DNA from: a virus
Lineage: Duplodnaviria > Heunggongvirae > Uroviricota > Caudoviricetes
Length of the DNA stretch: 64,000 nt
Direction: 5' to 3' (one strand)
Virus record (IMG/VR): IMGVR_UViG_3300045988_163275
Span: 1-64,000 of that record
Program-made: the position numbers and the translations under genes
Shown: positions 1-64,000 of the stretch, piece by piece
Layout of the letters: each line of letters opens with the position of its first letter
Numbering within the stretch: position 1 is the first letter of the stretch
Notes under the pieces: generated by a model
What the model was told of the DNA's origin: nothing
Database searches by the model: none
The model's input: the letters and a program-made list of their open reading frames with translations, nothing else

Positions 1-2464
1 CATATGTATCCGTTGCCCTTCTGGCAAAAGCAGCCACATGCGCGGCGGTTAAAGTAATATCTTTTGAACCATCAAACTCAACCCCAGAAACCAGTCTTGG
101 CGTTTGCAGCTTTGTTGCTGTCAATGCGTTACCGTTCAGACTTGCAGACAGCTTGGTTCCAATAACCAGTTCGCCGGTTGCGTTATCAATAGCAAACGGT
201 CTTAATGTATTCCATCCACCATAAACATCACCTTGATTGGTAAGCAGCAGGTAAGTTTTAGCGCCATCATTACGCCATAATGCCCCATACTCCCCACCTA
301 TCATTCGAATCTGATTACCACCACGCGCTACAATTTCGTCTGTGGCAAAAAGTTTTTTGCACGACAAGTTATCGTTAACGATTAACGAATGAGACTCATA
401 AAAACCACGCCCACTCTTAAAATCAAGGATAACGTCCGCCGCGATACATTCAGTCGCTGGATTTGTTGCCCCAAACTTATAGGTCGTATCATTAACAACG
501 AGATCAGCACCAGGTGCGGATATTGACAGGCCATCTTCGATAAACGCAAAAACAGGGAAAGCAGCGCCATCAACATAGAACACAGAGCGCAAATCATCGC
601 CCTTATTACTCATCATTATTGAGTGGATGGCTCGTTCATTGTTTTGATATTGCCAGAACATTCCATAAGCATAACGCCCCCTGTCAGTCCAGCCACCAGG
701 CATAACAAATCCGTTAAACTCGCAGTTATTCATCGGATCGCCTGCGGTTCGCGTTGCCGTGGTGATAATGACCCTTGATGCCAGTTCGCTTACTGAGCCA
801 GCAGAACGCATAACAACAACAGGGTAATATTTTCCAGATGTTGCACCTGCAGGAGCGTTAACCCGCACATAACGCATACCACGCTTATCAGCAAAGTCTG
901 TTTTACTGACCGCGTTAATGTTGTTCAGGAAGCGTCCCTTATCGGGTATATCAGCGCCGTTCTGGTCTTTCTGCAGACGTTTCTCTGCATTGTCATAGGC
1001 TGATTTTACTGCCTTTGGCGTTGTCGCCAGCGTTTCAGACGTACTGTTGGTCGCACTGCTGAGCTGTACTATCCCCTTTTTCGTCGTACTTGCATCCTCA
1101 AGCGCCACGGCGGATGCAATATCCTCTGCCCGTTTTGCCGCTGTCTCAGAGCGTGTTGCCGCGGATTCTGCCGCATTTTTGCTCTGCGCAGCCGCCGTCG
1201 CACTGTCTGCCGCTTCCGTCGCCTTCGTTGATGCCGTTGTCGCACTCTCTGCTGCCGCTGACGCCTGGCGAGCGGCCTCATCTTTTGAAGATGACGCCGA
1301 GGAAGCTGAAACAGAGGCAGAGCTTGCAGATTCGGCTGCTGTCTCCTTAGAAGCAGCGGCATTGTCTTCTGAAGTCTTTGCATTGGTTTCAGAAGATTTT
1401 GCCGCCTCTGCTGACTTTTCCGCAGCTGTTGCCTGTTCCGTCGCCTCTGTCGCTTTAGCGGTGGCATTTGCCGCAGATAACGAAGCGCTTTCCGCAGACT
1501 TTTCTGCCGACGTTGCACTTGATGAAGCACTATCCGCGCTTATTGAGGCCGCGCTCGCTGACGTTTCTGCCACAGATTTAGAACTGTTTGCAGACAATGC
1601 ACTCTGTTCGGCAGCAGCTTCAGACGCTTTTGCGTTTGTCTCTGATGCTTTTGCTGCCTTACATGAATTTGCAGCTTCTGTAGCTGATGATGCTGCCGCG
1701 TTTGCACTCGATGAAGCGTTAGTCTCTGATAATTTAGCCGCATCCTTAGATGCAGAGGCACTGGACGCTGATGTGGCTGCCTCCGATGCTTTAGTCGACG
1801 CCACAGATGCTGATTTTGCTGCCGCTTCTTTTGCCGCTTCTGCGTTTGTTTCAGATTTTTCCGCAGCAGCTGCACTCTCACTCGCCGCACTTTGTGAAGA
1901 TACCGCAGCGGATGCACTTTGAGATGCCTGAGAGGCTTTTTCTACAGCAGTGTTGGCACTTTCTGCCGCAGCGACAGCACTGGCCGCCGCCTCCCGAGCT
2001 TTGTCTCCAGCGGCCTCAATCGCATCGGTGTTATTTTTATACCACTCAACGTTTTCGTTATGCTCGTTGACGATCTGCATTAGCGGCTTAACGGTCACTT
2101 CTGTACCGTCTTCACGCTCGATTGTCACATCATCCAGAGCGGTCAACCAACTGCGCATGGACTTGGAATCAGCCGACATACGCGACATTAGTGCAGTAAA
2201 GCGCGCACTAAACTGAGTTAAGTCGCCTTCATAGGTCGTAATGATTCGGCACGGAACTTTAGATTGAGTTTCGCCGGTATAAGGTTCTGAGAGGACAATG
2301 ACCGTATCACTGGTTACGCGCTTGACCTCATACAACTTATTGTCAGGACCAATGACAATCATGCCCGGTAACACGCCGTTTTCGGTCAAATTCCAACGTG
2401 TTCCGATGCCTGATATTGTGTCGCTTCCTTTTGTAAATGTAACAGTACCTTCCCTGTACCACAT
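1..2464 (-). CDS. side tail fiber protein (partial; C-terminal end runs off the window start)
   Basis: Absent from ORF track because it has no stop in the window. Minus-strand translation from ATG at 2464 (RBS AAGGAG) gives MWYREGTVTF..., a long Ala/Ser/Glu-rich repeat shaft, the fiber motif KKGIVQLSSATNSTSETLATTPKAVK and a distal LTATKLQTPRLVSGVEFDGSKDITL segment. Confidence 0.8.
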   Translation of the reverse strand, partial: MWYREGTVTFTKGSDTISGIGTRWNLTENGVLPGMIVIGPDNKLYEVKRVTSDTVIVLSEPYTGETQSKVPCRIITTYEGDLTQFSARFTALMSRMSADSKSMRSWLTALDDVTIEREDGTEVTVKPLMQIVNEHNENVEWYKNNTDAIEAAGDKAREAAASAVAAAESANTAVEKASQASQSASAAVSSQSAASESAAAAEKSETNAEAAKEAAAKSASVASTKASEAATSASSASASKDAAKLSETNASSSANAAASSATEAANSCKAAKASETNAKASEAAAEQSALSANSSKSVAETSASAASISADSASSSATSAEKSAESASLSAANATAKATEATEQATAAEKSAEAAKSSETNAKTSEDNAAASKETAAESASSASVSASSASSSKDEAARQASAAAESATTASTKATEAADSATAAAQSKNAAESAATRSETAAKRAEDIASAVALEDASTTKKGIVQLSSATNSTSETLATTPKAVKSAYDNAEKRLQKDQNGADIPDKGRFLNNINAVSKTDFADKRGMRYVRVNAPAGATSGKYYPVVVMRSAGSVSELASRVIITTATRTAGDPMNNCEFNGFVMPGGWTDRGRYAYGMFWQYQNNERAIHSIMMSNKGDDLRSVFYVDGAAFPVFAFIEDGLSISAPGADLVVNDTTYKFGATNPATECIAADVILDFKSGRGFYESHSLIVNDNLSCKKLFATDEIVARGGNQIRMIGGEYGALWRNDGAKTYLLLTNQGDVYGGWNTLRPFAIDNATGELVIGTKLSASLNGNALTATKLQTPRLVSGVEFDGSKDITLTAAHVAAFARRATDTY

Positions 2465-2508
2465 GTTCTTTTTCACTCCTTGAAGTGTGGGCGTCCTTGC
2501 CCACACAA

Positions 2509-2529
2509 ATAGGTATATACTTACTTATT
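2509..2529. repeat. TAAGTA-type AT-rich palindrome (family copy)
   Basis: ataggtatatacttacttatt; between J stop and stf start, followed by a GC hairpin. Confidence 0.5.
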
Positions 2530-2599
2530 ATCCATGATACAAAATCCTTTTGCACTAAGAAAACACGCTATATACATTGCTGCTCATTATTCCTATCAA

Positions 2600-5500
2600 T
2601 TAACTGATGCCCGACATGGAAAATGCGCCACTTCCACGGCTGATTAGCATCACGGGCGAATAAATATGTGTCTGTGATGAACTGGTCACTTTTACCGTAA
2701 CAGCAACAGTTCTTGAGGTAACATTGTTAAAAGCAGCGTAAAGAGTGCCACCGACGCCTGTAGAACTTGTCGAATTAAGATCAGGGTCTCTGTATGTTGT
2801 CCCCTTACCAGTGGTTGCGGTCTTCGTCACTCCATTGCAGGTAAATTGGGCTGCAACAGGGCCGACGCCCCCCGTATATACATTTATTGCCACATAAATA
2901 TTTTTGGGCAATGCAGACGAAGAAGAGTCTGTATATGTCATTGTATATGTGCCGTTGTAACGAACTGAGAAGTCATTGCCCACATACATGTTAGCGACAT
3001 CGCCTACGAAGTGATCTGCTTGTACCGTGCCTCTGAATGTTCCGCTGGTAGCCTGTATTTCTCCTGTGAATTTGCCATTTGTTGCGTAAACGGTGCCTCT
3101 AACAGTTACATTGTTAAACTCTGAGTTCCCGTTTTTATTAATATGCCACCCCGTCATCCCGCTTGAGTAATCGTTGGACTGAATGAAGTTGCCTATTTTG
3201 GCGTTATCAATGGTGCCGTTCTTGATATAAGCTCCGTTCATATAAGCCACACCGGCATCAATAACGAATGGCGTTGTAATTTTCCCATTAACGGAGTTCA
3301 CCAAACCAAAGCGATCTGCCTGCACCAAAAACTGCGATAGACCTGTTGTGTCGATGCCCAACGCTATGCCGGCAACATATTTTTGGCCTCCGCTGGTGGA
3401 GGTTTCCATTTTCAGCGTCCAGGCTGTTGATACCTTCTTGTTCGTATCAGCAATAGCTGTGGCCTGTTGTTGAATTGTTGCTGTATTTCCATCTACTGAT
3501 GCTTTTAAGGTGTCAACTCTCCCACTTAGTGCATTGTCGGCGCTTGTACGCGCAGTCGCTTCAGATGTAATCGCAGCATGAATATCTTTGCTCGTTTGAG
3601 CCTGTAGATTAGTGATATTAGAAGCCAAAGCGGAATCAGCATCAGTTCTGGCTTTCGTCTCTTCAGCTACAGCCGCCTTAATATCCTTGCCCGTTTGACT
3701 CTTCAATGTAGTTATCTGTTGTGCCAAAGATTCGTCGGCAGTTGCTCGGGCGTTTTTTTCTTCAGATATAGCGGCACTAATATCGCCTTCAACTTTGGCT
3801 TGTAACGATAGGACTTCTTTTGAAAGTGCTTCATCGGCACTGGCTCGCGCCTCTTGTTCACTCACAATTGCGGCAGAAATGTCATCGTTAATCTTTGATT
3901 CAAGTTTGGTGATTCTGCTTCCAATAGCATTATCCGCATCTACACGAGCCGTAGTCTCTTCAGTGATTGAAGCTCTGATATCCTCATTTATTTCAGCTCT
4001 AATCTCTTCCATTTTCGTAGCCATTGCGGACATATCATCTGCAAAAGCCTTCTGAGTTGTGGCGATCCTGGCATTGCTCACCATCTGTTTGTGCTGGTCT
4101 TCATCCTGACGCAAAGCTAAATCGATGTTTGTTTTAGCCAATGCCTCAATGTTTGTCGTCACTTCGGCACTGGAGTGCTCGACTTCAGCCACGGTTTTTT
4201 TCATCTCTTCAATGGTGGCCAAACTGCTATCTACAGTTGACTTCATTGCCTCGATTTCTTTCGCGTTCGCCAAGTCGCCTTCGACTCGTGCCTCACGTTC
4301 CTCCGCAACTAAAGCCGATGAATTGTCCAGTGCTGCATTCGCGGCCTCAACCGCTCCAGCAACGGCCTTGTCCTGCTCTGAAACAGTTTCCTTCAACTGA
4401 ATTAATGCGGCATTTGAGTTTTCAACCTCCTTAAGAGCCTCTTCCACCTTGCTGGCAGTATTAGAAACTTCCGTTCTAAGAACGTTTTGGGCTTCTTCAA
4501 TCCGTTGATCGGTCTCAGTAAATTTGTCATCAAGGCTTTTCAGGCTTTCTTCCATCTGCTTGTTGATTACGTCGACGGCTTCCTGCGAGGCTTTGGTGTC
4601 GATTTCCTCAAGCAGTTCCTGCCCCAATTCCGAAGAAGTGATCTTCCCGGTCAGGAAAGACAGAACATCTTTCGTCATCGCCTCAGTGCCTAAATTGGAG
4701 TTAGGCTGGCTCAACATTCCGCGTTTGTTTGCTGCACGAACCCAATAGAACCAAGTTTCGCTATCTCCAAGACCTGCGTGCGTAAAGGTGGTACTGGCTG
4801 CTTCGGCAATTAGTTTTGCAGTGTCCAGGTTGTTGGTCCGGGATGCATACACGTTGATGTGATCGAGGTCGATTGAGTCCGGGTTAACCCAATTCAGAAT
4901 CACGTTGCGGTAGTCGCCCACGGCCGTCAGTGCAGTCGGTGCATCCGGCGGCGTCATCGTCCCCTGAACTTTGTAGACGGTGCTGATAATTTCTGTTTTT
5001 TTACCGTTGAATGAAACCGCATACAGTTGGAAGTCGTAGCGTCCATTCTCCGCGACATTAACGATTTCGTATTGCTCTTCGGTTACACGCGCCGATTGCC
5101 AGTTCGATACATTGTTTGCATCAGAACGTCGCCAACTGATCCAATACTCTGGAGATTTCCCTTCCCATGTTGCAGTCAGTTTTACTGACAGGTTGCCCGG
5201 GCTTGAGAGATAAGTCCCTTCAGTGATTTGCAAATTAGACGGCTTGGAGTAAGTCGGGTCCAATACCGTCGTATTCTGCGGGATAAGCGTTGCACCATTG
5301 TCGATCGCCTCATATTTAGACGGATTGTTTTCAACAGCGGTGATGTCAAAGCTACCCGACGTTTCCCCCTGAGCGATGTTAACGATGCGAACGCGCATAG
5401 GTTCGAGATCTGGTTCTGTAATTGTCCAGACACCGTTCAAAACAGGCGTTTCCGCTGACGACAGGGCTTTTGAAAACGTAACTTTTGTTATATTTTCGCC

Positions 5501-7180
5501 AGTTTCAAGAACATCGCGTTCAACGATTTTGCCTTCCTGATTCAGTATTCGAATAAAGCAGCCGCCTTTGGCTAACGACACAGGCGCATCGAGTGTGACG
5601 CTGTTTTTGGTAAACGCCACAATTCGACCTGAGTTACGTTTGCCTGCGCGATATTTGTTCTGAATCAGAACGGTTTCACCAGGCATCAAAAATGACGCGT
5701 CTAAGCCGGCAGTAAATGTAATTACATCCGACTCCATTCTGGCGGTATATAAAAGCCACAAACCAACTCGGTGAGCCTGCCCTCGGCTTGTACAGCCAAA
5801 TGCTACGACTTCTGTCTTACGCTCACCATAACGGCGCATTGCGTCCTGATCTTCAACGTACTCGATGTTTTGCTTATAACCGTCCTCCTTGTTGTTGTAG
5901 GTTACGAGCGCAACGGATGGGCGATCTTTACGCGCAGAACCTTTATAGGTAAACAATCCATCTTTGACGTTAGAGTTGGTAAACATCATTACCGGATCTG
6001 ATGGGCTATCCTGCATGATGTTAACCATCCCACCAGCCCAAAACACCATGCCGCGGAATGCTCCAGCAATATCCTGAATTAGCCGGTATGCGTCCTGTCG
6101 ACTGGTGATCTGCGTATTGATTGCAAAGCGTTTCTCTTTGCCACCAAAGCCATCATCGACCTCTTCGTCACAATATCGACCAATCTGGTACAACTGGCCA
6201 AGGTCAATCATAGATTCCGACACATACTGACCAAGGCCATATCGAGCATTGGTCAGCAAATCAAAGAGAATCCACGCAGGGTTTGAAGAAGACAACAGCT
6301 TAAAAGTACCGTCCCATACGCCGACATAAGTATTGGTGTATTCGTTGTAGTTTGACGGTACTCGGATTTTGATACCGCGCACCAAATACGAACGGGAAGG
6401 CATTGTGCTACCAAACTGCTCTGAATTGACCTTCAAGCCAACAAGAGCAGAGTTAGGGTAGTTCATTGGCGTGTCGACAATTTCCCCGATGGAATCCACC
6501 CATGTATCGTTATAGAGATACTGAGTTTTGCTGTCGTCGGTTAGACGTATGACACGAACCTTATATGCACGGCCAGGTTTCGGCAGTTTGAGTTCATAGC
6601 TGCGGTAGTAAACACCTGTCTTCTTCGCTGTCAGTGCAATTTCAACGTCTTTCTCACCTTCAGCAACGACATCGGCAAATGTTCCATCGCCATTGGCAAT
6701 CTGGAACTTGTATTTGACTGTTGTACCGTTGGTGTCGCCGGATTTCTTATCCACGGAACGTAGAGAGGGGAATTTGAGAATGAGTCGAACGCGGTCAGCT
6801 TCATCGTTATCGATGGAGACCGTGACATCATGCGTCTTTTTCAACTGAATGTTGATGGACTTCGGCGTCTCGACGAAATCAAAACCGGCCATAGGCGTCT
6901 GATCTTGCGAACCATCGCGAAAATCCCATGTAATACCGCTGTAGTTTGCAGAGCCGTCTTCATTGAGGATCGGCAGGTCGTCGATAAAAATCGACTTTGC
7001 TCCGTCGACAAGACCGCCAATAGCGCCTTCCCCGAGCAAGTCGAGGATGGACGCCATAGCACGCGAGTTAACGGTATCATCGGCTTCAACCGGCGTGCGG
7101 CTGGAGCTGCTGCTTTTCTTGCCGCCTGCACCTGCGATCAGGAGAGGCAGTCTTTTCTTCTTGAACTGTTCCATGTTCAA
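2600..7180 (-). CDS. host specificity / central tail fiber protein (lambda J-like)
   Basis: 1526-aa ORF directly after I/K/L/M-like genes in lambda order; coiled-coil Ala-rich repeats in the C-terminal half and a distinct C-terminal domain. Confidence 0.85.
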   Translation of the reverse strand: MNMEQFKKKRLPLLIAGAGGKKSSSSSRTPVEADDTVNSRAMASILDLLGEGAIGGLVDGAKSIFIDDLPILNEDGSANYSGITWDFRDGSQDQTPMAGFDFVETPKSINIQLKKTHDVTVSIDNDEADRVRLILKFPSLRSVDKKSGDTNGTTVKYKFQIANGDGTFADVVAEGEKDVEIALTAKKTGVYYRSYELKLPKPGRAYKVRVIRLTDDSKTQYLYNDTWVDSIGEIVDTPMNYPNSALVGLKVNSEQFGSTMPSRSYLVRGIKIRVPSNYNEYTNTYVGVWDGTFKLLSSSNPAWILFDLLTNARYGLGQYVSESMIDLGQLYQIGRYCDEEVDDGFGGKEKRFAINTQITSRQDAYRLIQDIAGAFRGMVFWAGGMVNIMQDSPSDPVMMFTNSNVKDGLFTYKGSARKDRPSVALVTYNNKEDGYKQNIEYVEDQDAMRRYGERKTEVVAFGCTSRGQAHRVGLWLLYTARMESDVITFTAGLDASFLMPGETVLIQNKYRAGKRNSGRIVAFTKNSVTLDAPVSLAKGGCFIRILNQEGKIVERDVLETGENITKVTFSKALSSAETPVLNGVWTITEPDLEPMRVRIVNIAQGETSGSFDITAVENNPSKYEAIDNGATLIPQNTTVLDPTYSKPSNLQITEGTYLSSPGNLSVKLTATWEGKSPEYWISWRRSDANNVSNWQSARVTEEQYEIVNVAENGRYDFQLYAVSFNGKKTEIISTVYKVQGTMTPPDAPTALTAVGDYRNVILNWVNPDSIDLDHINVYASRTNNLDTAKLIAEAASTTFTHAGLGDSETWFYWVRAANKRGMLSQPNSNLGTEAMTKDVLSFLTGKITSSELGQELLEEIDTKASQEAVDVINKQMEESLKSLDDKFTETDQRIEEAQNVLRTEVSNTASKVEEALKEVENSNAALIQLKETVSEQDKAVAGAVEAANAALDNSSALVAEEREARVEGDLANAKEIEAMKSTVDSSLATIEEMKKTVAEVEHSSAEVTTNIEALAKTNIDLALRQDEDQHKQMVSNARIATTQKAFADDMSAMATKMEEIRAEINEDIRASITEETTARVDADNAIGSRITKLESKINDDISAAIVSEQEARASADEALSKEVLSLQAKVEGDISAAISEEKNARATADESLAQQITTLKSQTGKDIKAAVAEETKARTDADSALASNITNLQAQTSKDIHAAITSEATARTSADNALSGRVDTLKASVDGNTATIQQQATAIADTNKKVSTAWTLKMETSTSGGQKYVAGIALGIDTTGLSQFLVQADRFGLVNSVNGKITTPFVIDAGVAYMNGAYIKNGTIDNAKIGNFIQSNDYSSGMTGWHINKNGNSEFNNVTVRGTVYATNGKFTGEIQATSGTFRGTVQADHFVGDVANMYVGNDFSVRYNGTYTMTYTDSSSSALPKNIYVAINVYTGGVGPVAAQFTCNGVTKTATTGKGTTYRDPDLNSTSSTGVGGTLYAAFNNVTSRTVAVTVKVTSSSQTHIYSPVMLISRGSGAFSMSGIS

Positions 7181-7326
7181 AAAATCCTTATTACATAAGC
7201 TGGTCGATGGTGATAGAAGAACTCACAACCTGCGAGCCAACCAAAATTTCCTCTCCATAGATCAGCTGCACCGGGTTTCCTTGGTTAGTGGTGTTCTGCG
7301 GCCCATCGAAATAGAACGAGTCGGAG

Positions 7327-7776
7327 TTATCTGCCTGTCTCGTTAGTGGCTTGCGGAGATATGATTTGCGCTATACCGCCCATCATCAGTGACAAACCGA
7401 GAGGTGCTAAAGCAGGCATCATTACCGCCGATACAACCAACAAAGCGGCTCCTACTACCGTCTGAAACCACCCAAAAGCAGAACCGCCGCTTCCTCGCGG
7501 AACAGGGGTAATGCGGATTTTGGCTATGTTGTCAGACTGCCCCATCATCTGATATTCACTCTCGTCCACAGACCACTTGTAGCCCTGTTTATTGGTGATC
7601 TGGATGTGGTATTTGTCGTAGGTTTTGAGATTTCGCTTCATCCAGGCTTTGAATCCGGGGCGATTAGCCTCAATCAAATCCAGAGCCTGCTTGGTGTTGC
7701 GAACTTTCAAATGCCAATGACGACCAAAATGTTTGGCCATAGGGCCGCCAAGTTGCACATGAACTAACTCAGACAC
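7327..7776 (-). CDS. tail assembly protein (lambda I-like)
   Basis: 149 aa; hydrophobic Gly/Ala-rich C-terminus (GGSAFGWFQTVVGAALLVVSAVMMPALAPLGL); sits between K-like and J-like genes. Confidence 0.65.
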   Translation of the reverse strand: MSELVHVQLGGPMAKHFGRHWHLKVRNTKQALDLIEANRPGFKAWMKRNLKTYDKYHIQITNKQGYKWSVDESEYQMMGQSDNIAKIRITPVPRGSGGSAFGWFQTVVGAALLVVSAVMMPALAPLGLSLMMGGIAQIISPQATNETGR

Positions 7777-8588
7777 TTTTCATCTCCCTTGAGTAAGTCT
7801 CTGTGACGCAGATGGTGCGTCGTATGTTTCTGGTACATGCCGCCGTAATAAGCGCGACAACTCAGGCGGTCGATTTGGTGATGCAGGATCATGCCGTCTC
7901 CGATATACACCGCGCAGTGATCAGGCATTTTCCCGTACTGGATGAAGAAGACATCGCCGCGCTGCGGCTCCGTCCCTGGCGCAAGACGCACAAGCCCTTC
8001 ATTTCGATAGTTATGGTCGAGAATGTCATCATCACCCGTGTACCATGACGGAATATGCAGATGCGCATTCGGGTTCAGCTCGACACCAAACTCTCGTTTC
8101 AGATAGTCGCGACAAAGCATCCAGCAGTCGAAGACGCCGAACACATAGGGTCGGCCCAGATAAGGCATCTCAAAGCCGTCTGGGGTGATCACATTCATTT
8201 CACTGAAGTGAAATGGCGCATCGCCCTCGATGTTCTTGCGAACAGCCAGAATCAGCCACGGAACTTCCGTTGCCTCACATCCGGCGCGGTCGGCGTCTGA
8301 CGCATCAGCAGATTCGTCAGTATGGGAGTGCCAGATGGCAACCACGTCTCCCGCATCTTCCGCAGCGATAATGTCGTCAGCGTGCATAACAAACGTGTTT
8401 TCCGGGTACTCCGACACGTTCCGGGCTTCAATGAAGCGATATTTCTCGCCAGTGGTACGCACCAGAAAGCCACACGCTTCGTTCGGGTAGCGTTTGATGG
8501 CTGTCAGATAGATTTGTTGCATAACGTCCGAGCCAAGCTCAGGGAGCACTTTATTACCCATAACGTGTTGCCCCAATGAACCCGCCAA
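7764..8588 (-). CDS. tail tip assembly protein (lambda K-like; MPN/JAB + NlpC/P60)
   Basis: JAB/MPN-like motif (EACGFL...HSHTDE) followed by NlpC/P60-type Cys context (FDCWMLCRDY); position after L-like gene. Confidence 0.85.
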   Translation of the reverse strand: MAGSLGQHVMGNKVLPELGSDVMQQIYLTAIKRYPNEACGFLVRTTGEKYRFIEARNVSEYPENTFVMHADDIIAAEDAGDVVAIWHSHTDESADASDADRAGCEATEVPWLILAVRKNIEGDAPFHFSEMNVITPDGFEMPYLGRPYVFGVFDCWMLCRDYLKREFGVELNPNAHLHIPSWYTGDDDILDHNYRNEGLVRLAPGTEPQRGDVFFIQYGKMPDHCAVYIGDGMILHHQIDRLSCRAYYGGMYQKHTTHHLRHRDLLKGDEKCLS

Positions 8589-9252
8589 AGTGGATTACGC
8601 CATTGGCAAAGTAGTTGCGCCGTGCGTTGCATGAGTCGTAGCGTTTCGTGCAGTAATCCGCGCCTGACATGGTGGTTTGCTGGTTGTTTTTGTCGAAATA
8701 TGGGCCGGTGTAGCCGCACTCTGGGCCGCGGTATTTCCACGGGCAGGTGTTTTTGATGATCTGGCGGTACGGCAGCTGCACGCCCATCAGATCGAACACA
8801 CTCGACAGCTCAAACTCGACGACCTCATGGGTTTCGAGAGTCTTCTGTTCGATGAACCACATCTCATCCGGGAAGTGCTGATTTGGATCTGCGGTTGGAT
8901 TCCCGTCTTTGAAGTTGGCCTCGTCGAGAAAACGCGCCAGTGTCATCTTGCGGATGATGCGGCAACCTACCAGATCGTCGTTTGCCTGAACTTCAGCGGA
9001 GACAGTTCCGGCAAAGTTGGAGACCTGGATTTTTGGACGAGGCAAAGTACCCTGACCAGTCTTATCAAAGCCTGACGCTTTGATTGGCCACGGTTCGTAG
9101 GACACGCCTTGCCAAACAACCGGCTCCATCAGTTCGTTTGTACCAGCGTGGAAATATAGCTTGCCTCCAGAGGTGGTGTTCGACATATCAAGTTCGAACA
9201 GTTCAATGAGCGCGGAGGGCGACAAGCTCTGAATATCAGCTTTAATACCCAT
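8554..9252 (-). CDS. minor tail protein (lambda L-like)
   Basis: Conserved C-terminal Cys cluster (CPWKYRGPECGYTG ... CTKRYDSCNARRNYF); start moved to Met12 of the track ORF, which has RBS AAGGAAG and lies downstream of a terminator hairpin. Confidence 0.8.
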   Translation of the reverse strand: MGIKADIQSLSPSALIELFELDMSNTTSGGKLYFHAGTNELMEPVVWQGVSYEPWPIKASGFDKTGQGTLPRPKIQVSNFAGTVSAEVQANDDLVGCRIIRKMTLARFLDEANFKDGNPTADPNQHFPDEMWFIEQKTLETHEVVEFELSSVFDLMGVQLPYRQIIKNTCPWKYRGPECGYTGPYFDKNNQQTTMSGADYCTKRYDSCNARRNYFANGVIHFGGFIGATRYG

Positions 9253-9269
9253 TGTTTCTTCCTTGAAAT

Positions 9270-9298
9270 AAAAAGGCGCCAACATCCTGTCAGCGCCA
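9270..9298 (-). terminator. terminator/attenuator hairpin between M-like and L-like genes
   Basis: Minus strand GTGGCGCTGACAGGATGTTGGCGCC followed by TTTTT, then RBS of L. Confidence 0.55.
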
Positions 9299-9309
9299 CA
9301 ATGATAGTA

Positions 9310-9328
9310 AATTAGTACTTACTTATCC
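9310..9328. repeat. TAAGTA-type palindrome
   Basis: aattagtacttacttatcc; between M and L, directly before the terminator hairpin. Confidence 0.5.
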
Positions 9329-9334
9329 AGATAC

Positions 9335-9670
9335 TTAAGCCTCAAATACTTGTCTGAATGTAGCAGTTAAGACACAGTACCCCTGATATCGCTTGACCGT
9401 ATGACTGTCACATACAACTACAATCTGCTTGCCTCTTGGATTAACCCAATAGAACGATTCAACGCCTGATCGCTCAGTCAGGAAGTCATCGATTGCATTA
9501 ATTTCGTTGTATGATCTGGTAAAGGTTAACGACCATTCTTCTTTAATACGATTAAGACCTTGAGCCTGTCGCTGCTCGTAGTCATCACCAAAATTAAGTA
9601 CCGTTACATTCGGTTTTACGCTTTTTTCAGATTCGTAATCTGGATACCAATTAAACGTTTGTCTTTCCAT
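9335..9670 (-). CDS. minor tail protein (lambda M-like)
   Basis: 111 aa ORF immediately downstream of the tape measure gene, as in lambda. Confidence 0.7.
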   Translation of the reverse strand: MERQTFNWYPDYESEKSVKPNVTVLNFGDDYEQRQAQGLNRIKEEWSLTFTRSYNEINAIDDFLTERSGVESFYWVNPRGKQIVVVCDSHTVKRYQGYCVLTATFRQVFEA

Positions 9671-9712
9671 CTCACATCCTTGTGAGACTGCCCCGGTCGG
9701 GGCAGTCGATAG

Positions 9713-12700
9713 TTAGTTACGTTGAGTGTTTGGGTTGAGTGATCCGCCAGGGCGTTTCTCTTGAGCGATAGTCTCAAGCGCGATTGCTTTCATCCGTTGA
9801 GCGGCATTGTTCCATATGCTTTCTGTATCGCCAGATTCAGTTGTGCTACCGTCACTATGGACGTTGATCTCAATTGATACCGGAGAAAGAACATTTCCTC
9901 CTCCACTCATACCATCGGTACTGAGCGTTACAGGGATTGTTCGACCATCAGGCAATGGAACATACGCCTCATTCATAGAACCTTCCCCAAACAACGCTAA
10001 TTGAGGCGAGTTAGCAATACCGCCTTTCTGGTATGCCCGGAGCGGGATCACGCCGTCTTTTCCGAATATTCCTCCATTTGCAAACTTCGGGATTGCAGGA
10101 ATGCCTTTAGTTCCGTCAGCCACACTGCTGGTTGCGGTTTTAGCAGAGTTTGATGTCGCGCTGTCGAAACCACCACCTGCCCATACTGAAACCAACCCAG
10201 ATGCAACTGTCGCGCCGAAATTCAACCACTTATTACCAGAGCCGGAAGCATTAGCTCCAAGCATTGCGAACGCGGCAGACAGAGCACCGGTAACAGAGCT
10301 GAGGTTCTGCATCGAGAAGATGGAATCCTTCACTGCTTTTGTCTCAGCATCTTTGGCTTCGGTGCTATCAAATAGCCCTGATACCCAGCTACCAATCGCA
10401 TTTGTTGCTGTGCCAATTGCGCTGGTGGTCTGCTGTGTCGTTTGCCCCAATCCAGTTACCGAACTGGACGTCTCCTTCGTGGCTTCTCCTACCGACTTGT
10501 CGCCATTAACAGTGTTGCTTATGCGCACACCTTGATTGGCAACTGCGGAAGCAACCCCGGTGAGCAAATTACCACTCTGTGAACTACCAGCTGCGGTGGT
10601 TCCCATCCCCAACATGTTCATTAGAGGCAGCGTGATCTGCGACTTCACGACCATATTGGTGATATCTTTCAAAATGGACTGAGACAGGCTGGAGAAGCTC
10701 ATCTTCCCGTTAATAACGAAATCAGTCAGGACATCCGTTAAGCCACTAAACAAATCAGTCCAGGTGCTTTCGATCTGCTCTGCCAGGTTTTCGTATTCCA
10801 GTGCCAACTTCTGCGTCGCAGTCCCCGTCTCTTTAATAAGCGCGGTATTGCCAGCAGCAATCAGTTGATTGATTTTCTTTGTATAAAGCGCCACAACTTT
10901 AGGATCAGACGCCTTATCACGAAGTTCTATCAACGCTTTGAGATTGCGGTTGTAGGTGTCTTCGAAATCAGCAACTTTCTCTTCGCGAGACGGCGTATAG
11001 CCAGCACTAATAATGGAATCCGCCTCCGGTGCCCAAGTGGAGATCATCTGCTCAACATTGCGGCGATTAAACATCTCGCGATATTCAGGTATCGCATTTT
11101 TAAGGTCTTCAAGACGTTTTTTCGCCTTGTCGATCATCTCTTGAGTGATGAACTCGTTAGGAACCGCATTAGCCAAATCAGTCAGCGATTTCGTTGTATC
11201 GCGAAGAGACTGATCAAACGATACCGTAGCCTTAGAGCTTTCACCCATTTGCCCCATAAGCTGATCGGCTTTATCCAGAGCCTTCTGATATCCGGCCGCC
11301 AGTTTCTGTTGCGCTGCCTGTTCTTTCTTGGCCGCACGCTGAGAAGCATTGGCTGTACGTCGCCCGGCTTTTTCCGCTGCTGCGGCATCCTGTTCGCGCG
11401 CTTTGGTCAGCGCTGCAATGGCTGCGGCGCGTTCCGCATCGCTCATTTTCTCCAGAGAGCTGGCACTGGATGCTTTCTGCAAATTAAGCTGCGTCTTGAG
11501 TTGTTTAGGCCCAATAATCGGCTTACCTTCGAAGTCCATCATCGGAGTGCCGTCAGGCAAAGTACGCTGATAAGTCGCAGAATCCATCTGGTTTCGCATA
11601 TATTGCGCCAGCGCCTTCTGAGCAGCTTTATCAGTTGTACCTAACCCAAGAACAGTCCCCTGGTTTGACATTACGCCCTTACCAGTTTTGGCCGCATTAT
11701 CTCTCTCGAACTCTGCCTGAGTCAGCTCCTGAGCAACGGCTTCCAAATGCTCCTGATAACCACGAATACTGCCTTGCAGTTTCTGGATCTGCTCGGTATT
11801 GCCATCTTTTTTGGCTTTTTCAAGCTGATCATTAAGAGTCGCGATTTGCTTCTCGGTCGCATTCTTACGAGAAGAAAGTGAATCAACCAGTTTTTGCGCA
11901 GGCTCCAGATAGCTTTTGTTTACCGTTTCACGTAACGGTGCCAATAGTTTGTTCTTTTCGTCATCAGAAAGTGAATCGTCATCATTGATTTTTTGGATCT
12001 TCTCCAGAGCCTCTTGACGAGCTTTAGCGAATGTTGCCGCAAAGTCTCTATTCTCTTCCCGTATTTTCTCTATCTGTGATTCTGCCGCATCTTTTGCAAG
12101 ACGTTTGGCTACAGCAGTGTCTCCGCGTTCAATTGCCCCAGTAGTTTTATCGCGTTTCTCACGAAGGTCATTTAGCTCATTTTCTATACGCTTACGTTCA
12201 TCCTGATTAATCTTTACTGTAGTTCCGGCCATACCCGGCCCATAAACCACCTTTTCGCCAGATTTTAACTCTTGTTCCTTTTGCGTGATTTGTTGCTCAA
12301 GACGCGCTTTATACTCCGCCATTTGTGCACGTTTGGCCGCCGTCATCGCCTCTGGTATTTTCCTAATCTCGTCAACGACTTTTGACGTTTCGCTGCGAAG
12401 CATGGTCATATACGTGATCAGCCCGGCCACGGCTACGGTTGCCACGGTAAACGCAGCGCCAATTGGATTTGCTGCAATGAACGCCGTTAATCCAGCAAAA
12501 GCGCCTTTAAGCCCCGTAATCGCCCCACGGATGGCGAAAATAAGAGAGGGGATCGGAGCCAGCCCCATACGTGCCGCACGATTGAATCGAGTTACTGCTG
12601 TAGCGCCGAGGTTAAATGGAGTCTGTATGGCGGTCGCCATCGTGGCAAAGGTGCTAACCATCTGGCTCCCAGCGCCAACTACCCCCATGATCCCTGCTCG

Positions 12701-14305
12701 CATCAGTTTGAACGCAACCATCGCGGCCACGACCTTACCAAGATTAATTACCAGCTCTTGGTTCTTTGCTAACCATTGAGCAAGCTGACGCAACCCATCG
12801 ATTGCCGTCGTTAACCCCGAACCTAAAGAATTAGCAAACGAAATCCCTTCTGCGCTATTCATGATGGAGGCTAGTTCTTTCATTCCCTTAGAGAGAGAAT
12901 CCAGATAGCCCGTCTGACCGACACGATCGGCGAACAACGTAAAGGAGGTTTGTAGTTGCGCCAGCGCACCGGTGTAGGTTTGCATCATGTCTTTGGCGGC
13001 GTTTTCGTTCTCTGCACGCAGACCAACGAACATCAGCGATAACGCCTGTTTCGCTTCCACAGTACCGCTGGAGACTGCTTTGGTCAGTTCCCCCATAGTA
13101 ATGCCGGCAGCGTCTGCCATCGCTTTCATCGCGTTAGGAACGGCTTCACCTAATTGCTGACGCAGTTCTTCCATCGAAACGACGCCCTTACCGGACATCT
13201 GCTGGACGGCCACTGCTGCGCGTTTTAGCAGTTCACTATCGCCGCCGAAGCGTGCAACAGAGTCCACCAATGCTTTCAGCGAACCGTCAGTAGGATCGAG
13301 ACCTGCCGAGCGGAATTTAACGAAGGAATCGGTCAGCGCCTGCATCGCAAACGGGGCGTTTTGCGCCATATCCACGATGTACTGCATATCCTCTGCGGCT
13401 GCTTTGCCAGGGTTGGCCTTGTCCTTGTTCAGCCCGCGCAACATGACGCGCATACGCTCCATTTTGGAGGCAGCTTCGACGATTGGCTTCTGCCAGCCGA
13501 ACAGGATGTCAGTTACCGTTCTTGCCGCATCACCAATCTCGCCCAGCAGGAAAATATTGCCGCGCAGACCAGAGAACACGCCATTTTCAGCACCGCGCCC
13601 GCCGTGGCCATAGGAACCGCTGTGTCGACCGCCACCGCCATTACCACCGCCCTCACCGTAGCCGCTGGTGCGCACACGCACCGGCTTGCTGATCAGCTGC
13701 TGGCGGCCAATCACCGCATCCATCTGATCGCGGACTTTCTTCAGCCCCTCGGCAGCCTGGTTCGTTGTGACACCCCAATTACTGAGACGCTTCGTCGTGG
13801 TGTTAAGGCGCGTATTCATACCACTCACAGATGTAGAGGCTTCTTTTACCTCCGTACCGAAGCGGCTGGCGCTCTTACCAGCGAACGTTGCCCAATCGGA
13901 AAACTCATTGAGTTCAGACTGAACCTTGCGCAACGATGTGGTGAGCTTATTAACGGAAGAGGTGGTTGTGTCGACGCGCTCAATCAGGGTTTTGAGACCT
14001 GAATTGAGGCTGGTAATGTTGCCTCGCGTCTTGCGCGAAACATCAGACACAAGTTCGAAGCCGGCAGCTACATCCTGTAGTTTGTCTGCCGTGGCATCGA
14101 GCTTGGACTCCAGAACGCCGATGATGCGGGAGACCGAACCCAACGAGCGTTCCAGATTGTTAATTTTCTGAGCTGGTTTTGTGGCCTGCTCCCCGAATCT
14201 GGTAAGTAGCTTACCCGCCCGGTCGATTGACGCTGTAAACTGCTTGTCTTCCAGCGACAGGACAAACTCTACGTTTTGTGACATTCCCTTGTCATCCTCT
14301 GCCAA
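9713..14305 (-). CDS. tail tape measure protein
   Basis: 1530 aa, coiled-coil rich, Gly-rich segment (GYGEGGGNGGGGRHSGSYGHGG), hydrophobic central segments; located between G/GT chaperone and M. Confidence 0.9.
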   Translation of the reverse strand: MAEDDKGMSQNVEFVLSLEDKQFTASIDRAGKLLTRFGEQATKPAQKINNLERSLGSVSRIIGVLESKLDATADKLQDVAAGFELVSDVSRKTRGNITSLNSGLKTLIERVDTTTSSVNKLTTSLRKVQSELNEFSDWATFAGKSASRFGTEVKEASTSVSGMNTRLNTTTKRLSNWGVTTNQAAEGLKKVRDQMDAVIGRQQLISKPVRVRTSGYGEGGGNGGGGRHSGSYGHGGRGAENGVFSGLRGNIFLLGEIGDAARTVTDILFGWQKPIVEAASKMERMRVMLRGLNKDKANPGKAAAEDMQYIVDMAQNAPFAMQALTDSFVKFRSAGLDPTDGSLKALVDSVARFGGDSELLKRAAVAVQQMSGKGVVSMEELRQQLGEAVPNAMKAMADAAGITMGELTKAVSSGTVEAKQALSLMFVGLRAENENAAKDMMQTYTGALAQLQTSFTLFADRVGQTGYLDSLSKGMKELASIMNSAEGISFANSLGSGLTTAIDGLRQLAQWLAKNQELVINLGKVVAAMVAFKLMRAGIMGVVGAGSQMVSTFATMATAIQTPFNLGATAVTRFNRAARMGLAPIPSLIFAIRGAITGLKGAFAGLTAFIAANPIGAAFTVATVAVAGLITYMTMLRSETSKVVDEIRKIPEAMTAAKRAQMAEYKARLEQQITQKEQELKSGEKVVYGPGMAGTTVKINQDERKRIENELNDLREKRDKTTGAIERGDTAVAKRLAKDAAESQIEKIREENRDFAATFAKARQEALEKIQKINDDDSLSDDEKNKLLAPLRETVNKSYLEPAQKLVDSLSSRKNATEKQIATLNDQLEKAKKDGNTEQIQKLQGSIRGYQEHLEAVAQELTQAEFERDNAAKTGKGVMSNQGTVLGLGTTDKAAQKALAQYMRNQMDSATYQRTLPDGTPMMDFEGKPIIGPKQLKTQLNLQKASSASSLEKMSDAERAAAIAALTKAREQDAAAAEKAGRRTANASQRAAKKEQAAQQKLAAGYQKALDKADQLMGQMGESSKATVSFDQSLRDTTKSLTDLANAVPNEFITQEMIDKAKKRLEDLKNAIPEYREMFNRRNVEQMISTWAPEADSIISAGYTPSREEKVADFEDTYNRNLKALIELRDKASDPKVVALYTKKINQLIAAGNTALIKETGTATQKLALEYENLAEQIESTWTDLFSGLTDVLTDFVINGKMSFSSLSQSILKDITNMVVKSQITLPLMNMLGMGTTAAGSSQSGNLLTGVASAVANQGVRISNTVNGDKSVGEATKETSSSVTGLGQTTQQTTSAIGTATNAIGSWVSGLFDSTEAKDAETKAVKDSIFSMQNLSSVTGALSAAFAMLGANASGSGNKWLNFGATVASGLVSVWAGGGFDSATSNSAKTATSSVADGTKGIPAIPKFANGGIFGKDGVIPLRAYQKGGIANSPQLALFGEGSMNEAYVPLPDGRTIPVTLSTDGMSGGGNVLSPVSIEINVHSDGSTTESGDTESIWNNAAQRMKAIALETIAQEKRPGGSLNPNTQRN

Positions 14306-14561
14306 AAATTTGCATCAGTTGCTCTTTGGCGTCAGGGTCTGCCTTATCCTTGCGCGGATCGTAGACTTTATCGGTTACGACTGGTCTTCCAATCCTGAGT
14401 TGCAAACCCTCCATGAACGCCTTCACGCCCTCGCCATCTGCCTGGGCAGCGCGAGCGACTTGCAGGTTGCGGACATCCTCTTCCGCACGTAGACGGTCGA
14501 TGTTGCGACTGAGCATCCAGAACATCGTTAGAGGGACGCCCAGCAGCTCTAATGGCGACAC
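14292..14561 (-). CDS. tail assembly chaperone, T segment of G/GT (reached by programmed frameshift)
   Basis: ORF in the -1 frame relative to G; this frame stays open upstream until it overlaps the last codons of G (GAAGGGGCAAAGTAA). Classic G/GT arrangement before the tape measure gene. Confidence 0.55.
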   Translation of the reverse strand: MSPLELLGVPLTMFWMLSRNIDRLRAEEDVRNLQVARAAQADGEGVKAFMEGLQLRIGRPVVTDKVYDPRKDKADPDAKEQLMQIFGRG

Positions 14562-14641
14562 GGCGTAGTGAGCAACTACACGACTGAAATAGAATCCGAG
14601 ATCTATCGATACGGTCTTTACCCCGGATTCATCGCGGGAAA

Positions 14642-14959
14642 TTACTTTGCCCCTTCACCAGCCGCTTTTTCGTTCTCTTCATCAATCACTTCCATAGCGA
14701 AGGTGAAGATTTGCTGAAGCTGCGGAACAGTCAGTTTTTCCAGTACAGCGTCCGGCACGGATGGGATGACCTTGCGAACCAGGTCGGCGTAAGCAGTAAC
14801 CTGCTCTACAGGAGACATGTTCTGAAGATCTTTGCCTTCCATCTGCTTGATGGAGACGAACAGACCAACTGTCATTTCAACGATGGGGTATTCCTGACCG
14901 CCGAACTTGATACTTTTCTTCGGAGGTAGAATGGAGTCGAGATCGAGTAATTTGGTCAT
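14642..14959 (-). CDS. tail assembly chaperone (lambda G-like)
   Basis: 105 aa acidic protein between major tail protein and tape measure; 3' end overlapped by the T frame. Confidence 0.6.
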   Translation of the reverse strand: MTKLLDLDSILPPKKSIKFGGQEYPIVEMTVGLFVSIKQMEGKDLQNMSPVEQVTAYADLVRKVIPSVPDAVLEKLTVPQLQQIFTFAMEVIDEENEKAAGEGAK

Positions 14960-14970
14960 TGGTTAAAATC

Positions 14971-15001
14971 CTTTTAAAAGAGAGGCTCTTCCTGAGCCTC
15001 T
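14971..15001 (-). terminator. hairpin after major tail protein gene
   Basis: Minus strand AGAGGCTCAGGAAGAGCCTCT followed by CTTTTAAAAGG. Confidence 0.45.
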
Positions 15002-15018
15002 GCTTAGTTACGTCACGA

Positions 15019-15765
15019 TTATTCGGCAGAATTAACCGTTACAGCTTTGGTCGCTTTCTTGCCGCCGCTATTGCTGGTGAAGGAGATATTTGCCGAACCT
15101 TCAGCTACTCCGCGAACCAGACCAGTCTGATCAACGGTAGCCTTCTCCTGATTGTCGGACTCCCACACACCGGTTTTGTCGCCGGCATCTGCAGGTGTGA
15201 TCTGGGCTGCCAGCTGCACGCTCTCACCGGCTTTAACTTCCGGAGAATCCGGAGAGATAGAGACGGATTTAACCGGCTTTGGGCCGCTCATTTTCCCCAG
15301 AATACCGTCGTCATCCGGGTAAGCGGTGAACTGAACCGAGAACACGCGAACATCATCAGACTGGTAGGTCATGGTGAAGTTACCTGCGGTCGCAGCTTTC
15401 GGGATGGTCAGAACGTAGTCGGTGGTATCCTGCGGGGTCAGAACCAGCTCTTTAGCTACGTCGATCAGGTTGACGCCCTGTGCGGAAGTGATGGTCACAG
15501 AGTTATCTTCTTCACTCAGGGTAGAACCCGGCATCAGATCGACCATATTCTGCAACACAGACTCGGCCAGCGGCGCAGTGATAGTGATGTTACGGCCCTG
15601 TACCAGCTCGGAGATGGTGGTTTGCCCTAGCTGGTCTACGGTAACTTTCAGAGTTTCGGTCGCAACCTCAACCTGAACACCGCCTTTGGTGTAACCCAGA
15701 TCAACACCACCAAACGACACTTTGCAGGCGCCAAGTTTGATGTTTTTTACATGGGTATTGGACAT
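15019..15765 (-). CDS. major tail protein with C-terminal Ig-like domain
   Basis: 248 aa; C-terminal Big_2-like segment (VKSVSISPDSPEVKAGESVQLAAQITPADAGDKTGVWESDNQEKATVDQTGLVRGVAEGSANISF); followed by a terminator hairpin; lambda V position. Confidence 0.8.
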   Translation of the reverse strand: MSNTHVKNIKLGACKVSFGGVDLGYTKGGVQVEVATETLKVTVDQLGQTTISELVQGRNITITAPLAESVLQNMVDLMPGSTLSEEDNSVTITSAQGVNLIDVAKELVLTPQDTTDYVLTIPKAATAGNFTMTYQSDDVRVFSVQFTAYPDDDGILGKMSGPKPVKSVSISPDSPEVKAGESVQLAAQITPADAGDKTGVWESDNQEKATVDQTGLVRGVAEGSANISFTSNSGGKKATKAVTVNSAE

Positions 15766-15811
15766 TGTTGGAAAACTCCTTTTTCCGTTAAATCAGCACC
15801 TTCATGGCGCC

Positions 15812-15838
15812 AATAGTAAGTATATACTTACTTATTTT
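15812..15838. repeat. TAAGTA-type palindrome
   Basis: aatagtaagtatatacttacttatttt; between U-like and major tail protein genes. Confidence 0.5.
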
Positions 15839-15839
15839 G

Positions 15840-16223
15840 TTAATTCAACAAATAGCCCGCAAATTCAATCGGGATGCCCGCTTCAATCAACGAGCCTTCG
15901 TTTTTTGGATAAGTTATCGGCATCGACATTGGTCGTACCAACCGGAAGTAAACGCCATCTGACACGGTTTCCTCGACTGGAAACATGTCCATGATCTTAT
16001 TGGCTTTCGCCACCGCCTTTGTGATCGTCGCATTACGCACGATGACGGTAAAAGAGTCGTGATAAAAGCCTTTTAACTCATGGTCAATGGCGATCCCCGT
16101 ATTGGGAGTAACCAACAGGACGCCGGACTTCACATTGGCTGGCATGTAGTGACAGAAAATGTCAGTGCCGAGTGTGCCGATCTTCGCCTTCTGCATCAGG
16201 CTCGCAAATGCTTCAATAAACAC
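15840..16223 (-). CDS. tail terminator protein (lambda U-like, by position)
   Basis: 127 aa ORF immediately upstream of the major tail protein gene; assignment by synteny only. Confidence 0.45.
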   Translation of the reverse strand: MFIEAFASLMQKAKIGTLGTDIFCHYMPANVKSGVLLVTPNTGIAIDHELKGFYHDSFTVIVRNATITKAVAKANKIMDMFPVEETVSDGVYFRLVRPMSMPITYPKNEGSLIEAGIPIEFAGYLLN

Positions 16224-16224
16224 A

Positions 16225-16746
16225 TCAACCTCTCGTAAAACCTGCTTTCCTTGCTGCTTCAGCTATCGTCTGAGCGAACTGTTTCTCACTGACCTGTGCC
16301 GCTCTTTCAAGGAACAAAGGCCCAACGCGTGGCTTCACACCAGCAACTGGCGGGTTGGTGACGCTCTTCATGCGGGAGAGATAGCCGAGACGATACTTGC
16401 CCAACTCCATGTACTCCGCATAATCGCCAACCTCAACACCAGGGTTCCCTTCGCGCGGTTTAGCCCCAGACACCGATAACTCAATACGCAGCCCCGTATA
16501 GCCCTCTTTGACAACTCTCGCGAAAATCGCGCTTTCGAGTGAGCCAGTCTCCAGCGGAGCCATTGCCCGCGCCAGACGCTCAACCAGACGCGCCAGCTTC
16601 TCCATGTCACGAATGAGATAACGCTTAAAGGCTTTCTGGCTGTTATTGAGTCTGTCGCCAGCACGCTTAAACTGATGCGAGTCATGCTTCAGGCCCATAT
16701 GTTTGCCCCTACTTCCAGATGACCAGGGCGTCCACGTAACCCCCAA
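16225..16746 (-). CDS. head-tail joining / tail completion protein (by position)
   Basis: 173 aa ORF in the head-tail connector block; real start may be the internal Met (MGLKHDSHQF). No motif recognised. Confidence 0.4.
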   Translation of the reverse strand: MGVTWTPWSSGSRGKHMGLKHDSHQFKRAGDRLNNSQKAFKRYLIRDMEKLARLVERLARAMAPLETGSLESAIFARVVKEGYTGLRIELSVSGAKPREGNPGVEVGDYAEYMELGKYRLGYLSRMKSVTNPPVAGVKPRVGPLFLERAAQVSEKQFAQTIAEAARKAGFTRG

Positions 16747-17033
16747 CGACGATGCACACTGGATACCTTCAGCTTTAGCCCCTCCAGAATAAGAACGTCA
16801 TCAAGTTGCACTGCGGCCTCAAGTGGGACCACCAGAACGACATCGAACAATTCCATATTGGCTTTTCCGCGACTGCCGGAGCTGTCCGCACGTACCGATG
16901 ACTTCTCATTACTTTGTTCAAACTTAACGACACCGACGTTCGTCTTCCTGACGAACTGCAATTGCGCTTCACCGTAGACATTCTTCGAACCCAGACGGTA
17001 AATCGCCATCTCTGCTTGCCATGAAATGTTCAT
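16689..17033 (-). CDS. head-tail connector protein (by position)
   Basis: Track ORF 16689..17147; start moved to internal Met (MNISWQAEMAIYRL) to avoid overlap with the upstream gene. Synteny only. Confidence 0.35.
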   Translation of the reverse strand: MNISWQAEMAIYRLGSKNVYGEAQLQFVRKTNVGVVKFEQSNEKSSVRADSSGSRGKANMELFDVVLVVPLEAAVQLDDVLILEGLKLKVSSVHRRWGLRGRPGHLEVGANIWA

Positions 17034-17130
17034 GCACTCTCCCTGTGGTTGGCATCCGCACGCATTACCAGGCGAAGGCGCGATTGTGCGTCTTGAGCCT
17101 TTCGACCAGAAGTAAATAATGCGACTGGCG

Positions 17131-17964
17131 TTACGCACGGCGAACAATCATGCGGTTGTTGATGTAGCTAACCAGCAGTCTCCAGGTACTGCGAGCCACA
17201 TGTAAATTTGCCGCTTTGCCGGTGCGGTACATATTTGTCGTTTCACCAATGGATTCAGACAGGATGCCGTCCTCGCGAGCTGCCGCTACGTCATTGCCAT
17301 TAGCGATTTCGCAGGCTTCATTAACCACGGCCAGCATTAATGTCTGTTTGAAGTAGTCAGGGAATTCGTCGAATTTATCCTGCGTCATCTTCTCCCAATC
17401 AATCAGATCGTGACGATATGCCCCGTCAGCACCCCACGGTACGTCATATACGTTCAGCATGTTTTGTGGACGGTCGTACCGATCGAAATCGATACGAAGG
17501 ACTTTGCGGATTGAAAACGGCAGCGTTTTGACGCGTCTGGTGGCCTCAATGAGACGTTTGCGCATCAGCCCGTCACCATCAGCCAACAGAGTGTCGCCGT
17601 TCAGCATGTCGATGGCTTGCATCTGGGCGTCTGCGACCGTTGCGAATGACTGGCCTGGGATAGACAGCTCGAAGCTATTTAGCAGAACGTACATCTTGCG
17701 CTCTTCATGCGTCAGACCGGATGCCACCGCTTTGACGAGGACGTAACGCAGATCGCGCTCTTTGTCGGCAAGCAGGTTGTGTTCGGCCGACACGACAACC
17801 GGAATGGACATCTGCCCCTCAGTAATATCGAGAGGTTCGTTATCAACGATGATCGAACCCGCGCCATCTCTGACGGTATACGTTGCCGACTCAATATCCA
17901 GAACGTTAAATGCAAACGACAGGGAAACGGCTTCCCCGCTACGGTACGTGTCGATCTGTGCCAT
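17131..17964 (-). CDS. virion structural protein, function unknown
   Basis: 277 aa ORF in the late operon between capsid and tail genes; no recognisable motif. Confidence 0.4.
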   Translation of the reverse strand: MAQIDTYRSGEAVSLSFAFNVLDIESATYTVRDGAGSIIVDNEPLDITEGQMSIPVVVSAEHNLLADKERDLRYVLVKAVASGLTHEERKMYVLLNSFELSIPGQSFATVADAQMQAIDMLNGDTLLADGDGLMRKRLIEATRRVKTLPFSIRKVLRIDFDRYDRPQNMLNVYDVPWGADGAYRHDLIDWEKMTQDKFDEFPDYFKQTLMLAVVNEACEIANGNDVAAAREDGILSESIGETTNMYRTGKAANLHVARSTWRLLVSYINNRMIVRRA

Positions 17965-18410
17965 TACTCACCGCCCTGTGCTTTCAGGATACCCTCGATC
18001 ATTTCAACGATGCCTTTGGCTTTCACGCCAATTTGGTTGCCGATCTGACGAAGACCCGCAATACCTTCACAGTCCGCAATCGACTCCAGTTCTTCACGAG
18101 TAAAGCGCTGTACCGGTTTGGGCTTTGTTTCAGCCGCACCACGTTTCATTGGCACAATATCCGGGGCTGGCGTCTCGACAATGTCTTCCGCAGTCAAGTT
18201 ATTGCGGCTACTGTACGCGGCAGAAGGAGATACATTTTTACCTTCAACGGTAGTCGCACGCATGGAAGCACAAATCCGCTGCTGATCGACGAATGGCAGT
18301 TCAGCAACTGAGATACCGTCTACAAACTTGATACCGCAGAGAATCCCCGTGTACCCCAAAAATTGAGGCTCCAATAAACGAATTTTTGCTGGTTTCATTT
18401 TTCTTCTCAC
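17964..18410 (-). CDS. head-tail connector / head completion protein (by position)
   Basis: 148 aa ORF, start/stop coupled with the neighbouring late gene. Confidence 0.4.
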   Translation of the reverse strand: MRRKMKPAKIRLLEPQFLGYTGILCGIKFVDGISVAELPFVDQQRICASMRATTVEGKNVSPSAAYSSRNNLTAEDIVETPAPDIVPMKRGAAETKPKPVQRFTREELESIADCEGIAGLRQIGNQIGVKAKGIVEMIEGILKAQGGE

Positions 18411-18441
18411 TTAATGGACAGCTATGCTGCCCATATGTTGG

Positions 18442-18870
18442 TTACGCAGCCGGTGCTGCGGTCACTTCAACGGTCGCAGTCGCTTTGTGACTGCCATCCT
18501 GTGAAGCCACTTCAATGGTTGCCGTACCAACGGCTACGCCAACTACGTTACCGTTCTGATCCACGGTCGCTTTGTCGCTATTTTGAGAAGTCCAGGTGAC
18601 TTTTTGATTGGTTGCGTTTGACGGTTGCACATCAACTCGCAATTTGACTGACTTCCCCTTCTCAACAGAGACAGAATCAGGAGTCAGAGCAACAGACTCC
18701 ACGCTGACAGACTGCGTGAACGGAACTGTCCGGAAGCAAGCCGCAAGATGGTTCTGCTGGCGCTCGCTCAGAGGCTCGTTGGAGACGGAGTTGGTGAATC
18801 CGGCACGGCACATATGCCCTGTGAAATCCGCAAACGTCTCCTCCATGATTTTCATCTTTTGTTCTGGCAT
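18442..18870 (-). CDS. Ig-like (Big_2) domain protein, probable head decoration protein
   Basis: C-terminal Big_2-like segment (VESVALTPDSVSVEKGKSVKLRVDVQPSNATNQKVTWTSQNSDKATVDQNGNVVGVAVGTATIEVAS); immediately downstream of the capsid gene and its terminator. Confidence 0.5.
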   Translation of the reverse strand: MPEQKMKIMEETFADFTGHMCRAGFTNSVSNEPLSERQQNHLAACFRTVPFTQSVSVESVALTPDSVSVEKGKSVKLRVDVQPSNATNQKVTWTSQNSDKATVDQNGNVVGVAVGTATIEVASQDGSHKATATVEVTAAPAA

Positions 18871-18882
18871 TTATCGCTCCTA

Positions 18883-18907
18883 CAAAAAAGGTGGGCGTAT
18901 AGCCCAC
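18883..18907 (-). terminator. intrinsic terminator after major capsid gene
   Basis: Minus strand GGTGGGCTATACGCCCACC followed by TTTTTTGT. Confidence 0.65.
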
Positions 18908-18912
18908 CCATA

Positions 18913-18936
18913 TTAAGTAGATAACTATTTACCTAC
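18913..18936. repeat. TAAGTA-type palindrome (degenerate)
   Basis: ttaagtagataactatttacctac; between capsid stop and terminator. Confidence 0.4.
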
Positions 18937-18944
18937 TTTTCTGA

Positions 18945-19820
18945 TCAAATTTTTACATTGGTCAGCGCGGCGATAGCTTTGTCGTGCTTGTTCGCCAGAG
19001 AGCAGTACCACTTAACGCGGGTACGGGTTGCGTCTTTGTTCTGAACAGTACCGATGTTCTCAACAACGATACCAGCGTTTTCACCGCCATACAGACCGGT
19101 CACACCGTTCTCTTCGGACAGGTGCAGACAGTAGATGCTTGCTTTGCCCGCGTCAGTCGGGATGAAGTCGTTCACGATGAAAGGTACACCGTTGTGGCAC
19201 AACATCGGTCGACCGAAGTTTTCCATCATAATTTCGGACGGGCCGATATTAACGGTACGCAGCAGAGCGCGATAAGCACGCAGATGCTCGGAGCGCATCA
19301 TGATGCAGTCCGCACCCAGATCTTTCACCGCGTCGACCAGTTCGTCGAACATGGAGAAGGTCATGGAAGCGCCTTCGATATCGATCTTCTGATCGTCGTG
19401 CATCAGTTTCGGAATACCGTCGAACGCTTTGGTGTTGGTGCTGGAGTCGCCCAGAATCAGGTTGCGGCGGAATGCGCGAGCCAGACCTTTCACCTTCTGA
19501 CGAACCTGGATTGCCAGCTGGTTGTTGGTGTCGGACATAGTGGTCGCCAGGAATTTGTCGACGTCTACGTCGCCTGCCAGGATACGTAGCTTCGCAACGT
19601 GTTCGCTGAAGGTTGCTGCGCCTTCAGTGATGGTGTCGTTCACATCAATGAAGGTAGCTTCGCTCAGGGTAGCTTCGCGGTTGTAAAGGTATGCCTTAGA
19701 ATTAATCTTCATGAAAGGCAGAATAGCGAACAGGTCATCGCGATCGATGATGGTCTCGATCACACCCTGCTCAAGTTCGTTATTAGACAGCTTTTCAGCT
19801 TCATCACGCAGTAATGGCAT
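18945..19820 (-). CDS. major capsid protein
   Basis: 291 aa ORF between scaffold-like gene and head-tail genes; strong terminator hairpin directly downstream. Synteny plus size; no search run. Confidence 0.7.
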   Translation of the reverse strand: MPLLRDEAEKLSNNELEQGVIETIIDRDDLFAILPFMKINSKAYLYNREATLSEATFIDVNDTITEGAATFSEHVAKLRILAGDVDVDKFLATTMSDTNNQLAIQVRQKVKGLARAFRRNLILGDSSTNTKAFDGIPKLMHDDQKIDIEGASMTFSMFDELVDAVKDLGADCIMMRSEHLRAYRALLRTVNIGPSEIMMENFGRPMLCHNGVPFIVNDFIPTDAGKASIYCLHLSEENGVTGLYGGENAGIVVENIGTVQNKDATRTRVKWYCSLANKHDKAIAALTNVKI

Positions 19821-19846
19821 CTTTCATTTCCCTATGATTTAAGATG

Positions 19847-20743
19847 TTACTTGAGTCCGATTTTTCCCAGACCGGAGGTCAACTTATCCATAGTCGACTT
19901 GCTCTTCGGCTGGCTTACTTTGTGGGTCGGTTTGCTATTGGAACCAGCACCCTGCTTGGCTTCGCTACGCAACAGTGCGTCAGCTTCCGGATCTGCACGC
20001 AGAATGCGCTCAATCGCGGATTCGAACGGTAACGGCTTGCCTTCACCGTCAACCAGAACTGCACGTTCTTTCTGACCGGCTGGCTTATCAAAGCCCACAA
20101 CACTACCGTCTTCACCCACTTCGAAATGAGAGCCGTAGATAACGCGTGCCTTAGCCGGAGTCATCAGAACTTTGTCACGCAGGAAAGCAGAACTGCTGAA
20201 GGAAACACCAACAGTCATTTCGACCAGTTGAGCCTTCAGTGCGGCGTTCTCGCTCTCCAGAGCGGAGTAGCGTTCGTCGCGCTGTGCCAGTTCAGTCTGG
20301 TGTGCTTCGATCATCTGCTTTTTCACAGCATCGAACTCACCACGACGTTCCAGTTCAGCCTGCTCCGCCTCCCGACGTGCGGTTTCTGCGGCTTGTTCAG
20401 CTTCGAGAAGCTGGCGAGCACGCGTCGGGTCAATATCACCGTACTGAGCCAGCTGATCGGCCAATGTGCGCTCTTTCTCCTTGCGCTTCATGTTCTCTTT
20501 CAACAGATCTGCACCGGCTTTCTTAGACTTACGCAGTTCTGCCAGCAACTCTTCCTGAGTCATACCGGCATACTCGTCGTCGTCACCCTTCGGTTGCTCT
20601 TTTTGCTCGCCCTGTTTGCCTGGGTCTTGAATGCTCTGCTCATTGTCTCCAGCAGGAGCACCGCCACCAGCGCCGCCGCGCTCATGCGCTTCGGCTACAT
20701 CCATCAGGCCACGACGGGCCATAAGCATTTGCCACAGATTCAT
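19847..20743 (-). CDS. head scaffolding protein (putative)
   Basis: 298 aa, highly charged coiled-coil (ELLAELRKSKKAGADLLKENMKRKEKERTLADQLAQ ... AEQAELERRGEFDAVKKQM); between portal and capsid genes. Confidence 0.55.
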   Translation of the reverse strand: MNLWQMLMARRGLMDVAEAHERGGAGGGAPAGDNEQSIQDPGKQGEQKEQPKGDDDEYAGMTQEELLAELRKSKKAGADLLKENMKRKEKERTLADQLAQYGDIDPTRARQLLEAEQAAETARREAEQAELERRGEFDAVKKQMIEAHQTELAQRDERYSALESENAALKAQLVEMTVGVSFSSSAFLRDKVLMTPAKARVIYGSHFEVGEDGSVVGFDKPAGQKERAVLVDGEGKPLPFESAIERILRADPEADALLRSEAKQGAGSNSKPTHKVSQPKSKSTMDKLTSGLGKIGLK

Positions 20744-20765
20744 AGAAATACCTTTTCGTTACTTA

Positions 20766-22340
20766 TCACTCGGTCTCTTGAGTAGATGAGTCCCCATTCC
20801 CTCGGGGTTGATCTTGTCCGCTTTCTTGGACTATATCGCAATCATAAGTAAGTGCTGACTTATTTTCAAGGGCGCCAGGAGCATTTTTTAGAGGAAATTT
20901 CAAGAGATCTTTTTTAAATTCCTTTTGCATCGCTTCGGAAATATTCGGGAAGATCTTTTCTATGAGCATTTCCATCTGATGACGACGTACAGAATCAGGC
21001 GCCTGTAACAGCGACAATTTCTCAGCGACGGCAAATTCGTCAGTCAGACCACGAATATCGAAACTCTCCGGGTAAGCGATCAGAGAGTGGTCTTCATCCA
21101 ATTCGATGCCCATCCATTTCGCAGCCAACTCCATCATTTGGCGTTCTGCCCTTTCGAGGCGCTCTGCTTTTGTCACCAGCAGACTGTTAATACGTTGGAA
21201 GTCGTACATCTTCGCTGCCCCCGAAGAGTTGTCGATACCCTGCGCGTTATCCTGCTTGGTTCGCTCACCAGCCACACCAACGGAATGGTAGATCTCATTA
21301 ATCACCGTCTTAATCGTGGTGATGATCATCTGAGCCTGTTTCGGGTCTGGAGACAGATAGAATGGCTGATTACCGCTCTCAGAATCGAAGGTGAAGACAC
21401 GTTTTGTCCCCATTTCGAGCACTTTGGTGTGGTTTTCATCGCCCGGCAGCAGGGACTGAACCGGAATCGCTAACTGGCTGAATGTCTGATCCTGAATAAT
21501 CGCGTCAAGGTTCGACAGGTAGTTGGCCACGGCGCGGTCAAGATAGGCGATATCGTCAATTAACGACGGGCTAAAATACGGAGACTCGCTTTCACCAATG
21601 CAATCCACCGGAAACACCGGCACCACCCCAAGATTATGATTGCCACTATCCTCCAGAACGACTTTGGCCTGACGACGACCACTATTCCCTGAACCTTTCT
21701 TCACTTCTTCACGGAACAGATACCACTCGTTTTGCGTCCACAGACGGTAACGCTGGTATTCCTGCCCGGTTGATGTGAACGGATCTTCGTCGTCGCGCGC
21801 GATTTCAACAATCAACGCCCACAACATATTGCCATCTTCATCCCAGGCAACATCAAGCAGCTGCTGCGGCGAAATCCAGTAAGCGTAGGCACGCGCATCA
21901 TTTTTCTTCTCGTCTGCAACAGACTCAACATCGACGTTCATCGTGCTATCCACGACAACCCAGATACGGCCATAAATGGATGATTGCAGATCGATAGCCG
22001 CCATAAACGCATCGATGGAGGCGTTCTGGCGCGTGGCTCGCTTCCAGAAATTGCGGATCTGCTCCGGTGCTTCATCAGTGTTGCGGTGAATGACCTCTTT
22101 GAAGAGGTATTTGTTGATGAGGTTTACCACTTCGCGCGTATGGTTGAAGCGATAAGCGCGTTCCAGGCGCTCTTTGAACTCCTGATCGCCCTCTTTGAAG
22201 TAACGGAAGATATTGTCGTTGAACCAGGCACGCCCGCCAGCGTAGGTGCTGGCGAGGAAGTCCCAATGTTCTTTTTTCTTCTCATATTCAGGGTGGCGTC
22301 GTGCCACAAGGTCTTTGATTTGCTTGTCAGTCAATTCCAT
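20766..22340 (-). CDS. portal protein
   Basis: 524 aa ORF immediately downstream of terminase large subunit; size and position typical of a portal. Confidence 0.75.
   Translation of the reverse strand: MELTDKQIKDLVARRHPEYEKKKEHWDFLASTYAGGRAWFNDNIFRYFKEGDQEFKERLERAYRFNHTREVVNLINKYLFKEVIHRNTDEAPEQIRNFWKRATRQNASIDAFMAAIDLQSSIYGRIWVVVDSTMNVDVESVADEKKNDARAYAYWISPQQLLDVAWDEDGNMLWALIVEIARDDEDPFTSTGQEYQRYRLWTQNEWYLFREEVKKGSGNSGRRQAKVVLEDSGNHNLGVVPVFPVDCIGESESPYFSPSLIDDIAYLDRAVANYLSNLDAIIQDQTFSQLAIPVQSLLPGDENHTKVLEMGTKRVFTFDSESGNQPFYLSPDPKQAQMIITTIKTVINEIYHSVGVAGERTKQDNAQGIDNSSGAAKMYDFQRINSLLVTKAERLERAERQMMELAAKWMGIELDEDHSLIAYPESFDIRGLTDEFAVAEKLSLLQAPDSVRRHQMEMLIEKIFPNISEAMQKEFKKDLLKFPLKNAPGALENKSALTYDCDIVQESGQDQPRGNGDSSTQETE
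20843..20866. repeat. TAAGTA-type palindrome
   Basis: cataagtaagtgctgacttatttt; at the portal 3' end / scaffold upstream region. Confidence 0.45.
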
Positions 22341-22357
22341 TTGATTTTCCTTTCCGC

Positions 22358-22379
22358 TTAGGTAAGTACTTACCTATCT
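22358..22379. repeat. TAAGTA-type palindrome (near-perfect)
   Basis: cttaggtaagtacttacctatc; between TerL stop and portal start. Confidence 0.55.
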
Positions 22380-23630
22380 AGAACCACCAAGAATAACACG
22401 ATTTTTCACCGGATACCTACGATGAACCGGATAACCCAACGCATCCGCACTGTGTTCGATGCCGCCAGTCTTATCCATATCGCGTGAGCCTGGCTTGTAG
22501 ATCACCTTCTCCAGCGAGTCGATGAGGTGTTTGCACTTCGGATCGATGTACAACCGGGTTTCGCCCGAGGCACTCATCAACATGCGGTTCACTGCGTTAA
22601 CACGGTCTGCGATCGGCGGGTGCTTCTTCGGATAATCGACTCGAAGGAAACCTTTCTCTTTGAAGATGTCGACGTCAGATTCGCCGCGTGCGTGCTGGCG
22701 ATACGCACCTGCCGGGTCAGGAAAGATAGTGACCTGAGATTTCCAGCGCCAGTATCGACGCTCCAGCTCGTCACACACTTCAGCCGTGTTGGAAGAGAAC
22801 AGCACAACCTCGTCCACGGCCCACAACTCGCCATTTGGCTGCGGCTGCAGGATGACCGATGACATAGGGTCGATGTTGAAGTCCTGACCAACCCAGATCG
22901 GAAGTTTCGGATTGAACTGGAGTGGCTTCACATGCACATTGCGGTCGAACGGGTAGTAAACGCGTCCGGACATGTTTTCGAAGCTGGCCAGGTATTCCTG
23001 TGCGAACGATTTAGGGTCCATATCGTTCTTCGCTGCTTCGATTTCCGCGCTCGGTACGAACGGAGAATCGGCCGTAACGAACTGCCAGCTCTTCCACTGC
23101 CCCTTGCGTTGCAAATCTTTGTTCTGACCGATAGTCCACAGCTTGTGGAACTCGGAGAAGCCTTTTGGCGTACCGATGATCAGCGCACCGCCACGGGTGG
23201 AGGACAGTGTCGGACGCAGTACCTTGTACCAGGTGTCAGGCTTCATATCCTGAAATTCATCGAGCACCACAAAGTGCAGTGCCACACCACGAAGCGTATC
23301 GGGCTTATCCGCACCTTTCAGCGCGATTTCAGAGCCGTTCTTCAGCACGATGGTCATCGTGGTGTCGTTTTTCTTACGAACCCATTTGCGCGGCAGAACT
23401 TCCTGCAGGTCATCCCACAAGATCTGGCGAGCCATCTGGTAAGTCGGTGCGACGTACCAGACACGTTGCTTCTTCTCTTTGGCTGCCGCGCGGATGATGG
23501 TGGAGATCGACAACCGGGATTTACCCCAGCGTCGACCCGCACACACCACTTTGAAACGATGTGGCGACTGGAAGACTTGCATCTGCCCAGAATGCAGCTG
23601 TACGAGACTCAGAGACGACGGGATGGCCAT
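22374..23630 (-). CDS. terminase large subunit
   Basis: Walker A (VVCAGRRWGKS), Walker B (HFVVLDEF), C-terminal nuclease-like region (IWVGQDFNIDP...); follows the small subunit gene. Confidence 0.85.
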   Translation of the reverse strand: MAIPSSLSLVQLHSGQMQVFQSPHRFKVVCAGRRWGKSRLSISTIIRAAAKEKKQRVWYVAPTYQMARQILWDDLQEVLPRKWVRKKNDTTMTIVLKNGSEIALKGADKPDTLRGVALHFVVLDEFQDMKPDTWYKVLRPTLSSTRGGALIIGTPKGFSEFHKLWTIGQNKDLQRKGQWKSWQFVTADSPFVPSAEIEAAKNDMDPKSFAQEYLASFENMSGRVYYPFDRNVHVKPLQFNPKLPIWVGQDFNIDPMSSVILQPQPNGELWAVDEVVLFSSNTAEVCDELERRYWRWKSQVTIFPDPAGAYRQHARGESDVDIFKEKGFLRVDYPKKHPPIADRVNAVNRMLMSASGETRLYIDPKCKHLIDSLEKVIYKPGSRDMDKTGGIEHSADALGYPVHRRYPVKNRVILGGSR

Positions 23631-23632
23631 AG

Positions 23633-24274
23633 TCAGACGCTCCCATCACTTTCATCACCAGACGCTTCAGAATCGCCCTCAGCTTCGCTCAGTGCTTCCT
23701 CTTCGAGTGACTCAAGCAGATCGTCATCAATCAGATCCGGCTCATCATCTTCCTTACGCAGCTGCGCCACCTGGGAAGGCGTAAGTTCGCCAAATACCAG
23801 GTTCGGGATTTCGTCGTCCTCGTTCTCCACGCGATCCATACCGAGCGCTTTCGACGATATTTCGAAGCACTTAGCGAGTGTGCCGCTGGCACGCTGGAGA
23901 CTCTTCAGGTCATCTTCGATGGCTGCCAGTGGCCTGCCGTCCTTCTTGGCTGTGGCCACCTCATGCATCACCATACGACCGAGTGCGAACGCCCAATCGT
24001 CGTAACGAGTCCGGCGCTCTTCGATTTTCTCTGCACGCGCCTTCGCACGCAGCTCTGCGTCGGATTTGAGCGACTCGCGCACCATCTTCCCAACGGAGTC
24101 CGCGCCTTTCTCTAATCCACGCTTTTTGAAATGTCTGGAGAGCGTTTCACGACGAATGCCGTACTCTTCCTCCAGCCTGGAGAGTGTGTATTCGCCGGAA
24201 GTCCACTTCGCTTCGGCTTCTGCCCACTCAGCTGGTGTCAGGCGAGTTTTGCTCTCGTCTTTTTCTACAGTCAT
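23633..24274 (-). CDS. terminase small subunit (putative)
   Basis: 213 aa with N-terminal HTH-like region and acidic C-terminal tail; start/stop coupled to TerL; preceded by two operator palindromes and a hairpin. Confidence 0.6.
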   Translation of the reverse strand: MTVEKDESKTRLTPAEWAEAEAKWTSGEYTLSRLEEEYGIRRETLSRHFKKRGLEKGADSVGKMVRESLKSDAELRAKARAEKIEERRTRYDDWAFALGRMVMHEVATAKKDGRPLAAIEDDLKSLQRASGTLAKCFEISSKALGMDRVENEDDEIPNLVFGELTPSQVAQLRKEDDEPDLIDDDLLESLEEEALSEAEGDSEASGDESDGSV

Positions 24275-24311
24275 AGATCCCTCTAAAACACTCAGAGCGC
24301 ATCCTTGCGCT

Positions 24312-24356
24312 CCTAAACAACTTGTTTAATTCAGTGCCTAACCAATTTGTTTTCTG
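24312..24356 (-). promoter_or_regulatory. two tandem AAACAAnTTGTTT palindromes upstream of terS
   Basis: TAAACAACTTGTTTAA (24314-24329) and AACCAATTTGTTTTC (24340-24354), followed by hairpin GAGCGCAAGGATGCGCTC and the terS RBS. Confidence 0.55.
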
Positions 24357-24387
24357 GGTGTTTAAAACCGGGCTGGGGAGTATTCAG

Positions 24388-24466
24388 AACCTGCTTCCGT
24401 ATATATTTAATAAGTCACTTAGTATTTATATATACGGAAGCAGGCTCTCAAACTGGCTCCCAGACC
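24388..24466. repeat. 80-bp element: 17-bp inverted repeat around a TAAGTA-type palindrome (copy A)
   Basis: CCTGCTTCCGTATATAT, 21-nt loop (taataagtcacttagtattt), ATATATACGGAAGCAGG, then CTCTCAAACTGGCTCCCAGAC; between operon stop and terS promoter. Confidence 0.7.
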
Positions 24467-24469
24467 GAC

Positions 24470-24736
24470 TTACATCACCAGTAATTTGGCTCTGGCACGA
24501 CCTAACGTGGTCAGTCCCAGCGTGCGACGGTGGTAGCCGGAATCACCGCGCTGGCGGCACATTCCTTTCTCCACCAGCCCCTTTTTCACCAGTGCGCGGA
24601 TAGAGAACTGCATACTCTGTTTGGTCGTTTTGTACGGCAGCACTTCAAGCAGCTCGTCCAGATCGAGCAGATGCCCACGCTCATGGCCTAAATTGATGGT
24701 TTTGATGATGTCTTTTTGTTTGTCGGTCAACGTCAT
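24470..24736 (-). CDS. small winged-helix DNA-binding protein (putative regulator)
   Basis: 88 aa, HTH-like core (TTKQSMQFSIRALVKKGLVEKG); last gene of the ParB/ABC/GNAT operon, just upstream of the 17-bp IR hairpin element. Confidence 0.4.
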   Translation of the reverse strand: MTLTDKQKDIIKTINLGHERGHLLDLDELLEVLPYKTTKQSMQFSIRALVKKGLVEKGMCRQRGDSGYHRRTLGLTTLGRARAKLLVM

Positions 24737-24745
24737 GGCAAATCC

Positions 24746-25645
24746 TTATGCCGGTAATGCAATTTCAAGAGGTTTATTCAAAGGCTGTTTGTCGAATGCC
24801 AGCAGTGGCAGCGTGTCCGGCAGCTGACGACCAAAGTCCGGGTTTCGGTACACGCCATACAGCGGAGACGTGAAGCTCAGGTTGTGAATGTCCTTGAGCA
24901 GCTTCACGATGCTGGTCTCGTCCACCAGGCTGTCGGCAATGTCCTGAATCGTCGTGCCACGATTACGCCCGGCTTTGGCCAGGGAACTGTTCTTGTGGTA
25001 GTCAGCGACCAGATCACGCAGCGCACGACGACGGCGAGACTCACTCATGGCGAACAGCTCTTTGACGATCGCTTCGTTGTCGCCAGGGTCAGAACGGAAA
25101 TGACGCTGGAAGACGCGCAACGCACTCTCATAGCTCTTCGGACGCTCCGGACGGATGAACTGGAACCCTGCTTTCATGGCGAACGGGTTGTATTTGCTCA
25201 TCGACGACTGGATCTCGATGATTGGCCGGTCGTGCATCCTGCTAACCAGGTTAATCATTCGATAGGAGACGCCGACACCGCGGTACTGAGTGTCAACAAC
25301 GGAACGGCTGATCACGGCAAAGTTGTTGTTCACGTACCGGCCCCAATACTGGTTGGCCACGGTGGTATTGGTGGTTGGCTTCAGCTTAGGAAACATGCGA
25401 TGGCGAGGCGCCAGCAGCAGTTTCGGGTAAGCCATAACCACGACGCCCACCAGCCGGTCGTCCAGTTCGCAGCGATAATACGTTGGCGCGAACGGCTTAC
25501 CATCCGTCTTGTAGTGCAGCGACTTCAGCGCGTGCCAGTCTTCAACCGTGCCTTTGGTAACGGTCATACGCTCCAGAAAGTCCAGATGACGCGGGAACTC
25601 TTCCGGGCGGTAGCGTTTGATGATGATGCCTGTCATGTCGATCAC
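24746..25645 (-). CDS. GNAT-like acyltransferase domain protein with C-terminal extension
   Basis: GNAT-type motifs (VVDTQYRGVGVSYRMINLV ... NPFAMKAGFQFI) in the N-terminal half, plus about 130 aa of unknown C-terminal sequence. Confidence 0.4.
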   Translation of the reverse strand: MIDMTGIIIKRYRPEEFPRHLDFLERMTVTKGTVEDWHALKSLHYKTDGKPFAPTYYRCELDDRLVGVVVMAYPKLLLAPRHRMFPKLKPTTNTTVANQYWGRYVNNNFAVISRSVVDTQYRGVGVSYRMINLVSRMHDRPIIEIQSSMSKYNPFAMKAGFQFIRPERPKSYESALRVFQRHFRSDPGDNEAIVKELFAMSESRRRRALRDLVADYHKNSSLAKAGRNRGTTIQDIADSLVDETSIVKLLKDIHNLSFTSPLYGVYRNPDFGRQLPDTLPLLAFDKQPLNKPLEIALPA

Positions 25646-25896
25646 CTGCGCTCGATATTGGTATTGATGAAGTCCAGACGAAGCGATTCCATCGCCCCCA
25701 CCATGACGTATGGGCGCCCACCGTTATGCCAGCAATCCATAACATTGCCGTCGTTGTCGATCATCAGCAGAGCCAGGCTCTGACTTTTGCCTTCTCTTGC
25801 GTACTGGAGTGCTTCTTCCAGCAGGCGGATGACTTCAACGTTGTTGTTGTCAGTCTCTTTCGATGGCTTCAGCTCTACGATCTTCAAATCAGGCAT
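25642..25896 (-). CDS. hypothetical protein
   Basis: 84 aa ORF overlapping its neighbours by a few nt (operon context). Confidence 0.35.
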   Translation of the reverse strand: MPDLKIVELKPSKETDNNNVEVIRLLEEALQYAREGKSQSLALLMIDNDGNVMDCWHNGGRPYVMVGAMESLRLDFINTNIERR

Positions 25897-26527
25897 ATTC
25901 CACCTTCACGCGTTCTTTGTAGTGCTTGGTGATCTGCATATCCGGGCGCAGCGCGTTCTTCAGGTCTTCGTGGGTCGTCGCCACCATTACCGTCGCACCA
26001 ACCTTACGGGCGGCACGCTGGAGGTTCGACGCCACAACCTGGGCGGTTACACGGTCGAGAACAGCGCCAAATTCGTCGGCAGCCCAGACTTTCGCGCCGG
26101 ACTCGATCAGCTTGGCGATCTTGAGACGGTATTTCTGGCCGTCAGACATCTCGGATGGCTTACGCACAAAGAGATAGGCGTCATTCAATCCGGCCATAGA
26201 CAGCAGCCCCAGCGCTTCGCTGGTGGTTTTGCCCAGCTGGTCAATGACGTTAACCTCATTGTCGAAGGCAAAGTCATCGATGGAGGCTACAGAAAGCCCT
26301 TCATCCTTCATCTGGCGTTGCAGCTCGCGCAGCACAACGGATTTACCGGAACCGGATTGGCCGGTGATGTACACCACATCGCCCTGCTTCACTTCCAGCT
26401 CCAGATTGTCGTAAAGCGTCCACTCTTTTTCGTCCAGGCCAAGACCGAACGATTCGGCAATCTCCAGCGTGCGCGTGGTTTTGTTCACGCGGGTCTGAAA
26501 CGATACGTTGATGGTGTATTTGCTCAT
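25889..26527 (-). CDS. ABC-type ATPase (stand-alone nucleotide-binding domain)
   Basis: Walker A (GQSGSGKS), ABC signature-like (MSDGQKYRL), Walker B (VWAADEFGAVLD), H-loop (ATTHE). Confidence 0.65.
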   Translation of the reverse strand: MSKYTINVSFQTRVNKTTRTLEIAESFGLGLDEKEWTLYDNLELEVKQGDVVYITGQSGSGKSVVLRELQRQMKDEGLSVASIDDFAFDNEVNVIDQLGKTTSEALGLLSMAGLNDAYLFVRKPSEMSDGQKYRLKIAKLIESGAKVWAADEFGAVLDRVTAQVVASNLQRAARKVGATVMVATTHEDLKNALRPDMQITKHYKERVKVEYA

Positions 26528-27192
26528 GCGGCCAGCTCCCCAGAAGAAACTTTCTCCGCATACGCCACGAAAGCGTCTACCCCGCTCTCTCCCGTGATTT
26601 CTTCCATGTGGGCAAGCAAATCCCCAACCACAATGGCAGAGCCAGCAGGGAGCGTTTTAAAGCCCAATACGTCGATGACGCGGACTTCTTCAGAGGCCAC
26701 TTCGCGACTGATCTCGGTGTGCTCTTCCTTCTGGCGCTCCGTCTCTTCGCCCAGATCGAGCACCAGAGAGCCGGTTTCCATCTCTTCGGTCATGCTGCCG
26801 ACAAGCACGTTCAGCTCGCGCTCTTCAAAACCGAAGACCTCGACGTCGCCCAGCACCAGGGATTCCAGTTCCTGCTGCAATTTGATGGCGTCGTAGTCAA
26901 TACTGGCCAGGCGGTTGTCTTCCAGACGCTTAGCCTTCACTTCTTCTTCGCTCAGATCGTCGCGAACAATGACCGGCACACGCTCCAGACCAGCCAGAAG
27001 AGCCGCCTCGCGACGACCGTGGCCAGTAATGATGACGTCGTGCTTGTCGACAGTGATCGGCTGGTCAAAACCGCGCTTTTTGATGGCGGCCGCCAGATCG
27101 CGGATCTGCTGTTCGTCATGTTTTTTGGCGTTCATCTCATACGGGATGAGTTCTGCCGGGTTTCGATAGACGATTTCAAAGTTTTTGGTCAT
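26524..27192 (-). CDS. ParB-like nuclease domain protein
   Basis: ParB N-terminal domain motif (VIITGHGRREAALLAGLERVPVIV); acidic C-terminal half; start taken at MTKNFEIV, overlapping the upstream stop. Confidence 0.6.
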   Translation of the reverse strand: MTKNFEIVYRNPAELIPYEMNAKKHDEQQIRDLAAAIKKRGFDQPITVDKHDVIITGHGRREAALLAGLERVPVIVRDDLSEEEVKAKRLEDNRLASIDYDAIKLQQELESLVLGDVEVFGFEERELNVLVGSMTEEMETGSLVLDLGEETERQKEEHTEISREVASEEVRVIDVLGFKTLPAGSAIVVGDLLAHMEEITGESGVDAFVAYAEKVSSGELAA

Positions 27193-27890
27193 TACATACG
27201 CTCCTTGTAGTAGTCGACCAGCCACACCAGGGCTTCCCCGGCGTTCTCCATTTCGTTACCGGTATTGATTCCCTGCTCTTTGATGATGGTTTTGATGGTG
27301 TCGGCGACGCGATCTGACGCATCAAACGTCACCTTGAAGCGCATCGTCTGGTGTTCAGCGCCGACTCGCTCGGTTTTCTCGCGTTTGTCCTCATCGACCG
27401 GCTCGTCATCGCCACGGGAGAGCGCTTCCAGCGCTTCAAGATCGATAACGGACGCTTTGGCGAGTGTTGCCGCCATTTCGTCGTCATACGGGGCGATATC
27501 GGACAACCGGTAGTCGATTTCAGACTGGATTTCTTCGATTAAGCGCTGCAAAGCGACCTGATCGTCTTCGCCGTAGCGCTCGTTGTCGACGAGGGAAATC
27601 TGTTTGGCCACCAGATCGTTAATTTTGCCCACGGAGATGACGGGAACCGTTGAAATGCCCTGCTCCATCGCGGCACGCCAGCGGTGTTCACCACCGAGGA
27701 TCTCAAAAATGCCCCCGTCCAACTCCCGCGCCAGAATTGGCTTAAAAAAGCCCAATTTTTCGATAGAGCCTTTCAGTTTTTCGAAGTTTTGCGCCCCAAC
27801 GGAGTTGGTATTCCAGGGATTCGGACGCAGGTTCGCGACTTCCACCTGCAGAATCGTAATTTTCACACCCATAGTTCTGATACAATCCAT
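27192..27890 (-). CDS. ParB-like nuclease domain protein
   Basis: ParB N-terminal motif (FEILGGEHRWRAAMEQGISTVPVI); first gene of the operon, divergent from the helicase gene. Confidence 0.6.
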   Translation of the reverse strand: MDCIRTMGVKITILQVEVANLRPNPWNTNSVGAQNFEKLKGSIEKLGFFKPILARELDGGIFEILGGEHRWRAAMEQGISTVPVISVGKINDLVAKQISLVDNERYGEDDQVALQRLIEEIQSEIDYRLSDIAPYDDEMAATLAKASVIDLEALEALSRGDDEPVDEDKREKTERVGAEHQTMRFKVTFDASDRVADTIKTIIKEQGINTGNEMENAGEALVWLVDYYKERM

Positions 27891-27893
27891 TGT

Positions 27894-27910
27894 ATAAGTA
27901 CTTACTTACC
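27894..27910. repeat. TAAGTA-type palindrome
   Basis: tataagtacttacttacc; in the 64-bp divergent region between the ParB-like operon and the helicase gene. Confidence 0.5.
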
Positions 27911-27954
27911 ATAATAGCCAATTACCATACAAAAGGCACGAAGGAAAGAGGTTT

Positions 27955-29514
27955 ATGACAGTTCGGATTGTATCGAATGCAGTCAATGCGCTGATTTCTA
28001 GCGCTGATGACAACGTGAAGCGGCTCGTTCAGGAGATGTTGAGCTATGAAGTGGAGGCTGGGGACTGGAAAGGAACCAGCACGATGTTCAACTGGAGCAA
28101 AAACGCGTTCCCGGCTGGGTTTGCGAAGCCAGTTGCAGCCAACCTTCTGAAAGCTGGCATCAAATGCGTGCATGTGCGCAAGGAAAAAGCTCCCGCGCTG
28201 GGCAAGCCGAACCCGGTAGTTAACCCATTCCCGTATAACCCGGACTATGCGTATCAGGATCAGACAGTGGAAACACTGGTGCGCGAAGGGATGATGATTG
28301 CCCAGATTGCGACGGGTGGCGGTAAATCGAACGTAGCGTGTAAGGCTGCTGCTCGCATTGGTCGTATGACGCTGTTTTTAACCACGCGATCGGTTCTGAT
28401 GTTCCAGATGGCAGAGAACTTCCAGAAATCCATCGACTACCGCGCGGAGAATGGCGAGCCGTGGCTGAAAGGTCAGAGAGTTGGGGTGATTGGATCGGGT
28501 GAGTTCCAGGTCTCGCGCCATATCAACGTTGCCACGGTGCAGACCCTGGCCAGTTTTCTCGAAGAGCCACCGCGCGACGCATCACCGGAGAAAAAACAGT
28601 ACCACCTGAAGCGCCGGGAACTGGTTAAACGCTTCCTGTCCAGCGTTTCTCTGCTGATTCTGGAAGAGGCACACGAATCATCTGGTTCTAACTTCTACGA
28701 CATCGCCCGGTTGTGCATCAATGCCGACTACCGTCTGGCGCTGACAGCTACGCCGTTCATGAAGGACTCGACTGAAGCAAATATGCGTCTCATGGCCGTT
28801 GCGGGTCGCATCGAGATAAAAGTAACGGAGAAATATTTGATCGACAGAGGTATTTTAGCGAAACCATACTTTTTATATCATAAAATCGCGTACACTCCAG
28901 ATGAGGCGCGGATTAGAGCCGAACTTGCTTCAAAACACCTGAATTTTCGGGTTGGAATGAGCACGGCTTACCAGAAAGCCTATCAGTTAGGCATCGTCTA
29001 TAATCTGGGCCGCAACGAAGCTATTGTGCGTGAAGCGCTAATGTACAAGAGTCACGGTCTGAACTGTATGACATTGGTTCGTCTGAAGCGTCATGGTCAG
29101 ATCTTGATGGAAATGATGAAAGAGAGTGGCCTCAAGGTCGATTTCATCTACGGAGAATCAAACCAGACTACCCGACAAGCAAAACTTAATAGTCTGGCGG
29201 CAGGCAAGATAGATGTTCTCATTGGTTCAACCATTCTGGATGTTGGTGTCGACGTTCCAAGCGTAGGCGCGGTGATTCTGGGTGGTGGCGGGAAAGCAGA
29301 AGTTGAAATGAGACAGCGTGTCGGTCGTGGCTTACGAGCCAAGAAAAATCAGGCTAACGTGTGCTTTATTACCGACTTCATCGACGTGAGCAACAAATAC
29401 CTCATGTCGCATTCATATGAGCGGAAACACATTATCGACACGACGCCTGGGTTTGCCGAGGGGGTCTTGCCGGTTGGCAGCACATTCGATTTCACTGTTT
29501 TGGATAGAGAGTAA
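27955..29514 (+). CDS. SF2 DNA helicase (DEAH-like)
   Basis: Motif I (ATGGGKS), motif II (LEEAHE), motif III (TATP), motif VI (QRVGRGLR). Confidence 0.8.
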   Translation: MTVRIVSNAVNALISSADDNVKRLVQEMLSYEVEAGDWKGTSTMFNWSKNAFPAGFAKPVAANLLKAGIKCVHVRKEKAPALGKPNPVVNPFPYNPDYAYQDQTVETLVREGMMIAQIATGGGKSNVACKAAARIGRMTLFLTTRSVLMFQMAENFQKSIDYRAENGEPWLKGQRVGVIGSGEFQVSRHINVATVQTLASFLEEPPRDASPEKKQYHLKRRELVKRFLSSVSLLILEEAHESSGSNFYDIARLCINADYRLALTATPFMKDSTEANMRLMAVAGRIEIKVTEKYLIDRGILAKPYFLYHKIAYTPDEARIRAELASKHLNFRVGMSTAYQKAYQLGIVYNLGRNEAIVREALMYKSHGLNCMTLVRLKRHGQILMEMMKESGLKVDFIYGESNQTTRQAKLNSLAAGKIDVLIGSTILDVGVDVPSVGAVILGGGGKAEVEMRQRVGRGLRAKKNQANVCFITDFIDVSNKYLMSHSYERKHIIDTTPGFAEGVLPVGSTFDFTVLDRE

Positions 29515-29516
29515 GC

Positions 29517-29795
29517 ATGAGCGAGAAACGCGCTATTAACTGCCAGGTTAAGTTAACCGAAAAAGCAAACGATAAACTAGAGACCTTTCAGAATCGACTG
29601 CGTGAACGCAGCATAAAACTGTCAAAGGCAGACATCATCAATCTGGTGCTGTCCAATATGACGATGGGTGATTTTGATAAGATAGCTACGTCATTAGAGA
29701 CTACTGCAAAGGCTCGTGAAAAGGTCATGAAGATTTACGAAAACTCGGGTATGACCAAAGAAGATCTGGCCGATATTCTAAAACGCCTCGATTGA
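29517..29795 (+). CDS. hypothetical protein
   Basis: 92 aa ORF starting 3 nt after the helicase stop. Confidence 0.4.
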   Translation: MSEKRAINCQVKLTEKANDKLETFQNRLRERSIKLSKADIINLVLSNMTMGDFDKIATSLETTAKAREKVMKIYENSGMTKEDLADILKRLD

Positions 29796-29854
29796 GCATT
29801 ATGGCGCCTTGAGGCGCCATGATTTTCGTAAAGATAAGGATTTTGTTCGGCACA

Positions 29855-30277
29855 ATGAAACACGTATTACTTCCTCTGGTTGCTGCCTCCGCGTTACTTA
29901 TCACTGCATGTCAATCTCGTCCTATTCCTGTCTCTGAGGCAAAGCCAGCACCGCAGACCAGAATATTCAAATACCAATCTCCGGCGGCATCGACGCTGGT
30001 GGTTATGAGAGATAAAAGCATGGTGGGCGCCGGTTGCGACGCATCGATCTTCATCAATGGCGAAACCGTTGCAAAACTGGAAACAGGTGAAAAAGTCACT
30101 TTTCATCTGGATGCCGGAGAATGGATTGTTGGCGCCTCACTCGAAGACGCTGGGCTGTGCGCACTGAATCCTGCTCGTCAGGAACGCGAGACGATTACCA
30201 AAGCTGGCGAGACGAAAGTCTTCCGGGTGTTCACCAGTAATGCTGGTGACATCGATATCTTACCAACGACACTGTGA
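29855..30277 (+). CDS. lipoprotein (candidate superinfection-exclusion protein)
   Basis: Start at MKHVLLPLVAASALLITAC: signal peptide with lipobox LITA-C; mature domain about 120 aa with 2 further Cys. Confidence 0.5.
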   Translation: MKHVLLPLVAASALLITACQSRPIPVSEAKPAPQTRIFKYQSPAASTLVVMRDKSMVGAGCDASIFINGETVAKLETGEKVTFHLDAGEWIVGASLEDAGLCALNPARQERETITKAGETKVFRVFTSNAGDIDILPTTL

Positions 30278-30281
30278 CGAT

Positions 30282-30809
30282 ATGACGAATATTACTGACA
30301 TCACCTACGGGATTCCTGCAGAAGTCTGGCCGCGCGATTACACCAACGTGGAGAAAGCGCTGATGTTCTGGCGCAAGTCTCTTATTCCTGTAAGGGTCAC
30401 GATGGAAGATGGTCAGGTGTTCTGCATGTATGTTCAGGGTCTCATGTCGTCACGCAACAAGGTCGACCTTTGCCCTGCCCCGTTCGACAAAGATAATCGT
30501 ATAAGGCTCCCACTTGAGCGAATCAGCACGATTGAATCAGGTGTGACAGAAGGCATTGCACACGACTTCACGGGTCGGACAACGATACACCCAGACTATG
30601 TGGACAATCGGCCATCTCGCCGTGATTTCTTCAAAATTTGTCGCCAGGCCCATGAGATGCAGAAGTCTATAAGGGTCTACATGGCGGATGGCCGTGAAAT
30701 TGAGGGGGTGTCTTCAGGCGTTGACGCTTGTCAGGTCACACTCAACATGGGGGACGGTAGGAAGACAGTCGCCATGTTCGATTGGGTCGAACGGATTTTA
30801 CCGTTTTAA
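30282..30809 (+). CDS. hypothetical protein
   Basis: 175 aa from MTNITDITYG; last gene before the AT-rich island. Confidence 0.4.
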   Translation: MTNITDITYGIPAEVWPRDYTNVEKALMFWRKSLIPVRVTMEDGQVFCMYVQGLMSSRNKVDLCPAPFDKDNRIRLPLERISTIESGVTEGIAHDFTGRTTIHPDYVDNRPSRRDFFKICRQAHEMQKSIRVYMADGREIEGVSSGVDACQVTLNMGDGRKTVAMFDWVERILPF

Positions 30810-31054
30810 ATCTATAAGGGTAATAACCGGCTAAGTCCGGTTATTATTTTATTCGTCACTTCCCGTTATATTTATTTCCCACAAACTCGATTCCAATTTA
30901 AATATATAAGGGTGATTGGCTGAATAGAGAATTTATTTAGGCAACACCTTCGAGAAAATGCATTTTATTTCTAAGACTTTGATTTTTATTGAATAAAATT
31001 TTTCATTCCCGAACAAAAAAACTCTTGATTTTATTTTCTGTATGTCGATAATTA

Positions 31055-31125
31055 ATCACATCGAAAGCGAACGCGCTAACGATAAATAAATAAAAAATTA
31101 AGTTATCAATATTACATAAGGATTA
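31055..31125 (+). promoter_or_regulatory. sigma70-like promoter without operator palindrome (low-GC island)
   Basis: cTTGATTttattttctgtatgtcGATAATtaatcac in a roughly 320-bp AT-rich region upstream of 31131..31781; no AAACAAnTTGTTT copy. Confidence 0.45.
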
Positions 31126-31130
31126 ACATC

Positions 31131-31781
31131 ATGTCTAACGTTACCATTTCTAAAAAATCCATCATCGACGCTGCTGTAGTTATCGCTAATGAATTGCAAG
31201 TTGCAGCCAACAACGCTACTCAGACTTATAACAATCATTATCAGAATGGTACACACACAAAAGCGGATAAAGCCAACATGCTTGCAGCGTCTACCAAACT
31301 AGCATACTTCACCAACAACGTTTTAAACGCTGTTAATGATGAGAAATTAGCTGGTGTCTTTTACTACGCGATTAAAGCAAGCAAACAAGCGCCAGAAGTG
31401 TTTTTCCGCGAAGCTATGACAAATAGCTATTCACTCGAAAAATTGGTTTATCTGGTTAAATCAATTAAATCTGGCAAATGCGTTTATTCCGTCGCTGATA
31501 TGTCCGGATCTCGTGTATTCGCGTTAATCGATATGATTAACGACGAGATCGACACGTTCACTAATGGCGCTGTTTTCGATTTAATGAATGAAGCGAAAAA
31601 AGCCAACGAAATAAAATTAGACGCTGGATACACTCAAGCCAACCAGCTTATCAATCTTTGCGAACGTCTGGGACTGGTCGAAAAAATCAAAGGAATGGGT
31701 GCAGCGAAAAACGGATCACAGCAATATCGCTTCGTTAAAAATGATTTTTATAACTATCTGGCTGATGCTTTCAAAGCGTAA
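31131..31781 (+). CDS. hypothetical protein (low-GC island gene 1)
   Basis: 216 aa, Asn/Lys-rich, markedly lower GC than flanks; upstream AT-rich region with sigma70-like TTGATT-N16-GATAAT and no operator palindrome; hairpin immediately downstream. Confidence 0.5.
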   Translation: MSNVTISKKSIIDAAVVIANELQVAANNATQTYNNHYQNGTHTKADKANMLAASTKLAYFTNNVLNAVNDEKLAGVFYYAIKASKQAPEVFFREAMTNSYSLEKLVYLVKSIKSGKCVYSVADMSGSRVFALIDMINDEIDTFTNGAVFDLMNEAKKANEIKLDAGYTQANQLINLCERLGLVEKIKGMGAAKNGSQQYRFVKNDFYNYLADAFKA

Positions 31782-31787
31782 TTAGAT

Positions 31788-31812
31788 GGATATAGCGCCC
31801 ATAGTGGGCGCT
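31788..31812 (+). terminator. intergenic hairpin between island genes (attenuator-like)
   Basis: AGCGCCCATAGTGGGCGCT followed by a short T-run, then RBS AAGGAG. Confidence 0.4.
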
Positions 31813-31831
31813 AGTTTTAAGGAGCTTAATC

Positions 31832-32062
31832 ATGTTTGTTCTTATTGCTGGCGTTAACGTGCGCAATGATTATTTTGTTAATCGCATCGCTGGGATCGCG
31901 GGGTACGCTGGGCGCTCAGTCGAGTTTATAAATGAAACAACGCGCAAAATTGACTTATTGAACGACCAGGAGCGAAAAAAAGCAGACGTGAATGACGCTG
32001 ATATATTTTTAATGTTAAAAGCGTTTGTAGAAATAGGATTTGAAATCAGTTTACACAAATAA
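31832..32062 (+). CDS. hypothetical protein (low-GC island gene 2)
   Basis: 76 aa; RBS AAGGAG; followed by an intrinsic terminator. Confidence 0.45.
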   Translation: MFVLIAGVNVRNDYFVNRIAGIAGYAGRSVEFINETTRKIDLLNDQERKKADVNDADIFLMLKAFVEIGFEISLHK

Positions 32063-32092
32063 AATCGAGCGCCCACTATGGGCGCTTTTTTC
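32062..32092 (+). terminator. intrinsic terminator after low-GC island
   Basis: AGCGCCCACTATGGGCGC followed by TTTTTTCG; same stem as the intergenic hairpin. Confidence 0.7.
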
Positions 32093-32107
32093 GTTTCCAA
32101 TACTCCC

Positions 32108-32136
32108 ACCATAACGCGCCATCATTGGCGCGTTTT
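32108..32136 (+). terminator. second intrinsic terminator
   Basis: AACGCGCCATCATTGGCGCGTT followed by TTTTTATT. Confidence 0.65.
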
Positions 32137-32679
32137 TTATTGTCCGAAGTTAGCCAAAACAGACCAAAGGCAAGCGCCATAAAAGCGCCAATTTAACGCA
32201 TTTTTGCGAGTCGCAGTATCTGACCATTACCCACAATAAAAACACGTTATAGCACGTTTTACAGCGTTTTAGCGTGTTGCTTATTTTGTCGTGTCGTTGG
32301 CGTGATCCGCGCTATCCTTCGGGACGTGTCGGCAATATTGGCGCTATCCGTGGGCGCTCGCATATGATTGCCACGTTGGGCAACGTGTACGCGCTTACAG
32401 TGGTTTACCCACGGATTCACATAATCACATAGCGAAAGCTATCTGGATGGCCCAGGGGCTGAAACCCCACCAGCGCTACCCCAGCGCCGCTACGCAATTT
32501 CTGGCGCGATTCCGGGTTTCTCCCGCTCAGTTTTCTACATAAAGGCGACCCCCGCCGTTTCCCGAAAAAATCTTGGCCGTTTCCCGTCGGCTCATGAATG
32601 CGTTCCTCGCCGTTTCTGAAAATTTCCCTGCGGCAGCTGGTGGCTATAGAGAAAGGGCCGTTTCTGGCCCTCTTCTCAG

Positions 32680-33162
32680 TTACACGCCATCAAGGATGTG
32701 GATGCGGTTGCTTGCGTATACATTCAGCATAAAGTTAGCGCAAAACAGTTTCCATGTGTCAACGCCAGCGGCATACGTAATGTTTTTGCATTTTATTGCA
32801 TTGTTGGCGATCCACATCCCCTGCGATACTGCTTCATCGTCGGAAAATTTGAACGACGATTGAGTTTTAATCCAGACAGAAATCTGCGTAGCGAACTCAA
32901 TCAGCTTGGACTGGCAGAATCGCCCGGAGCGCACCGGAAAGACGAACGTTCCGAATCCAGAATTTACCACATATGCTTTCTCAAATACCCGCGAGTAACG
33001 ACGATTGCCAATGATGTCGCGTGCAATAATGCATTTTTCTTGTGCTGACAGTTCTACCGTCTCATTGTCGCGCCATGCACCAAGTACTCGTTTTTCAATG
33101 TCAGAGAACGTTACAGCGATATTGCCATGTGCGGGTGCGTTTACAGTAGCGATAAAATTCAT
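32680..33162 (-). CDS. hypothetical early protein
   Basis: 160 aa; conserved promoter plus palindrome module directly upstream. Confidence 0.45.
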   Translation of the reverse strand: MNFIATVNAPAHGNIAVTFSDIEKRVLGAWRDNETVELSAQEKCIIARDIIGNRRYSRVFEKAYVVNSGFGTFVFPVRSGRFCQSKLIEFATQISVWIKTQSSFKFSDDEAVSQGMWIANNAIKCKNITYAAGVDTWKLFCANFMLNVYASNRIHILDGV

Positions 33163-33179
33163 GATTAATTACTTATCGT

Positions 33180-33240
33180 AAATAACAAATTGTTTTCTTG
33201 TTGGTGTTAATTATCGTTGTACGAATAAGGCGTCAAAGTG
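33180..33240 (-). promoter_or_regulatory. promoter plus AAACAAnTTGTTT palindrome module
   Basis: Minus strand: CTTTGACG-N16-GATAAT-taacaccaacaag-AAAACAATTTGTTA, upstream of 32680..33162. Confidence 0.55.
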
Positions 33241-33366
33241 GAAAGTTGCGGTAGCCGGACGGGAACAGGTGGGTTTGTCGGTTGCCTGGAGGTAAGAGGT
33301 TGGTGTTTTTAGCCTGCGGGAAACAGGATGGTCATTTAAGGCCACCAGCATTGGTGGCCTTACTCT

Positions 33367-33648
33367 TTAGTGGAGCAGACCGATGTCGATGGTATCCCCT
33401 GAATCATCCACACGGATCATCAGCATGGCGAAGGCGTTTAGTGGATAGCTTGCGTGCCATTCAGGGAAGCGGTCATCTCGCATGAAGTCGGCAATGTCGT
33501 AAACGCAGCCCTCAAAGTGGAAGAATCGCGTGCTTACCTGCTCGTCATATTCCACATGATCCATTTCTTGCTGTTCTGTTTCCGGCAAGTCCAGCCATGA
33601 TTCAAGGAATACATTTTGTGCTTTAGGGGTAATGGTGAAATCAGTCAT
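33367..33648 (-). CDS. hypothetical early protein (acidic)
   Basis: Start at MTDFTITPKA with RBS GAGGA; promoter plus palindrome module upstream. Confidence 0.45.
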   Translation of the reverse strand: MTDFTITPKAQNVFLESWLDLPETEQQEMDHVEYDEQVSTRFFHFEGCVYDIADFMRDDRFPEWHASYPLNAFAMLMIRVDDSGDTIDIGLLH

Positions 33649-33664
33649 GAGCATATCCTCACTG

Positions 33665-33722
33665 CGTAAACATATTGTTTTCTTGTTGGTGTAATTATCG
33701 CAGTGTAGATAAGGCATAAAAG
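33665..33722 (-). promoter_or_regulatory. promoter plus palindrome module
   Basis: Minus strand: ...GCGATAATtacaccaacaagAAAACAATATGTTT, upstream of 33367..33648. Confidence 0.55.
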
Positions 33723-33983
33723 ACGTTAATACAGGCTGAATACACAAGAAAGGTTCTGGAAGTTGATAGCCAGGTTTCAAACTAACCTTCGGTTATTAAA
33801 AGTCATTTAAGACCACCAATGCTGGTGGCCTTAATAATTATCGCCCGATTACGCTAAGGATCTTTTCCTCAACTGATTTGTTGTTGCGACTAAACTGCCT
33901 TGCGTATCTTATGACAGAAGAGGCGTTTCGCTTTCTGACCATCTCGGCTCTCTCCTTCAGGCGTTTCTTGAAATCGCCCATAT

Positions 33984-34358
33984 TTACCACCAGGCGCAGA
34001 AGGTCAGTCTATTATTGTGAAAGTCGTGGTTCTTAATCAGATCTTCCACAATCTCTTTCAACTCCCCCACATCATGCCAGTAACCTTCATCGTACTCCTG
34101 ACTGCCGAAGAAAAAACCTTCCTGGGTAGGCAAGTACTCTTCGCAATTACTTTCGTTTATGTGCATCAAATGAGCCTTCAGAAAACAAATGTCATTCATC
34201 GTTAATTCTAAAAGCTCACAATTTTCGACTTCACCTACGTTGCGCTCCATCCACCCAACGAGCGCATTGAACTTACGGAAGTAAGCAACCTGCTTTCTGG
34301 ATGCCTCGTTATTCAGATCGTTTTTTGGCTGCGTCTCGATGTAGATATCAAGCCCCAT
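33984..34358 (-). CDS. hypothetical early protein
   Basis: Start at MGLDIYIETQ (RBS AAGGAAACC); palindrome copy upstream. Confidence 0.4.
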   Translation of the reverse strand: MGLDIYIETQPKNDLNNEASRKQVAYFRKFNALVGWMERNVGEVENCELLELTMNDICFLKAHLMHINESNCEEYLPTQEGFFFGSQEYDEGYWHDVGELKEIVEDLIKNHDFHNNRLTFCAWW

Positions 34359-34414
34359 GATGGTTTCCTTATTAAGTTGCTTCAGTGAAATCATTTTCAC
34401 AAATCAGATAAGGC

Positions 34415-34435
34415 AGAAAACAAATTGTTATCGGG
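34415..34435. promoter_or_regulatory. AAACAAnTTGTTT-type palindrome copy
   Basis: GAAAACAAATTGTTAT upstream of 33984..34358; flanked by the recurring GCCTTATCT block. Confidence 0.4.
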
Positions 34436-34475
34436 CATAAGAAAATGGCGCGGGGTACGCGCCATTCAAAGAGGA

Positions 34476-34871
34476 TTAAGCGAATACGCTTTCAGGGACA
34501 ATGGTGTCGATCTTTTCGCCGGAGATTATTCGCAGACCGTGTTGTCCCATCCAGGTACTATTGGTATTTAAACTCGATGTATAAACCGCATCGACCTTTT
34601 TCATCAAATTTTCAAACAACGTCTGATCCGCGCCACGGAAATGAGTTTCCAGTTTTATCAGTAAAGGGTCAGAAGCATTACTGATGCTTTGGTAACGCAC
34701 CGAATATTTCCCCTTTGTCGCCTCGCCGGTGCGAGTTAAGGTACTGGTGTGAACTTCTTCGCCGGAGGCATTATCGCGTAGCACAATTGTAATTTTTGCA
34801 ACTTTGTCTCCATTTTCCGTCTCTGATGCATAATACATATCCAGGGTCAGATTTTCGCGTTTAACGGTCAT
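34476..34871 (-). CDS. hypothetical early protein
   Basis: 131 aa; TAAGTA-type palindrome upstream. Confidence 0.4.
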   Translation of the reverse strand: MTVKRENLTLDMYYASETENGDKVAKITIVLRDNASGEEVHTSTLTRTGEATKGKYSVRYQSISNASDPLLIKLETHFRGADQTLFENLMKKVDAVYTSSLNTNSTWMGQHGLRIISGEKIDTIVPESVFA

Positions 34872-34908
34872 TTCACTCTCCTTAGTGTTTAATTTTTAAT
34901 TTTATTAT

Positions 34909-34927
34909 CATAAGTAAGTACTTACAA
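34909..34927. repeat. TAAGTA-type palindrome
   Basis: cataagtaagtacttacaat; upstream of 34476..34871. Confidence 0.5.
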
Positions 34928-34992
34928 TACAAAAAAGCCCCGAAGGATTGGCGGGGCTGTCGTACATTCGACTAACTACTGCTTGCACATGT

Positions 34993-35304
34993 TTAAGCTA
35001 CCGCCTGAACAGACGCTCGTTGGATCTCTTGTTGGGCGACACGGTTGGCTTCCATCAGCGCCAGTTCAAGCTGGTCCTCTGGCCACATTTTCTGGACCGA
35101 CATCCACCCTCTTCCACGCTGGCGACGAACTACCATCACATAGCGCGTAAAATTGCCCGCGTCGAAGGTAATGGCTTTTTCACGAAACAGACGGATAGAA
35201 GTCCCATTCGCTACGATATCCAGCAATGTGAGATGCCCCATTAAGGTTGGTTTTTCTTTTCTATCCTGGCCTTCAGCAAGACCCAGCACCAATGAAGTAT
35301 TCAT
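34993..35304 (-). CDS. hypothetical early protein
   Basis: Start at MNTSLVLGLAEG (RBS GGAG); promoter plus palindrome module upstream. Confidence 0.4.
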   Translation of the reverse strand: MNTSLVLGLAEGQDRKEKPTLMGHLTLLDIVANGTSIRLFREKAITFDAGNFTRYVMVVRRQRGRGWMSVQKMWPEDQLELALMEANRVAQQEIQRASVQAVA

Positions 35305-35311
35305 CACCACT

Positions 35312-35385
35312 CCGTAAACAAATTGTTTTCTCAATGGCGTAAATAATACCAGTGTAAAAACGGCTACAAAGCATATTGCTCAGGC
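35312..35385 (-). promoter_or_regulatory. promoter plus palindrome module
   Basis: Minus strand: TTTGTAGCC...TATTATttacgccattgagAAAACAATTTGTTTacGGAG, upstream of 34993..35304. Confidence 0.5.
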
Positions 35386-35464
35386 ACATGAATTATCTAA
35401 AGGTGGTTCTGCCCTGCGGCTACAGAGAAGTTAAGCCAGCAGGCGGTGCTGGCTTTGGTTGGGC

Positions 35465-35794
35465 TTACGCGAATAACTCAAGGAATTCCTGCACGTCCCA
35501 ATGCTGGACAAGGTGAAGATAGAGCTTAGAAATCACGTCATTCTCGCTATCGCATGTGAAGTAGTACTTCTGGCTGCGGTTGTATGTGTCCACACAAAAT
35601 TCGCTCATATCCATAAAGTCAGCATCTTCACCCATGTCGCAAATAATCAAAGCAGGAGCATCATCACGAGTCATCAGCTCAAGCACCCAGCGCGAATTGA
35701 TCAGCGTGGAAGACCAACCTTCTAACTCATAAAACTGGTCAAACTCTTTTTGAGTCATTTTCTTGATTTGGTTGATGTCGATATTTGCAAACAT
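35465..35794 (-). CDS. hypothetical early protein (acidic)
   Basis: Start at MFANIDINQ (RBS AAGGAT); promoter plus palindrome module upstream; acidic (DMGEDADFMDMSEF). Confidence 0.4.
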   Translation of the reverse strand: MFANIDINQIKKMTQKEFDQFYELEGWSSTLINSRWVLELMTRDDAPALIICDMGEDADFMDMSEFCVDTYNRSQKYYFTCDSENDVISKLYLHLVQHWDVQEFLELFA

Positions 35795-35802
35795 AAAGCA
35801 AT

Positions 35803-35882
35803 CCTTAAACATGTTGTTTTCTGAATTGCGTAAACAATACCAGTAAGAAAACGGCCACAAAGTATATCGTTACGGTGCTGCG
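35803..35882 (-). promoter_or_regulatory. promoter plus palindrome module
   Basis: Minus strand: ...TATTGTttacgcaattcagAAAACAACATGTTTAAGGAT, upstream of 35465..35794. Confidence 0.5.
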
Positions 35883-35933
35883 CTGCCCCGGAGGTTAATA
35901 GCGACAAAAGCCACCGTGCTGGTGGTCTCACTC

Positions 35934-36152
35934 TTAATCTTCGTCGTCCGGGAACTCGCTGTGTACCGCGTCCACCAGCTCCCGCTTTTCATCTTCACTA
36001 AGCAGGTGCCAGATATCCTTCCCTTTGGGCGATTCCCCTTCTGCCGGGACGAACGACCACAACTTGCGGTACAACTCCGGCCCCACTGCATCCAGACACT
36101 CAGCCAGGGAATCCACGCCCCACACCTCAACCGTCACAGGCATCTTAATCAT
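35934..36152 (-). CDS. hypothetical small acidic protein
   Basis: 72 aa, very acidic C-terminus (LLSEDEKRELVDAVHSEFPDDED); RBS GAGGA; promoter plus palindrome module upstream. Confidence 0.45.
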   Translation of the reverse strand: MIKMPVTVEVWGVDSLAECLDAVGPELYRKLWSFVPAEGESPKGKDIWHLLSEDEKRELVDAVHSEFPDDED

Positions 36153-36181
36153 CTCTTCATCCTCACTTCGTTTCTATAACG

Positions 36182-36242
36182 TCTAAATATGTTGTTTACT
36201 TGTTGGTGTTATTATCGCAATAAGACAAAGGCGAAAAAGGAT
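36182..36242 (-). promoter_or_regulatory. promoter plus palindrome module
   Basis: Minus strand: CCTTTTTCGCCTTTG...GCGATAATaacaccaacaagTAAACAACATATTT, upstream of 35934..36152. Confidence 0.55.
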
Positions 36243-37382
36243 TTTATGTCGTGAAAGCCAGGCTGGGCAGTGAATATCCGGGAACGACACGGGAACCAGT
36301 ATTTACGATATTCTGCTCTACGCGCGCCGCAGGGCTGGTGGGCAGAATTTTCTTCTCCCCGAAAACCTACTGAAATCGCTTGAGACCCGAGGATGGTCTG
36401 GCAGACTGGAGTTCAGCAGCTGCACGAGAGGGAACGACACTCCCCCGCGATTTTCAGGCGAGTGAAGAGTAAGGCGCACTCCCGAAGATTTCCCGCACCG
36501 CTCCCGCAGTCGTCTCTCACTCTGTACCGGGATGTACCCGTTTCCCGACCGGCAGCCAGCCTTTTCCCGGTTCGTATAGCGAGATTCCCACCGTTTCCCT
36601 GAAAAACCTCCAGCCTTTTCCCTGCGGCGACGTTCCCGTTCCTGAAAAGGGACATGGCCTTTTCCCTGGATGGCCCGAAGGCTGACCGAAGGGGTGGATA
36701 GGGACGTTACGGGGGATGAAAGCTATGGCTTGAATTTATACGAAGAAAGTGGCGATACCCCTCCTTCCCTTCCCACTTATACCTCCCACGAATTTTCTCT
36801 CTTATGTGGGCATAAATCTTCTCTCTGATAACGCTCAATACGGCGACTATTCCTGTGGGTGAAATGGGTGGTTTGTTCTTTCTACCGGCATATGTGGTTT
36901 CGTTCTTCTTGAGGTGGTTCTTCTCTGTGTTTTCGTCAGGGTTGTTCTCGTTGTTTTGGTGATTGTTCTTCTCTGTGTATGGAGTAATGGCAGGTGGGCG
37001 ATTCCTTTCGTTATTGTATTTGAGTTGTTTGTCTTGAGAGCGTGAAAGGCTTTTGTGGTTATTTGTGTATTGAGTAATGGCGTTTCCCCGCGAATGTTCT
37101 GTTTCGTGTCTTTGGGGATTGAGGGAGTCCTTGCGGTAACAGGCTTCGTTAGAGTTTCAGTGGTTCTGGTGTTTATTCGCTGTTTGGGGAATGGCGTGTA
37201 GTGGGTATCGCATGTATGAATGTTTCGAGTTGCCTGTGAAAGTTAGGTTGGTTGTCCGGTAGCCTGGGAAGAAGAGGTGGGTCTTTTCAGTAGCCTGCCA
37301 TAAAGAGGTTGGTTGTTTTTGGGAATGTGGGTAATGGCGTCTCTGGGTTTCCTGTGGGTGTGGTTAGCTTGTTTTCTTGTGT

Positions 37383-37403
37383 CTGAAAACAACTTGTTTA
37401 GAT
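37383..37403 (+). promoter_or_regulatory. plus-oriented palindrome copy inside the gene-free region
   Basis: ttgttttcttgtgtctGAAAACAACTTGTTTAG on the plus strand; no obvious downstream protein gene. Confidence 0.35.
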
Positions 37404-37741
37404 GTCCAATATAACGCAACGGGAGCGCTTCTGAGCGTGTCTGTTTTTGGGTGGTATCACGAGTCGTTTTTGACGTTTTGGTCGCAGGGAGATGGATTCT
37501 GGTACGCTGGATTTGGGTATAAGAGATGGCGTGCGAAAACATCAACTTTTTAGACCAAATCAGGGGAAAGCGTTGACTTTACGTTGATGTGTTATTTATT
37601 TGTTTTCTTATGGGTGTAATTAGCTTAAATGCCTTGTCACGCCTGGGATTGAGTGGGGTAGGGTGGTGGGGAAAGTGGCGATCAACGGACTCTTATAGAA
37701 ATCCTCAATTTGTGACCGCCAATATCAACGAGTTGCAGCCG

Positions 37742-38311
37742 TTAGTTGTTCAGATAGGCATCCGGAACGCGCACATAAAAGTTTCTTTCGCCGGTCAGTT
37801 CCAGAGTAACGTTTATGTCGTTGCCGTTATCCAGCGTAGCCGTCGCTTTATAGAACTTGTCCGTCACCTTGTCCTGAATTGTCACCTTCATACATTTCGG
37901 CGCTGTGGTTCCGTTATTCTCTTTCAGAATGGTCGTTACGAGAGGACAAGCCGCTTCTTCAAGAGCAACCTCTTCCTGGTGTGGGATACCGATGAAGATG
38001 TTACCAGCAAGCAACGCGACGATTACGATAAAAGGAAGTCGACTGCCTTTTGTAACGGTGGCACGTTTCCAGAGATAGACCGGAAGGAGAAATACTCCCC
38101 ACAGGATGGCCGGTGGTTCATACCCTGCATCAGACAATGCCATTCTGTCAGCCACCAGAAAGCCGAGTCCAGCGACTCCACCTATCACTATTGCATAATT
38201 CAAATACTCATCTGGCGGTACTCCAAAGAAGAGAGGCAGTAAAGCTAGAAGCCACGCATAAGCATTATTCAGAGGTTTTGTTTGTTGGTTCTGGGTTTCC
38301 ATCACATCCAT
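37742..38311 (-). CDS. integral membrane protein (candidate exclusion protein)
   Basis: Three predicted TM helices (WLLALLPLFFGV, AIVIGGVAGLGFLV, ILWGVFLLPVYLW, FIVIVALLAGNIFIGI) and a C-terminal soluble domain; last gene of a three-gene early operon. Confidence 0.5.
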   Translation of the reverse strand: MDVMETQNQQTKPLNNAYAWLLALLPLFFGVPPDEYLNYAIVIGGVAGLGFLVADRMALSDAGYEPPAILWGVFLLPVYLWKRATVTKGSRLPFIVIVALLAGNIFIGIPHQEEVALEEAACPLVTTILKENNGTTAPKCMKVTIQDKVTDKFYKATATLDNGNDINVTLELTGERNFYVRVPDAYLNN

Positions 38312-38387
38312 TCCATCAGATTAAAAAGCGGTACTATGTTACCAATTTTCTTCGCTTATATGACATGATTACTCAACGAGTGGGCGA

Positions 38388-38708
38388 TCACCATTCCCAT
38401 GCAGGTAGCCCATCCACCAGCTCGGCGTCGCAATCGAAGTGAACCACGTCAAAGCCGTCATCCAGTATGGTCTGTATGTTGGAGATCGCCTCTTGGGAAA
38501 TGCCGTACTCACGCAGTTCTTCCTTCCAGTCATTCCCTCGCATTCCAGCACGAACAATCCAGCCGTACTGTGTACCGTGTACCCAATTCAACCCGCGATC
38601 AGTAAGTGGGTCGAAGCAGGCAATGGGTAGCCGTTCTGAATCCGCTGCCGTGACGTGGGCGGTGCTGATCACCGCCGTCTTATACGATTCGGTGATTTTC
38701 AGCATCAT
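38388..38708 (-). CDS. hypothetical early protein
   Basis: 106 aa, start/stop coupled to the upstream gene. Confidence 0.45.
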   Translation of the reverse strand: MMLKITESYKTAVISTAHVTAADSERLPIACFDPLTDRGLNWVHGTQYGWIVRAGMRGNDWKEELREYGISQEAISNIQTILDDGFDVVHFDCDAELVDGLPAWEW

Positions 38709-38938
38709 GCCTTCTCCTTTGGAAACAGAATGTTGGCCGTGTCAGAAATGACATCCCAATTCACGCCGACGCTGGCGTCATGGCACTCTTTGATTTTTCG
38801 CAAAACCTGAACGCACTGTTCGTCAGTCAGGTCTGGTCGCCCTTCACCTACATCTTCCTTGTGCCACATCACCATCAGCAGCGGCTCGTCTTCTGGGTAG
38901 TTCTCCAGCTTTTCGATAATTTCTTTCGCGGTTCCGAA
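38705..38938 (-). CDS. hypothetical early protein
   Basis: Start at MFGTAKEIIEKL with RBS AAGGAG; promoter plus palindrome module upstream. Confidence 0.45.
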   Translation of the reverse strand, partial: FGTAKEIIEKLENYPEDEPLLMVMWHKEDVGEGRPDLTDEQCVQVLRKIKECHDASVGVNWDVISDTANILFPKEKA

Positions 38939-38949
38939 CATGATTAACT

Positions 38950-39012
38950 CCTTAAACAATTTGTTTTCTTATTGGTATTATTATCTCAAATAACGAAAGG
39001 CAGAAAACAAGA
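38950..39012 (-). promoter_or_regulatory. promoter plus palindrome module
   Basis: Minus strand: CCTTTTCTGCCTTTCG...GAGATAATaataccaataagAAAACAAATTGTTTAAGGAG, upstream of the 38938-37742 operon. Confidence 0.55.
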
Positions 39013-39026
39013 TGTTTAAGGGATGA

Positions 39027-39350
39027 CTAGGTGAGTTTGAAGTCGTCTATGTCATCAACAAACTCCATATACCTGGCTTCGACACTCGACAATCTGATCA
39101 GATACGCAAGCCCGTAACTTAGTGAAGTGGGTTGCTCCAGCACAAATTCGAACCCATCCTCATGCGTTTTACCAAGCCAGAACCCCCCACCGTATTCTTT
39201 TTCACGTTGGAAGAAAACGAACTGTCCGGGTATTAGGTGCTTGAGTGCTTCGCCCCTATAGACGATCACATATTTAGAATTCTTGCTGCCCATTGCTCGC
39301 CTCGCAATACTGCACATATAAACAGTGGTATTTATTACGGTACTGGTCAA
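39027..39350 (-). CDS. hypothetical protein
   Basis: 107 aa ORF (true start may be internal MGSKNSKYVIVYRG); palindrome copy upstream. Confidence 0.35.
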   Translation of the reverse strand: MTSTVINTTVYMCSIARRAMGSKNSKYVIVYRGEALKHLIPGQFVFFQREKEYGGGFWLGKTHEDGFEFVLEQPTSLSYGLAYLIRLSSVEARYMEFVDDIDDFKLT

Positions 39351-39377
39351 CTTTACGGGTTAATTGAATAACAAGAT

Positions 39378-39400
39378 GGTGAAAACAATTTGTTTTGGCG
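39378..39400. promoter_or_regulatory. palindrome copy in the region between genes 39350 and 39481
   Basis: GAAAACAATTTGTTTTGG. Confidence 0.4.
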
Positions 39401-39480
39401 CTTGAGATTTTGCAAATCGCACCTACATGGAAAACGGCAATTTTTGAAACCTGATTTGACCCATGTGAAAGGAGGAAACG

Positions 39481-39684
39481 ATGAAGACCTATGATCGCAA
39501 CCGTAACACTATCACTACCGGCAGCCGAGTGATGGTGGCAACGAATGGTGCAACGGGAGTCATCAAGGAAATCTGCGGAGAAGGCAAATCAGAAGAACAA
39601 TTACGCCGCTCTGACTGCGTGTCTATCGAAGGTGTGGAAGATCTGTTCTGCCCAATGGATTTAGTTCGCCTGGGATTCCAATAA
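39481..39684 (+). CDS. hypothetical small protein
   Basis: 67 aa with strong RBS AGGAGG; terminated by palindrome plus hairpin. Confidence 0.45.
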   Translation: MKTYDRNRNTITTGSRVMVATNGATGVIKEICGEGKSEEQLRRSDCVSIEGVEDLFCPMDLVRLGFQ

Positions 39685-39704
39685 TTACACCACTAATTAA
39701 ACAA

Positions 39705-39745
39705 ATTGTTTAAGGCCACAAATAATGGCCTTATCTGGCTTACGG
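39705..39745. terminator. palindrome plus hairpin between convergent genes
   Basis: TTAAACAAATTGTTTAAGG followed by hairpin AAGGCCACAAATAATGGCCTT, between 3' ends of 39481..39684 (+) and 39740..40444 (-). Confidence 0.4.
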
Positions 39746-40444
39746 AACAGCAGTAATCAGATCGCAAATGCCTGTTTTAGTTAAATCACTATTTAGCTTC
39801 TGAAAATTGGCATTCAGCATTGCGGTATGTATTCGATTCTCAAGTTCAAAGAAGAGATCGATCTTGCCCTCTTTGGCTGCCACCTTCTTCCAAATATTCA
39901 CCTGGTCATCTGCGATACGACTTGCGCAGGTGAACAAGAACGAACTCCCTCTGGGAAGGGATGTCGTGCTGTAGTATTCACCGTCAACTTCAATATACTT
40001 AGCTCGGAATGACTCCAGAGTTAGCTTTTTACCGCTCTCAGCCTGCTTTGTGTCTGCCTTGCTTGTCTTTTCCTGAACTTCAGGCTGTTTCTGCACAGGC
40101 TTTGGTGTCTCATTGACCACCGCAGTGCTGGCCGAACCATCCAAACTCTTGAGGCCATTAATTTGGATTAGATAAGCCAACTCCAGAGTCTTATCACCAG
40201 TGAGTTTTCCACGCATACTTACCCATTGACGCTGAACCGTCTTTAAGGCGTCTGCGTCCCCCGGGTTTGCTTTGAGTGCGTTGGAATAGGTAGAGCTAAG
40301 TTGTTCGTCTAATTTTGACAGGCGTTCGTTATCGCAGATTTTGTGTTCGATTTCTGCCGAAGCCTTTTGGCAGTCAAAGCTGGCTGCAAATACAGCCGGC
40401 GATGCCACCAACAATGATGCCAGTAGGATATTTTTCATATTCAC
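39740..40444 (-). CDS. secreted protein with lysozyme-inhibitor-like (LprI/DUF1311-type) N-terminal domain
   Basis: Signal peptide (MNMKNILLASLLVASPAVFA), then FDCQKASAEIEHKICDNERLSKLDEQLSSTYSNALK...QRQWVSMRG, resembling the Cys-containing DUF1311 pattern; family assignment from memory. Confidence 0.45.
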   Translation of the reverse strand: MNMKNILLASLLVASPAVFAASFDCQKASAEIEHKICDNERLSKLDEQLSSTYSNALKANPGDADALKTVQRQWVSMRGKLTGDKTLELAYLIQINGLKSLDGSASTAVVNETPKPVQKQPEVQEKTSKADTKQAESGKKLTLESFRAKYIEVDGEYYSTTSLPRGSSFLFTCASRIADDQVNIWKKVAAKEGKIDLFFELENRIHTAMLNANFQKLNSDLTKTGICDLITAVP

Positions 40445-40476
40445 TCCATAAATATAAAAGCGCCTGACTATAGCAC

Positions 40477-40692
40477 TTAACCGATTGCTTCTCTCATCTG
40501 ATTGTGAAGCTCTTTCAGCCCATTACGTACCGCGTTCATGATACGTTCCAGGTATTGGTATCTGGGGTTTGGCACCGTTGGCCAACCGGCATACCACGGA
40601 TCGTCACCAAACAGACTCAGCAGTTCGTTACCGACACCGAAACAGCAGCAACTTTCTTTTACGTCATCAGCGTTTTCTGCCTCGTCCCACAT
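40477..40692 (-). CDS. hypothetical small protein
   Basis: 71 aa ORF in the early cluster. Confidence 0.3.
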   Translation of the reverse strand: MWDEAENADDVKESCCCFGVGNELLSLFGDDPWYAGWPTVPNPRYQYLERIMNAVRNGLKELHNQMREAIG

Positions 40693-40738
40693 ATTGCGGG
40701 CCTGCTCTGCGTCGATTTCTCTCTCTCCCTGCGCAACT

Positions 40739-40978
40739 TTATGATTTCGGATTTGACGAAAAGCAGGTTTGCGTCGTTGTCATCGTCGACCGTACTGAAG
40801 TGGCACACTGAATTTGGCCGTCTGTAATGGGCAGATCCGGCAACTGTTTAAAAACTTCCATCTGCTCATGGATACGCAGAAACCACCTTGCCAGCTCCAT
40901 CTGCTCACCGCGGGTGAGGGGATTATTCAGCGGGGACTTAACAAAAGCGGAGACTCGCTCGACAAGCAGATCATTCAT
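40739..40978 (-). CDS. hypothetical small protein
   Basis: Start at MNDLLVERVS, ATGA-coupled to the upstream gene. Confidence 0.35.
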   Translation of the reverse strand: MNDLLVERVSAFVKSPLNNPLTRGEQMELARWFLRIHEQMEVFKQLPDLPITDGQIQCATSVRSTMTTTQTCFSSNPKS

Positions 40979-41664
40979 GCCGCGCACCTCTCTGCTTTCT
41001 CCTGCAATTCGCGAACGAACTCGACCAAAGAGCCACCTGGCGGGATCTGGCATTCCTCAACCAACTGGAAGTATATGTCTGCGGCCGCGCGTGTGTTCGA
41101 GCCTTTGTTTAGCTGCTCTTCGCGCAGCGCATCACGTTCATTAATCAAACGGACGCACTCGCCGTTACGCTGATCCACAACGGCCTCAAGTTCAGCGATA
41201 CGTTCGCCAGGAGTCTTACCTTCTTTACGTTGAATGGTGACGGTAAACTCACCCATTTCAGGAACGTCGTACCCCAGCTCCAGGTAGTTTCTGGCCCCGC
41301 TACGAACAAACTCACCGGCAAACATGGTTGCGAACATCGCAGAGGCCATTTCACCTTTAAACAGAGACTCCAAATCTAACGGAGTACCCGCAGCCAGAGC
41401 CGTTTTTTCTGTATCAATTGCAGACATGAATGCATCAAATTCACGAGCACGTTTTTCCAGGTCTCTCCATTGCTCGCTCCAACGTTTAGCAACGAAGTCT
41501 ATGAATGTTTTCGCGGATTCATCATAATCCCCTTCAAACTTAACAGTGCCTTTGTCAATGATGATCTGGTCTACTGCTTCCTCTGCATAACCTCTCATTA
41601 CAAATTTGAAAGGAAAGTCGGCATGGCTTTTGACGTTAAAACGCTCTAACGGAAGATTGCTCAT
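40975..41664 (-). CDS. hypothetical protein
   Basis: 229 aa; TAAGTA-type palindrome upstream; no recognisable motif. Confidence 0.45.
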   Translation of the reverse strand: MSNLPLERFNVKSHADFPFKFVMRGYAEEAVDQIIIDKGTVKFEGDYDESAKTFIDFVAKRWSEQWRDLEKRAREFDAFMSAIDTEKTALAAGTPLDLESLFKGEMASAMFATMFAGEFVRSGARNYLELGYDVPEMGEFTVTIQRKEGKTPGERIAELEAVVDQRNGECVRLINERDALREEQLNKGSNTRAAADIYFQLVEECQIPPGGSLVEFVRELQEKAERCAA

Positions 41665-41706
41665 GTGTTTTTTCTCTTATCATATAGTCACTATATTCTT
41701 ACATAG

Positions 41707-41728
41707 ATTAGGTAAGTATTTACCTCTC
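41707..41728. repeat. TAAGTA-type palindrome
   Basis: attaggtaagtatttacctctc; between the methyltransferase stop and 41664 start. Confidence 0.5.
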
Positions 41729-43412
41729 ATTTAACGCGTTTAAAAACGTATACGCTGACAGTAATCCCGGTGTCTTCAAACATGTTAGTAAACGACTTCC
41801 CTTTGGCATAAACGTAATTATCCAGCGTCATCCAGTTTAGAATTGGCGCGTCGCCCGGCAGCACTGCTACCAGACGCCCACCGACTTTCAGATGTCCCAG
41901 CGCGGCCAACGTGTGCTCTCTGTGACGGCCAAGAGAGTAGGGCGGGTTCATGACGATTTTGTCGAACTGATAACCTGCGTTGTCCTCAGACCACTTCATG
42001 AAGTCGCAGCAGACCGTATTTGTGTACCCCTTGCCAAGCAGGATATCAGCGAAGAGAGGTGCGACTTCTATGCAGGTAACGTCTTCCGGATTGGCGTCGA
42101 TGCAGGCCAGCAGATCTCCGCGCCCGGCTTCAGGCTCCAGCAGCTTCTCACCTGGCTTCAGCTCGATGGCTCTGGCAACGTACTCCGCTATCAAACGCGG
42201 GGTAGGGTAGAACTGGTGTGATTTTGTATCCGGTATTAAGCCGGTGGCCACAATCGTATTGAGCGTATGGCCGATCTCATACGGGAACTGCCAGTGCTTG
42301 TTCTCCTGCACGCCGCCAATAAAGCTCAGTGTACGCTCCAGCTCTTCCACCTGTGACTTCTGAAGACCGGAATCAGAGAAGTACCATACGCGTTTGTCAT
42401 TGCCAGATCGCCCGTCGCGAAGCGCAGTACGCACCGGCTCGGAGATCGTCTTCTGGATTAACCCGAACTGTTTTGGTGCCCGTGTTTTGGGCGCAGTACG
42501 ACATGGAGCCGGGATTGCAGCGGGCATACTGTAAGCCAGCACCTCATTCAGCTTCCAGGCTACGTCAGGATGTATTTCAAAGTGAACGTTGCCGTTCTTA
42601 AACATCTTCACACGCATCAGGTTTCCGTCGACATTCATCCAGTCGCCGGTCTGGCAGTCATTTGCTCGATACGCAGCTGACAGCATCTCGGCCGTGCGGT
42701 TGATGGTGATAAATTCTTTGTGTGCAAAGAAATGCAACATGACGCGCAGGTCGTCTATGTAATCCTCTTTCCGGTAGTTAACGCTGACGCTGTCCCGCCA
42801 GAAATCGGAAATGCAGTCGGCGATGATCAGACGCTCGCTGAAGCCGTTCGTCTTATTGGTCTTGTGAGCAGGACTCAACGCCTTAAACAAGCCATACACG
42901 CGCTCAGAGAGATATTTGTGCCTGTCATTCAGCAAATTAAGCATCGTTGGTATGACCGTTTCTGCTTTGAACTCAGGTACACCAACGAACTCTTTAACCT
43001 TCATTTGATAGCCAGTTCTGTCAGTCTTGATCGTTTCCTGCTTGCCCTCGATAAACTGTTCACGCCACTCGTCGCGGCGGGATGCTGGCATGATCAGCAG
43101 AACGTTGGTCATATCCGTGACCTTCTTCCAGTACTCGGCCCAGATATTTTGTTTCACCCATTCCAGGTCGACTTTGTCCAGCCAGGTTCTGTTAAAGCGT
43201 GTGCGCTCGTCGTCCGGCCGGTGGTTAAGTCGCAGTAGACGGTTAATCATGTTGTGGCGTTCGTCGCCATAAACGAAGTCGTGAACCTTATTCATGAACG
43301 CAATCTCTTTCTCGCATTCGGCCACAATTTCGTGGATAACATTCATTTCCTGCCGGTAGTCAATACCGGTGTCTGGAGTGATAGAGTCAATGATGGAAAG
43401 GGCTGTATTCAT
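41727..43412 (-). CDS. DNA methyltransferase (N6-adenine/N4-cytosine type) with large N-terminal domain
   Basis: C-terminal methyltransferase motifs: motif I (LLEPEAGRGDLL) and motif IV (VMNPPYS); about 390-aa N-terminal region of unknown function; true ATG at MNTALSIIDS; promoter plus palindrome module upstream. Confidence 0.7.
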   Translation of the reverse strand: MNTALSIIDSITPDTGIDYRQEMNVIHEIVAECEKEIAFMNKVHDFVYGDERHNMINRLLRLNHRPDDERTRFNRTWLDKVDLEWVKQNIWAEYWKKVTDMTNVLLIMPASRRDEWREQFIEGKQETIKTDRTGYQMKVKEFVGVPEFKAETVIPTMLNLLNDRHKYLSERVYGLFKALSPAHKTNKTNGFSERLIIADCISDFWRDSVSVNYRKEDYIDDLRVMLHFFAHKEFITINRTAEMLSAAYRANDCQTGDWMNVDGNLMRVKMFKNGNVHFEIHPDVAWKLNEVLAYSMPAAIPAPCRTAPKTRAPKQFGLIQKTISEPVRTALRDGRSGNDKRVWYFSDSGLQKSQVEELERTLSFIGGVQENKHWQFPYEIGHTLNTIVATGLIPDTKSHQFYPTPRLIAEYVARAIELKPGEKLLEPEAGRGDLLACIDANPEDVTCIEVAPLFADILLGKGYTNTVCCDFMKWSEDNAGYQFDKIVMNPPYSLGRHREHTLAALGHLKVGGRLVAVLPGDAPILNWMTLDNYVYAKGKSFTNMFEDTGITVSVYVFKRVK

Positions 43413-43421
43413 GATTGCACC

Positions 43422-43482
43422 ATTAAACAAATTGTTTTCTTATTGGTGTTATTTTCTCAAAGCTAAAAAGGCGTAAAAGCAG
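43422..43482 (-). promoter_or_regulatory. promoter plus palindrome module
   Basis: Minus strand: GCTTTTACGCCTTTTT...GAAAATAACACCAATAAGAAAACAATTTGTTTAATGG, upstream of the methyltransferase gene. Confidence 0.55.
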
Positions 43483-43552
43483 CATTCACAGGCGTTGCAG
43501 CTGATTTAAGACGTAAAAAGGGGGCTTTCGTCCCCTGTACGCAGGTGAGAGA

Positions 43553-44125
43553 TTAGTGGTGTACGTGCTGCGTTTTGTACGGCTGTTTGTTCAGGTTGTG
43601 GCGGTGCATAAGCTCGCGCATCATGTCTTCAAGACGGCTCTTGGTGTCGTCAAGCTGGTCGGCCATTGCCCCCAGCAGCTGGCGAAGGGCCATCGGATCG
43701 TCGCTGTTCAGCTCAGGCATTTTGAACCCAGCCTGGGAAGACATCAGTTTGAAAGCGGCCAGCAACATCGCCAGAGAAGACTTCAGCCCGGCGATTTCAT
43801 GATCTTTGCTGGCGTTGGTTTCATCTGCCTTGACTGAATCCAGTGAGCACTTCGGCTTGCTTACCATTTCCAGAGTTGCCTGAAGTTTGTCGGCGCGTTC
43901 TTTCTCTTCCAGATACGCTTCGCCGAAATGACGCGCCAGCATCACAATTTCAATCGGATCATCAATCATGCTTGAGAACTTGAGAACGCTGAAAAGGCGG
44001 TCAATAGGGGAGGCGTCGTCTTCGTGACCAACCACAAGACCCATGATCTCAACCAGTTCGGCCGCACCAACTTTTTTAATCACGCTTTCAACTTTGGCAT
44101 TAGTTTTTTTGCATTTTTCACACAT
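43553..44125 (-). CDS. hypothetical protein
   Basis: 190 aa, N-terminal CxxC (MCEKCKK); promoter plus palindrome module upstream. Confidence 0.45.
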   Translation of the reverse strand: MCEKCKKTNAKVESVIKKVGAAELVEIMGLVVGHEDDASPIDRLFSVLKFSSMIDDPIEIVMLARHFGEAYLEEKERADKLQATLEMVSKPKCSLDSVKADETNASKDHEIAGLKSSLAMLLAAFKLMSSQAGFKMPELNSDDPMALRQLLGAMADQLDDTKSRLEDMMRELMHRHNLNKQPYKTQHVHH

Positions 44126-44141
44126 GTGTTCTTCCTTATGC

Positions 44142-44205
44142 TTTTAAACAAGTTGTTTTCTTAATTGTTTAATTGTCTCAAATTCTATGATGATGTGAAG
44201 AGTTG
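44142..44205 (-). promoter_or_regulatory. promoter plus palindrome module
   Basis: Minus strand: ...ACAATTAAACAATTAAGAAAACAACTTGTTTAAAAG, upstream of 43553..44125. Confidence 0.5.
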
Positions 44206-44333
44206 CATTAAGGCGAAAAGACACGCAAAAGGAAAAATCAGGCATACCAGACATTTATTTAAAGTGGCATTCATAGCAGAATGTTCTCATTGCCGAAGTT
44301 CTATTCAGACGTCAGTCCCTAAGAGAGAGCAAA

Positions 44334-45293
44334 ATGTTTGGTAATCTTTTCAAAACGGAAGAAACTAAGGCCCGGGAGGGCTTGGAGTCTCATTATCAGA
44401 AAGTCATGAGCTTCGTTGCTGAAAATGATCTACATGAAGCATGGGAAAAAACACGCAATATCATTTTTCGAAATATGGAAGTTAGAAGCTACATCACGCA
44501 AAACGGCGCGTTCGATCGTAACGATTTTTACTATAAGTCAGCCAAAGAGAAGCTTATTCAAAGCGCCTTCACTTCATACCTACTCATAAAAGTTTTACCT
44601 CAGTTCTATGAAATGCATCTCACCACTTTGAAAAGAAAAGAAAAAACACTCACAACACAGGATGAATACGGGGTCTGGAACTTTGACAAGTGGTTTGATG
44701 AAGTAGACTACTTTTATGACAAGGTAGTAAAAGAGAAAGTTTACGATTGGATCGAAGAGAACACAGGCCGGCTCAACAACCTTTGGTTGGCAGAGTCGGA
44801 GGACAAGAATGCCTGGGGGCGGCCAGTTTACTTTAAATTCCAGTTGCCTGAACAATTTGATCGCTGCGCAATAAATCACATTATGACGGTGGTAGACAAT
44901 ACACCAGAACCTGAATTACCTGAGTACACTTCGCTACTGACCGGGCACGAATATGAGCATTTTGTCGCTGGGGAGTTTATGAAGTATGGATCCGACACCC
45001 AAGTAACTAAGGGCAGCGGCGATCACGGTCTGGATATCCTTGTAACCTATAGAGAAGTTCGAATGGCTGTTCAGTGCAAACACTACCAGTCTAAAGTAGG
45101 CAACAAAGCTATTCAGGAAGCATTTTCCGCGAAACAGTTCTACGATTGCTCCCTCGCAATAGTAGTCAGCAACAGCGAGTTTACCCCTCACGCCAGACAA
45201 GCAGCCAAAAAACTGGACGTTTATCTGTATCACCATGAAGATATACACTTAATAATAGACGCCATTAATAATTGGCTGGATGCGCCGGAGTGA
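44334..45293 (+). CDS. Mrr-type restriction endonuclease domain protein with novel N-terminal domain
   Basis: C-terminal PD-(D/E)xK Mrr-catalytic pattern (GHEYEHFVAGEFMKYG...GSGDHGLDILVT...VQCKHYQSKVGNKAIQEAFSA...VVSNSEFTPHARQAAKK); aromatic-rich N-terminal region of about 200 aa. Confidence 0.65.
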   Translation: MFGNLFKTEETKAREGLESHYQKVMSFVAENDLHEAWEKTRNIIFRNMEVRSYITQNGAFDRNDFYYKSAKEKLIQSAFTSYLLIKVLPQFYEMHLTTLKRKEKTLTTQDEYGVWNFDKWFDEVDYFYDKVVKEKVYDWIEENTGRLNNLWLAESEDKNAWGRPVYFKFQLPEQFDRCAINHIMTVVDNTPEPELPEYTSLLTGHEYEHFVAGEFMKYGSDTQVTKGSGDHGLDILVTYREVRMAVQCKHYQSKVGNKAIQEAFSAKQFYDCSLAIVVSNSEFTPHARQAAKKLDVYLYHHEDIHLIIDAINNWLDAPE

Positions 45294-45328
45294 AGATTGA
45301 GGGGCTAATGCCCCCCCCTATTCGTCGG

Positions 45329-45517
45329 TTAAAAGAACCCGAGGATGCCGCCCACTGGAACAATGAAAACTCCCACGACACGCGCAAGTGTCACTCCGGC
45401 ATGAGACTGGAGATCGCCATCGTTCACAAGTTTCACCAGATTCATGATCCAGCCGCTAAACAAAAAAACGGTAAAGCCAACAATCATCAAGGTGAATTTC
45501 TGGAAGTTCCATTTCAT
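45329..45517 (-). CDS. small two-helix membrane protein
   Basis: 62 aa with two hydrophobic helices (FTLMIVGFTVFLFSGWIMNLV; VVGVFIVPVGGILGFF); ATGA-coupled to the upstream ORF. Confidence 0.4.
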   Translation of the reverse strand: MKWNFQKFTLMIVGFTVFLFSGWIMNLVKLVNDGDLQSHAGVTLARVVGVFIVPVGGILGFF

Positions 45518-45771
45518 ACAATAGCCTCAGTCACAGCAGAAGGAAGATCCGGAGTCGCAGGTCGAGCTGGAATCGTGTCCATCAGCATCCCATCCAGAGA
45601 GACAGGAGGTCGTTCGGGCAGGGGGGTCATCTGCAAGGCCGTGGTGGCAGTGGAAGTAGTTGTGCCCGGCATCAAAAGGCTCTGACCGGCTGGTACGGTA
45701 ACCGCTGCCAGAGTTGCCAAAATCACTCCGTAGGCCATTGGCTTCAGTCGATTTCGTTGAAAATTTTCCAT
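45514..45771 (-). CDS. secreted Pro/Thr-rich small protein (embedded ORF)
   Basis: Start at MENFQRNRLK with RBS AAGGA; signal-peptide-like segment (MAYGVILATLAAVTVPAG) then Thr/Pro-rich tail; lies in another frame inside the 3' half of ORF 45527..46120. Confidence 0.35.
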   Translation of the reverse strand: MENFQRNRLKPMAYGVILATLAAVTVPAGQSLLMPGTTTSTATTALQMTPLPERPPVSLDGMLMDTIPARPATPDLPSAVTEAIV

Positions 45772-46120
45772 GAGAACTGTCCTTGTGTGTCCGGGTTTCA
45801 CGCAAAACACGAGAAGCAACGCTATTACGCACCTTCTCCATGCCTACTGTCGTGCCCAGATTAGCTATGGCGGTAGCTTGCGCATTAATGCGCTTCTCCA
45901 GTTCAAACACTCGTTCTTCCAGTTCCGCAAGGCGTGCGGAAACACGACCACTAAACAGCTCGGTCAGCACCAGGCGAATTGAACGGGGACGTTTATTGAA
46001 AGAAGTGAAAGACGTTTGACGGGCCATGTGGATTCCATTCAGTGTCAGAAAGAGTTGCGGCTGGCCAAGCCGCCTTTTGGCGTTCCATCCTGGAACCGTA
46101 CCTAACCGGTACTTCGTCAT
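45527..46120 (-). CDS. hypothetical protein with coiled-coil segment (overlaps embedded ORF)
   Basis: 197-aa ORF; N-terminal half protein-like with coiled coil (RLAELEERVFELEKRINAQATAIANL); C-terminal half low-complexity and overlapped out of frame by 45514..45771. Confidence 0.25.
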   Translation of the reverse strand: MTKYRLGTVPGWNAKRRLGQPQLFLTLNGIHMARQTSFTSFNKRPRSIRLVLTELFSGRVSARLAELEERVFELEKRINAQATAIANLGTTVGMEKVRNSVASRVLRETRTHKDSSHGKFSTKSTEANGLRSDFGNSGSGYRTSRSEPFDAGHNYFHCHHGLADDPPARTTSCLSGWDADGHDSSSTCDSGSSFCCD

Positions 46121-46152
46121 CCTGACGATTTATAAGATACCTGATTTATTAT

Positions 46153-46174
46153 AGTAGGTAAATACTTACTTATC
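46153..46174. repeat. TAAGTA-type palindrome
   Basis: agtaggtaaatacttacttatc; between rnhA stop and 46120 start. Confidence 0.5.
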
Positions 46175-46177
46175 TTT

Positions 46178-46774
46178 TTATGACAAAAACCCAATGTCAT
46201 GCTTGTGAGGCATATCAGCTGCGGAATAGGCGGCGATCTTCGCCAGACGGTCACACATTTCGTTCTCGCGATGACCTGCATGGCCTTTAACCCACTTCCA
46301 GCGGACATTATGACGACTGGCGGCCGCGTCGAGACGTTTCCAGAGATCCACGTTTTTGACTGGCTTCTTCTCAGACGTGATCCATCCGTTACGCTTCCAG
46401 CCTTTCATCCAGAGCGTCATGCCGTTTTTAAGATACTGGCTGTCGGAATGCAGGATCACGTTGCAGGGGTACTTCAGACGCTCCAGCGCAATCAGGGCGC
46501 CCATCATCTCCATCCGATTGTTGGTCGTGCTGTGGAAGCCCTCAGAAAGCTCGCGCTCTTCGCCTCGATACTGGAGAACGATGCCGTAACCGCCCGGCCC
46601 GCCCGGATTTTTGAGGCAGGAGCCATCACTGAATACTTTTACGGTTTTGAGCTGGGGATTGAACTCGACTACGGGTGTGTTGAAATTGGTACGGGAATGC
46701 TGGTGGGTTTGGCATCTGGCTTTAGACTTCGTGCGGCAGCCAGTGCGTTGCCGGACTGGGTTCTTGGTCGTCAT
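46178..46774 (-). CDS. rnhA: ribonuclease HI
   Basis: Close match to E. coli RnhA pattern ([20 protein letters not shown]...[12 protein letters not shown]...[11 protein letters not shown]...[10 protein letters not shown]...[18 protein letters not shown]); about 40-aa basic N-terminal extension; RBS GGAG. Confidence 0.85.
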
Positions 46775-47350
46775 TTTGGCTCCAGAATCGTGCGCCGCGA
46801 CGATTTTTGTTTTCTCGCGCGTGTGCGCACGCGTGCGTGTAAATAATAAAAAATTTTATAAAAGAAAAACTTACTTCCCAGAACAGGTTTTAATAAAACC
46901 TGAACTGAACGAACGAAGTGAGTGAAGTTCACCTCGAACGAAGTGAGAGGTTGTCTTTTCAGGTAATACTCTCCCAGGGAGGTGAGTACAAAATTTCCTC
47001 ACCAACCTGGTCGTTTCATAACCTGAAAAGTTATGACCTAAGTCTACTGCCAGCTTAGGCTTGGGAAGTTATGGATGACAGCACCCCAGAACCGAGATCT
47101 TCCCACACTTTATGAAGGGGAGTACTGGAATCAACCTCTCGAAACACTCCAGACTCGACAATCATAAAGTGACCCTTCTCTCTGCTCACTTTGGTTCCCC
47201 CTTCCCCAACCCCTAAACGGTGCTGGTTCTACGCTGGTAGTGAGCTTTTTTAAACCTGACGCCAGTGACGCAATCCCCCACCCATCAGGTCGAGCTGCCG
47301 AAAGTATCCGGAAGCGGATAGATTGTATCACTGGTTAGTGGCGCTTTGAA

Positions 47351-47368
47351 TGGTAAGTACTTACCTAT
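47351..47368. repeat. TAAGTA-type palindrome
   Basis: tggtaagtacttacctat; overlaps the stop codon of 47368..47598. Confidence 0.5.
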
Positions 47369-47598
47369 TATATTGATTGATTAATTTCTCGCCCATGCAG
47401 CTGGACATTCAGAGCAAACACCTCATTGATCAGCTCACCCAACAACTGCTCCACCAGTTCTATGTGCTCGCCTGAATGAAGACACTTGAGCGACCATTCG
47501 TAGAGACTGAAAGCCTTATCGCGATCTTTCATCATGTCGCGTATCTTGGCCAGAAAATCGCTCTCAACGAGCGCTACGACGTTCGTCGGGTATATCAT
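47368..47598 (-). CDS. hypothetical protein
   Basis: 76 aa ORF downstream of the 17-bp IR hairpin element. Confidence 0.4.
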   Translation of the reverse strand: MIYPTNVVALVESDFLAKIRDMMKDRDKAFSLYEWSLKCLHSGEHIELVEQLLGELINEVFALNVQLHGREINQSI

Positions 47599-47714
47599 GA
47601 TAATTTTCCTTACTGTGGTTCATAAAATCGATTCTAGAGCGTCTGGAGAGGGACTCCAGTGGGTTCTGGAGGTGTAAAACGGTCTGGGAGTTGTTTGGAA
47701 ATCACGTCTTAAAA

Positions 47715-47795
47715 AGCCTGCGTCTGTATATATTAATAATTAGTACTTAGTTATTTATATATACGGAAGCAGGTTCTCAAACTAACTCCCAGACT
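47715..47795. repeat. 80-bp element: 17-bp inverted repeat around a TAAGTA-type palindrome (copy B)
   Basis: CCTGCGTCTGTATATAT ... ATATATACGGAAGCAGG then TTCTCAAACTAACTCCCAGAC; right arm identical to copy A; immediately 3' of dam. Confidence 0.7.
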
Positions 47796-47800
47796 GGTGT

Positions 47801-48394
47801 TTACGCTGCCTTTTTACGTGGTCTCTTCTTCCTGACAACATTGGCAGGGTCATAACCACCCAGCTTTTTCATCACCGCCAGCGGTATCTTGCTGATGGTG
47901 TGCCCAGCTTCCTGACAGTAGCCACGGAAGATAAGCAACATGCTGCCACCAGGGTTGATGTTCACCTCCACCAGCCCAAGTTCAACATCCGGCTCAACGA
48001 ACGCCACGCGGCCGCCAGACAAGATGACGGTTTCGTTGGCGCATTCAGCCGCACGCTCGTACCACTGCGTATCGAGGGATTGTGGTATCAGCATGACCGT
48101 CGTCACTCCACGCGCCTGCTCGCGAATGGCTGCGTCTATCCAGGGGGTGATTTTGGAGTAGGGCGGGTTAAGGAACGCCACAGTGCCAGGTTCTCCCCAA
48201 CTGCACTTGAGCGCATCACGCTCAACACCGATAAAGTTCGGCAGGAGAGCATTATCTTTGTTGCAGGCGACGTCCACATCGAACTTTACGCCTATGTAAC
48301 GTTGGATGGCGACAAACAACCACTGCGGTGTGCGCCAAAGGTCGCGAAGAGAGGCATCACGCTCTCGCTTTTTGATTTTTTCGGCTGCGATCAT
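47801..48394 (-). CDS. dam: DNA N6-adenine methyltransferase (phage Dam-type)
   Basis: NPPY motif in context FLNPPYSKITPWIDAAI; about 197 aa as in small phage Dam enzymes. Confidence 0.75.
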   Translation of the reverse strand: MIAAEKIKKRERDASLRDLWRTPQWLFVAIQRYIGVKFDVDVACNKDNALLPNFIGVERDALKCSWGEPGTVAFLNPPYSKITPWIDAAIREQARGVTTVMLIPQSLDTQWYERAAECANETVILSGGRVAFVEPDVELGLVEVNINPGGSMLLIFRGYCQEAGHTISKIPLAVMKKLGGYDPANVVRKKRPRKKAA

Positions 48395-48403
48395 TACTTT
48401 ACT

Positions 48404-48427
48404 CTGATAGGTAAATACTTACCTATT
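48404..48427. repeat. TAAGTA-type palindrome
   Basis: ctgataggtaaatacttacctatt; 10-15 nt upstream of the dam start. Confidence 0.55.
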
Positions 48428-48548
48428 TTTTCATTTAATCCAACGGATAGCAAACAAAGAAGAACGCGCCAGATTCGCAAACGGGAAGCTCTCTGGCGCG
48501 TTTTATCGATGCTGGGTAAGCCAATTCATACCCAGCATCCTAAAGCTC

Positions 48549-49421
48549 TCAGGGTGCTTTAGATCGTGCAGAGGAACATTGTTCAATGGAATACTCCGCT
48601 ATGAATTTTTTGACGATCGGCGACTCTTTATTAAGCGTTAGATTTCCACCTTCTCTGGTGGCAATGCCTGTGGCCGGAAACACAGCCATCATCTGGCCAG
48701 CCTGAGTCGAAGCCGTGTTAAGTGGATATGGTTTCTCCGGGTAGCTCATTAGCGCCAGTTTGATGCTATTGCTGGTCGCCGTGTTCGTATCAAGAATATG
48801 GCGCATTGCGATTACCGTGTAGACGCTGATTTCCGGGCCACCACTAAACCAGTTCAGGAGGTTTAAGATTTTGTCTTTCGCTTTGACCGGCGCGCCTTCA
48901 AATGCGGCAGTAAAGCGCTCACTATCCAGACCGGCTGTCACATAGAACGATTCATCCTTACCCTCCAGCGTGAAGCGAGGTTTGGTCGGCGCACGCTTTG
49001 ATTGTGCCTTCTGGTGTTTTGGCTGCTCTTCTTCAGGTTTAGGCCCAGACTCCACTGAAGGTAAAAGCGTTGGAGCTATATCGGTGGTCTCAGCGCTTCG
49101 AGCATCAAGTTCAGGTGTTGGCTCGTCCACTATCTCCGCAATAGGGCCACGCTCTGGCTCCTCGACCTTCACCGATTCGTGTGCAATCTCAAGCTCTTCC
49201 AGAACGCCACTCAGATCGCCGGTAGAGCTGACATTCATGACTTCATCTGCCACCGCCTCGACTGGTTTTGCGATTGCATCATCCAGACCAGAAAGAAGAT
49301 CGTCGATCTCGTCGACACCGCTCATTTTCGCAGCTTTCTGAACCGGTTCTTCGAGAGATTGCAGCATTGCAGTCAATTCATCCAGGTCATCGTTTTTAAC
49401 AATGTTTGAAACTGCGCTCAT
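48549..49421 (-). CDS. hypothetical protein with acidic N-terminal region
   Basis: Start at MSAVSNIV; Asp/Glu-rich N-terminal 150 aa then a C-terminal domain; terminator hairpins downstream. Confidence 0.4.
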   Translation of the reverse strand: MSAVSNIVKNDDLDELTAMLQSLEEPVQKAAKMSGVDEIDDLLSGLDDAIAKPVEAVADEVMNVSSTGDLSGVLEELEIAHESVKVEEPERGPIAEIVDEPTPELDARSAETTDIAPTLLPSVESGPKPEEEQPKHQKAQSKRAPTKPRFTLEGKDESFYVTAGLDSERFTAAFEGAPVKAKDKILNLLNWFSGGPEISVYTVIAMRHILDTNTATSNSIKLALMSYPEKPYPLNTASTQAGQMMAVFPATGIATREGGNLTLNKESPIVKKFIAEYSIEQCSSARSKAP

Positions 49422-49549
49422 TTTTAACTCCTTATGTTTTCGTTGGTGCATTTCCGCGTTTTGGTTGAGCTTATTCTGGCAAAACCTATCAGGCAGAAAA
49501 GTCATAACTACAGGCAGTTAAAGGAACTGGAGGCAAAGAAAAAGCGCCA

Positions 49550-50104
49550 TCAGGCGCTTTCGAATGGGAGTTTGAAGAAGCCGTATTTCTCTCGGGCTTT
49601 GAAGAAACACTGCATCATCAGATCAGTATCGTAGAGAGCACTGTGGGCTTTCTCACGGTCGTAAGTGAACCCAAGTGAGAATGCCAGCTCTTCCAGGCGT
49701 GGGCGCTTCCCATCCTCGGTAGCCCACAGGGAAAATAGAGTGTCAACCAGAGGGATTTCTGGCAATTTCACTCCATAGCTTCCGAACTCGTGGCGAATGA
49801 ACGGAAGGTCAAAAGCCTCCCCGTTATGGGCGACTAACGCGCTACATGCCCCCATATATGCAGCAATCTTACCTGCGTGATCAGCCAACAGCGGTTCAGC
49901 AGCCAGTTCTTCCAGAGAGATACCATGTACAGCCTGCGCCTTCGGATCGATGCTACGACGCGGGTTGAAGCGCATCTCAAGGCTGTCAATGCGCTTCTGG
50001 GTTTCCAGTTCATAACGAGATATCGCGATTTCGATAATTTTGTGGCCGGATGTGAAGTCCAGCCCCGTGGACTCAATATCGACGCCACCGACAATCGTGG
50101 TCAT
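49550..50104 (-). CDS. DEDDh 3'-5' exonuclease (DnaQ-like)
   Basis: Exo I (VDIESTGL), Exo II (HNGEAFDLPFI), Exo III (HSALYDTD). Confidence 0.75.
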   Translation of the reverse strand: MTTIVGGVDIESTGLDFTSGHKIIEIAISRYELETQKRIDSLEMRFNPRRSIDPKAQAVHGISLEELAAEPLLADHAGKIAAYMGACSALVAHNGEAFDLPFIRHEFGSYGVKLPEIPLVDTLFSLWATEDGKRPRLEELAFSLGFTYDREKAHSALYDTDLMMQCFFKAREKYGFFKLPFESA

Positions 50105-50113
50105 TGGTACTCC

Positions 50114-50548
50114 TTACAGCTTCTTCGCGCCTTTCAGCAGTGCGCCACGCACAAACTGAGCAGCCTTTTTTAGTGCGTCCTCGCCGCTTTCGCAGACGAC
50201 CGGCTCACGCCATTCGCCCGTTGACGTGTTGAGGAGCTGAATTTGGTTAGTCTCCAGGCAAACGGACACATACAAAACCGTACCGCCCGAGAGTTTGAGA
50301 TGCATAGGAAACAGAGAGCGCTTGGTGCCGCCATTGAATTGCGACATCGCCGCATTAATGGCTTCACCAACCTCTTCCCCAACAAGACCTTGAACGGACT
50401 CAAACACTGCTCGGATAGCCAGACGTGCTTCACGTTCACTCATTAAGGAACGGGATTGTTCGTCAGCAATACGGATCAGTGCTTCAATCGCTTTGCGATC
50501 TAATTCATCCGACAGGGGAAGTTCATCTATCATTCTGTTTTTCCTCAA
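50114..50548 (-). CDS. hypothetical protein
   Basis: 144 aa ORF in the replication/nucleotide-metabolism block. Confidence 0.4.
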   Translation of the reverse strand: MRKNRMIDELPLSDELDRKAIEALIRIADEQSRSLMSEREARLAIRAVFESVQGLVGEEVGEAINAAMSQFNGGTKRSLFPMHLKLSGGTVLYVSVCLETNQIQLLNTSTGEWREPVVCESGEDALKKAAQFVRGALLKGAKKL

Positions 50549-50596
50549 TTTATTTAGCGTGTCTTATTGTCACACTGCCCAACAGGGGAACAACAT

Positions 50597-51241
50597 TCAG
50601 TGGAAGGTCACTCGTCCTGTTATACGGCTCTCGATGTTTTCAGTGGCTCTTTCCAGCACACGCAATACCGATCTGGCTCGCGCCTCAACCGTGCGGCACT
50701 TTTCAGAGATAATGAAAACCTGCAAATCGCCGGTATGGGGAAGGGCGCTAATTTTCGTCAGCTCGCCACACATAAGTGCATCGATGCGAGCAACATAGAG
50801 ACGGTCAAGCGATCCTCGCTGGGGACGCGCGAGATCTTTGCTGGAAAGCTCAACGCCCGGGCGAAGACCCGCTATAGCATTAAAGTTGGAAATGGCCGCT
50901 TTGTGGCAAAACTGCTCAATGTCGAGAGCCAGCTCGATGCAGCGGTCTTCGTTGGTCTGGCCGACCAGGTCAAGCGTATAAGCCATGACATCGGCTGGCG
51001 TGCGGTCGATGACAAAACCTTCAACGCCGCGGGTGATCATCTCGATGTGTCTGGCAATCTCCATCTGAACCTGAAGACGCTCGTAAAGGGGCAAACGCTC
51101 GCCAACCTTCACCCCCAGACTGCTCATCAGCTTGCCAACACCGGCATCCACATACGGAATGCCATAGTGCGCATCGATGTACCTTGCCAGGGTTGTTTTC
51201 CCACTGCCCTGTGCGCCAGTGATTCCAATCCGGTAATCCAT
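50597..51241 (-). CDS. P-loop NTPase, putative (deoxy)nucleotide kinase
   Basis: Walker A (GITGAQGSGKTT) near the N-terminus; stop overlaps DHFR gene context. Confidence 0.45.
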   Translation of the reverse strand: MDYRIGITGAQGSGKTTLARYIDAHYGIPYVDAGVGKLMSSLGVKVGERLPLYERLQVQMEIARHIEMITRGVEGFVIDRTPADVMAYTLDLVGQTNEDRCIELALDIEQFCHKAAISNFNAIAGLRPGVELSSKDLARPQRGSLDRLYVARIDALMCGELTKISALPHTGDLQVFIISEKCRTVEARARSVLRVLERATENIESRITGRVTFH

Positions 51242-51717
51242 TACGACCTTCTGTATACGATCTGCAAAAAGCCAGGCTCATCCTCATTTGCACGTTGGGT
51301 ATAAGCCGTTTCGACTGGTACGAACCCTAAAGAACGCATCATTGGCGCCGGGAAGAACGCATCCGCGCCCGACACATCCACGCCAATATGCGACAGCCAG
51401 ATCTCTTCAACGTGTGGCATAAAGAGCGAGTAAATCTGCCCGCCACCAATCACCCAGACCGGATCTGGTAGTTTTAAAACGTCATCGATGCCAGCGGGGT
51501 AGAAACCATTGGGGATATAGCCACGAGAGCGCGTCAAAACGAGGTTATGGCGCTCTGGCAGCGGGCGTTTGAGACTTTCCATCGTCTTACGTCCCATCAC
51601 GACAGTGGCGTTTTTGGTGAGTTGTTTGAACAGTTTCAGATCGGTCGGGCAACGCCAGGGAAGTTCGTTGCCAATGCCGATTTCATAGTTGCGGCCGACA
51701 GCTGCAATCATCTTCAT
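51241..51717 (-). CDS. folA: dihydrofolate reductase
   Basis: FolA-like pattern (MIAAVGRNYEIGIGNELPWRCPTDLKLFKQLT...VVMGRKT...VWVIGGGQIY). Confidence 0.8.
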   Translation of the reverse strand: MKMIAAVGRNYEIGIGNELPWRCPTDLKLFKQLTKNATVVMGRKTMESLKRPLPERHNLVLTRSRGYIPNGFYPAGIDDVLKLPDPVWVIGGGQIYSLFMPHVEEIWLSHIGVDVSGADAFFPAPMMRSLGFVPVETAYTQRANEDEPGFLQIVYRRS

Positions 51718-52127
51718 TGGCTTACCTCATAGATGGTTGGTCGCTGGTGAGAATCTGCCAGCGCAGAACGCAGACGCGGATCATGAACCAGTGCGGCGAT
51801 AAGTAAGTCGCCTTTGTGCTCTGCCAGCGTGCGCTTGATATGGGTTTCAAAACTGACACCGCGCGGAACCAGGTGGAGCCAGTCATAATCAATGCCGAAG
51901 TCCTTCAGCCAGCGCTTGGTTGGGCCTTCGAGCGCTTCCGGACGACTACTGATAAGCACCACTTCAGCACCGGAGCGAGCAAAACCACGCAACATGCGGC
52001 TGGTGGGAAAGATGAGTTCATCACCGGCAATGAGAGCGCCTGCATCCGCATCAGGCACTGCTTTGCGATGGCTGGCTCTCGCCAGCACACCTTCAATTTC
52101 ACACAACACATACATCCCTCTGGCCAT
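51714..52127 (-). CDS. hypothetical protein, possibly HAD-like nucleotidase
   Basis: Start at MARGMYVLCEIEGVL, 2 nt after the TS stop; HAD-like first-motif position has E instead of D, so assignment is weak. Confidence 0.3.
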   Translation of the reverse strand: MARGMYVLCEIEGVLARASHRKAVPDADAGALIAGDELIFPTSRMLRGFARSGAEVVLISSRPEALEGPTKRWLKDFGIDYDWLHLVPRGVSFETHIKRTLAEHKGDLLIAALVHDPRLRSALADSHQRPTIYEVSQ

Positions 52128-52128
52128 A

Positions 52129-53244
52129 TCACACCGCCACTGGAACCTTGATCCACGGAAGAGGGCTGTAGCCGCACACCTGCACACCTTCCCATTTGAA
52201 GTCGTCCAGTTCGGCCCATTCATGCGGGAAGATGACAACCGGGTCGGACTCTTTGGGCGGCTCGCACTTCATCAGTTCCTCAACGCCTTCCATGTGGTTG
52301 TCGTAGAGATGAACGTCAAAGCCAAAATGCACGAATGCGCCAGCCATGTGGCCGGTGATCTTCGCGAGGAAGTGGGTGAGAATGCCGTAACCGGCGATGT
52401 TGAACGGCATACCAACAAAGGTATCGACACTGCGTTGAACCAGGCATGAGTTCAGAATGCGTTTCGGGATGCCCAGCTCGTCCAGCATGTTCTCAGTAAT
52501 GCCGCCATCTCTTTCCAGAAGACACAGCATCTGGGTGTAAATGGACTCGTGGCCGTGGCGGTTGTGCTGTATGCCAATGTCGGTGGCCATAGTCAGTCGG
52601 GTCTCAAAGTCCAGCTCGCGACTCCACAGTGAAAACACGAAATGGCATGGCGGCAGCTTCATATCTTCCAGTTCGCCAACATTCCAGGCATTCAGCAGGA
52701 TGCGACGATCTGTAGGGTTGGTGCGAAGCGTGTCAACGATACGCTGTAGCTGGTCAATTTCACGGGACAACACAACGCGATCTTCACTTACGCCCAGATA
52801 CCCCTCGACCTTGTACCCGCGCTCACGGAACGTGTCGATTTTGCGCAGATACTCGCTATGGCTCACGATGCGAGTGTCTTCCCACCGACGCCATTGCTTG
52901 CCATAGACCGGGCCTAAATCGCCATTTTCATCGGCCCAGGCATCCCAGATTTTGACGCCATTGTCTTTCAGGAACTGGATGTTGCCTGTTCCTTTGAGAT
53001 ACCACTCCAGCTCAACCAGTAACGGCTTCAGATTGACGGCTTTTCCGGAGATAAGTGGAACAGATCCGCCCGTCAGCATGTAGTAGGAAGGGACATATGA
53101 AACACTTTTTGTGCCGGTTCCGGTGCGATCACCCGCGTGAACGCCAGTGTTGAGCACCGTTTCAACCACTTTGGCATACGAATCACTGGCAAACTGACCG
53201 TTCGTAAAGTCTCGATTCAGTAGGATAGACAAAATCAACCTCAC
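52129..53244 (-). CDS. thyA: thymidylate synthase (ThyA family) with two insertions
   Basis: DRTGTGT, WADENGDLGPVYGKQWR, catalytic LPPCH, QRSVD, MPFNIAGY all present; two extra segments (about 38 and 50 aa) relative to E. coli ThyA; GTG/TTG start near 53244. Confidence 0.8.
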   Translation of the reverse strand: MRLILSILLNRDFTNGQFASDSYAKVVETVLNTGVHAGDRTGTGTKSVSYVPSYYMLTGGSVPLISGKAVNLKPLLVELEWYLKGTGNIQFLKDNGVKIWDAWADENGDLGPVYGKQWRRWEDTRIVSHSEYLRKIDTFRERGYKVEGYLGVSEDRVVLSREIDQLQRIVDTLRTNPTDRRILLNAWNVGELEDMKLPPCHFVFSLWSRELDFETRLTMATDIGIQHNRHGHESIYTQMLCLLERDGGITENMLDELGIPKRILNSCLVQRSVDTFVGMPFNIAGYGILTHFLAKITGHMAGAFVHFGFDVHLYDNHMEGVEELMKCEPPKESDPVVIFPHEWAELDDFKWEGVQVCGYSPLPWIKVPVAV

Positions 53245-53247
53245 ACA

Positions 53248-53270
53248 AGATAAGTAAGTACATACCTATT
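53248..53270. repeat. TAAGTA-type palindrome
   Basis: agataagtaagtacatacctatt; immediately upstream of the thyA start. Confidence 0.5.
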
Positions 53271-53319
53271 ATTTTATACAAGTTTATCTGTCAGAAGTGT
53301 GTAAGGCTAGGAGGGGAGT

Positions 53320-53347
53320 AAAAAAAATGGTGGCTCTTCGGCCACCA
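53320..53347 (-). terminator. intrinsic terminator between MazG-like gene and thyA
   Basis: Minus strand TGGTGGCCGAAGAGCCACCA followed by TTTTTTTT. Confidence 0.7.
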
Positions 53348-53402
53348 TTGCAATGAGCAATTAAGAACTTGGACAATAAAACACGCCAAGGCAATATATA
53401 AT

Positions 53403-53419
53403 GATAAGTACTCACTTAC
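53403..53419. repeat. TAAGTA-type palindrome
   Basis: gataagtactcacttac; at the MazG-like stop, before the terminator. Confidence 0.45.
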
Positions 53420-54290
53420 AATTATTTTTTACCATCTCGTAAAGAGATGAGGACTTCGCCTTCTCAACAAAGCAAGTCAGATCCACATCGCTGTAGGTTG
53501 GGGATTTGAGGATCTTGCCATCAGAAACTCTGAAGCCGATCATCATGTCAGTCCCTTCAGCATGGCGGAACCCCAGATCTTCCTTATCGTATTTGCAATT
53601 CTCTACCGCCACACGACGCTCTTCGGCGTCAGCCGGCCACAGCTTGGTCATGTTGGAACGGTGGATTTCTGCCACCAGCTCAACAATATCGATTCCGAGA
53701 AAATCAGCCAGACGGTAGGTCATCATGCAGGCAACGTAGATTTTGTTCATCACGCGGCGCAGCTCCTGCACCAATTCGGAATCGCTTATCGGCTTCGCTT
53801 CAAGTTTGTCAGCCAGCGCATTCAGCATTAATGCAGCTTCTTTTGCTTCTTCAAACGGGATAGCCATATCGTCAAAGACCGTGTTGCCCGGAACCATGAT
53901 GGTGTGGATGAAGCGATCAACACTCTGCTCTTGGGTGTAGTAACTCATGCCCGTCGAGATGCCGCCTTTGATGGCCACCATTGTGCCGACGCCCACGTAA
54001 AGGAAGTCAGCCATCGCGTCCAGCAGTGCCGTCATATCCCCATTTTTGGCTGCCGGGATGCCCTCGGTAACTGCTTCTTCGTGGATCAGCTTGGCACGCA
54101 GACGCAGTAATGCCGGATCTGGAATGGCACGGCGTGGGTGCTGAAACAGTGTGTGGAACTGGTCAACCATCAGGTAGATGCTTTCCGTTGTCTTGCCGAA
54201 ACCGGGATTCAACTCGTAAGGCTCTGGTTTAAACCCCACGAGTTTGTCTGCGGCAAGTTTCAGATGATCGGTCAGTTTCGTAAATTTCAT
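53412..54290 (-). CDS. hypothetical protein, possibly MazG-like NTP pyrophosphohydrolase
   Basis: All-alpha segments with acidic motifs (RAKLIHEEAVTE; EAKEAALMLNALADKLE) reminiscent of MazG/HisE-type enzymes; weak. Confidence 0.3.
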   Translation of the reverse strand: MKFTKLTDHLKLAADKLVGFKPEPYELNPGFGKTTESIYLMVDQFHTLFQHPRRAIPDPALLRLRAKLIHEEAVTEGIPAAKNGDMTALLDAMADFLYVGVGTMVAIKGGISTGMSYYTQEQSVDRFIHTIMVPGNTVFDDMAIPFEEAKEAALMLNALADKLEAKPISDSELVQELRRVMNKIYVACMMTYRLADFLGIDIVELVAEIHRSNMTKLWPADAEERRVAVENCKYDKEDLGFRHAEGTDMMIGFRVSDGKILKSPTYSDVDLTCFVEKAKSSSLYEMVKNNCK

Positions 54291-54496
54291 GTTTTCTTTC
54301 CTTTAGACTTCTCTTGATACGCCAATTTTGACCCAGCAGCGCCAGGCCACAAAGTGGTTAAACTCGGCTTAGAGGTATTCGAACTGGCTCAGGCCAGTGC
54401 AATCGACAGCGAACTTTGTCAGCGCTTCATGCAACTGGCAGCGGCTCGGTGGGCGTTACGTTTTACGATGCTTATTATGTGTAGCCCAATTAAAAA

Positions 54497-54516
54497 GACC
54501 ACTATATATAGTGGTC
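54497..54516. repeat. perfect 20-bp palindrome GACCACTATATATAGTGGTC
   Basis: Perfect inverted repeat whose arms (CCACTATA) match the repA iteron core; about 7 kb from the origin. Confidence 0.5.
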
Positions 54517-54524
54517 TCATGGTA

Positions 54525-54545
54525 ATAGATAAGCACTTACCTATC
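54525..54545. repeat. TAAGTA-type palindrome
   Basis: atagataagcacttacctatc; downstream of the RuvC-like stop. Confidence 0.45.
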
Positions 54546-54555
54546 AATTATCAAC

Positions 54556-55125
54556 TTATAAAATTCCAGCAAGAACATCGCGAACCTGACGGAATTGATC
54601 AGTTTGCATACCGGTGTAAATCGATGCGACAGCGTCCGCAAGGTGCTCGTTTTTATTCACCAGCACTTCCTTGCCCGATTGCTTCCGGCGCAACCACGGG
54701 GCGTTTGGCTGCTTCTGCGTAGCCCACTGAATGATCTCTTCTTTCGACGTAGTCAGCTTATTCCCGACATAGTACTTAATCTCGTTTGGCGTGACCTGTA
54801 TCAGTGGCTTATCCACACACGCCAGTACGCCAAGACAACCACCATAAGAAACCATCGCTCTAGCAGATTGACTGCCTACTGGCAGTTCACAGAACACTAA
54901 ATGAACTTGGTCAATCAGTGGCTTAATACCACGCCAAATCTCGTTCAACCGCCGCATATCGTCACTGTTAACGCGAACTTGCTTTTTCGTATCACCAGCT
55001 TTCGTCTCAATGAGATGCAACTTATTGACCTGCAATGCACCTGAATCCAGTTCTATTTCTCCGATGGCAACGCCAAAATTTGACAGAGATGGATCGAGAC
55101 CTGCAACTTTGATTACTTTTTTCAC
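54556..55125 (-). CDS. RuvC-like Holliday junction resolvase
   Basis: N-terminal GLDPSLSNFGVAIGE (first catalytic Asp), FCELP, C-terminal EHLADAVASIY, consistent with the RuvC/RNase H-like fold. Confidence 0.6.
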   Translation of the reverse strand: MKKVIKVAGLDPSLSNFGVAIGEIELDSGALQVNKLHLIETKAGDTKKQVRVNSDDMRRLNEIWRGIKPLIDQVHLVFCELPVGSQSARAMVSYGGCLGVLACVDKPLIQVTPNEIKYYVGNKLTTSKEEIIQWATQKQPNAPWLRRKQSGKEVLVNKNEHLADAVASIYTGMQTDQFRQVRDVLAGIL

Positions 55126-55898
55126 TCTGTGACCTCCATTTCAACAAAATGCGGTAGATTGTGCTCTTCGATAAATCGCTTACGCGCTAAGTAAGCCTCC
55201 AATTCATCGTGACATTGATACAAGAAGACACACTCTCCTTTCCACACAACTCTAGCAACCCAAACCTTGTTCGTTTTGCAGTAATGAACGCCAGTAAACT
55301 TCGACGTACTACCATCCACTTTCCCTTGTTTATTTGCACTCTGGACGTGCTTGTCAGCCCACCTCAGATTCCCTGGTTCATATCCCTTGCTGGAGTCGAT
55401 GCGATCAAGCGTAACCCCCTCTACAACTCTCTCCGTATCGGAAAACGGATAGCCCTCAAGTACGGAAACATACCTGTAAAAATTATCAAAATCCTCGAAC
55501 CCGGTGGCGTAAGATATTCCCCGTCCACCATACTTTTCGTATCTTGCCCGATTTGGATTGTTACAACGCGCCTTCATACTTGCCCAAGTCCAGTACAGAG
55601 GGTTTTCCATGACTTTATATTCTGCGTTCTGGCGATATATCCCGGCACATTTATTTGAGCAGGTCTTCTGTCTGACTCGCTTCGCGTTCTCAAGGTTTGC
55701 AGAGAATCGATGACCGCAGATAAAGCATTCAAGCTCAACAATTCGGCGCTTACGCTCCCTTGAATCAAATATTGGCTCCAACTCTCTAATGAAATTTCCG
55801 TCGAAATCGTCGGGATTGATAGGTTTCGCATCTTTTCTTAATTTTGTCGCTCTTCCTCTCACTTTTGGTCTCCTTACCACGTAGCCCAGGTTGGGCAT
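55122..55898 (-). CDS. HNH homing endonuclease with AP2 DNA-binding domain
   Basis: HNH_3-like motif (LDRIDSSKGYEPGNLRWADKHVQSANK) plus AP2-like C-terminus (KFTGVHYCKTNKVWVARVVWKGECVFLYQCHDELEAYLARKRF). Confidence 0.7.
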   Translation of the reverse strand: MPNLGYVVRRPKVRGRATKLRKDAKPINPDDFDGNFIRELEPIFDSRERKRRIVELECFICGHRFSANLENAKRVRQKTCSNKCAGIYRQNAEYKVMENPLYWTWASMKARCNNPNRARYEKYGGRGISYATGFEDFDNFYRYVSVLEGYPFSDTERVVEGVTLDRIDSSKGYEPGNLRWADKHVQSANKQGKVDGSTSKFTGVHYCKTNKVWVARVVWKGECVFLYQCHDELEAYLARKRFIEEHNLPHFVEMEVTE

Positions 55899-56620
55899 TC
55901 CATTAGTTTCTGTTCAAGTGTCTTCTCCGGCTCGCGAGTTGGCGGCTTCGGAATGTCGTTAACTACGTGAATGCCATCGTTGATCAGAACGCCTGCAGCA
56001 ATATCTGCATCAATCATGCTCTGGCCGATGAAATGCCGCATGATGTCAATAAGTTGGCACGCAGCCTTTTCATTCGCGTTGAATACGTGGGGGAGGAGAA
56101 CTTCAATAATCGCTACTTCACATCCCTTCTCGTAAAAGCAGAGTTTCGCCCGCTTTGAAATTGGCGCGTGCCGGTCATAGTCAACAGAGAAGCTGGCGAA
56201 GGCAGCACCCGGCATTGCAACGTGATCCGCGCGTGCGTTAGCGTGTCGAATCAGATTAGTGAATGCGGTGCTGATGTGCGTCTCCATTGCATTGAAGAGT
56301 GCATTTTCTTGGATGTTCAGCGTTCCGGTTTCAGGAATCACAACGAACCCCGGCCCAGAATGTGGGAGATATCCACCTTCCGTAAATGGATTAATAAGGA
56401 TCGGCGCAGTGCTTCCTGACGGCAGATTAGCCAAGCTCGGCATCAAAGGAGTCGATGACAATAGATTGGTTAATACCGAGAACTGGTTGTCGCTGATGTT
56501 TACGTTTTTCCACAAAAGTGCAGGCGGAGTTACTTTTGCTGTATGGTTGTTTATCAGCTTTATAGACTGCATCACGGCAAACATCTGCAAAAACTGCGTG
56601 CGGCTCAAGTTAAACGACAT
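55874..56620 (-). CDS. hypothetical protein
   Basis: 248 aa ORF between SbcC-like and HNH genes. Confidence 0.4.
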   Translation of the reverse strand: MSFNLSRTQFLQMFAVMQSIKLINNHTAKVTPPALLWKNVNISDNQFSVLTNLLSSTPLMPSLANLPSGSTAPILINPFTEGGYLPHSGPGFVVIPETGTLNIQENALFNAMETHISTAFTNLIRHANARADHVAMPGAAFASFSVDYDRHAPISKRAKLCFYEKGCEVAIIEVLLPHVFNANEKAACQLIDIMRHFIGQSMIDADIAAGVLINDGIHVVNDIPKPPTREPEKTLEQKLMECPTWATW

Positions 56621-58526
56621 AGCTGCGCCCCTCTTTAACTTCGACAGTGATAATTTCCCGGAACCACGATTTCATCTCTTTGTGGGAGATGATCATCACT
56701 GTGCCACGTTCACGCGCTTTGGCTTCCAGAATCCCCATGAGACGCTCCAGACCGGCTGTGTCGAGCGCGTCGTCAATTTCATCACCGATAAATAGCTCGA
56801 TATTCTTACTGGCGCGACTGGCAACCAGATCCTGCAAAGCCAGAGAGCACGCAATACGTACCTTACGCTTCTCACCACCAGACAAAGTCTGGAAGGATTT
56901 GCTGGAGCCTGTTTTGATTACGCTGATATTGAATTTGTCGCGATACTCACCTTTCTTCGTTGTCTCCATTGTCGACCATTCGGCAACGATATTGCCGTCC
57001 GACAGCGTGTTGAGATACTCCGCAGTCCTGATGTTCAGGAAAGGCGTAACGGAGGTCAGGATGTGTGAACGCACGCCTGCTGGGGAGTAAACCTGGCGGG
57101 CCTTCTCCAGCAACAGAGCCTGTTTCTGAATGCTCTTTAACTCATTTTTAAGTACTGCATGATTAGATTTATTGGCAGCCAGGTTGTCTTCATGGCGCTT
57201 AATAACGGCCAGAAATGGGTTTGCTTCCGCCATGATGCGATTCACTTCAGTACGCGCCCGCGCAACCATCGCTTCGACGGCCACAACTTCACGTTCGCGA
57301 TGACGCAGCGCACTTAGCTCATTGGTCAGGCGTTCTATTGTGGAGATGATTTCTGAGACGTCGGGTGTGGCTGCGACCAGTGCAGACTCGATACCGAGCG
57401 CTTTCTCAAGACGAGCCTTGTGTTGAGCCACTGCCGCTGCTGATGTCTGCGCAAGGCCGATCTCATTGCGCGCTTGTTCAATGAAGCTCTCCTTCACCGT
57501 GGATAAATCTTCTTCGCAGTAGGGCTTTCCGCACGTAATGCAGGGTGCCCCGATCTTTGTGCTGACCTCTTCAGCTTTGGTTTTAAACGAGCGAGCACGG
57601 TTTATCGACTCGTTCTGTGCCGCTTCTGAAGTACGGATGCTTGAGCGGATCTCAGTAATAGCACTGCGCACCTTCAGCAGTTTGGCGTCATGCTCTTCTT
57701 TGGAGGCCAGCTTGCTGCGTTCGCCAGCAATCGCGTTTTCCGTATCACGGATCTGTTCCGGCAGCGAGCGAATTTCCATCTCGACTTCAGACAGTGTTAC
57801 CTCCGCGCCAGCCAAATCGGCTCGGGCCTTGTCCAGACGCTCGCCGCGATCGCGCTCCCAGCTTTCAGAGGACGCTTTGGCCGCCTCAATCTCTGACTGT
57901 GCAGTCTCGATAAGCGTGAGACAGGCGTCCATTTTGGATTTGGTAACGTCCATACGTGCGGCAGCTGCATTAGCACGCTCGCGGGCAATGGCATAGGCTC
58001 GCGTCAATCGGTCGACGCCAGCAGCTTCTTCAACGATGGTTTTGAGGCTCTTGTCGGACATACCGGGCAGATCTGGCATCGCTTCCTGACTGGCGTAGAT
58101 GGACGCCATGAACACCTCTTTCGATGCCCCAATCAGACGTTCTACGAACGTCTGTGTCAGCGTGTCCTTGCCTTTGGTCATATCACCGTCTTCACCACGG
58201 ACGATTAGTCGGTTCTTGAACTCTTTGTGTTTACGATGGCGAATGATCGCGTATTTCTTACCTTCGTCTTCAACTGTAACCATCACACGGCAGTTCTTCT
58301 CATGGCCCGTCGACAGCACGTCATCGCCTTTGACGCCATGTGCAGTCTCACCATACAGACACCACATTAAGCTATTCATCAGAGTGGATTTCCCGGCGCC
58401 ATTGCTGGCAGCAGACGTATCGCCACTGTTCACACCCTGGATCAGCACCAGTCCACGCTGGTCTAACTCGACTTCTGCGCTGGCGATTGCCATAAAATTT
58501 TCAACCTGGAGCTTTAAAAACTTCAT
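56610..58526 (-). CDS. sbcC: SbcC/Rad50-like recombination ATPase
   Basis: Start moved to MKFLKLQVENF (E. coli SbcC begins MKILSLRLKNL); Walker A (NGAGKST), long coiled coil with CxxC hook-like (CITCGKPYC), C-terminal signature (LSGGEKRKVRIACSLAL) and Walker B (LFIGDEID). Confidence 0.8.
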   Translation of the reverse strand: MKFLKLQVENFMAIASAEVELDQRGLVLIQGVNSGDTSAASNGAGKSTLMNSLMWCLYGETAHGVKGDDVLSTGHEKNCRVMVTVEDEGKKYAIIRHRKHKEFKNRLIVRGEDGDMTKGKDTLTQTFVERLIGASKEVFMASIYASQEAMPDLPGMSDKSLKTIVEEAAGVDRLTRAYAIARERANAAAARMDVTKSKMDACLTLIETAQSEIEAAKASSESWERDRGERLDKARADLAGAEVTLSEVEMEIRSLPEQIRDTENAIAGERSKLASKEEHDAKLLKVRSAITEIRSSIRTSEAAQNESINRARSFKTKAEEVSTKIGAPCITCGKPYCEEDLSTVKESFIEQARNEIGLAQTSAAAVAQHKARLEKALGIESALVAATPDVSEIISTIERLTNELSALRHREREVVAVEAMVARARTEVNRIMAEANPFLAVIKRHEDNLAANKSNHAVLKNELKSIQKQALLLEKARQVYSPAGVRSHILTSVTPFLNIRTAEYLNTLSDGNIVAEWSTMETTKKGEYRDKFNISVIKTGSSKSFQTLSGGEKRKVRIACSLALQDLVASRASKNIELFIGDEIDDALDTAGLERLMGILEAKARERGTVMIISHKEMKSWFREIITVEVKEGRSYVV

Positions 58527-58714
58527 ATAACACCTCTGATATCGTGTGTTAACTTTTGACCATCTTTCAATCTGAACTCCGTATGCGCGGGGAAGGATCT
58601 GCGATTCAATAAGCCTTTTCTGGTTAGCCTTCCAAGATAAAACGCTACGGGATTTCCTCCTGAAGGGTATGGCTTGTGAAACATAACCGTCTGGCCTTTT
58701 TGAAGTTTTTTCAT
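58523..58714 (-). CDS. hypothetical small protein between sbcD and sbcC
   Basis: About 63 aa from MKKLQKGQTV; stop overlaps the sbcC start (ATGA). Confidence 0.25.
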   Translation of the reverse strand: MKKLQKGQTVMFHKPYPSGGNPVAFYLGRLTRKGLLNRRSFPAHTEFRLKDGQKLTHDIRGVI

Positions 58715-58755
58715 CACGATGGCAAACTCTCGAAAGCTCCCATAATAACGTTGCC

Positions 58756-59841
58756 TCACACAGCCTCCGCACTCTCTGCTTCGGTCAAGATCTCCTGACA
58801 CAGTATGTCCAGCTTGCTCAGGTCGAAGCCACCGTCAGTGTCGTGAACGATCTTGCAGTACGCCGCAACGGACTCTCCCAGGCTGTCAATTTTGCTGGTT
58901 TCCGCAGTACTGGCAGCGCCTTCCATCATCGATGCCTTGCGAATGAAGTTGCAGACGACACCCTTCGCGCCCATTGTTTTCAGGACATTCTGAAGTTTGA
59001 TGCCTTCTTCATCGCTCTCAACAACGGCACGGAAGCGCACGTAGTTGCCGCGAATCTGATCGTCATCTACATCGTCCTCAAGGTTCACGAATTTAGGTGC
59101 CGAGGTTTCGTGGTGAGTGAATGAGCCGTCCGGTTTGACGATCATGAAGCCGGCCAGTGAACCAACATCCCCCCAATTCTGGTGTGTCAGCGCCCCGATA
59201 CTTACCACTCCAGGCAGCACTTCTTTGTGGTTGTGGTAGTGCCCGGACAACAATAAACGGAAGCCGATATCTTTCAGTTCCTGTGCGTCGATGCCGACAT
59301 CGGGCATGGTGGGGATCGCTTTGTTGATTGAGGTATGTACAACAACATCATGGTTGTCACCATCCAGCCCGGAACGCAGCGTTTTGAGATCGCTGATAAG
59401 TTCTGCGTGGTTATTACGCCAGCTAATCAGATGGACGGTTACGTCGCCCATTTTGATGGAATGAGGACGTTTGCCGCAGACGATTTCCACACCGATTGAG
59501 CGCAGAGAGGCTGCTGCATTGGCGCTGTATACGGAATCGTTGGTTTCGAGGTCGTGGTTGCCAGCCAGCATTACCACCTTGAGACCCAACTCTTTGATGA
59601 TCCACTCGTAAGTTTCGGTCACGAAATGCAGAACGGAAGGTGATATAGCACCGCGAACATGGAAGGTATCACCAGCTACCAGCATGTGCTTACAGCCAGC
59701 AGCTTTCATCGCTTTGGCCGCCTCCTTCGTAGCGTCCAATTGGATCTCCAGCCGAGAGTTAAGCCCGTCAGCGTTTGTTGTCGCAAAAGCATCCCAACGA
59801 TGATAATGGGGATCTGATATTACCCCGTATGGCAATGTCAT
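58756..59841 (-). CDS. sbcD: SbcD/Mre11-like nuclease
   Basis: Calcineurin-like phosphoesterase motifs (VISDPHYH; AGDTFH; LAGNHD; GHYH). Confidence 0.8.
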   Translation of the reverse strand: MTLPYGVISDPHYHRWDAFATTNADGLNSRLEIQLDATKEAAKAMKAAGCKHMLVAGDTFHVRGAISPSVLHFVTETYEWIIKELGLKVVMLAGNHDLETNDSVYSANAAASLRSIGVEIVCGKRPHSIKMGDVTVHLISWRNNHAELISDLKTLRSGLDGDNHDVVVHTSINKAIPTMPDVGIDAQELKDIGFRLLLSGHYHNHKEVLPGVVSIGALTHQNWGDVGSLAGFMIVKPDGSFTHHETSAPKFVNLEDDVDDDQIRGNYVRFRAVVESDEEGIKLQNVLKTMGAKGVVCNFIRKASMMEGAASTAETSKIDSLGESVAAYCKIVHDTDGGFDLSKLDILCQEILTEAESAEAV

Positions 59842-59956
59842 GTGTCTTTTCCTTTGTGGTTATTTTGATACAAATTCTAAGCGTGCATAAGAGGCGTACA
59901 ACCCAGACAACACGGCACACGAAAGAATATAAAGGCACATGATAATGACAAAAAAA

Positions 59957-59977
59957 ATAAGTAAGTAAATACCTATC
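59957..59977. repeat. TAAGTA-type palindrome
   Basis: ataagtaagtaaatacctatc; upstream of sbcD. Confidence 0.45.
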
Positions 59978-60238
59978 AGATAGGGCAGCAACGATTTCTA
60001 AACGTCACAAGCAATTTTATGAGAGCAGTCATTTACTGATGACAAGAAATGAAAAAGGAGAACGGACGGTGAAGTTGTGAGATGACATTTACGGCGTTTG
60101 CGTGCGTCGTCTTCAAACGCATCCGTCGGCCACAGTTTCTGCTCTTGAATAAAATTCACTCATGCATTAATCCCTAAAGCTCTCAGTGTCTTTCTAAGAC
60201 ACCATATTTTATGCCCGGTAAAAAGCATGAGTTTGCCT

Positions 60239-60883
60239 TTAAAACGTCTCTGAGGGCTTCTGACGCGCTCTGCTGATGTCTATTACCCCAGCTTTTGGAC
60301 GAGGGTCTACAAGATTCAACTCTTCAGCACTGTGATACTCCGTGTCGAACTCCCGATCGACATGGCGAATGTAAATGGCTGTCAGAAGGCTGTTATCATT
60401 CAGAAAGTGTCCGTAAGATTTGCGAATTACTTCGCCAACCTTCTCAATCTTCTCTCCGCCCATGCAGAGATGGTTAAATCGGCTGTGTTTCCGCAGCATT
60501 TCATCCACCGGGCCTGAGTAGACCTTATCAACTCTCCCGAACCGGATGACATTTCCGGTATCAGCTTCAACCAGACAAACGAGTTTGCCAGGTTCGACAC
60601 GATCTCGCCAAGTGACACCAGAGCGCAGTGTGTTGAAGTAGGGAGCATCCAATCCGATGATCGGTTTACGAAATGCTAGTAGTGGCACGTAACGTATGCA
60701 GCTGTTTAGGTGGAAATGCGCACCGGCGTCGTGGAGTTTAAGCCGGGTTTCGTTAATCGGGCATTTCGAAGCAATGCCGCAAAGGTCGCAGAGCAACTTC
60801 TGTTTGTTCAGACTAGTGTTTGATTCAATGGTGTAGGAGCCATCTTCAAGACGGCGAACCCAGCGCGTGCGTTTAAGATCCAT
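60239..60883 (-). CDS. hypothetical protein
   Basis: 214 aa ORF between the sbcD upstream region and the repA origin; no motif recognised. Confidence 0.4.
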   Translation of the reverse strand: MDLKRTRWVRRLEDGSYTIESNTSLNKQKLLCDLCGIASKCPINETRLKLHDAGAHFHLNSCIRYVPLLAFRKPIIGLDAPYFNTLRSGVTWRDRVEPGKLVCLVEADTGNVIRFGRVDKVYSGPVDEMLRKHSRFNHLCMGGEKIEKVGEVIRKSYGHFLNDNSLLTAIYIRHVDREFDTEYHSAEELNLVDPRPKAGVIDISRARQKPSETF

Positions 60884-61069
60884 AATTCTTGTTCAAATAA
60901 TTTTGTCCGGGGCAACGATAACGGATAAGGCGCACCGGAGTTTGCAAATGCCTGTTTACTTATTCACTTTATTCACAGGCCCGATCCAATATTTAGATCC
61001 CCAGAGAGATCCTACAGAAGATCAAAAGAGATCCCCGATCGTCTCCAGCGCTTGCGGTTACTGGCTTGA

Positions 61070-61590
61070 GAAGGGGTTACTATCCACTATAGGGAGCAAA
61101 ATAACCACTGTAGAGAGCATAATAACCGCTATGAAGAGCAAAACAACCTCTCTGGAGAGTAGTCGGTATCCACTGTAGTGAGTAGGAGACAATGTTTTAA
61201 CTGGATAACTCCGAGCCTGTTTTTCTGCGGCAGATGGCTGATATTCTTGGAAATATTGTAAATTTTGCGTTGCGGCGTGTTTATTTCGATCACACATTAT
61301 CCCCAGAAGGGGAGTGATGCCTGATTTTGTAATTATCTGATTTTTATACACAGGCCCGATCCAGTAATTCAGATCCCTGTTAGAACCAAAGAGAACCACA
61401 AAGACCCAAAGAGATCCCCGGACCCTGCAAACCGTTGTGCCACATGGCTTTAGAGGTTATCGATATCCACTATAGCGAGAATAACAACCACTATGGAGAG
61501 TAAATCAACCACTATGGAGAGTAGAAAAACCGCTGTAGGCGGTAGGATAACCACTGTGATGGGTGCTACTATCCACTGTAATCAGTAAAG
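61070..61590 (+). repeat. origin iteron arrays upstream of repA
   Basis: About 11 direct repeats of roughly 20 bp (TATCCACTATAGGGAG, TAACCACTGTAGAGAG, CAACCACTATGGAGAG ...) in two clusters (61076-61185; 61460-61585) separated by an AT-rich segment; GATC clusters at 60990-61040 and 61350-61420. Confidence 0.8.
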
Positions 61591-61625
61591 GCACCCAAGC
61601 CGTCGAATAAAAAGAGACATTTGGA

Positions 61626-62681
61626 ATGAGCGTAAACGACAATAAAAACATTGCGATAAGCGAAGCATTTTCCGAAACAGACAAAAAGACCGGCGAAGTT
61701 GTTACGTTAGTTCCTAACACCAACAACACAGTTCAGCCTGTTGCTCTGATGCGTCTTGGTCTCTTCGTTCCGACGCTGAAATCGACATCCAGGGGTAGAA
61801 AGGGGCAAATGGTCTCTATGGACGCCTCCGCTGAACTCAAACAGCTGTCTCTGGCCAAAGCCGAAGGGTACGAGGATATAAGGATTGCTGGTCTTCGTCT
61901 TGATATGGATAACGATTTCAAAACATGGGTGGGCATCATCCACGCGTTCGCCAAGCACAAGGTTGTTGGTGACACCGTCACGTTGCCGTTCGTCGAGTTC
62001 GTCAGACTTTGTGGCATACCAACAGCCAGATCGTCCGCGAAGTTACGTAAGCGCCTGGACAGCTCTCTAAGTCGTATCGCCACAAACACCATCTCATTCC
62101 GCAGCAAAGGCTCTGAAGAGTATTACGTTACGCACCTTGTGCAGACGGCAAAGTACAGTACCAAGAATGACACGGTCGAACTGAAGGCCGATCCTAAGAT
62201 TTTCGAACTTTACCAGTTCGACAAAAAGGTGCTTTTGCAACTTCGGGCCATCAACGAACTCTCCAGAAAGGAATCCGCGCAGGCGCTCTACACCTTCATT
62301 GAAAGTTTGCCACCAGACCCGGCGCCAATCTCATTGGCTCGCTTACGCGCCAGACTTAACTTAACCAGCCGCACCATTACCCAGAATGCGACAGTCAGGA
62401 AGGCGATGGAGCAACTGCGAGAGATCGGCTATCTCGATTACACTGAAGTGAAACGCGGCAGCTCGGTCTACTTCGTCATCCACTATAGACGGCCGAAGTT
62501 ACGTTCGGCACTGCCGCCATCTATGGCCACGCCTGAAGATCCAGAAGATATCTTGCCAGGTGATGATCCGGAGGACATTATCGATGTTGCTCCTGAAGAA
62601 AAAGACGGGGAAATGGTCATGTTGAGCAAGGAAGAACTGGCGATTCTCGAAGAGCTGCGCAAGGCAAAGGCTCGCAAATAG
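61626..62681 (+). CDS. repA: iteron-binding replication initiator (P1/RepFIB-type RepA)
   Basis: N-terminal [21 protein letters not shown] and central [78 protein letters not shown] resemble RepFIB/P1 RepA; flanked by iteron arrays. Confidence 0.85.
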
Positions 62682-62684
62682 CCC

Positions 62685-63245
62685 AACCACTGTAGAGAGT
62701 AAAAAGGCTCACTATCCACTGTAGTGAGCCTTTTTGTTTATCGGAAATGCAATATCCACTGTAGTGAGTAAAAGAAACCGAAGAATAACCACTGTAGGCA
62801 GTGCGCACAAATCGCGAAGTAAATGTTAGTGGTTGCAAACATAGATAAAACAAGGGCTGAGAGGTTAGCGGTCACTGGGTATCCATGTTAAGTCTACTCT
62901 CTACAGCGGTTATCGTCGCTCTCTTCATTGTTGACTATCCACTGTGAAGAGCAGAATTGGCTGACTTGACCTTTATCCACTGTAGTGAGTGGATATCTGT
63001 TTAAAACAGCGAAGATTTACTCTCCATAGTGGATATCCGCTGGAGGAGGCATTCCATCACTCTCTATAGTGGTTGTTTGTAGTCAGTGAACGCCTGTTTA
63101 CTCACTACAGTGGATAGTTGATATCGTGGCAGAGGGTTTGCTCACTACAGTGGTTGGGGTGCATACCTGAAGGGTGTTCTACTCGCTACAGTGGTTATGA
63201 GCCGGATTCACACACGGTGAGCTGGCTACTCACCGCAGTGGATAG
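62685..63245. repeat. iteron array downstream of repA (incA-like)
   Basis: About 13 copies of the same CCACTGTAG core in both orientations (e.g. CTCACTATCCACTGTAGTGAG; CTCACTACAGTGGATAG). Confidence 0.8.
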
Positions 63246-63250
63246 TGTTA

Positions 63251-63466
63251 TCAGTGGATTTTCTTCAGCAGACCCCAGAGTGTCCCGGCCTTCGTTGCGA
63301 GCTTACCTGTTTCCGGATCGTACATGTGCCATTCACGTCGCTGGTGGACAATATACCCATCTTCACGTTCCAGTCGTTCCAGTACGCCGGACTGCTTGAA
63401 CCCTTTGGCACGCCAGTAGCCGCTTGTTTTTTCGATTTCCAGACCTGTCAGTGTAACCGCCATCAA
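63251..63466 (-). CDS. hypothetical small protein
   Basis: 71 aa; last gene of a three-gene operon ending at the downstream iteron array. Confidence 0.35.
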   Translation of the reverse strand: MMAVTLTGLEIEKTSGYWRAKGFKQSGVLERLEREDGYIVHQRREWHMYDPETGKLATKAGTLWGLLKKIH

Positions 63467-63798
63467 CTAATCTCCTTGCAGTCATCGAAAAGGTAGCTGT
63501 CGTTCTTCGCGTGAACGCCGTATACATCACCCGATTTGTTGTAAACGAACCTATCTTTACCTACGCCAGATAGTTCGCCGTTACGTTTAGTGAGAAACGG
63601 GGAAGACAGGACGCGATCATCGCGTACCACATAAAACTGTTCGCCGCGGTCCACAACCATCGCGCCGTAATTAGCTTTAACGACGTTACGGATCAGGCCG
63701 TTTTTCGCTTCGACCACAAACATTTCGCACTCATAGACATGTGTGTCCGCAAAGACGGGGAGAGTGAGCAGCGCCAGTACCAGGGCTGTTTTCTTCAT
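63463..63798 (-). CDS. secreted small protein
   Basis: Signal peptide MKKTALVLALLTLPVFA; mature part about 94 aa with 2 Cys. Confidence 0.45.
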   Translation of the reverse strand: MKKTALVLALLTLPVFADTHVYECEMFVVEAKNGLIRNVVKANYGAMVVDRGEQFYVVRDDRVLSSPFLTKRNGELSGVGKDRFVYNKSGDVYGVHAKNDSYLFDDCKEIS

Positions 63799-63974
63799 GC
63801 CACGACTCCTTTGAAAACGCCTAATGCTGAGTCGAAGACCAGTACTACGGCCAGCGCATTGATCATCACATCATTAACAGGCGCCAGCGCTTTACGGATT
63901 GCCTCTGTGAAGATGCAGTCGAGCACAAAGGCTATCGAGATAATAAGTAACGTAATATCTAATAAAATTTTCAT
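63795..63974 (-). CDS. small membrane protein (59 aa; below ORF-track cutoff)
   Basis: Minus-strand translation MKILLDITLLIISIAFVLDCIFTEAIRKALAPVNDVMINALAVVLVFDSALGVFKGVVA; stop overlaps the ATG of the next gene. Confidence 0.35.
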   Translation of the reverse strand: MKILLDITLLIISIAFVLDCIFTEAIRKALAPVNDVMINALAVVLVFDSALGVFKGVVA

Positions 63975-63995
63975 GATAGGTAAATGCTAACTTAT
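63975..63995. repeat. TAAGTA-type palindrome
   Basis: gataggtaaatgctaacttat; immediately upstream of the 59-aa membrane ORF. Confidence 0.45.
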
Positions 63996-64000
63996 ATATT

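Follow-up and report, generated by a model that had tools for sequence, protein, structure and literature searches.

In clinical Klebsiella, E. coli, Salmonella, Enterobacter, and Citrobacter, phage-plasmids of the SSU5/pHCM2 type are widespread, and defence systems are among the cargo that they carry. To our knowledge, almost nothing is known about how these elements switch between plasmid and phage replication, and we know of no two-step injection or long terminal repeats in SSU5-like phages. Phage P4 has a bipartite origin whose two sites, ori and crr, are separated by about 4.5 kb, centromere sites are dispersed in other plasmid prophages such as N15, and a non-coding repeat region of phage T5 is thought to hold the injection stop signal. 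It is also established that Rho is recruited in enterobacteria by C-rich RNA that is neither translated nor structured. Here, we describe a discrete non-coding module of SSU5/pHCM2-type phage-plasmids, about 1.5 kb long, at positions 36180-37735 of a 64-kb window (the whole stretch of DNA that was analysed, 64,000 nucleotides). The literature on SSU5-like elements yielded nothing on this locus, its function, its transcripts, or the genome ends. We regard this block as a single-copy, cis-acting non-coding module, and our leading guess, to which we assign a probability of roughly 0.3, is that it is a repressor-wired, phage-mode (lytic) replication origin or replication-control site.

The block is present in 858 PLSDB plasmids as well as in IMG/VR and metagenome contigs, and occurs in about 900 phage-plasmids of enterobacteria. 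Scans of genome, viral, and metagenome collections found no relatives more divergent than those of the same family, which are 55-99% identical. Its left, core, and right parts are kept together in constant order at nearly all of 76 anchored IMG/VR loci and are found together in 41/41 metagenome contigs. The block is unique on the replicon, its only paralogous arrays lying around a gene for a 160-aa protein, and it is unchanged among plasmids of three replicon types (IncFIB, rep_cluster_488, and rep_cluster_763). Both flanks are variable across relatives, and conservation stops at 37735, just past the stop codon of a variable cargo gene. These results demonstrate that the block is passed on as one unit between swappable gene cassettes. 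Its right third co-travels with an island of DUF262 and type I restriction-modification genes into 200-kb Klebsiella plasmids. The block is absent from a few related contigs, in which homology ends at about 36175; this absence fits a function in phage mode only, and fits a dispensable element equally. A 49-kb 'deletion derivative' of the element was rejected as an incomplete linear assembly.

The initial annotation had called this region gene-free, and our analysis agrees: the longest ORFs in 36250-37600 encode 100 aa (from a TTG start) and 80 aa, ORF maps vary among 16 homologues, and the ORFs called by PGAP inside the block in relatives are either none or inconsistent small ones. No conserved ORF or codon periodicity was detected in the block in any frame or tile, with no excess of third-position substitutions. 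The adjacent gene, used as a positive control, showed 18/9/39 substitutions by codon position (p = 2e-5), whereas the candidate ORF of the block showed 30/26/25. In the same genome pairs, identity was 70-75% in the block against 55-59% at third codon positions of the adjacent gene. These results demonstrate that the block is not translated, and the comparison of aligned sequences indicates that purifying selection acts on it with about gene-like strength. It is very unlikely that the block is a decayed cassette drifting neutrally or that small protein genes, whether one or several, are hidden in it. Such a relic would account for the array/segment/array layout, which echoes the module around the 160-aa gene, and hidden genes could be sought in a plus-strand frame that is open in all relatives or behind four invariant ATGs held by the GTAATGGCG repeats of the core. 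However, conservation is well above the neutral benchmark, the third-position excess of the control gene is missing, the ORFs that follow the invariant ATGs scatter from 7 to 104 codons and encode unrelated peptides, and the neighbouring proteins show no relic similarity to the block (tblastn E > 0.3). Two specific candidates were likewise rejected: a hydrophobic 33-codon plus-strand frame ending at 36962 has no coding signature by codon-position counts, and tblastn shows no similarity that would make the block a pseudogene of the 160-aa gene.

The left edge of the block is marked by a canonical early-gene promoter/operator unit on the minus strand (36184-36239), comprising TGnGATAAT, ACACCAACAAG, AAACAA-NN-TGTTTA, a SD, and an ATG, which serves a 72-aa gene at 35934-36152. 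Next to it lies a variable left segment (36245-36500), which contains one Chi (36334-36341) and the conserved word CAGAAT..TC.TCTCCCCGAAAACCTACTGAAA and is swapped for a 243-nt plus-strand gene in pHCM2/SSU5. The segment is followed by an iteron-like CC(G/T)TTTCCC array on the plus strand (36530-36680), with copies at 36538, 36560, 36591, 36614, 36636 (degenerate), and 36658, all in direct orientation and mostly in a 22-23-nt register. At least eight CCGTTTCCC/CCTTTTCCC copies, starting at 36340 and often followed by TGAAAA, had been proposed here; the repeats are real, but there are five exact copies at 36538-36666 plus degenerate ones (e.g., CCGTTCC at 36636), and TGAAAA stands behind 2-3 copies only. 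A conserved junction (36700-36800) with GTTACGGGGGATGAAAG, TTGAAT, GCGA, the polypyrimidine run CCCCTCCTTCCCTTCCC, and CTTATA then leads into the core.

A related block about 4 kb away, also reported previously, was confirmed, with exact copies at 32555 and 32577 and a degenerate CCGTTTCTG at 32609. The two blocks together hold 7/8 of the CCGTTTCCC/CCTTTTCCC matches of the window, all on the plus strand, against 1.07 expected by chance. This paralogous CCGTTTCCC array (32551-32634, plus strand) occupies a convergent gap between two plus-strand terminators (32067-32134) and the terminator (32650-32678) of the 160-aa gene (32680-33162, minus strand), and the gap is predicted to be untranscribed. 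A second repeat family is also common to both blocks: a paralogous three-unit 30-nt tandem repeat (33249-33338, plus strand) lies upstream of the 160-aa gene promoter, and its units, GTAGCCTG-N7-GAGGTKGGT, recur at 37223-37319. There, the plus strand carries three tandem 30-31-nt units of the form GT(A/T)GCCTG-N7-(G/T)AGGT(G/T)GGT, or four units in one relative. The order of the arrays is the same in both modules, and the two array pairs are collinear and similarly spaced. For the 160-aa protein, we found neither a Pfam match nor a structural neighbour (ToxN-like or other), nor a recognisable DNA-binding fold. ToxI-like repeats of a type III toxin-antitoxin system were rejected, as the 30-nt units are only 64-77% alike, no Rfam match was found, and the search for structural neighbours of the 160-aa protein gave no ToxN-like one.

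Indels in the block correspond to helical turns or to whole repeat units, and together with the 22-nt and 31-nt registers they fit protein binding on double-stranded DNA. By this spacing, the array repeats are arranged as protein sites facing one side of the double helix would be. Such sites could constitute a non-replicative DNA-binding hub, either centromere-like or a silencing site, loaded by three ParB_N-domain proteins and an ABC-type ATPase, whose genes lie 9-10 kb from the block, or else by a different regulator of the element. The direct repeats with unit-sized indels, the presence of two array pairs 4 kb apart, the conservation of a single-copy block between recombining flanks, and the ParB_N genes at 25.9-27.9 kb are consistent with this idea. 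We nevertheless regard it as doubtful, since a centromere leaves the 800-bp strand bias described below unexplained, the ParB_N genes are not adjacent (9 kb off) and no parAB operon adjoins the block, and no palindromic parS-like site is present, the arrays being direct and the only inverted repeat being 8 bp. In addition, P1-type boxA/boxB words, counted by eye, occurred at chance frequency only. The P1/pMT1-type partition genes of the element presumably lie beside repA, outside the window.

The core is a strand-asymmetric domain (36841-37640) in which the plus strand is G+T-rich. The skew seen by the first reading of the sequence was confirmed, with G+T reaching 0.735 against a mean of 0.504 (sd 0.037) in the 64-kb window, and a value of 0.67-0.75 is retained in 34/34 homologues, variable columns included. 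The dominance of G<->T exchanges at variable sites is largely what base frequencies predict, so that the argument for selection rests on the composition of these sites, 0.65 G+T against a replicon background maximum of 0.577. Half of the columns in the core reach 90% conservation or more, and they form specific words. The GTAATGGCG units reported in this region are present as two exact and two one-mismatch copies (36984, 37074, 37188, and 37331), which are part of a longer repeat of about 30 nt found in 3-4 copies in a single orientation. Copy 1, TGTTCTTCTCYGTGTATKGAGTAATGGCR, is nearly invariant (36963-36991), and is followed by copy 2 (…GAGTAATGGCG; 37053-37083), copy 3 (…GGGGAATGGCG; 37167-37197), and a partial copy 4 of the GTAATGGCG repeat (37310-37340), all on the plus strand. 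The strand bias is far above any other on the replicon, which points to a single-stranded role for one strand. An RNA copied as the minus strand would be A 0.39, C 0.31, G 0.15, and U 0.155.

Searches for structured RNA were negative throughout. Rfam gave no match at gathering score in the 64-kb window and only chance-level matches at E up to 5 in 32200-37900, and a tRNA/tmRNA search returned nothing. Single-sequence folding z-scores of the block were near 0, the SCI was 0.3 or below on both strands across 34 sequences, the alignment showed no covariation (covariation term -1.2), and the candidate hairpin was no better than shuffles. As judged from the alignment, a conserved structured fold is excluded and an unstructured RNA is conceivable, so the earlier suggestion of a long non-coding RNA fails in its structured form. 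A sigma-70 promoter scan of the block gave no matches on either strand, and no intrinsic terminator was predicted on the minus strand from 37742 to 36190. The sole terminator-like site is weak, on the plus strand at 37425-37448, and its stem is not preserved in Klebsiella members.

All genes neighbouring the block are on the minus strand, with cargo stop codons abutting it, and the minus-strand RNA of 36841-37640 is nearly unstructured (-14 to -22 kcal/mol per 200 nt) and forms the longest stretch with more C than G in the window (C/G 2.1 over 650 nt). Since a long, untranslated, unstructured, C-rich and G-poor RNA loads Rho, read-through from cargo on the minus strand could make the block a Rho-dependent insulator that keeps cargo transcription out of the early lytic genes, which are repressed and lie on that strand too. 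The missing minus-strand intrinsic terminator is in line with this explanation. On the plus strand, C exceeds G in the left part of the block and also in the 32440-32680 block, and the left part would act likewise on plus-strand transcripts. We consider a Rho insulator unlikely. A rut site needs about 80-100 nt, yet half of the core columns show word-specific conservation of 90% or more; U is depleted alongside G, which is no Rho requirement; and neither the arrays with their 22-nt and 31-nt registers nor an internal operator would be explained. Moreover, the 32551-32634 array sits behind terminators, and the right neighbour of the block in Klebsiella members is a plus-strand gene facing away.

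Alternatively, the core RNA, A/C-rich if copied as the minus strand or G/U-rich as the plus strand, could be an unstructured decoy (sponge) that titrates an RNA-binding factor through its 3-4 motif copies of about 30 nt and its overall composition, with a FljA-like post-transcriptional repressor of the element and, from the host, a factor such as Hfq or Rho as candidate targets. A FljA-family gene (PF03614, E = 2e-95) at 30240-30809 lies 6 kb from the block, and FljA-type proteins act on mRNA (PMC2652032). The strand-specific composition held at variable sites, the nearly invariant motifs repeated in one orientation, the lack of folding, which is shared with known linear-motif sponges, and a degenerate early-gene unit on the minus strand at the upstream end also agree with a sponge. 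It is improbable all the same, as no credible promoter or terminator was found, the -10 of the unit near 37600 is not conserved, and the indel lengths favour DNA helical turns.

We give little weight to a more speculative reading, in which the 800-bp segment works as single-stranded nucleic acid, either as a repressor-gated R-loop/strand-displacement initiation zone or as a structure-free long RNA, essentially A/C-only, that sequesters a host factor binding single-stranded RNA, for example Rho or Hfq, at the lytic switch. In the R-loop version, the G+T-rich strand would be a long-lived displaced strand, likened to the heavy strand of mitochondrial DNA, and would be served by the DnaE replisome of the element. 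Neither mode has a described counterpart in phage-plasmids.

Toward its right end, the block carries a conserved palindrome, TTGTTTTC-N8-GAAAACAA, followed by a full regulon operator, AAACAACTTGTTTA (37369-37403, plus strand), with no gene downstream of this operator copy. The most conserved stretch (37536-37611) consists of ACATCAAC…CGTTGAC-N4-CGTTGAT repeats followed by a run rich in A+T. The 40-mer with the lowest stability in the block (37591-37630) ranks among the 0.55% least stable in the 64-kb window and overlaps these most conserved bases. On the minus strand at 37599-37628 lies the degenerate early-gene unit, ACACCCATAAGAAAACAA, with a half palindrome, no SD or ATG, and a -10 hexamer that is not maintained. 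A right terminal conserved block (37677-37735) contains an invariant GATC together with the inverted repeat GGCGATCA-N29-TGACCGCC, which is likewise invariant. These results demonstrate that the operator controlling the late operon and the early genes (32.6-36.2 kb) occurs twice in the block, once in full and once as a half copy. A small repressor-like protein is encoded at 34445-34684. A 'graveyard of decayed promoter units' was rejected, because a profile of 12 canonical units matches solely 37383-37403 and 37599-37628.

We tentatively propose that the block serves as a phage-mode origin or control site for the replisome of the element itself (DnaE, DnaB-like helicase, ligase, and 5'-3' exonuclease). 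An initiator protein would bind the repeat arrays, and departure of the repressor from the internal operator would permit local transcription or opening near the easily melted 37590-37630. The structure-free, strand-biased segment would then be a zone of displacement or priming of one strand, and the smaller array pair 4 kb away would be an auxiliary site, like crr for ori in phage P4. The element encodes its own replisome genes, no other candidate second origin was seen, and the approximately 22-bp phasing of direct repeats at 36538-36658 and at 32555, 32577, and 32609 favours an iteron-type site. The repeats are not RepA iterons: the latter have the sequence TATCCACTGTAGTGAG and number at least 20 at 61.0-63.3 kb, around repA (61.6-62.7 kb), where CCKTTTCCC is absent, and the block, 25 kb from repA, is the same in three replicon types. 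The Chi octamer GCTGGTGG does occur at 36334 and 32636, but the 64-kb window holds 21 Chi sites against 1.8 expected, making Chi a replicon-wide property and not one of this locus. Several observations speak against an origin. At 800 bp, the biased segment far exceeds known unwinding elements in length, neither an initiator gene nor ParAB adjoins the block, no conserved DnaA boxes or IHF sites were found in it, and the sigma-70 scan was negative. In addition, the cumulative GC skew of the reconstructed plasmid tracks gene orientation, with no inflection at the block.

The block is the largest conserved non-coding element of SSU5/pHCM2-type phage-plasmids and lies at the border of variable cargo together with an early-gene operator. 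Should it act as the phage-mode origin or as a master site of cis regulation, it would offer a handle to study or disable induction. Its right boundary would explain the site of cargo cassette exchange, and a G+T/A+C strand bias maintained in this way is so unusual that it deserves attention on its own.

Like the sponges CsrB/CsrC (of CsrA) and CrcZ (of Hfq/Crc), the block has repeated short motifs, and its A/C-rich minus strand is CrcZ-like, but it has no defined promoter or terminator, no GGA-in-loop architecture, and no Rfam match. With rut regions, and with the Rho-dependent insulators found on horizontally acquired DNA, it shares untranslated, unstructured RNA with more C than G, on the strand of its neighbours and just past stop codons; it differs in being about ten times longer than needed, in word-specific conservation, in the depletion of U, and in its flanking arrays and operator. 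The T5 region is likewise a gene-free, repeat-rich stretch longer than 1 kb, next to a cluster of small early genes that each have their own promoter. The ori/crr arrangement of phage P4 resembles the two clusters of one short repeat about 4 kb apart in cis, whereas no alpha-type primase-helicase lies beside the clusters here and the repeat sequence is unrelated. Compared with iteron origins, the block has repeats unlike the RepA iterons of the element itself, at a distance of 25 kb from repA, with no adjacent initiator and no conserved DnaA or IHF sites found, and the asymmetric segment spans 800 bp here but about 40 bp there. Nevertheless, RepA origins of P1 and F and lambda ori likewise combine direct repeats of about 22 bp with an easily melted, strand-asymmetric stretch in a single-copy conserved site, and lambda ori, with pR, has a repressor-controlled transcription signal nearby, comparable to the operator of the block.

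A non-coding block with limits of conservation at ~36180 and 37735 was matched by sensitive DNA search in 858 PLSDB plasmids (Klebsiella 448, Escherichia 224, Enterobacter 91, Salmonella 49, Citrobacter 25, Cronobacter 10), with at least 80% query coverage in 674 of them and a steady length of ~1.53–1.62 kb. Plasmids of three replicon types carry the same block. Profile searches recovered its left part, core (36841–37640) and right part, in this order, from nearly all of the 76 IMG/VR loci that were anchored on a neighbouring gene and from each of the 41 metagenome contigs that are true homologues. The block is missing from four contigs, whose homology stops at ~36175; in pHCM2 and SSU5, a 243-nt plus-strand gene replaces 36245–36440. 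The right edge adjoins the stop codon of the next cargo gene, which is not constant: relatives have a hypothetical gene of 570 nt or 1191 nt, DUF262, or others. The gene on the left (35934–36152, 72 aa) occurs at the same position in two unrelated versions of equal length, MIKMPVTVEVW… and MYKHLNISITLCGEE…, which looks like cassette replacement. In NZ_CP058860.1 (matching record L015, 3001–3462) and similar 200-kb Klebsiella IncFIB/IncHI1B plasmids, the right third alone (37257–37735) is present, followed directly by a DUF262 gene and a type I restriction-modification system, and the block edge seems to travel with this defence island between plasmid types. Klebsiella members carry RNase HI (rnhA) ~2.5 kb right of the block (matching record L091, NZ_CP027155.1, 40003–40590), which is absent from the window's E. 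coli element. In one E. coli plasmid, CP099103.1 (hit H22), an IS3-family transposase interrupts the block, providing a natural insertion mutant.

The initial annotation had described 36250–37600 as gene-free, and no ORF longer than 100 aa was found there. PGAP calls at the block in relatives were either no gene or small ORFs without consistency, the ORF maps of 16 homologues differed, and codon periodicity was detected in none of the 120-nt tiles of the block. One plus-strand frame, ending at 36962, is open in all relatives and specifies a hydrophobic peptide; its substitutions were distributed 30/26/25 by codon position, without a coding pattern, whereas those of the adjacent real gene, the control from the same eight plasmids, were distributed 18/9/39 (p = 2e-5). 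The core displayed no relic similarity to neighbouring proteins, and a relic or hidden genes are a very improbable explanation of the block. Between the Citrobacter/pHCM2 and Klebsiella lineages, block identity was 0.70–0.75, as against 0.75–0.78 overall and 0.55–0.59 at third positions in the adjacent gene; therefore, the constraint is approximately that of coding sequence. We conclude firmly that the block is a discrete module, present in single copy, under selection and non-coding.

Leftmost in the block is an array of CCKTTTCCC (36538–36658) in a 22–23-nt register, separated by a conserved junction with a polypyrimidine run from the G+T-rich domain (36841–37640), in which a ~30-nt repeat, TGTTCTTCTCYGTGTATKGAGTAATGGCR, with an invariant ATG, occurs three to four times. 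ORFs behind this ATG run for 7–104 codons and give unrelated peptides, and were rejected. Three tandem 30–31-nt units, GTAGCCTG-N7-GAGGTKGGT, lie at 37223–37319 (four units in one relative). To their right are a palindrome and the 13-nt operator AAACAA-NN-TTGTTT in full, then a highly conserved stretch that includes CGTTGA(C/T) repeats and the block's least stable 40-mer, and, at the right end, a terminal inverted repeat accompanied by an invariant GATC. CCKTTTCCC occurs 8 times in the 64-kb window versus 1.07 expected, with 7 copies at 32555–32585 and 36538–36666, all on the plus strand; the repeats noticed initially are real and enriched, but "at least 8" copies and a left limit of 36340 were too generous.

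The operator occurs at 15 sites within 24.3–44.2 kb (24315–44158), namely 24315, 24340, 33183, 33668, 34418, 35316, 35807, 36185, 37387, 38954, 39005, 39383, 39699, 43425 and 44146. Its usual setting is an extended −10 promoter and 5′UTR, in which TGnGATAAT, ACACCAAYAAG, the palindrome, SD and ATG form a canonical unit. Such units stand ahead of nearly every small early gene, with two operator copies ahead of terS, and the sites define the regulon of a putative repressor. A profile of 12 canonical units matched the core only at the operator (37383–37403) and a degenerate piece (37599–37628), and therefore the core is not a pile of decayed promoters. It is firm that the block is wired to the early-gene operator.

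Related sequences elsewhere on the plasmid were confined to a CCGTTTCCC array (32551–32634) and three 30-nt units (33249–33338), in agreement with the related repeats reported ~4 kb away. These paralogous arrays are collinear with block positions 36587–36648 and 37245–37320, with an array-to-unit spacing of 658 nt versus 617 nt in the block, and bracket a 160-aa gene (32680–33162, minus strand) together with its promoter. The plus-strand operon left of the first array ends at two strong terminators (32067–32134), and a separate terminator serves the 160-aa gene; the gap around this array is therefore transcriptionally quiet, which favours a DNA site. Structure prediction for the 160-aa protein was confident, and neither a structural neighbour nor a family match emerged, so naming it as the binding protein is not possible. 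A second gene-free stretch, 32063–32679, is 617 nt long and includes two strong plus-strand terminators. In it, a 32-nt sequence stands twice in tandem (32296, GTTGGCGTGATCCGCGCTATCCTTCGG; 32328, GTCGGCAATATTGGCGCTATCCGTGGG), and short words such as ACGTTTTA and AGCGTTTTAG recur.

The G+T strand bias reported initially was borne out, with a peak of 0.735 versus a window mean of 0.504 (sd 0.037), as was the repeated GTAATGGCG, with four occurrences when one mismatch is permitted. No G+T deviation of at least 0.12 was detected outside the block in 98 kb of plasmid. Core G+T was 0.67–0.75 across all 34 homologues, amounting to 78% in columns at least 90% conserved and still 65% in variable columns; as a calibration, coding-strand G+T at third codon positions in 32 long ORFs of the replicon had a mean of 0.52 and a maximum of 0.577. 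The excess of G↔T exchanges (82 columns versus 14 for A↔C, with 98 transitions) is not independent proof, because it is largely predicted by base frequencies. Either selection or exceptional local single-strand exposure keeps one core strand G+T-rich, and the two strands are thus functionally non-equivalent, via RNA or single-stranded DNA.

The block is not a folded RNA. There was no Rfam match at either threshold, and folding z-scores of 200-nt tiles were near zero on both strands. The structure conservation index, computed for 34 non-redundant homologues with a mean identity of 0.71, was at most 0.3 on both strands of 36840–37740; the only exceptions were the small palindrome 37369–37392 and, at the right end, an invariant inverted repeat of 8 bp. 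A left-part plus-strand hairpin with GNRA-type loops (UUCCU-GAAA-AGGGA and variants; 87% paired) had no compensatory change and was no better than shuffles, and was rejected as a conserved RNA. The predicted minus-strand transcript of the core is almost structure-free. A Rho-loading insulator that separates the cargo from the repressed early genes would account for a C>G, unstructured, untranslated minus strand but leaves the motif-level conservation, the arrays and the operator unexplained, and we consider it unlikely. Somewhat more doubtful is an unstructured decoy RNA, whose target may be the FljA-like post-transcriptional repressor (gene at 30240–30809).

At the DNA level, 21 of 35 indels of at least 4 nt in the block fell within 1.5 nt of 10.5, 21 or 31.5 nt (~35% expected), and several spanned a complete 22-nt or 31-nt repeat unit; these lengths fit protein binding along a single face of the duplex. 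A DNA-binding hub, whether of ParB type or another, is as doubtful as the decoy RNA. Neither a conserved DnaA box nor a conserved IHF site was found in the block, and, on the reconstructed 111-kb circle, cumulative GC skew tracked gene orientation, with no inflection at the block. We found no publication that addresses this locus. It is firm that the flanks look like DNA sites and that the core is strand-specific; a phage-mode replication origin, or a control site for the element's own replisome, is our leading guess, with a probability of about 0.3.

The window is an E. coli phage-plasmid of the SSU5/pHCM2 type. Its closest records are E. coli plasmids (98–99% identity), and Salmonella phage SSU5 and Escherichia phage PhiR41_1 match part of the query only, at 83–90%. 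The window carries structural genes, a cluster of small minus-strand genes (32.6–44 kb) and repA (61626–62681); beyond it, the remainder of the closest plasmid carries DnaE, DnaB-like helicase, ligase, 5′–3′ exonuclease and integrase genes. A full-length FljA-family protein (30240–30809, plus strand; Pfam Flag1_repress, E = 2e-95) is also kept in phage-plasmids of non-flagellated Klebsiella, and because of this conservation its target is probably on the element itself, not fliC. The Chi octamer GCTGGTGG is present at 36334 and 32636, as first noted, but is not locus-specific: the 64-kb window holds 21 on both strands (3392, 6030, 10421 … 63340) versus 1.8 expected from shuffles, and Chi is therefore uninformative about the block. 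Its enrichment is replicon-wide and presumably gives protection against RecBCD. Two near-identical terminator hairpins, TTAAGGCCACCAGCATTGGTGGCCTTA (33336–33362 and 33808–33834), located 3′ of successive small early genes, bear Chi in each stem. The suggestion of RepA-bound iterons in the block did not hold, as the true RepA iterons, TATCCACTGTAGTGAG, differ in sequence. At least 20 copies of these lie at 61000–63300, with ~21-nt spacing, in both orientations and on either side of repA, a layout that resembles the origin plus control array of P1.

What the first reader, a model, noticed from the sequence alone, without database searches (positions are those of the whole stretch)
39740..40444. 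Secreted protein with a lysozyme-inhibitor-like (DUF1311/LprI-type) domain in the early region
Signal peptide followed by a Cys-containing helical segment (FDCQKASAEIEHKICDNERLSKLDEQLSSTYSNALK ... QRQWVSMRG) that resembles the DUF1311/LprI family as I remember it. A periplasmic protein of this type could modulate envelope hydrolases, timing of lysis, or entry of competing phages. It is convergent with a small plus-strand gene and separated from it by a palindrome plus hairpin.
Basis: partly seen in the sequence, partly recalled or inferred. Interest (0 to 1): 0.4.

Follow-up and report, generated by a model that had tools for sequence, protein, structure and literature searches.

The report
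Secreted LprI-like phage-plasmid accessory protein
This is a real gene for a secreted protein of an SSU5-like E. coli phage-plasmid; public annotation already labels it "lysozyme inhibitor LprI family", but only part of that domain is present and nothing here shows it inhibits lysozyme or controls lysis.

Summary
Window 39743-40438 (-) encodes a 232-aa protein. The true start is ATG 40438, not GTG 40444.

**Architecture**
- Sec signal peptide (residues 1-18).
- Helical Cys-x11-Cys domain (19-98) that passes Pfam PF07007 (LprI/DUF1311): 24.5 bits against a cut-off of 22.
- Variable Lys/Ser/Ala/Thr/Val/Glu-rich linker (99-138).
- A rare, two-cysteine C-terminal domain (139-232) that no family or solved fold matches.

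The gene is convergent with ydfZ and ends in a conserved hairpin terminator.

**Already catalogued.** The window is an SSU5-like phage-plasmid. RefSeq already names near-identical (99.6%) proteins "lysozyme inhibitor LprI family protein". The domain call is therefore right but not new.

**Function is not supported.**
- Only profile positions 1-69 of 106 match, and the second cysteine pair is missing.
- M. tuberculosis LprI owes its name to a protein that also carries an MliC domain, which is absent here.
- The gene is accessory and lies about 58 kb from the lysis cassette in SSU5.
- The C-terminal domain is the most constrained part (dN/dS 0.06).
- Relatives occur in virulent T4-like phages and in small mobile islands.

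**Best guess, inferred only.** It is a periplasmic binding protein that neutralises incoming peptidoglycan hydrolases. Interest is low to moderate.

The parts
39743..40438 (-). Coding sequence of the 232-aa secreted LprI-like protein (stop codon TAA at 39740-39742).
   Evidence: ORF list and sequence. 99.6% identical to RefSeq proteins named 'lysozyme inhibitor LprI family protein'. PHROG 4675 matches full length. dN/dS is 0.16.
40385..40438 (-). Signal peptide, residues 1-18 (MKNILLASLLVASPAVFA|A).
   Evidence: Read from the sequence: K2, a hydrophobic core with mean Kyte-Doolittle 2.36, and V-x-A before the invariant ASFDC. There is no lipobox. No dedicated signal-peptide predictor was available.
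40145..40384 (-). N-terminal helical LprI/DUF1311-like domain, residues 19-98, with Cys23 and Cys35.
40025..40144 (-). Low-complexity linker rich in Lys, Ser, Ala, Thr, Val and Glu, residues 99-138.
   Evidence: Variable in sequence and length between alleles. pLDDT is below 50. dN/dS is 0.59.
39743..40024 (-). C-terminal domain, residues 139-232, with conserved Cys171 and Cys225. Function is unknown.
   Evidence: dN/dS is 0.06. Only 12 hits among 1.84 billion representative proteins, two of which I judge spurious. No Pfam hit. No significant Foldseek match in the PDB. The model shows a short helix, a beta-hairpin and two long helices at pLDDT 65-86.
39697..39733 (-). Intrinsic-terminator-like element of the gene: the hairpin AAGGCCA-n7-TGGCCTT (39733-39713 on the - strand) followed by AAACAATTTGTTTAA.
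   Evidence: Inverted repeats. RNA fold -14.6 kcal/mol, z -2.1. The hairpin is conserved in all lineages, including those without ydfZ, where a clean T-run follows it.
40439..40510 (-). Conserved leader. It holds the Shine-Dalgarno GGAG (40447-40444) and TGCTATAGT (40475-40467), which resembles an extended -10 element and overlaps a weak terminator-like hairpin (40478-40458).
   Evidence: The block is conserved even where the upstream gene differs. The terminator-like call comes from the scan. Promoter activity is inferred only.
39481..39684 (+). Convergent ydfZ gene (67 aa). It is a neighbour, not shown to be functionally linked.
   Evidence: PF14001 YdfZ at 103 bits. Annotated as ydfZ in SSU5 and in plasmids. 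It is absent downstream of the gene in the 78%-identity lineage.

Best explanation
**What is shown.** This is an accessory gene of an SSU5-like phage-plasmid, and it looks like a moron-type insert. It travels as a small cassette of conserved leader, ORF and terminator. It encodes a Sec-exported, soluble periplasmic protein of about 23.7 kDa. The protein has a shortened LprI/DUF1311 helical module (one Cys pair), a flexible linker, and a family-specific two-cysteine C-terminal module.

**What is inferred.** It acts by protein-protein binding in the periplasm. The most likely target is a peptidoglycan-cleaving enzyme that enters from outside, such as the tail or virion lysozyme of a superinfecting phage or a T6SS muramidase effector. 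It would then protect the infected or lysogenic cell in the way T4 Spackle or T6SS immunity proteins do. Regulating the phage's own endolysin is less likely. The C-terminal module probably supplies target specificity or a second contact.

The confidence figure refers to this mechanism. The structural description alone I hold at about 0.85.
For: **Export and architecture.**

**Real, constrained gene.** dN/dS is 0.16 overall and 0.06 in the C-domain.

**Accessory status.** The gene region matches 177 plasmid records, whereas the portal gene matches 450. In Escherichia the counts are 27 against 204.

**Cassette-like conservation.** The leader and terminator are kept across lineages that have different neighbours.

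**Spread on mobile elements.**
- Relatives lie in virulent T4-like phages, in early or hyperplastic regions. One sits 2 kb from an annotated spackle gene.
- Others lie in small mobile islands with serine recombinases.

**Literature on DUF1311/LprI proteins.**
- Etsi4 of EHEC rescues the periplasmic toxicity of the effector Etse4, which its authors describe as cell-wall-targeting.
- In Salmonella Dublin and Pantoea, LprI-domain proteins are encoded next to lysozyme-like, LysM/transglycosylase or pesticin effectors and are predicted to be their immunity proteins.

Against: - No binding or inhibition data exist for this protein or any close relative.
- Only positions 1-69 of the 106-position LprI profile match, and the second Cys pair is missing.
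- There is no detectable similarity to Etsi4.
- No peptidoglycan-hydrolase gene lies next to it in any context examined.
- The strongest purifying selection falls on the uncharacterised C-domain. The protein shows no sign of the diversifying selection an arms-race inhibitor might carry.
- ScwA, a periplasmic LprI-domain protein, had no effect on lysozyme sensitivity.
- It is unknown whether the gene is expressed during lysogeny.
Confidence: 0.3

Rival explanations
1. The LprI-like module is only a structural or oligomerisation handle. The conserved C-terminal module carries an unrelated periplasmic function. Examples would be binding an outer- or inner-membrane receptor to block adsorption or DNA entry, or another envelope role that has nothing to do with muralytic enzymes.
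For: - The C-domain is the most constrained part (dN/dS 0.06 against 0.16).
- In P0059 and P0064 the C-domain is joined to a different, lipoprotein-type N-terminus.
- Across T4-like phages the N-module is constant while the C-module changes.
- No hydrolase gene is linked in any context.
- PF07007 itself has no demonstrated activity according to the ScwA paper.
Against: - No positive evidence points to any alternative target.
- The C-domain has no homologue or fold match of known function.
- The literature on DUF1311 proteins points repeatedly to cell-wall enzymes.
Confidence: 0.3
2. It works like Salmonella ScwA. It would be a free periplasmic LprI-domain protein that changes the level or stability of host peptidoglycan hydrolases (for example MltD) and so remodels the wall of the infected or lysogenic cell.
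For: ScwA is periplasmic, is not a lipoprotein, carries four cysteines that form DsbA-dependent disulfides, and positively controls MltD levels. The window protein is also soluble, exported and has four cysteines.
Against: - In ScwA the LprI domain is C-terminal and complete (residues 185-271 of 275). Here it is N-terminal and truncated.
- No ScwA-like sequence appeared among the homologues.
- Virulent T4-like phages carrying relatives have little obvious use for slow wall homeostasis.
Confidence: 0.12
3. It regulates the phage-plasmid's own lysis. As a periplasmic inhibitor of the SSU5-type endolysin, it would set lysis timing.
For: It has a periplasmic location and an LprI-family label.
Against: - In SSU5 the holin, endolysin and spanin genes lie about 58 kb away.
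- The gene is absent from most Escherichia SSU5-like plasmids that keep the portal gene.
- Relatives sit in unrelated phages and non-phage islands, away from lysis genes.
Confidence: 0.07
4. It is a genuine inhibitor of animal c-type lysozyme, as the database name suggests, and protects the lysogen in a host.
For: It carries the PGAP name and a PF07007 hit.
Against: - M. tuberculosis LprI also carries an MliC domain, which the ScwA paper describes as sufficient for lysozyme resistance. No MliC (PF09864) hit appears here even at E <= 10.
- It is not a lipoprotein.
- A ScwA deletion did not change lysozyme sensitivity.
- Relatives in strictly lytic phages do not fit a host-colonisation role.
Confidence: 0.05

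Closest known systems
Pfam PF07007 (LprI / DUF1311), represented by the solved structure 3GI7 (PP0307 of Pseudomonas putida)
   Same: - Secreted, helical, with the hallmark N-terminal motif FDC-x11-C...LD..L...Y...Q..W...R.
- The score is above the gathering threshold.
- The predicted fold superposes at 2.1 A over 74 residues.
   Different: - Only profile positions 1-69 of 106 match.
- The loop carrying the second Cys pair is missing.
- The domain is followed by a linker and a 94-residue domain that is not in Pfam.
Mycobacterium tuberculosis lipoprotein LprI (Rv1541c), a lysozyme inhibitor
   Same: It shares the PF07007 domain, which gave the family its name.
   Different: LprI is a lipoprotein and has an additional MliC domain (PF09864), to which the ScwA paper attributes the inhibition. 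The window protein has neither a lipobox nor MliC.
DUF1311-type T6SS immunity proteins: Etsi4 of EHEC, and the predicted Psi15 of Pantoea and SED_RS06230 of Salmonella Dublin
   Same: They are small Sec-exported PF07007 proteins. They are thought, and for Etsi4 shown by co-expression rescue, to neutralise periplasm-acting cell-wall effectors.
   Different: - Those genes sit immediately next to their effector. This gene has no effector neighbour.
- Etsi4 matches profile positions 16-106 and shows no alignable similarity to this family.
- Those proteins lack the extra C-domain.
Salmonella ScwA (SL1344_0490)
   Same: It is a free periplasmic protein with an LprI domain and four cysteines.
   Different: Its LprI domain is C-terminal and complete, it is chromosomal and regulates MltD levels, and no sequence relationship was detected here.
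T4 Spackle (Sp), a periplasmic inhibitor of the gp5 tail lysozyme that gives superinfection exclusion.
   Same: This is a functional analogy only: a small, exported, helical phage protein made from a non-structural region. A relative of the window protein in Klebsiella phage VAC36 lies 2 kb from an annotated spackle gene.
   Different: There is no sequence or family relationship. Pfam and PHROGs return only LprI and unknown-function families. The activity is untested.

Membership tests
Pfam PF07007 LprI/DUF1311 | The whole-protein score reaches the curated gathering threshold. | tested here: met
   24.5 bits against a cut-off of 22, E = 3.7e-5. Close alleles score 27-29 bits. Five T4-like phage relatives score 22.3-28.1 bits. 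Distant enterobacterial relatives score about 17 bits, below threshold, over the same profile segment.
Pfam PF07007 LprI/DUF1311 | The complete domain is present (about 106 profile positions). | tested here: not met
   Every member of this family matches only profile positions 1 to about 70-76. Etsi4, by contrast, matches positions 16-106.
Pfam PF07007 LprI/DUF1311 | Conserved cysteines are present (four, forming two disulfides, as Pfam is quoted in the ScwA paper). | tested here: inconclusive
   The first pair (Cys23, Cys35) is present and invariant. There is no cysteine between residues 36 and 170. The other two, Cys171 and Cys225, lie in the separate C-domain. Disulfide pairing cannot be determined with these tools.
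Pfam PF07007 LprI/DUF1311 | The helical-bundle fold is like 3GI7. | tested here: met
M. tuberculosis LprI-type lysozyme inhibitor | An MliC domain (PF09864) is present. | tested here: not met
   A Pfam scan at E <= 10 returns only PF07007.
M. tuberculosis LprI-type lysozyme inhibitor | A lipoprotein signal (lipobox with Cys at +1) is present. | tested here: not met
   The signal peptide ends V-F-A|A-S-F-D-C, and the first Cys is five residues into the mature protein.
M. tuberculosis LprI-type lysozyme inhibitor | The protein binds and inhibits lysozyme. | not testable with these tools
   This needs purified protein and a lysozyme activity or binding assay.
DUF1311-type T6SS immunity proteins | The gene is encoded next to a cognate periplasm-acting effector, or in a T6SS island. 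| tested here: not met
   The neighbours are ydfZ, small proteins of unknown function and a DNA methyltransferase. No T6SS genes appear in any homologue context. The genuine arrangement in EDL933 is shown for comparison.
DUF1311-type T6SS immunity proteins | The sequence is related to a validated member (Etsi4). | tested here: not met
   hhalign of the family profile against Etsi4 aligns only the signal peptide, with probability 1%.
Phage lysis-cassette accessory (antiholin or endolysin regulator) | The gene lies in or beside the holin/endolysin/spanin cluster. | tested here: not met
   In SSU5 the lysis genes are at 27.5-29.0 kb and the gene is at 86.9 kb. None is seen near it in the window.
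Known anti-phage defence proteins (PADLOC) | The protein matches a defence-system model. | tested here: not met
   No hit at E <= 0.1 for the protein or its three upstream neighbours.

The most novel reading that the evidence does not exclude
The proteins that begin ASFDC-x11-C form a modular family encoded by phages and other mobile elements. The family is shared by temperate SSU5-like phage-plasmids, virulent T4-like phages of Escherichia, Klebsiella and Aeromonas, and small recombinase islands. In it, a constant shortened LprI module is coupled through a flexible linker to exchangeable C-terminal modules. On this reading the family is a previously unrecognised class of periplasmic superinfection-exclusion or anti-T6SS immunity factors. 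The two-cysteine C-domain of the window protein would be a new target-recognition fold.
Probability: 0.15. Interest if true: 0.6.

Novelty: already known. Interest (0 to 1): 0.25.

Why it matters
As it stands, this is a correctly recognised but already catalogued domain hit, and it changes nothing.

The useful lesson is a caution. The name "lysozyme inhibitor LprI family protein" spreads through phage and plasmid annotation from a two-domain mycobacterial protein. There, the inhibition is attributed to the other domain (MliC). The name should not be read as a function here.

If the protein did neutralise incoming muralytic enzymes, it would add a new exclusion or immunity factor. That factor would be shared between phage-plasmids common in clinical Enterobacteriaceae and T4-like phages used in therapy. 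It could affect phage host range and competition between bacteria.

Tried and rejected
**Sequence searches against solved structures.** Searches with the single protein, the family profile A2, the wider profile A4 and Etsi4 found nothing meaningful.

**Structure prediction.**
- The first AF2 model, from a shallow alignment that kept the signal peptide, was too poor to use (pLDDT 46).
- The second model used the mature protein plus four distant homologues and reached pLDDT 67.7.

**Fold searches.**
- Foldseek against the PDB gave no significant hit.
- BFVD returned only Aeromonas-phage proteins, one of them named DUF1311.
- The AFDB library was not available.

**Homologue searches.**
- The exhaustive search with the C-domain gave 12 hits. 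Two of them, P0058 and P0061, are long repetitive proteins that I judge spurious.
- The genome-collection scan found only two loci.
- The viral-contig scan found only close SSU5-like copies.

**Family libraries.**
- NCBIfam gave only insignificant hits. The best was the A1S_1983 'putative colistin resistance' family at 17 bits against a cut-off of 150, and I did not treat it as evidence.
- PADLOC gave no hit.
- Neighbouring genes gave only unknown-function PHROGs.
- The SSU5 endolysin and Etse4 have no Pfam family, so the enzyme classes could not be compared.

**Other dead ends.**
- The Sethi et al. 2016 paper on LprI is not in the library. The statements about MliC rest on the ScwA paper.
- I rejected the idea that the AT-rich palindrome is a protein-binding site. 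It coincides with the T-rich tail of the terminator and is not conserved in the 78%-identity lineage.

Full report
**1. What is there**

The window is part of an SSU5-like phage-plasmid of E. coli.
- The 1.4 kb around the finding is 88.7% identical to Salmonella phage SSU5.
- It is 99.9% identical to E. coli plasmids such as CP057419. In all, 177 PLSDB records match, almost all of them non-mobilizable.

- The GTG at 40444 overlaps the Shine-Dalgarno GGAG (40447-40444).
- The start is therefore ATG 40438, which gives 232 aa, the same length as in public annotation.
- The quoted peptide segments are present.
- Residues 1-18 form a typical Sec signal. They have K2, a hydrophobic core with mean Kyte-Doolittle 2.36, and V-F-A|A.
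- There is no lipobox. The mature protein is predicted to be soluble and periplasmic, at about 23.7 kDa. No dedicated signal-peptide predictor was available.

**2. Domain assignment**

Pfam gives a single hit, PF07007 (LprI, formerly DUF1311).
- E = 3.7e-5, 24.5 bits against a gathering score of 22.
- Protein residues 23-77 match profile positions 1-69 of 106.

The assignment is robust for four reasons.
- Close alleles score 27-29 bits.
- Relatives in T4-like phages, only 24-32% identical, pass the threshold independently on the same profile segment.
- Distant enterobacterial relatives give consistent hits at about 17 bits, below threshold.

The domain is nevertheless incomplete.
- No member of the family matches the last third of the profile.
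- The only cysteines in this part are Cys23 and Cys35.

PGAP already names identical or near-identical proteins "lysozyme inhibitor LprI family protein" or "DUF1311 domain-containing protein". PHROGs files the protein in family 4675, of unknown function.

**3.

Alignments of close and distant relatives (A1, A2, A4) show four parts:
- the signal peptide;
- the helical N-domain (19-98) with the invariant mature N-terminus ASFDC;
- a linker (99-138), rich in Lys, Ser, Ala, Thr, Val and Glu, that varies in sequence and length and is predicted disordered;
- a conserved C-terminal domain (139-232) with the motif DG..YST and two conserved cysteines, Cys171 and Cys225.

Codon analysis of 20 distinct alleles gave the following dN/dS values.

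| Region | dN/dS |
|---|---|
| N-domain | 0.16 |
| Linker | 0.59 |
| C-domain | 0.06 |

That domain is rare.
- An exhaustive HMMER search of 1.84 billion representative proteins gave 12 hits. Two of them are repetitive proteins that I judge spurious.
- It has no Pfam family.
- It has no significant Foldseek match in the PDB.
- In the predicted viral structure set, the only matches are Aeromonas-phage proteins, one of them named DUF1311.
- The model shows a short helix, a beta-hairpin and two long helices.

**4. Distribution and context**

*Within SSU5-like plasmids the gene is accessory.* The table compares records matched by the window's portal gene with records matched by the 1.4-kb query around the gene.

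| Genus | Portal gene | Gene region |
|---|---|---|
| All records | 450 | 177 |
| Escherichia | 204 | 27 |
| Enterobacter | 89 | 84 |
| Salmonella | 49 | 42 |
| Citrobacter | 25 | 22 |
| Yersinia | 62 | 0 |

The two queries differ in conservation, so these counts are approximate.

*Position in the element.*
- The gene lies in the non-structural arm, among small unknown genes. These are downstream of a DUF4942/N6-methyltransferase gene and near nucleotide-metabolism genes.
- "Early region" is therefore plausible, but timing was not tested.
- In SSU5 the holin, endolysin and spanin genes are about 58 kb away.

*The gene moves as a cassette.*
- About 70 nt upstream of the ATG is conserved, even in the 78%-identity lineage whose upstream gene is different.
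- This block includes GGAG and TGCTATAGT, which resembles an extended -10 element.
- The downstream hairpin AAGGCCAC...GTGGCCTT plus a T-rich run is conserved in all lineages. That includes the lineages without ydfZ, where a clean T-run follows it.
- Leader, ORF and terminator therefore appear to move together. Promoter function is inferred only.

- Both are real. The fold is modest: -14.6 kcal/mol, z -2.1.
- They are best read as the gene's intrinsic terminator, with the palindrome forming its tail.

*Relatives outside SSU5-like elements.*
- Yersinia enterocolitica: a homologue lies in an island of about 11 kb with two serine recombinases and an HTH regulator. It follows a small lipoprotein gene and a small membrane-protein gene.
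- Rosenbergiella: a homologue lies on a 4.4-kb contig with a resolvase-like gene.
- Virulent T4-like phages: tblastn finds relatives in 113 phage records, nearly all of them T4-like phages of Escherichia (Krischvirus), Klebsiella (Marfavirus) and Aeromonas.
- In those phages the genes sit in early or hyperplastic regions, not beside lysis genes. One lies between the primase and dCTPase genes, 2 kb from an annotated spackle gene. Another is an opposite-strand insert among baseplate genes.
- In the T4-like relatives the N-module is strongly conserved, but the C-module is not. The ZPAH1 C-module is homologous to that of the window protein (hhalign P = 5e-5 over 77 columns, including both Cys). 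The VAC36 C-module is only partly homologous. The 65.2, D3 and kaaroe C-modules are not detectably related.
- Conversely, P0059 and P0064 join the C-domain to a different N-terminus of lipoprotein type.

**5. What the name does and does not imply**

Evidence that the name should not be read as a function:
- According to the ScwA paper, M. tuberculosis LprI carries a second domain, MliC (PF09864). That paper says MliC has been shown to be sufficient for lysozyme resistance.
- The same paper says PF07007 is annotated "lysozyme inhibitor" with no experimental evidence yet for such a role.
- ScwA itself is periplasmic and has an LprI domain. It did not affect lysozyme sensitivity, but it did control MltD levels.
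- The window protein has no MliC hit even at E <= 10.

Evidence that DUF1311/LprI proteins do deal with wall-active enzymes, from T6SS work:
- Etsi4 of EHEC rescues the periplasmic toxicity of Etse4.
- Predicted immunity proteins with this domain are encoded next to LysM/transglycosylase, lysozyme-like and pesticin effectors in Salmonella Dublin and Pantoea.

The family of the window protein shows no alignable similarity to Etsi4, and it has no effector neighbour. The real arrangement in EDL933 is shown.

**6. Mechanism**

*Shown.* This is an exported, constrained, two-module protein encoded by an accessory cassette on mobile elements and phages.

*Inferred.* It works by binding something in the periplasm.

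My preferred reading (about 0.3) is neutralisation of an incoming peptidoglycan-cleaving enzyme. That enzyme could be a superinfecting phage's tail lysozyme or a T6SS muramidase. This would make the protein a functional analogue of T4 Spackle or of T6SS immunity proteins. Three observations favour it:
- the family is linked to wall-active toxins in the literature;
- the gene is dispensable;
- it occurs in both temperate and virulent phages, which favours a role during infection over host colonisation.

An equally weighted rival (0.3) is that the LprI-like module is only a scaffold and the conserved C-domain does something unrelated to muralytic enzymes. The selection pattern and the modular exchange of domains fit this rival.

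Less likely readings:

| Reading | Confidence |
|---|---|
| ScwA-like control of host hydrolase levels | 0.12 |
| Regulation of the phage's own endolysin or lysis timing | 0.07 |
| True inhibition of animal lysozyme | 0.05 |

The endolysin reading is contradicted by the lack of linkage and by the gene's accessory status. The lysozyme reading fails on the missing MliC domain, the missing lipid anchor and the presence of relatives in lytic phages.

**7. Verdict**

- The family assignment is supported but partial, and it is already present in public annotation.
- The functional interpretation is untested, and the lysis-timing part of it is disfavoured.
- Novelty is low.
- The residual interest lies in the uncharacterised, strongly constrained C-domain, and in the modular family shared by phage-plasmids and T4-like phages.

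Noticed in passing
window 40439-40510 (- strand): About 70 nt of leader upstream of the gene is conserved, even in a lineage whose upstream gene differs. It contains TGCTATAGT (40475-40467), which resembles an extended -10 element. That element overlaps a weak terminator-like hairpin (40478-40458) lying just after the stop codon of the upstream ORF.
   Followed up: partly
window 40480-40692 and 40978-41664 (- strand), with the overlapping ORF 40742-41053: The 71-aa and 229-aa ORFs match different parts (positions 217-285 and 11-103) of one 287-position PHROG, 3451. This suggests a split or rearranged gene upstream of the LprI-like gene. In SSU5 a 183-aa protein and a phosphohydrolase gene occupy this position instead.
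   Followed up: partly
protein P0066 (E. coli, 119 aa), relative to window 39743-41053: This is a natural fusion. The N-terminal part of the 104-aa ORF (40742-41053) is joined in frame to the last 58 residues of the LprI-like protein. In other words, some E. coli elements carry a deletion variant that removes most of the gene.
   Followed up: no
window 41727-43430 (-) and 44334-45293 (+): A 567-aa DUF4942/N6-adenine methyltransferase-like protein (PHROG 6263) lies near a + strand gene. In the near-identical plasmid pYLPI6a that gene is annotated as a restriction endonuclease. Together they may be a restriction-modification or anti-restriction module of the phage-plasmid.
   Followed up: no
L002 2400-13500 (Yersinia enterocolitica chromosome): An island of about 11 kb is bounded by two serine recombinases. 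It carries a 675-aa ATPase with 160-aa and 301-aa partners, a 585-aa protein and an HTH regulator. It also carries a small operon of lipoprotein, membrane protein and the LprI-like homologue P0063. It may be a defence island.
   Followed up: partly
L006 12665-13885 (plasmid pYLPI6a, NZ_CP074043.1): In this near-identical plasmid an ISKox3 (ISL3-family) transposase gene is inserted immediately upstream of ydfZ. This shows that the ydfZ/LprI-like junction tolerates insertions.
   Followed up: no
plasmid hits H95-H114 (Pseudomonas aeruginosa megaplasmids, 177-513 kb): About 120 Pseudomonas plasmid records encode unannotated proteins that match only the N-terminal LprI-like module (query residues 22 to about 149, 26-40% identity). 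The module is therefore widespread on other mobile elements with different C-terminal parts.
   Followed up: no
window 1-2555 (- strand): Several frames here are open and compositionally biased (Ala/Ser/Asp-rich on +, Arg/Gln/Lys-rich on -). This is probably a long coiled-coil tail-fibre gene that runs off the left end of the window, so the ORF tool does not list it.
   Followed up: no

Follow-up and report, generated by a model that had tools for sequence, protein, structure and literature searches.

The locus described here raises two questions: whether a short reading frame buried within a longer one is a gene in its own right and, if so, what the two frames do together with the small membrane protein encoded directly after them. 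It lies on the minus strand of the window, by which we mean the whole 64,000-nucleotide stretch analysed, and comprises an outer gene, A, an embedded frame, B, and a third gene, C. The element that carries the trio is an SSU5-like phage-plasmid, matched by 319 plasmid records and 90% identical to SSU5. Phage-plasmids of the SSU5 type are commonly carried by clinical and animal Enterobacteriaceae. The trio belongs to their backbone: 681 plasmid records contain the locus, as do 233 out of 5426 complete E. coli genomes, and the SSU5 homologues of A and C lie at 80.0–80.7 kb. A scan of genome contigs with the A profile returned three loci only, and a tblastn search of annotated phage records with the window C found only two SSU5 records. 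Both PGAP and the SSU5 authors annotate A and C alone; B was annotated in none of the records inspected (RefSeq/PGAP, GenBank submissions and SSU5), and a literature search on SSU5, phage-plasmids and overlapping genes yielded no title or abstract concerning this locus. For comparison we used ten diverged lineages, whose A proteins fall to about 45% identity, and 25 distinct sequences.

Gene A (45527–46027, minus strand) is the homologue of SSU5_091 and CYRAN_83 and matches the phrog_10411 profile with E=1.4e-83. A sequence-only reading of the window had assigned it 197 residues. An open frame of that length does exist (45527–46120, minus strand), but its start is not the conserved one: the upstream extension is out of frame in relatives and its first 31 codons fall within a conserved, structured non-coding leader, for which reasons we dropped it. 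The evidence favours the ATG at 46027 as the start, for a product of 166 residues; the homologous product has 166 residues in the PGAP-annotated relative pYLPI6a and 164 in SSU5. The protein has a basic N-terminus, one long helix and a disordered C-terminal half, rich in Ser, His and Cys, that ends in CCD. AlphaFold2 predicts the helix at residues 17–83 (45779–45979, minus strand), with block-mean pLDDT of 80–94 over residues 21–60 declining to 65 by residue 80, and disorder with pLDDT below 50 in the remainder, in keeping with the coiled coil and low-complexity half originally proposed. The predicted helix region also shows third-position periodicity in the A frame and, as judged from the alignments, is the part of A in which the coding signature belongs unambiguously to a single frame; over the N-terminal 85 codons, dN/dS in the A frame is 0.26 (NG86). 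These first ~85 codons encode a helical cytoplasmic domain that is probably a coiled coil. Scans of A, B and C against Pfam, NCBIfam and PADLOC gave nothing above noise, the sole matches being to a SlyX-like coiled-coil at E=0.02–0.3, and the PDB was likewise uninformative.

The conserved leader of the A/B/C transcript occupies 46044–46126 (minus strand). A long-range helix encloses three hairpins, the last of which is terminator-like in appearance. In the leader alignment 98.8% of cells are paired, against only 34–50% in slid controls, and six pairs carry compensatory changes. Further upstream, just after rnhA, we note a tentative sigma-70 promoter (TTTACC-17 nt-TATCTT; 46134–46162, minus strand). 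Both hexamers are kept in all ten lineages and the 17-nt spacer in the three that were counted (the window, L002 and L018); with 8 of 12 matches, the candidate falls under the threshold of the scan tool and was not reported by the promoter scan. An Rfam search of 45200–46400 gave no match other than a sub-threshold hit to c-di-GMP-I (E=0.33), which we took as chance.

Gene B (45514–45771, minus strand) lies in the +1 frame relative to A, encodes 85 residues and ends 13 nt past the A stop. Its features are those first described for the embedded frame: a Shine-Dalgarno sequence, AAGGA (45780–45784, minus strand), placed 8 nt before the ATG, a signal-like segment and a Thr/Pro-rich tail. The basic N-terminus reads MENFQRNRLKP, followed by 15 hydrophobic residues and VPAGQ; the tail is about 40% Pro, Thr and Ser, B being Thr/Pro-rich in its middle part and carrying the conserved motif LDGMxxDxI, and the peptides PPVSLDGMLMDTIPAR and PATPDLPSAVTEAIV occur in the sequence. 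AlphaFold2 models one helix and otherwise disorder. Going by its sequence, B encodes a small protein whose N-terminal segment is predicted to be a Sec-type signal or anchor, ahead of a tail rich in Pro and Thr. It matches the phrog_15659 profile (E=2.8e-14), and 11 protein clusters include it as a called gene; nothing in PHROGs records phrog_10411 and phrog_15659 as two frames of the same DNA, and the families matched by A, B and C have no functional label there.

An embedded frame of this size is by itself common by chance: within the window, ten ATG-initiated frames of at least 70 residues lie inside larger ones on the same strand in another frame. What lifts B beyond chance is its conservation and the pattern of substitution in relatives. 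The ATG, the Shine-Dalgarno sequence and the position of the stop are kept in 10/10 lineages, and the purine-rich GGA/GGAG core persists in all of them though the A amino acids encoded there vary. Upstream of the B ATG, mean pairwise differences at the three A-codon positions are 0.25, 0.20 and 0.47; just downstream they become 0.39, 0.19 and 0.13, which is the periodicity of B, so the frame under selection switches exactly at the B ATG. Across the first part of the overlap, the first 35–44 codons of B, dN/dS is 0.22–0.28 for B and 2.5–3.0 for A (NG86). An overlap-aware estimate puts dNN/dSN for B at 0.57 (0.45–0.70). That B is a chance frame and only A and C are genes would agree with the existing annotation and with the abundance of such frames, but we consider it almost inconceivable in view of the periodicity switch, the opposed dN/dS values in the same stretch, the start, ribosome-binding site and stop position held in ten lineages, the overlap with the C start in nine, and the existence of a PHROG family for B. 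We conclude that B is likely to be a real, conserved gene, and that A and B form a same-strand overlapping pair followed by a translationally coupled C. The suspicion of a true overlapping pair coupled to a small membrane protein is thereby borne out by purifying selection on the embedded frame together with its conserved start, Shine-Dalgarno sequence and stop/start overlap.

B might instead be reached without a start of its own, by programmed +1 frameshifting that joins the A N-terminus to the B frame in a single protein of coiled-coil, transmembrane segment and periplasmic tail. Such a fusion would make a plausible bitopic membrane protein, and fusion alleles do arise naturally, both at a run of four T (45760–45763) and at a C run within what is the six-C tract of the window (45621–45626), where SSU5-type sequences carry ACCCC (P0046, P0047 and P0029). 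These homopolymers are, however, not conserved, ACCCC replacing the six C in SSU5, L020 having TTT and L027 no run at B codons 3–4, and for want of conserved slippery runs we dropped the proposal. The periodicity also switches at the ATG and not at a slip site, and both the ATG and the Shine-Dalgarno sequence of B are invariant, and changes in the A residue there (H/N/D) are limited to the base that is not part of the ATG. We regard programmed frameshifting as highly improbable. One frameshift allele is nonetheless in circulation: a 1-nt deletion creates a run of five C, fusing the A N-terminus to the B tail with loss of both native tails. In the collection 132 indexed blocks carry this allele, and the cluster table lists it for 80 contigs. 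Its circulation implies that the native A and B tails are dispensable, at least for plasmid carriage.

With B accepted as a probable gene, the converse question is whether A is used as protein within the overlap. Both frames are open in 25/25 distinct sequences, A always to the same stop, and the A stop holds the same position in 10/10 lineages, where the chance of an open A frame given the B protein is 0.05–0.19 per lineage. There are 162 occurrences of B codons in which a synonymous T would put a stop into A; none of them has T, compared with 38% T elsewhere. In these sequences the A frame is evidently maintained from one end of the overlap to the other, up to a single conserved stop. For the amino acids of the tail, the signals are mixed. 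No lineage departs from the Cys of the A motif C-x-[ST]-G-W, at a point where B varies (P/R/T/S and V/A); GW and CCD likewise do not change across lineages, a change between L and H in B leaves Ser as Ser in A, and B-synonymous divergence falls from 0.47 to 0.27 in the tail. The invariant G, W, G and D of A could, on the other hand, be by-products of the B LDGM motif. Tail amino-acid identity is similar in all three frames (0.59–0.63), and in many lineages none of the three has a stop in the last ~45 codons, so the openness of A there is partly compositional. For A in the overlap, dNN/dNS is 1.05 overall and 0.60 (0.34–1.03) in the tail. Tail dN/dS calculated on an A-protein alignment favoured A (0.53 vs 0.97), in part an artefact, as a B-based alignment gave about 0.75 for both frames. 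Selection on the amino-acid sequence of the A tail appears borderline. The comparison with relatives, suggested at the outset as a check on both frames, therefore came out firmly for codon-level constraint on B and, for A, for an open frame in every sequence, with selection on its tail at the margin.

These data bear on a simpler account, in which only B works in the overlap and A is a coiled-coil of ~85 residues whose tail is neutral, or is kept open merely so that ribosomes translating A reach the C start. The high A-frame dN/dS early in the overlap and the overall dNN/dNS would be expected of such a tail, as would the disorder that AlphaFold2 assigns to A residues 84–166, the openness of all three frames near the end, the tolerated frameshift alleles and an A stop placed exactly at the C Shine-Dalgarno sequence. 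A neutral tail sits poorly with a frame open everywhere against an expectation of 5–19%, with the avoidance of T at stop-creating sites, with Cys, GW and CCD held while B varies and with the drop in B-synonymous divergence, and the A frame remains intact also in lineages that have no C, against pure coupling. We judge this account unlikely. In the reading that we prefer, the ~80-residue extension of A would be translated, mostly as a sequence-free linker dictated by the B codons; selection on the protein itself may be limited to its final ~30 residues (C-x-[ST]-G-W-[DN] ... C-C-D).

Gene C (45329–45517, minus strand; SSU5_092 and CYRAN_84) encodes 62 residues with two hydrophobic helices. Its junction with A and B, TGAGGCTATTGTATGA (45514–45529, minus strand), is compact. 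The A stop (45527–45529) lies 9 nt upstream of the C start and forms the C Shine-Dalgarno sequence, GAGG, and the TGA stop of B overlaps the C start in ATGA (45514–45517), the coupling to a 62-residue two-helix protein that had been noticed in the letters. A and C share one frame, three codons apart. The arrangement does not change in any lineage that has C: in 9/10 lineages the A stop falls 13 nt before a B stop that lies inside (A/G)TGA, the B stop overlapping the C start in all but L028, which has no C and where B ends in TAA at the same position. Several lineages have a deleted or truncated C yet retain A and B, and the trio is therefore not an obligate unit. By profile, C belongs to phrog_6006 (E=5.2e-20 over residues 5–62 of 62). 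Its family comprises 188 representatives at E<=1e-3 and is widespread in temperate and lytic phages, strictly lytic ones included; phrog_6006 was matched by 22/22 of the distant members sampled. A type IV prepilin-like (N_methyl) assignment, matched weakly by three of those 22, was rejected for C, which begins MKWNFQKFTLMIV and, of the N-terminal cleavage-methylation motif G/F-T-x-x-E, has neither the Gly (expected at -1) nor the Glu at +5.

A short +1-frame gene inside the gene of a coiled-coil protein brings to mind lambda Rz/Rz1, a feature that does not by itself define the family. The likeness extends to an embedded product that carries an export signal ahead of a mature part rich in Pro, to the conservation of both frames and, if C were holin- or antiholin-like, to a small two-helix membrane protein, and A/B could on these grounds be a non-canonical spanin pair or another lysis accessory. 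The defining features fail. Across the ten lineages Kyte-Doolittle means over 19 residues of A peak at 0.5–1.0, where about 1.6 is needed for a transmembrane segment, and the AlphaFold2 model has no hydrophobic helix at the A N-terminus; none of the ten B proteins has a lipobox ([LVI][ASTVI][GAS]C) among its first 40 residues, and 7/10 have no Cys at all. B also runs 13 nt beyond A and is coupled to a third gene. SSU5 already has a cassette of holin, endolysin and Rz-like spanins at 27.5–29.0 kb, about 50 kb from its A and C homologues, and these Rz-like proteins are catalogued as spanins (PMC6139136). The SSU5 lysis cassette has no match in the window. Around the C family in 64 other phage contigs the neighbours are replication and recombination genes, lysis enzymes accounting for 2 of 170. 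A/B are not members of Rz/Rz1, the gene layout alone being alike, and we dropped the spanin assignment; a lysis role of any kind is barely credible. The sequence-only reading was thus right to deny a canonical Rz/Rz1 pair, while its suggestion of an unusual lysis accessory does not hold.

The overlapping frames, the stop/start coupling to a small hydrophobic protein and the conserved, highly structured leader also recall hok/mok/sok, and C, or B, might be a membrane toxin gated by the upstream frames and the leader, serving in addiction or abortive infection. The setting would suit such a cassette: immediately downstream of the trio lies a variable defence-type island holding an Mrr-like nuclease, Ant or TerB. 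The trio frames are nevertheless much larger than those of hok/mok, neither B nor C matches the Hok family or any other toxin family in Pfam or NCBIfam, or a PADLOC model, and Rfam gave no cis-antisense RNA in 45200–46400, none being known for the locus. The repeated loss of C without loss of A or B, and the occurrence of C-family genes in strictly lytic phages, fit poorly with a toxin. In the transcriptome of an LF82/Cyrano lysogen, the homologous Cyrano genes are near background at the RNA level (PMC9928086), which makes an exclusion or addiction role expressed in the lysogen unlikely and led us to drop a lysogen-expressed moron or addiction module. A gated toxin is, in our estimation, very unlikely.

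In many relatives, homologues of P1 TciA/TciB (TerB-like) come directly 3' of C and on its strand; in the window, where tciA/tciB are absent, an opposite-strand Mrr-like nuclease takes their place. In P1 itself tciA/tciB belong to the early lytic, C1-controlled ban operon, and P1 has no homologues of A, B or C upstream of tciA, for which reason we set P1 aside as an analogue. We are left with a guess that rests on the silence of the trio in the lysogen, on its position among replication genes and next to genes of the TerB/TciA type, and on the predicted export of B and membrane embedding of C. It is possible, though doubtful, that the trio is a module that targets the cell envelope during the lytic cycle, by analogy with T4 Imm/Sp or HK97 gp15 as an injection block or in envelope protection, with A as the cytoplasmic partner of exported B and membrane-embedded C. 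T4 Imm and Sp and HK97 gp15 are small inner-membrane or periplasmic proteins that block DNA injection. The trio resembles them in pairing a two-helix inner-membrane protein of ~60–80 residues with a small exported protein, made by the phage outside the lysis cassette; it differs in having no detectable sequence or profile similarity to them, so that the likeness is a guess at how it works only, and T4 imm and sp neither overlap nor have a coiled-coil partner.

In outline, A, B and C would all be made from a single transcript that has a weak promoter of its own and the structured leader, and synthesis of C would be tied to the termination of both upstream frames. We speculate, although we think it unlikely, that the three genes together constitute a previously undescribed lytic-cycle envelope system, a block to superinfection or injection or a means of membrane protection, in which the Cys-rich tail of cytoplasmic A and an exported peptide are written in two frames of one DNA and a novel structured leader RNA gates expression of the whole set.

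Overlapping genes are already a known phenomenon in phages; here B is an unannotated gene, a conserved part of the SSU5-type backbone that annotation currently misses. The locus may be viewed as a clean case of segmental dual coding, with constraint on either frame falling in stretches that leave the other free, and the A/B overlap is open to experiment through mutations that are silent in one frame. The trio likewise offers a handle on phrog_6006, a widespread and uncharacterised family of small phage membrane proteins.

The locus lies in a region of the window that, by its sequence, belongs to an SSU5-type phage-plasmid. Three ORFs occupy it, all on the minus strand: an outer ORF, A (45527-46120; 197 aa from the first ATG), an ORF embedded in A in the +1 frame, B (45514-45771; 85 aa from its own ATG), and a small membrane-protein ORF, C (45329-45517; 62 aa). 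As the sequence-only reading had described, B is preceded by AAGGA 8 nt 5′ of its ATG and is coupled through an ATGA, in which its TGA shares bases with the ATG of C, to a protein with two hydrophobic helices. The TGA of A occurs 9 nt upstream of the C ATG, in the frame of C and inside its SD sequence (TGAGG). At 45514-45529, A and C share a frame and are kept apart by this TGA and three codons (GGC TAT TGT); read-through or loss of the A stop, which is TGA or TAA by lineage, would yield an A-C fusion. The 197-aa outer ORF proposed earlier is present, but its start is not retained: the 31-codon N-terminal extension is out of frame in relatives and overlaps a conserved structured leader, and we therefore take the ATG at 46027 as the start of A. 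The equivalent ATG was chosen by PGAP and by the SSU5 authors, who annotate A and C only, with an A product of 166 aa in pYLPI6a and 164 aa in SSU5. The Cyrano re-annotation likewise lists A and C without B.

On the window sequence alone, the embedded ORF would not be beyond chance, as a scan found ten same-strand, other-frame ATG-ORFs of ≥70 aa inside larger ORFs. The nine besides B, known from the ORF layout of the window alone, include 16368-16685 (minus) in 16225-16698 and 51905-52219 (minus) in 51714-52223; two of them span most of the host ORF. The case for B stands on its relatives, 25 distinct locus sequences representing ten lineages, with A proteins down to ~45% identity to that of the window. 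B is present in 25 of 25. In every sequence compared, its N-terminus follows the pattern M-E/D-N/Q/K-F/Y-Q behind a GGA/GGAG core, and its stop lies 13 nt past that of A, within an (A/G)TGA overlapping the C start wherever C exists. Upstream of the B ATG, the mean pairwise difference per A-codon position is 0.25/0.20/0.47, the usual A-frame pattern; directly downstream it becomes 0.39/0.19/0.13, which is the B pattern because the third position of B is the first of A. Nei-Gojobori dN/dS is 0.26 in the A N-terminus; over the first 35-44 overlap codons it is 0.22-0.28 for B versus 2.5-3.0 for A. An overlap-aware estimator that follows OLGenie logic puts dNN/dSN of B at 0.57 (0.45-0.70) for the entire overlap, and at 0.41 (0.30-0.52) for the N-terminal part of B. 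Periodicity, dN/dS and the overlap-aware estimates together show that B is a real protein-coding gene, whose N-terminal segment dictates the sequence there.

Over the whole overlap, the same estimator gives a dNN/dNS for A of 1.05 (0.81-1.41). The A frame is nonetheless very probably translated up to its conserved stop. Given the B protein and local codon usage, the expected chance of an open A frame is 0.05-0.19 per lineage, and the frame is open in all. A synonymous T that would create an A-frame stop occurs in 0 of 162 B-codon occurrences versus 38% at comparable positions (p ~0.02 as a rough estimate from counts, taking each of eight sites once, and lower with independent states). The stop position is identical in ten lineages, read as ACT-GAG or ACT-AAG in the B frame. 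Selection on the amino-acid sequence of the A tail, its C-terminal part within the overlap, is plausible but unproven. The Cys of C-x-[ST]-G-W-[DN] in A is invariant where the B residues vary (P/R/T/S, V/A), L/H and H/P changes in B are Ser/Ser in A, and the tail shows a B-synonymous divergence of 0.27, down from 0.47. Tail dNN/dNS of A is 0.60, with an interval up to 1.03, and aligning on the A protein inflated an estimate favouring A here. Amino-acid identity in the tail is equal across all three frames, the last ~45 codons are without stops in all three in many lineages, and the invariant A residues could be a consequence of the LDGM motif of B.

AF2 predicts for A a single long helix (aa 17-83; block-mean pLDDT 80-94 over residues 21-60) followed by disorder from residue 84 to 166; no hydrophobic segment was found in A in the ten lineages. 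B combines a basic N-terminus with a hydrophobic core of 15 residues flanked by two prolines, and has conserved A-V-x-[VI]-P-[ATS]-[GTC]-Q and LDGMxxDxI motifs and, past residue 30, a Pro/Thr/Ser content of ~40%, in keeping with the signal-peptide-like segment and Thr/Pro-rich tail first noticed. Since a core of this length would be insufficient for a stable membrane span, we consider a cleaved Sec signal the likelier reading under the -3/-1 rule. C belongs to phrog_6006, matched by 22 of 22 sampled members of its family, for which an exhaustive profile search gave 188 representatives of 55-70 aa. A few members carry a prepilin-like GFTxxE N-terminus, absent from the C of the window. In distant members (P0091, P0092, P0105, P0117, P0126) this type IV prepilin-like start reads K/Q-G-F-T-x-x-E-L, and some weakly match N_methyl / TIGR02532; the Gly and Glu are lost in SSU5-type members.

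The layout had been likened to lambda Rz/Rz1 but judged not to be a canonical spanin pair, and we likewise reject A/B as spanins, finding neither a transmembrane helix in A nor a lipobox in B in ten lineages. SSU5, which is included in a spanin catalogue (PMC6139136), encodes its holin, endolysin and Rz-like spanins at 27.5-29.0 kb, ~50 kb off the A/C homologues; a search of the window with this cassette gave no match. That distance speaks against the suggested lysis accessory, as do the 170 same-strand neighbours of C-family genes on 64 other viral contigs, which are chiefly DNA polymerases, exonucleases, annealing proteins, ligase, primase/helicase and HNH nucleases, with one endolysin and one amidase. 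Strictly lytic phages also carry C-family genes.

Between rnhA and A lies a leader of ~83 nt (46044-46126, minus), conserved above coding-sequence level in ten lineages. Its fold comprises a long-range helix (GUCAGGAUGA/UCUUUCUGAC) around three hairpins, the final one terminator-like; 98.8% of cells are paired, versus 34-50% in slid controls, and six pairs show compensatory changes. An Rfam scan of the region returned no family, and the leader is a candidate cis-regulatory RNA or attenuator of a new kind. Directly upstream is a weak but conserved possible promoter, TTTACC-17-TATCTT (46134-46162, minus). In E. coli LF82, the host of the SSU5-like Cyrano, expression of CYRAN_83 (A) and CYRAN_84 (C) stays at the local background level in overnight LB and rises modestly, jointly with TciA/TciB, in one condition (PMC9928086), consistent with a single operon repressed in the lysogen. 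In P1, which differs from SSU5-type elements in having no A/B/C genes, tciA/B lie within the C1-controlled ban operon. Upstream of rnhA in Cyrano, the 44-aa ORF CYRAN_81 (L113 2358-2492) is listed for the LF82 lysogen at 12-fold over local background (PMC9928086 Table 1); in an otherwise silent block, it may represent a gene or RNA expressed during lysogeny.

A 1.1-kb query around A/B/C matches 319 plasmid records from Escherichia, Enterobacter, Klebsiella, Salmonella and Citrobacter (681 with a locus query at higher sensitivity) and Salmonella phage SSU5 at 90% identity. Of 5426 complete E. coli genomes, 233 carry the locus, which is nearly always plasmid-borne. C is deleted or truncated in L028, L029, a Klebsiella group and L007/L023, with A/B retained. 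C is followed directly by an accessory island of variable content, compared also at the corresponding site in L002 and L018-L021: in the window an Mrr-like restriction endonuclease encoded on the other strand (44334-45293, plus; Pfam Mrr_cat E=2e-21, ZorD-like PADLOC matches), in SSU5 the Ant anti-repressor, and in many E. coli/Klebsiella relatives TerB/TciA with DUF3927/TciB.

Frameshift alleles join the A N-terminus to the B frame at homopolymers. One of them, a widespread 1-nt deletion that creates a C5 run (L115 801-1307; poly-C tract equivalent to window 45621-45626), fuses A aa 1-133 to the B tail, shifts B to the third frame and costs A its Cys-rich tail; it recurs in independent assemblies (132 indexed blocks, 80 contigs in the cluster table), the three loci returned coming from three different samples. 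Further fusions occur at an A4T4 run (45760-45767). Programmed frameshifting is unlikely, since the runs are not conserved between lineages. L017, P0012 and P0016 are mosaic A alleles, joining the N-terminal half of one lineage to the C-terminal half of another, and thus place recombination break points within the overlapping pair.

Our comparisons show a genuine overlapping gene pair with a coupled small membrane-protein gene, in which B is a clearly selected embedded gene missing from annotation. As a best guess, made with low confidence, A/B/C might form a module that targets the cell envelope during the lytic cycle. Overprinted phage genes are already known as a kind; the A/B/C instance is new.
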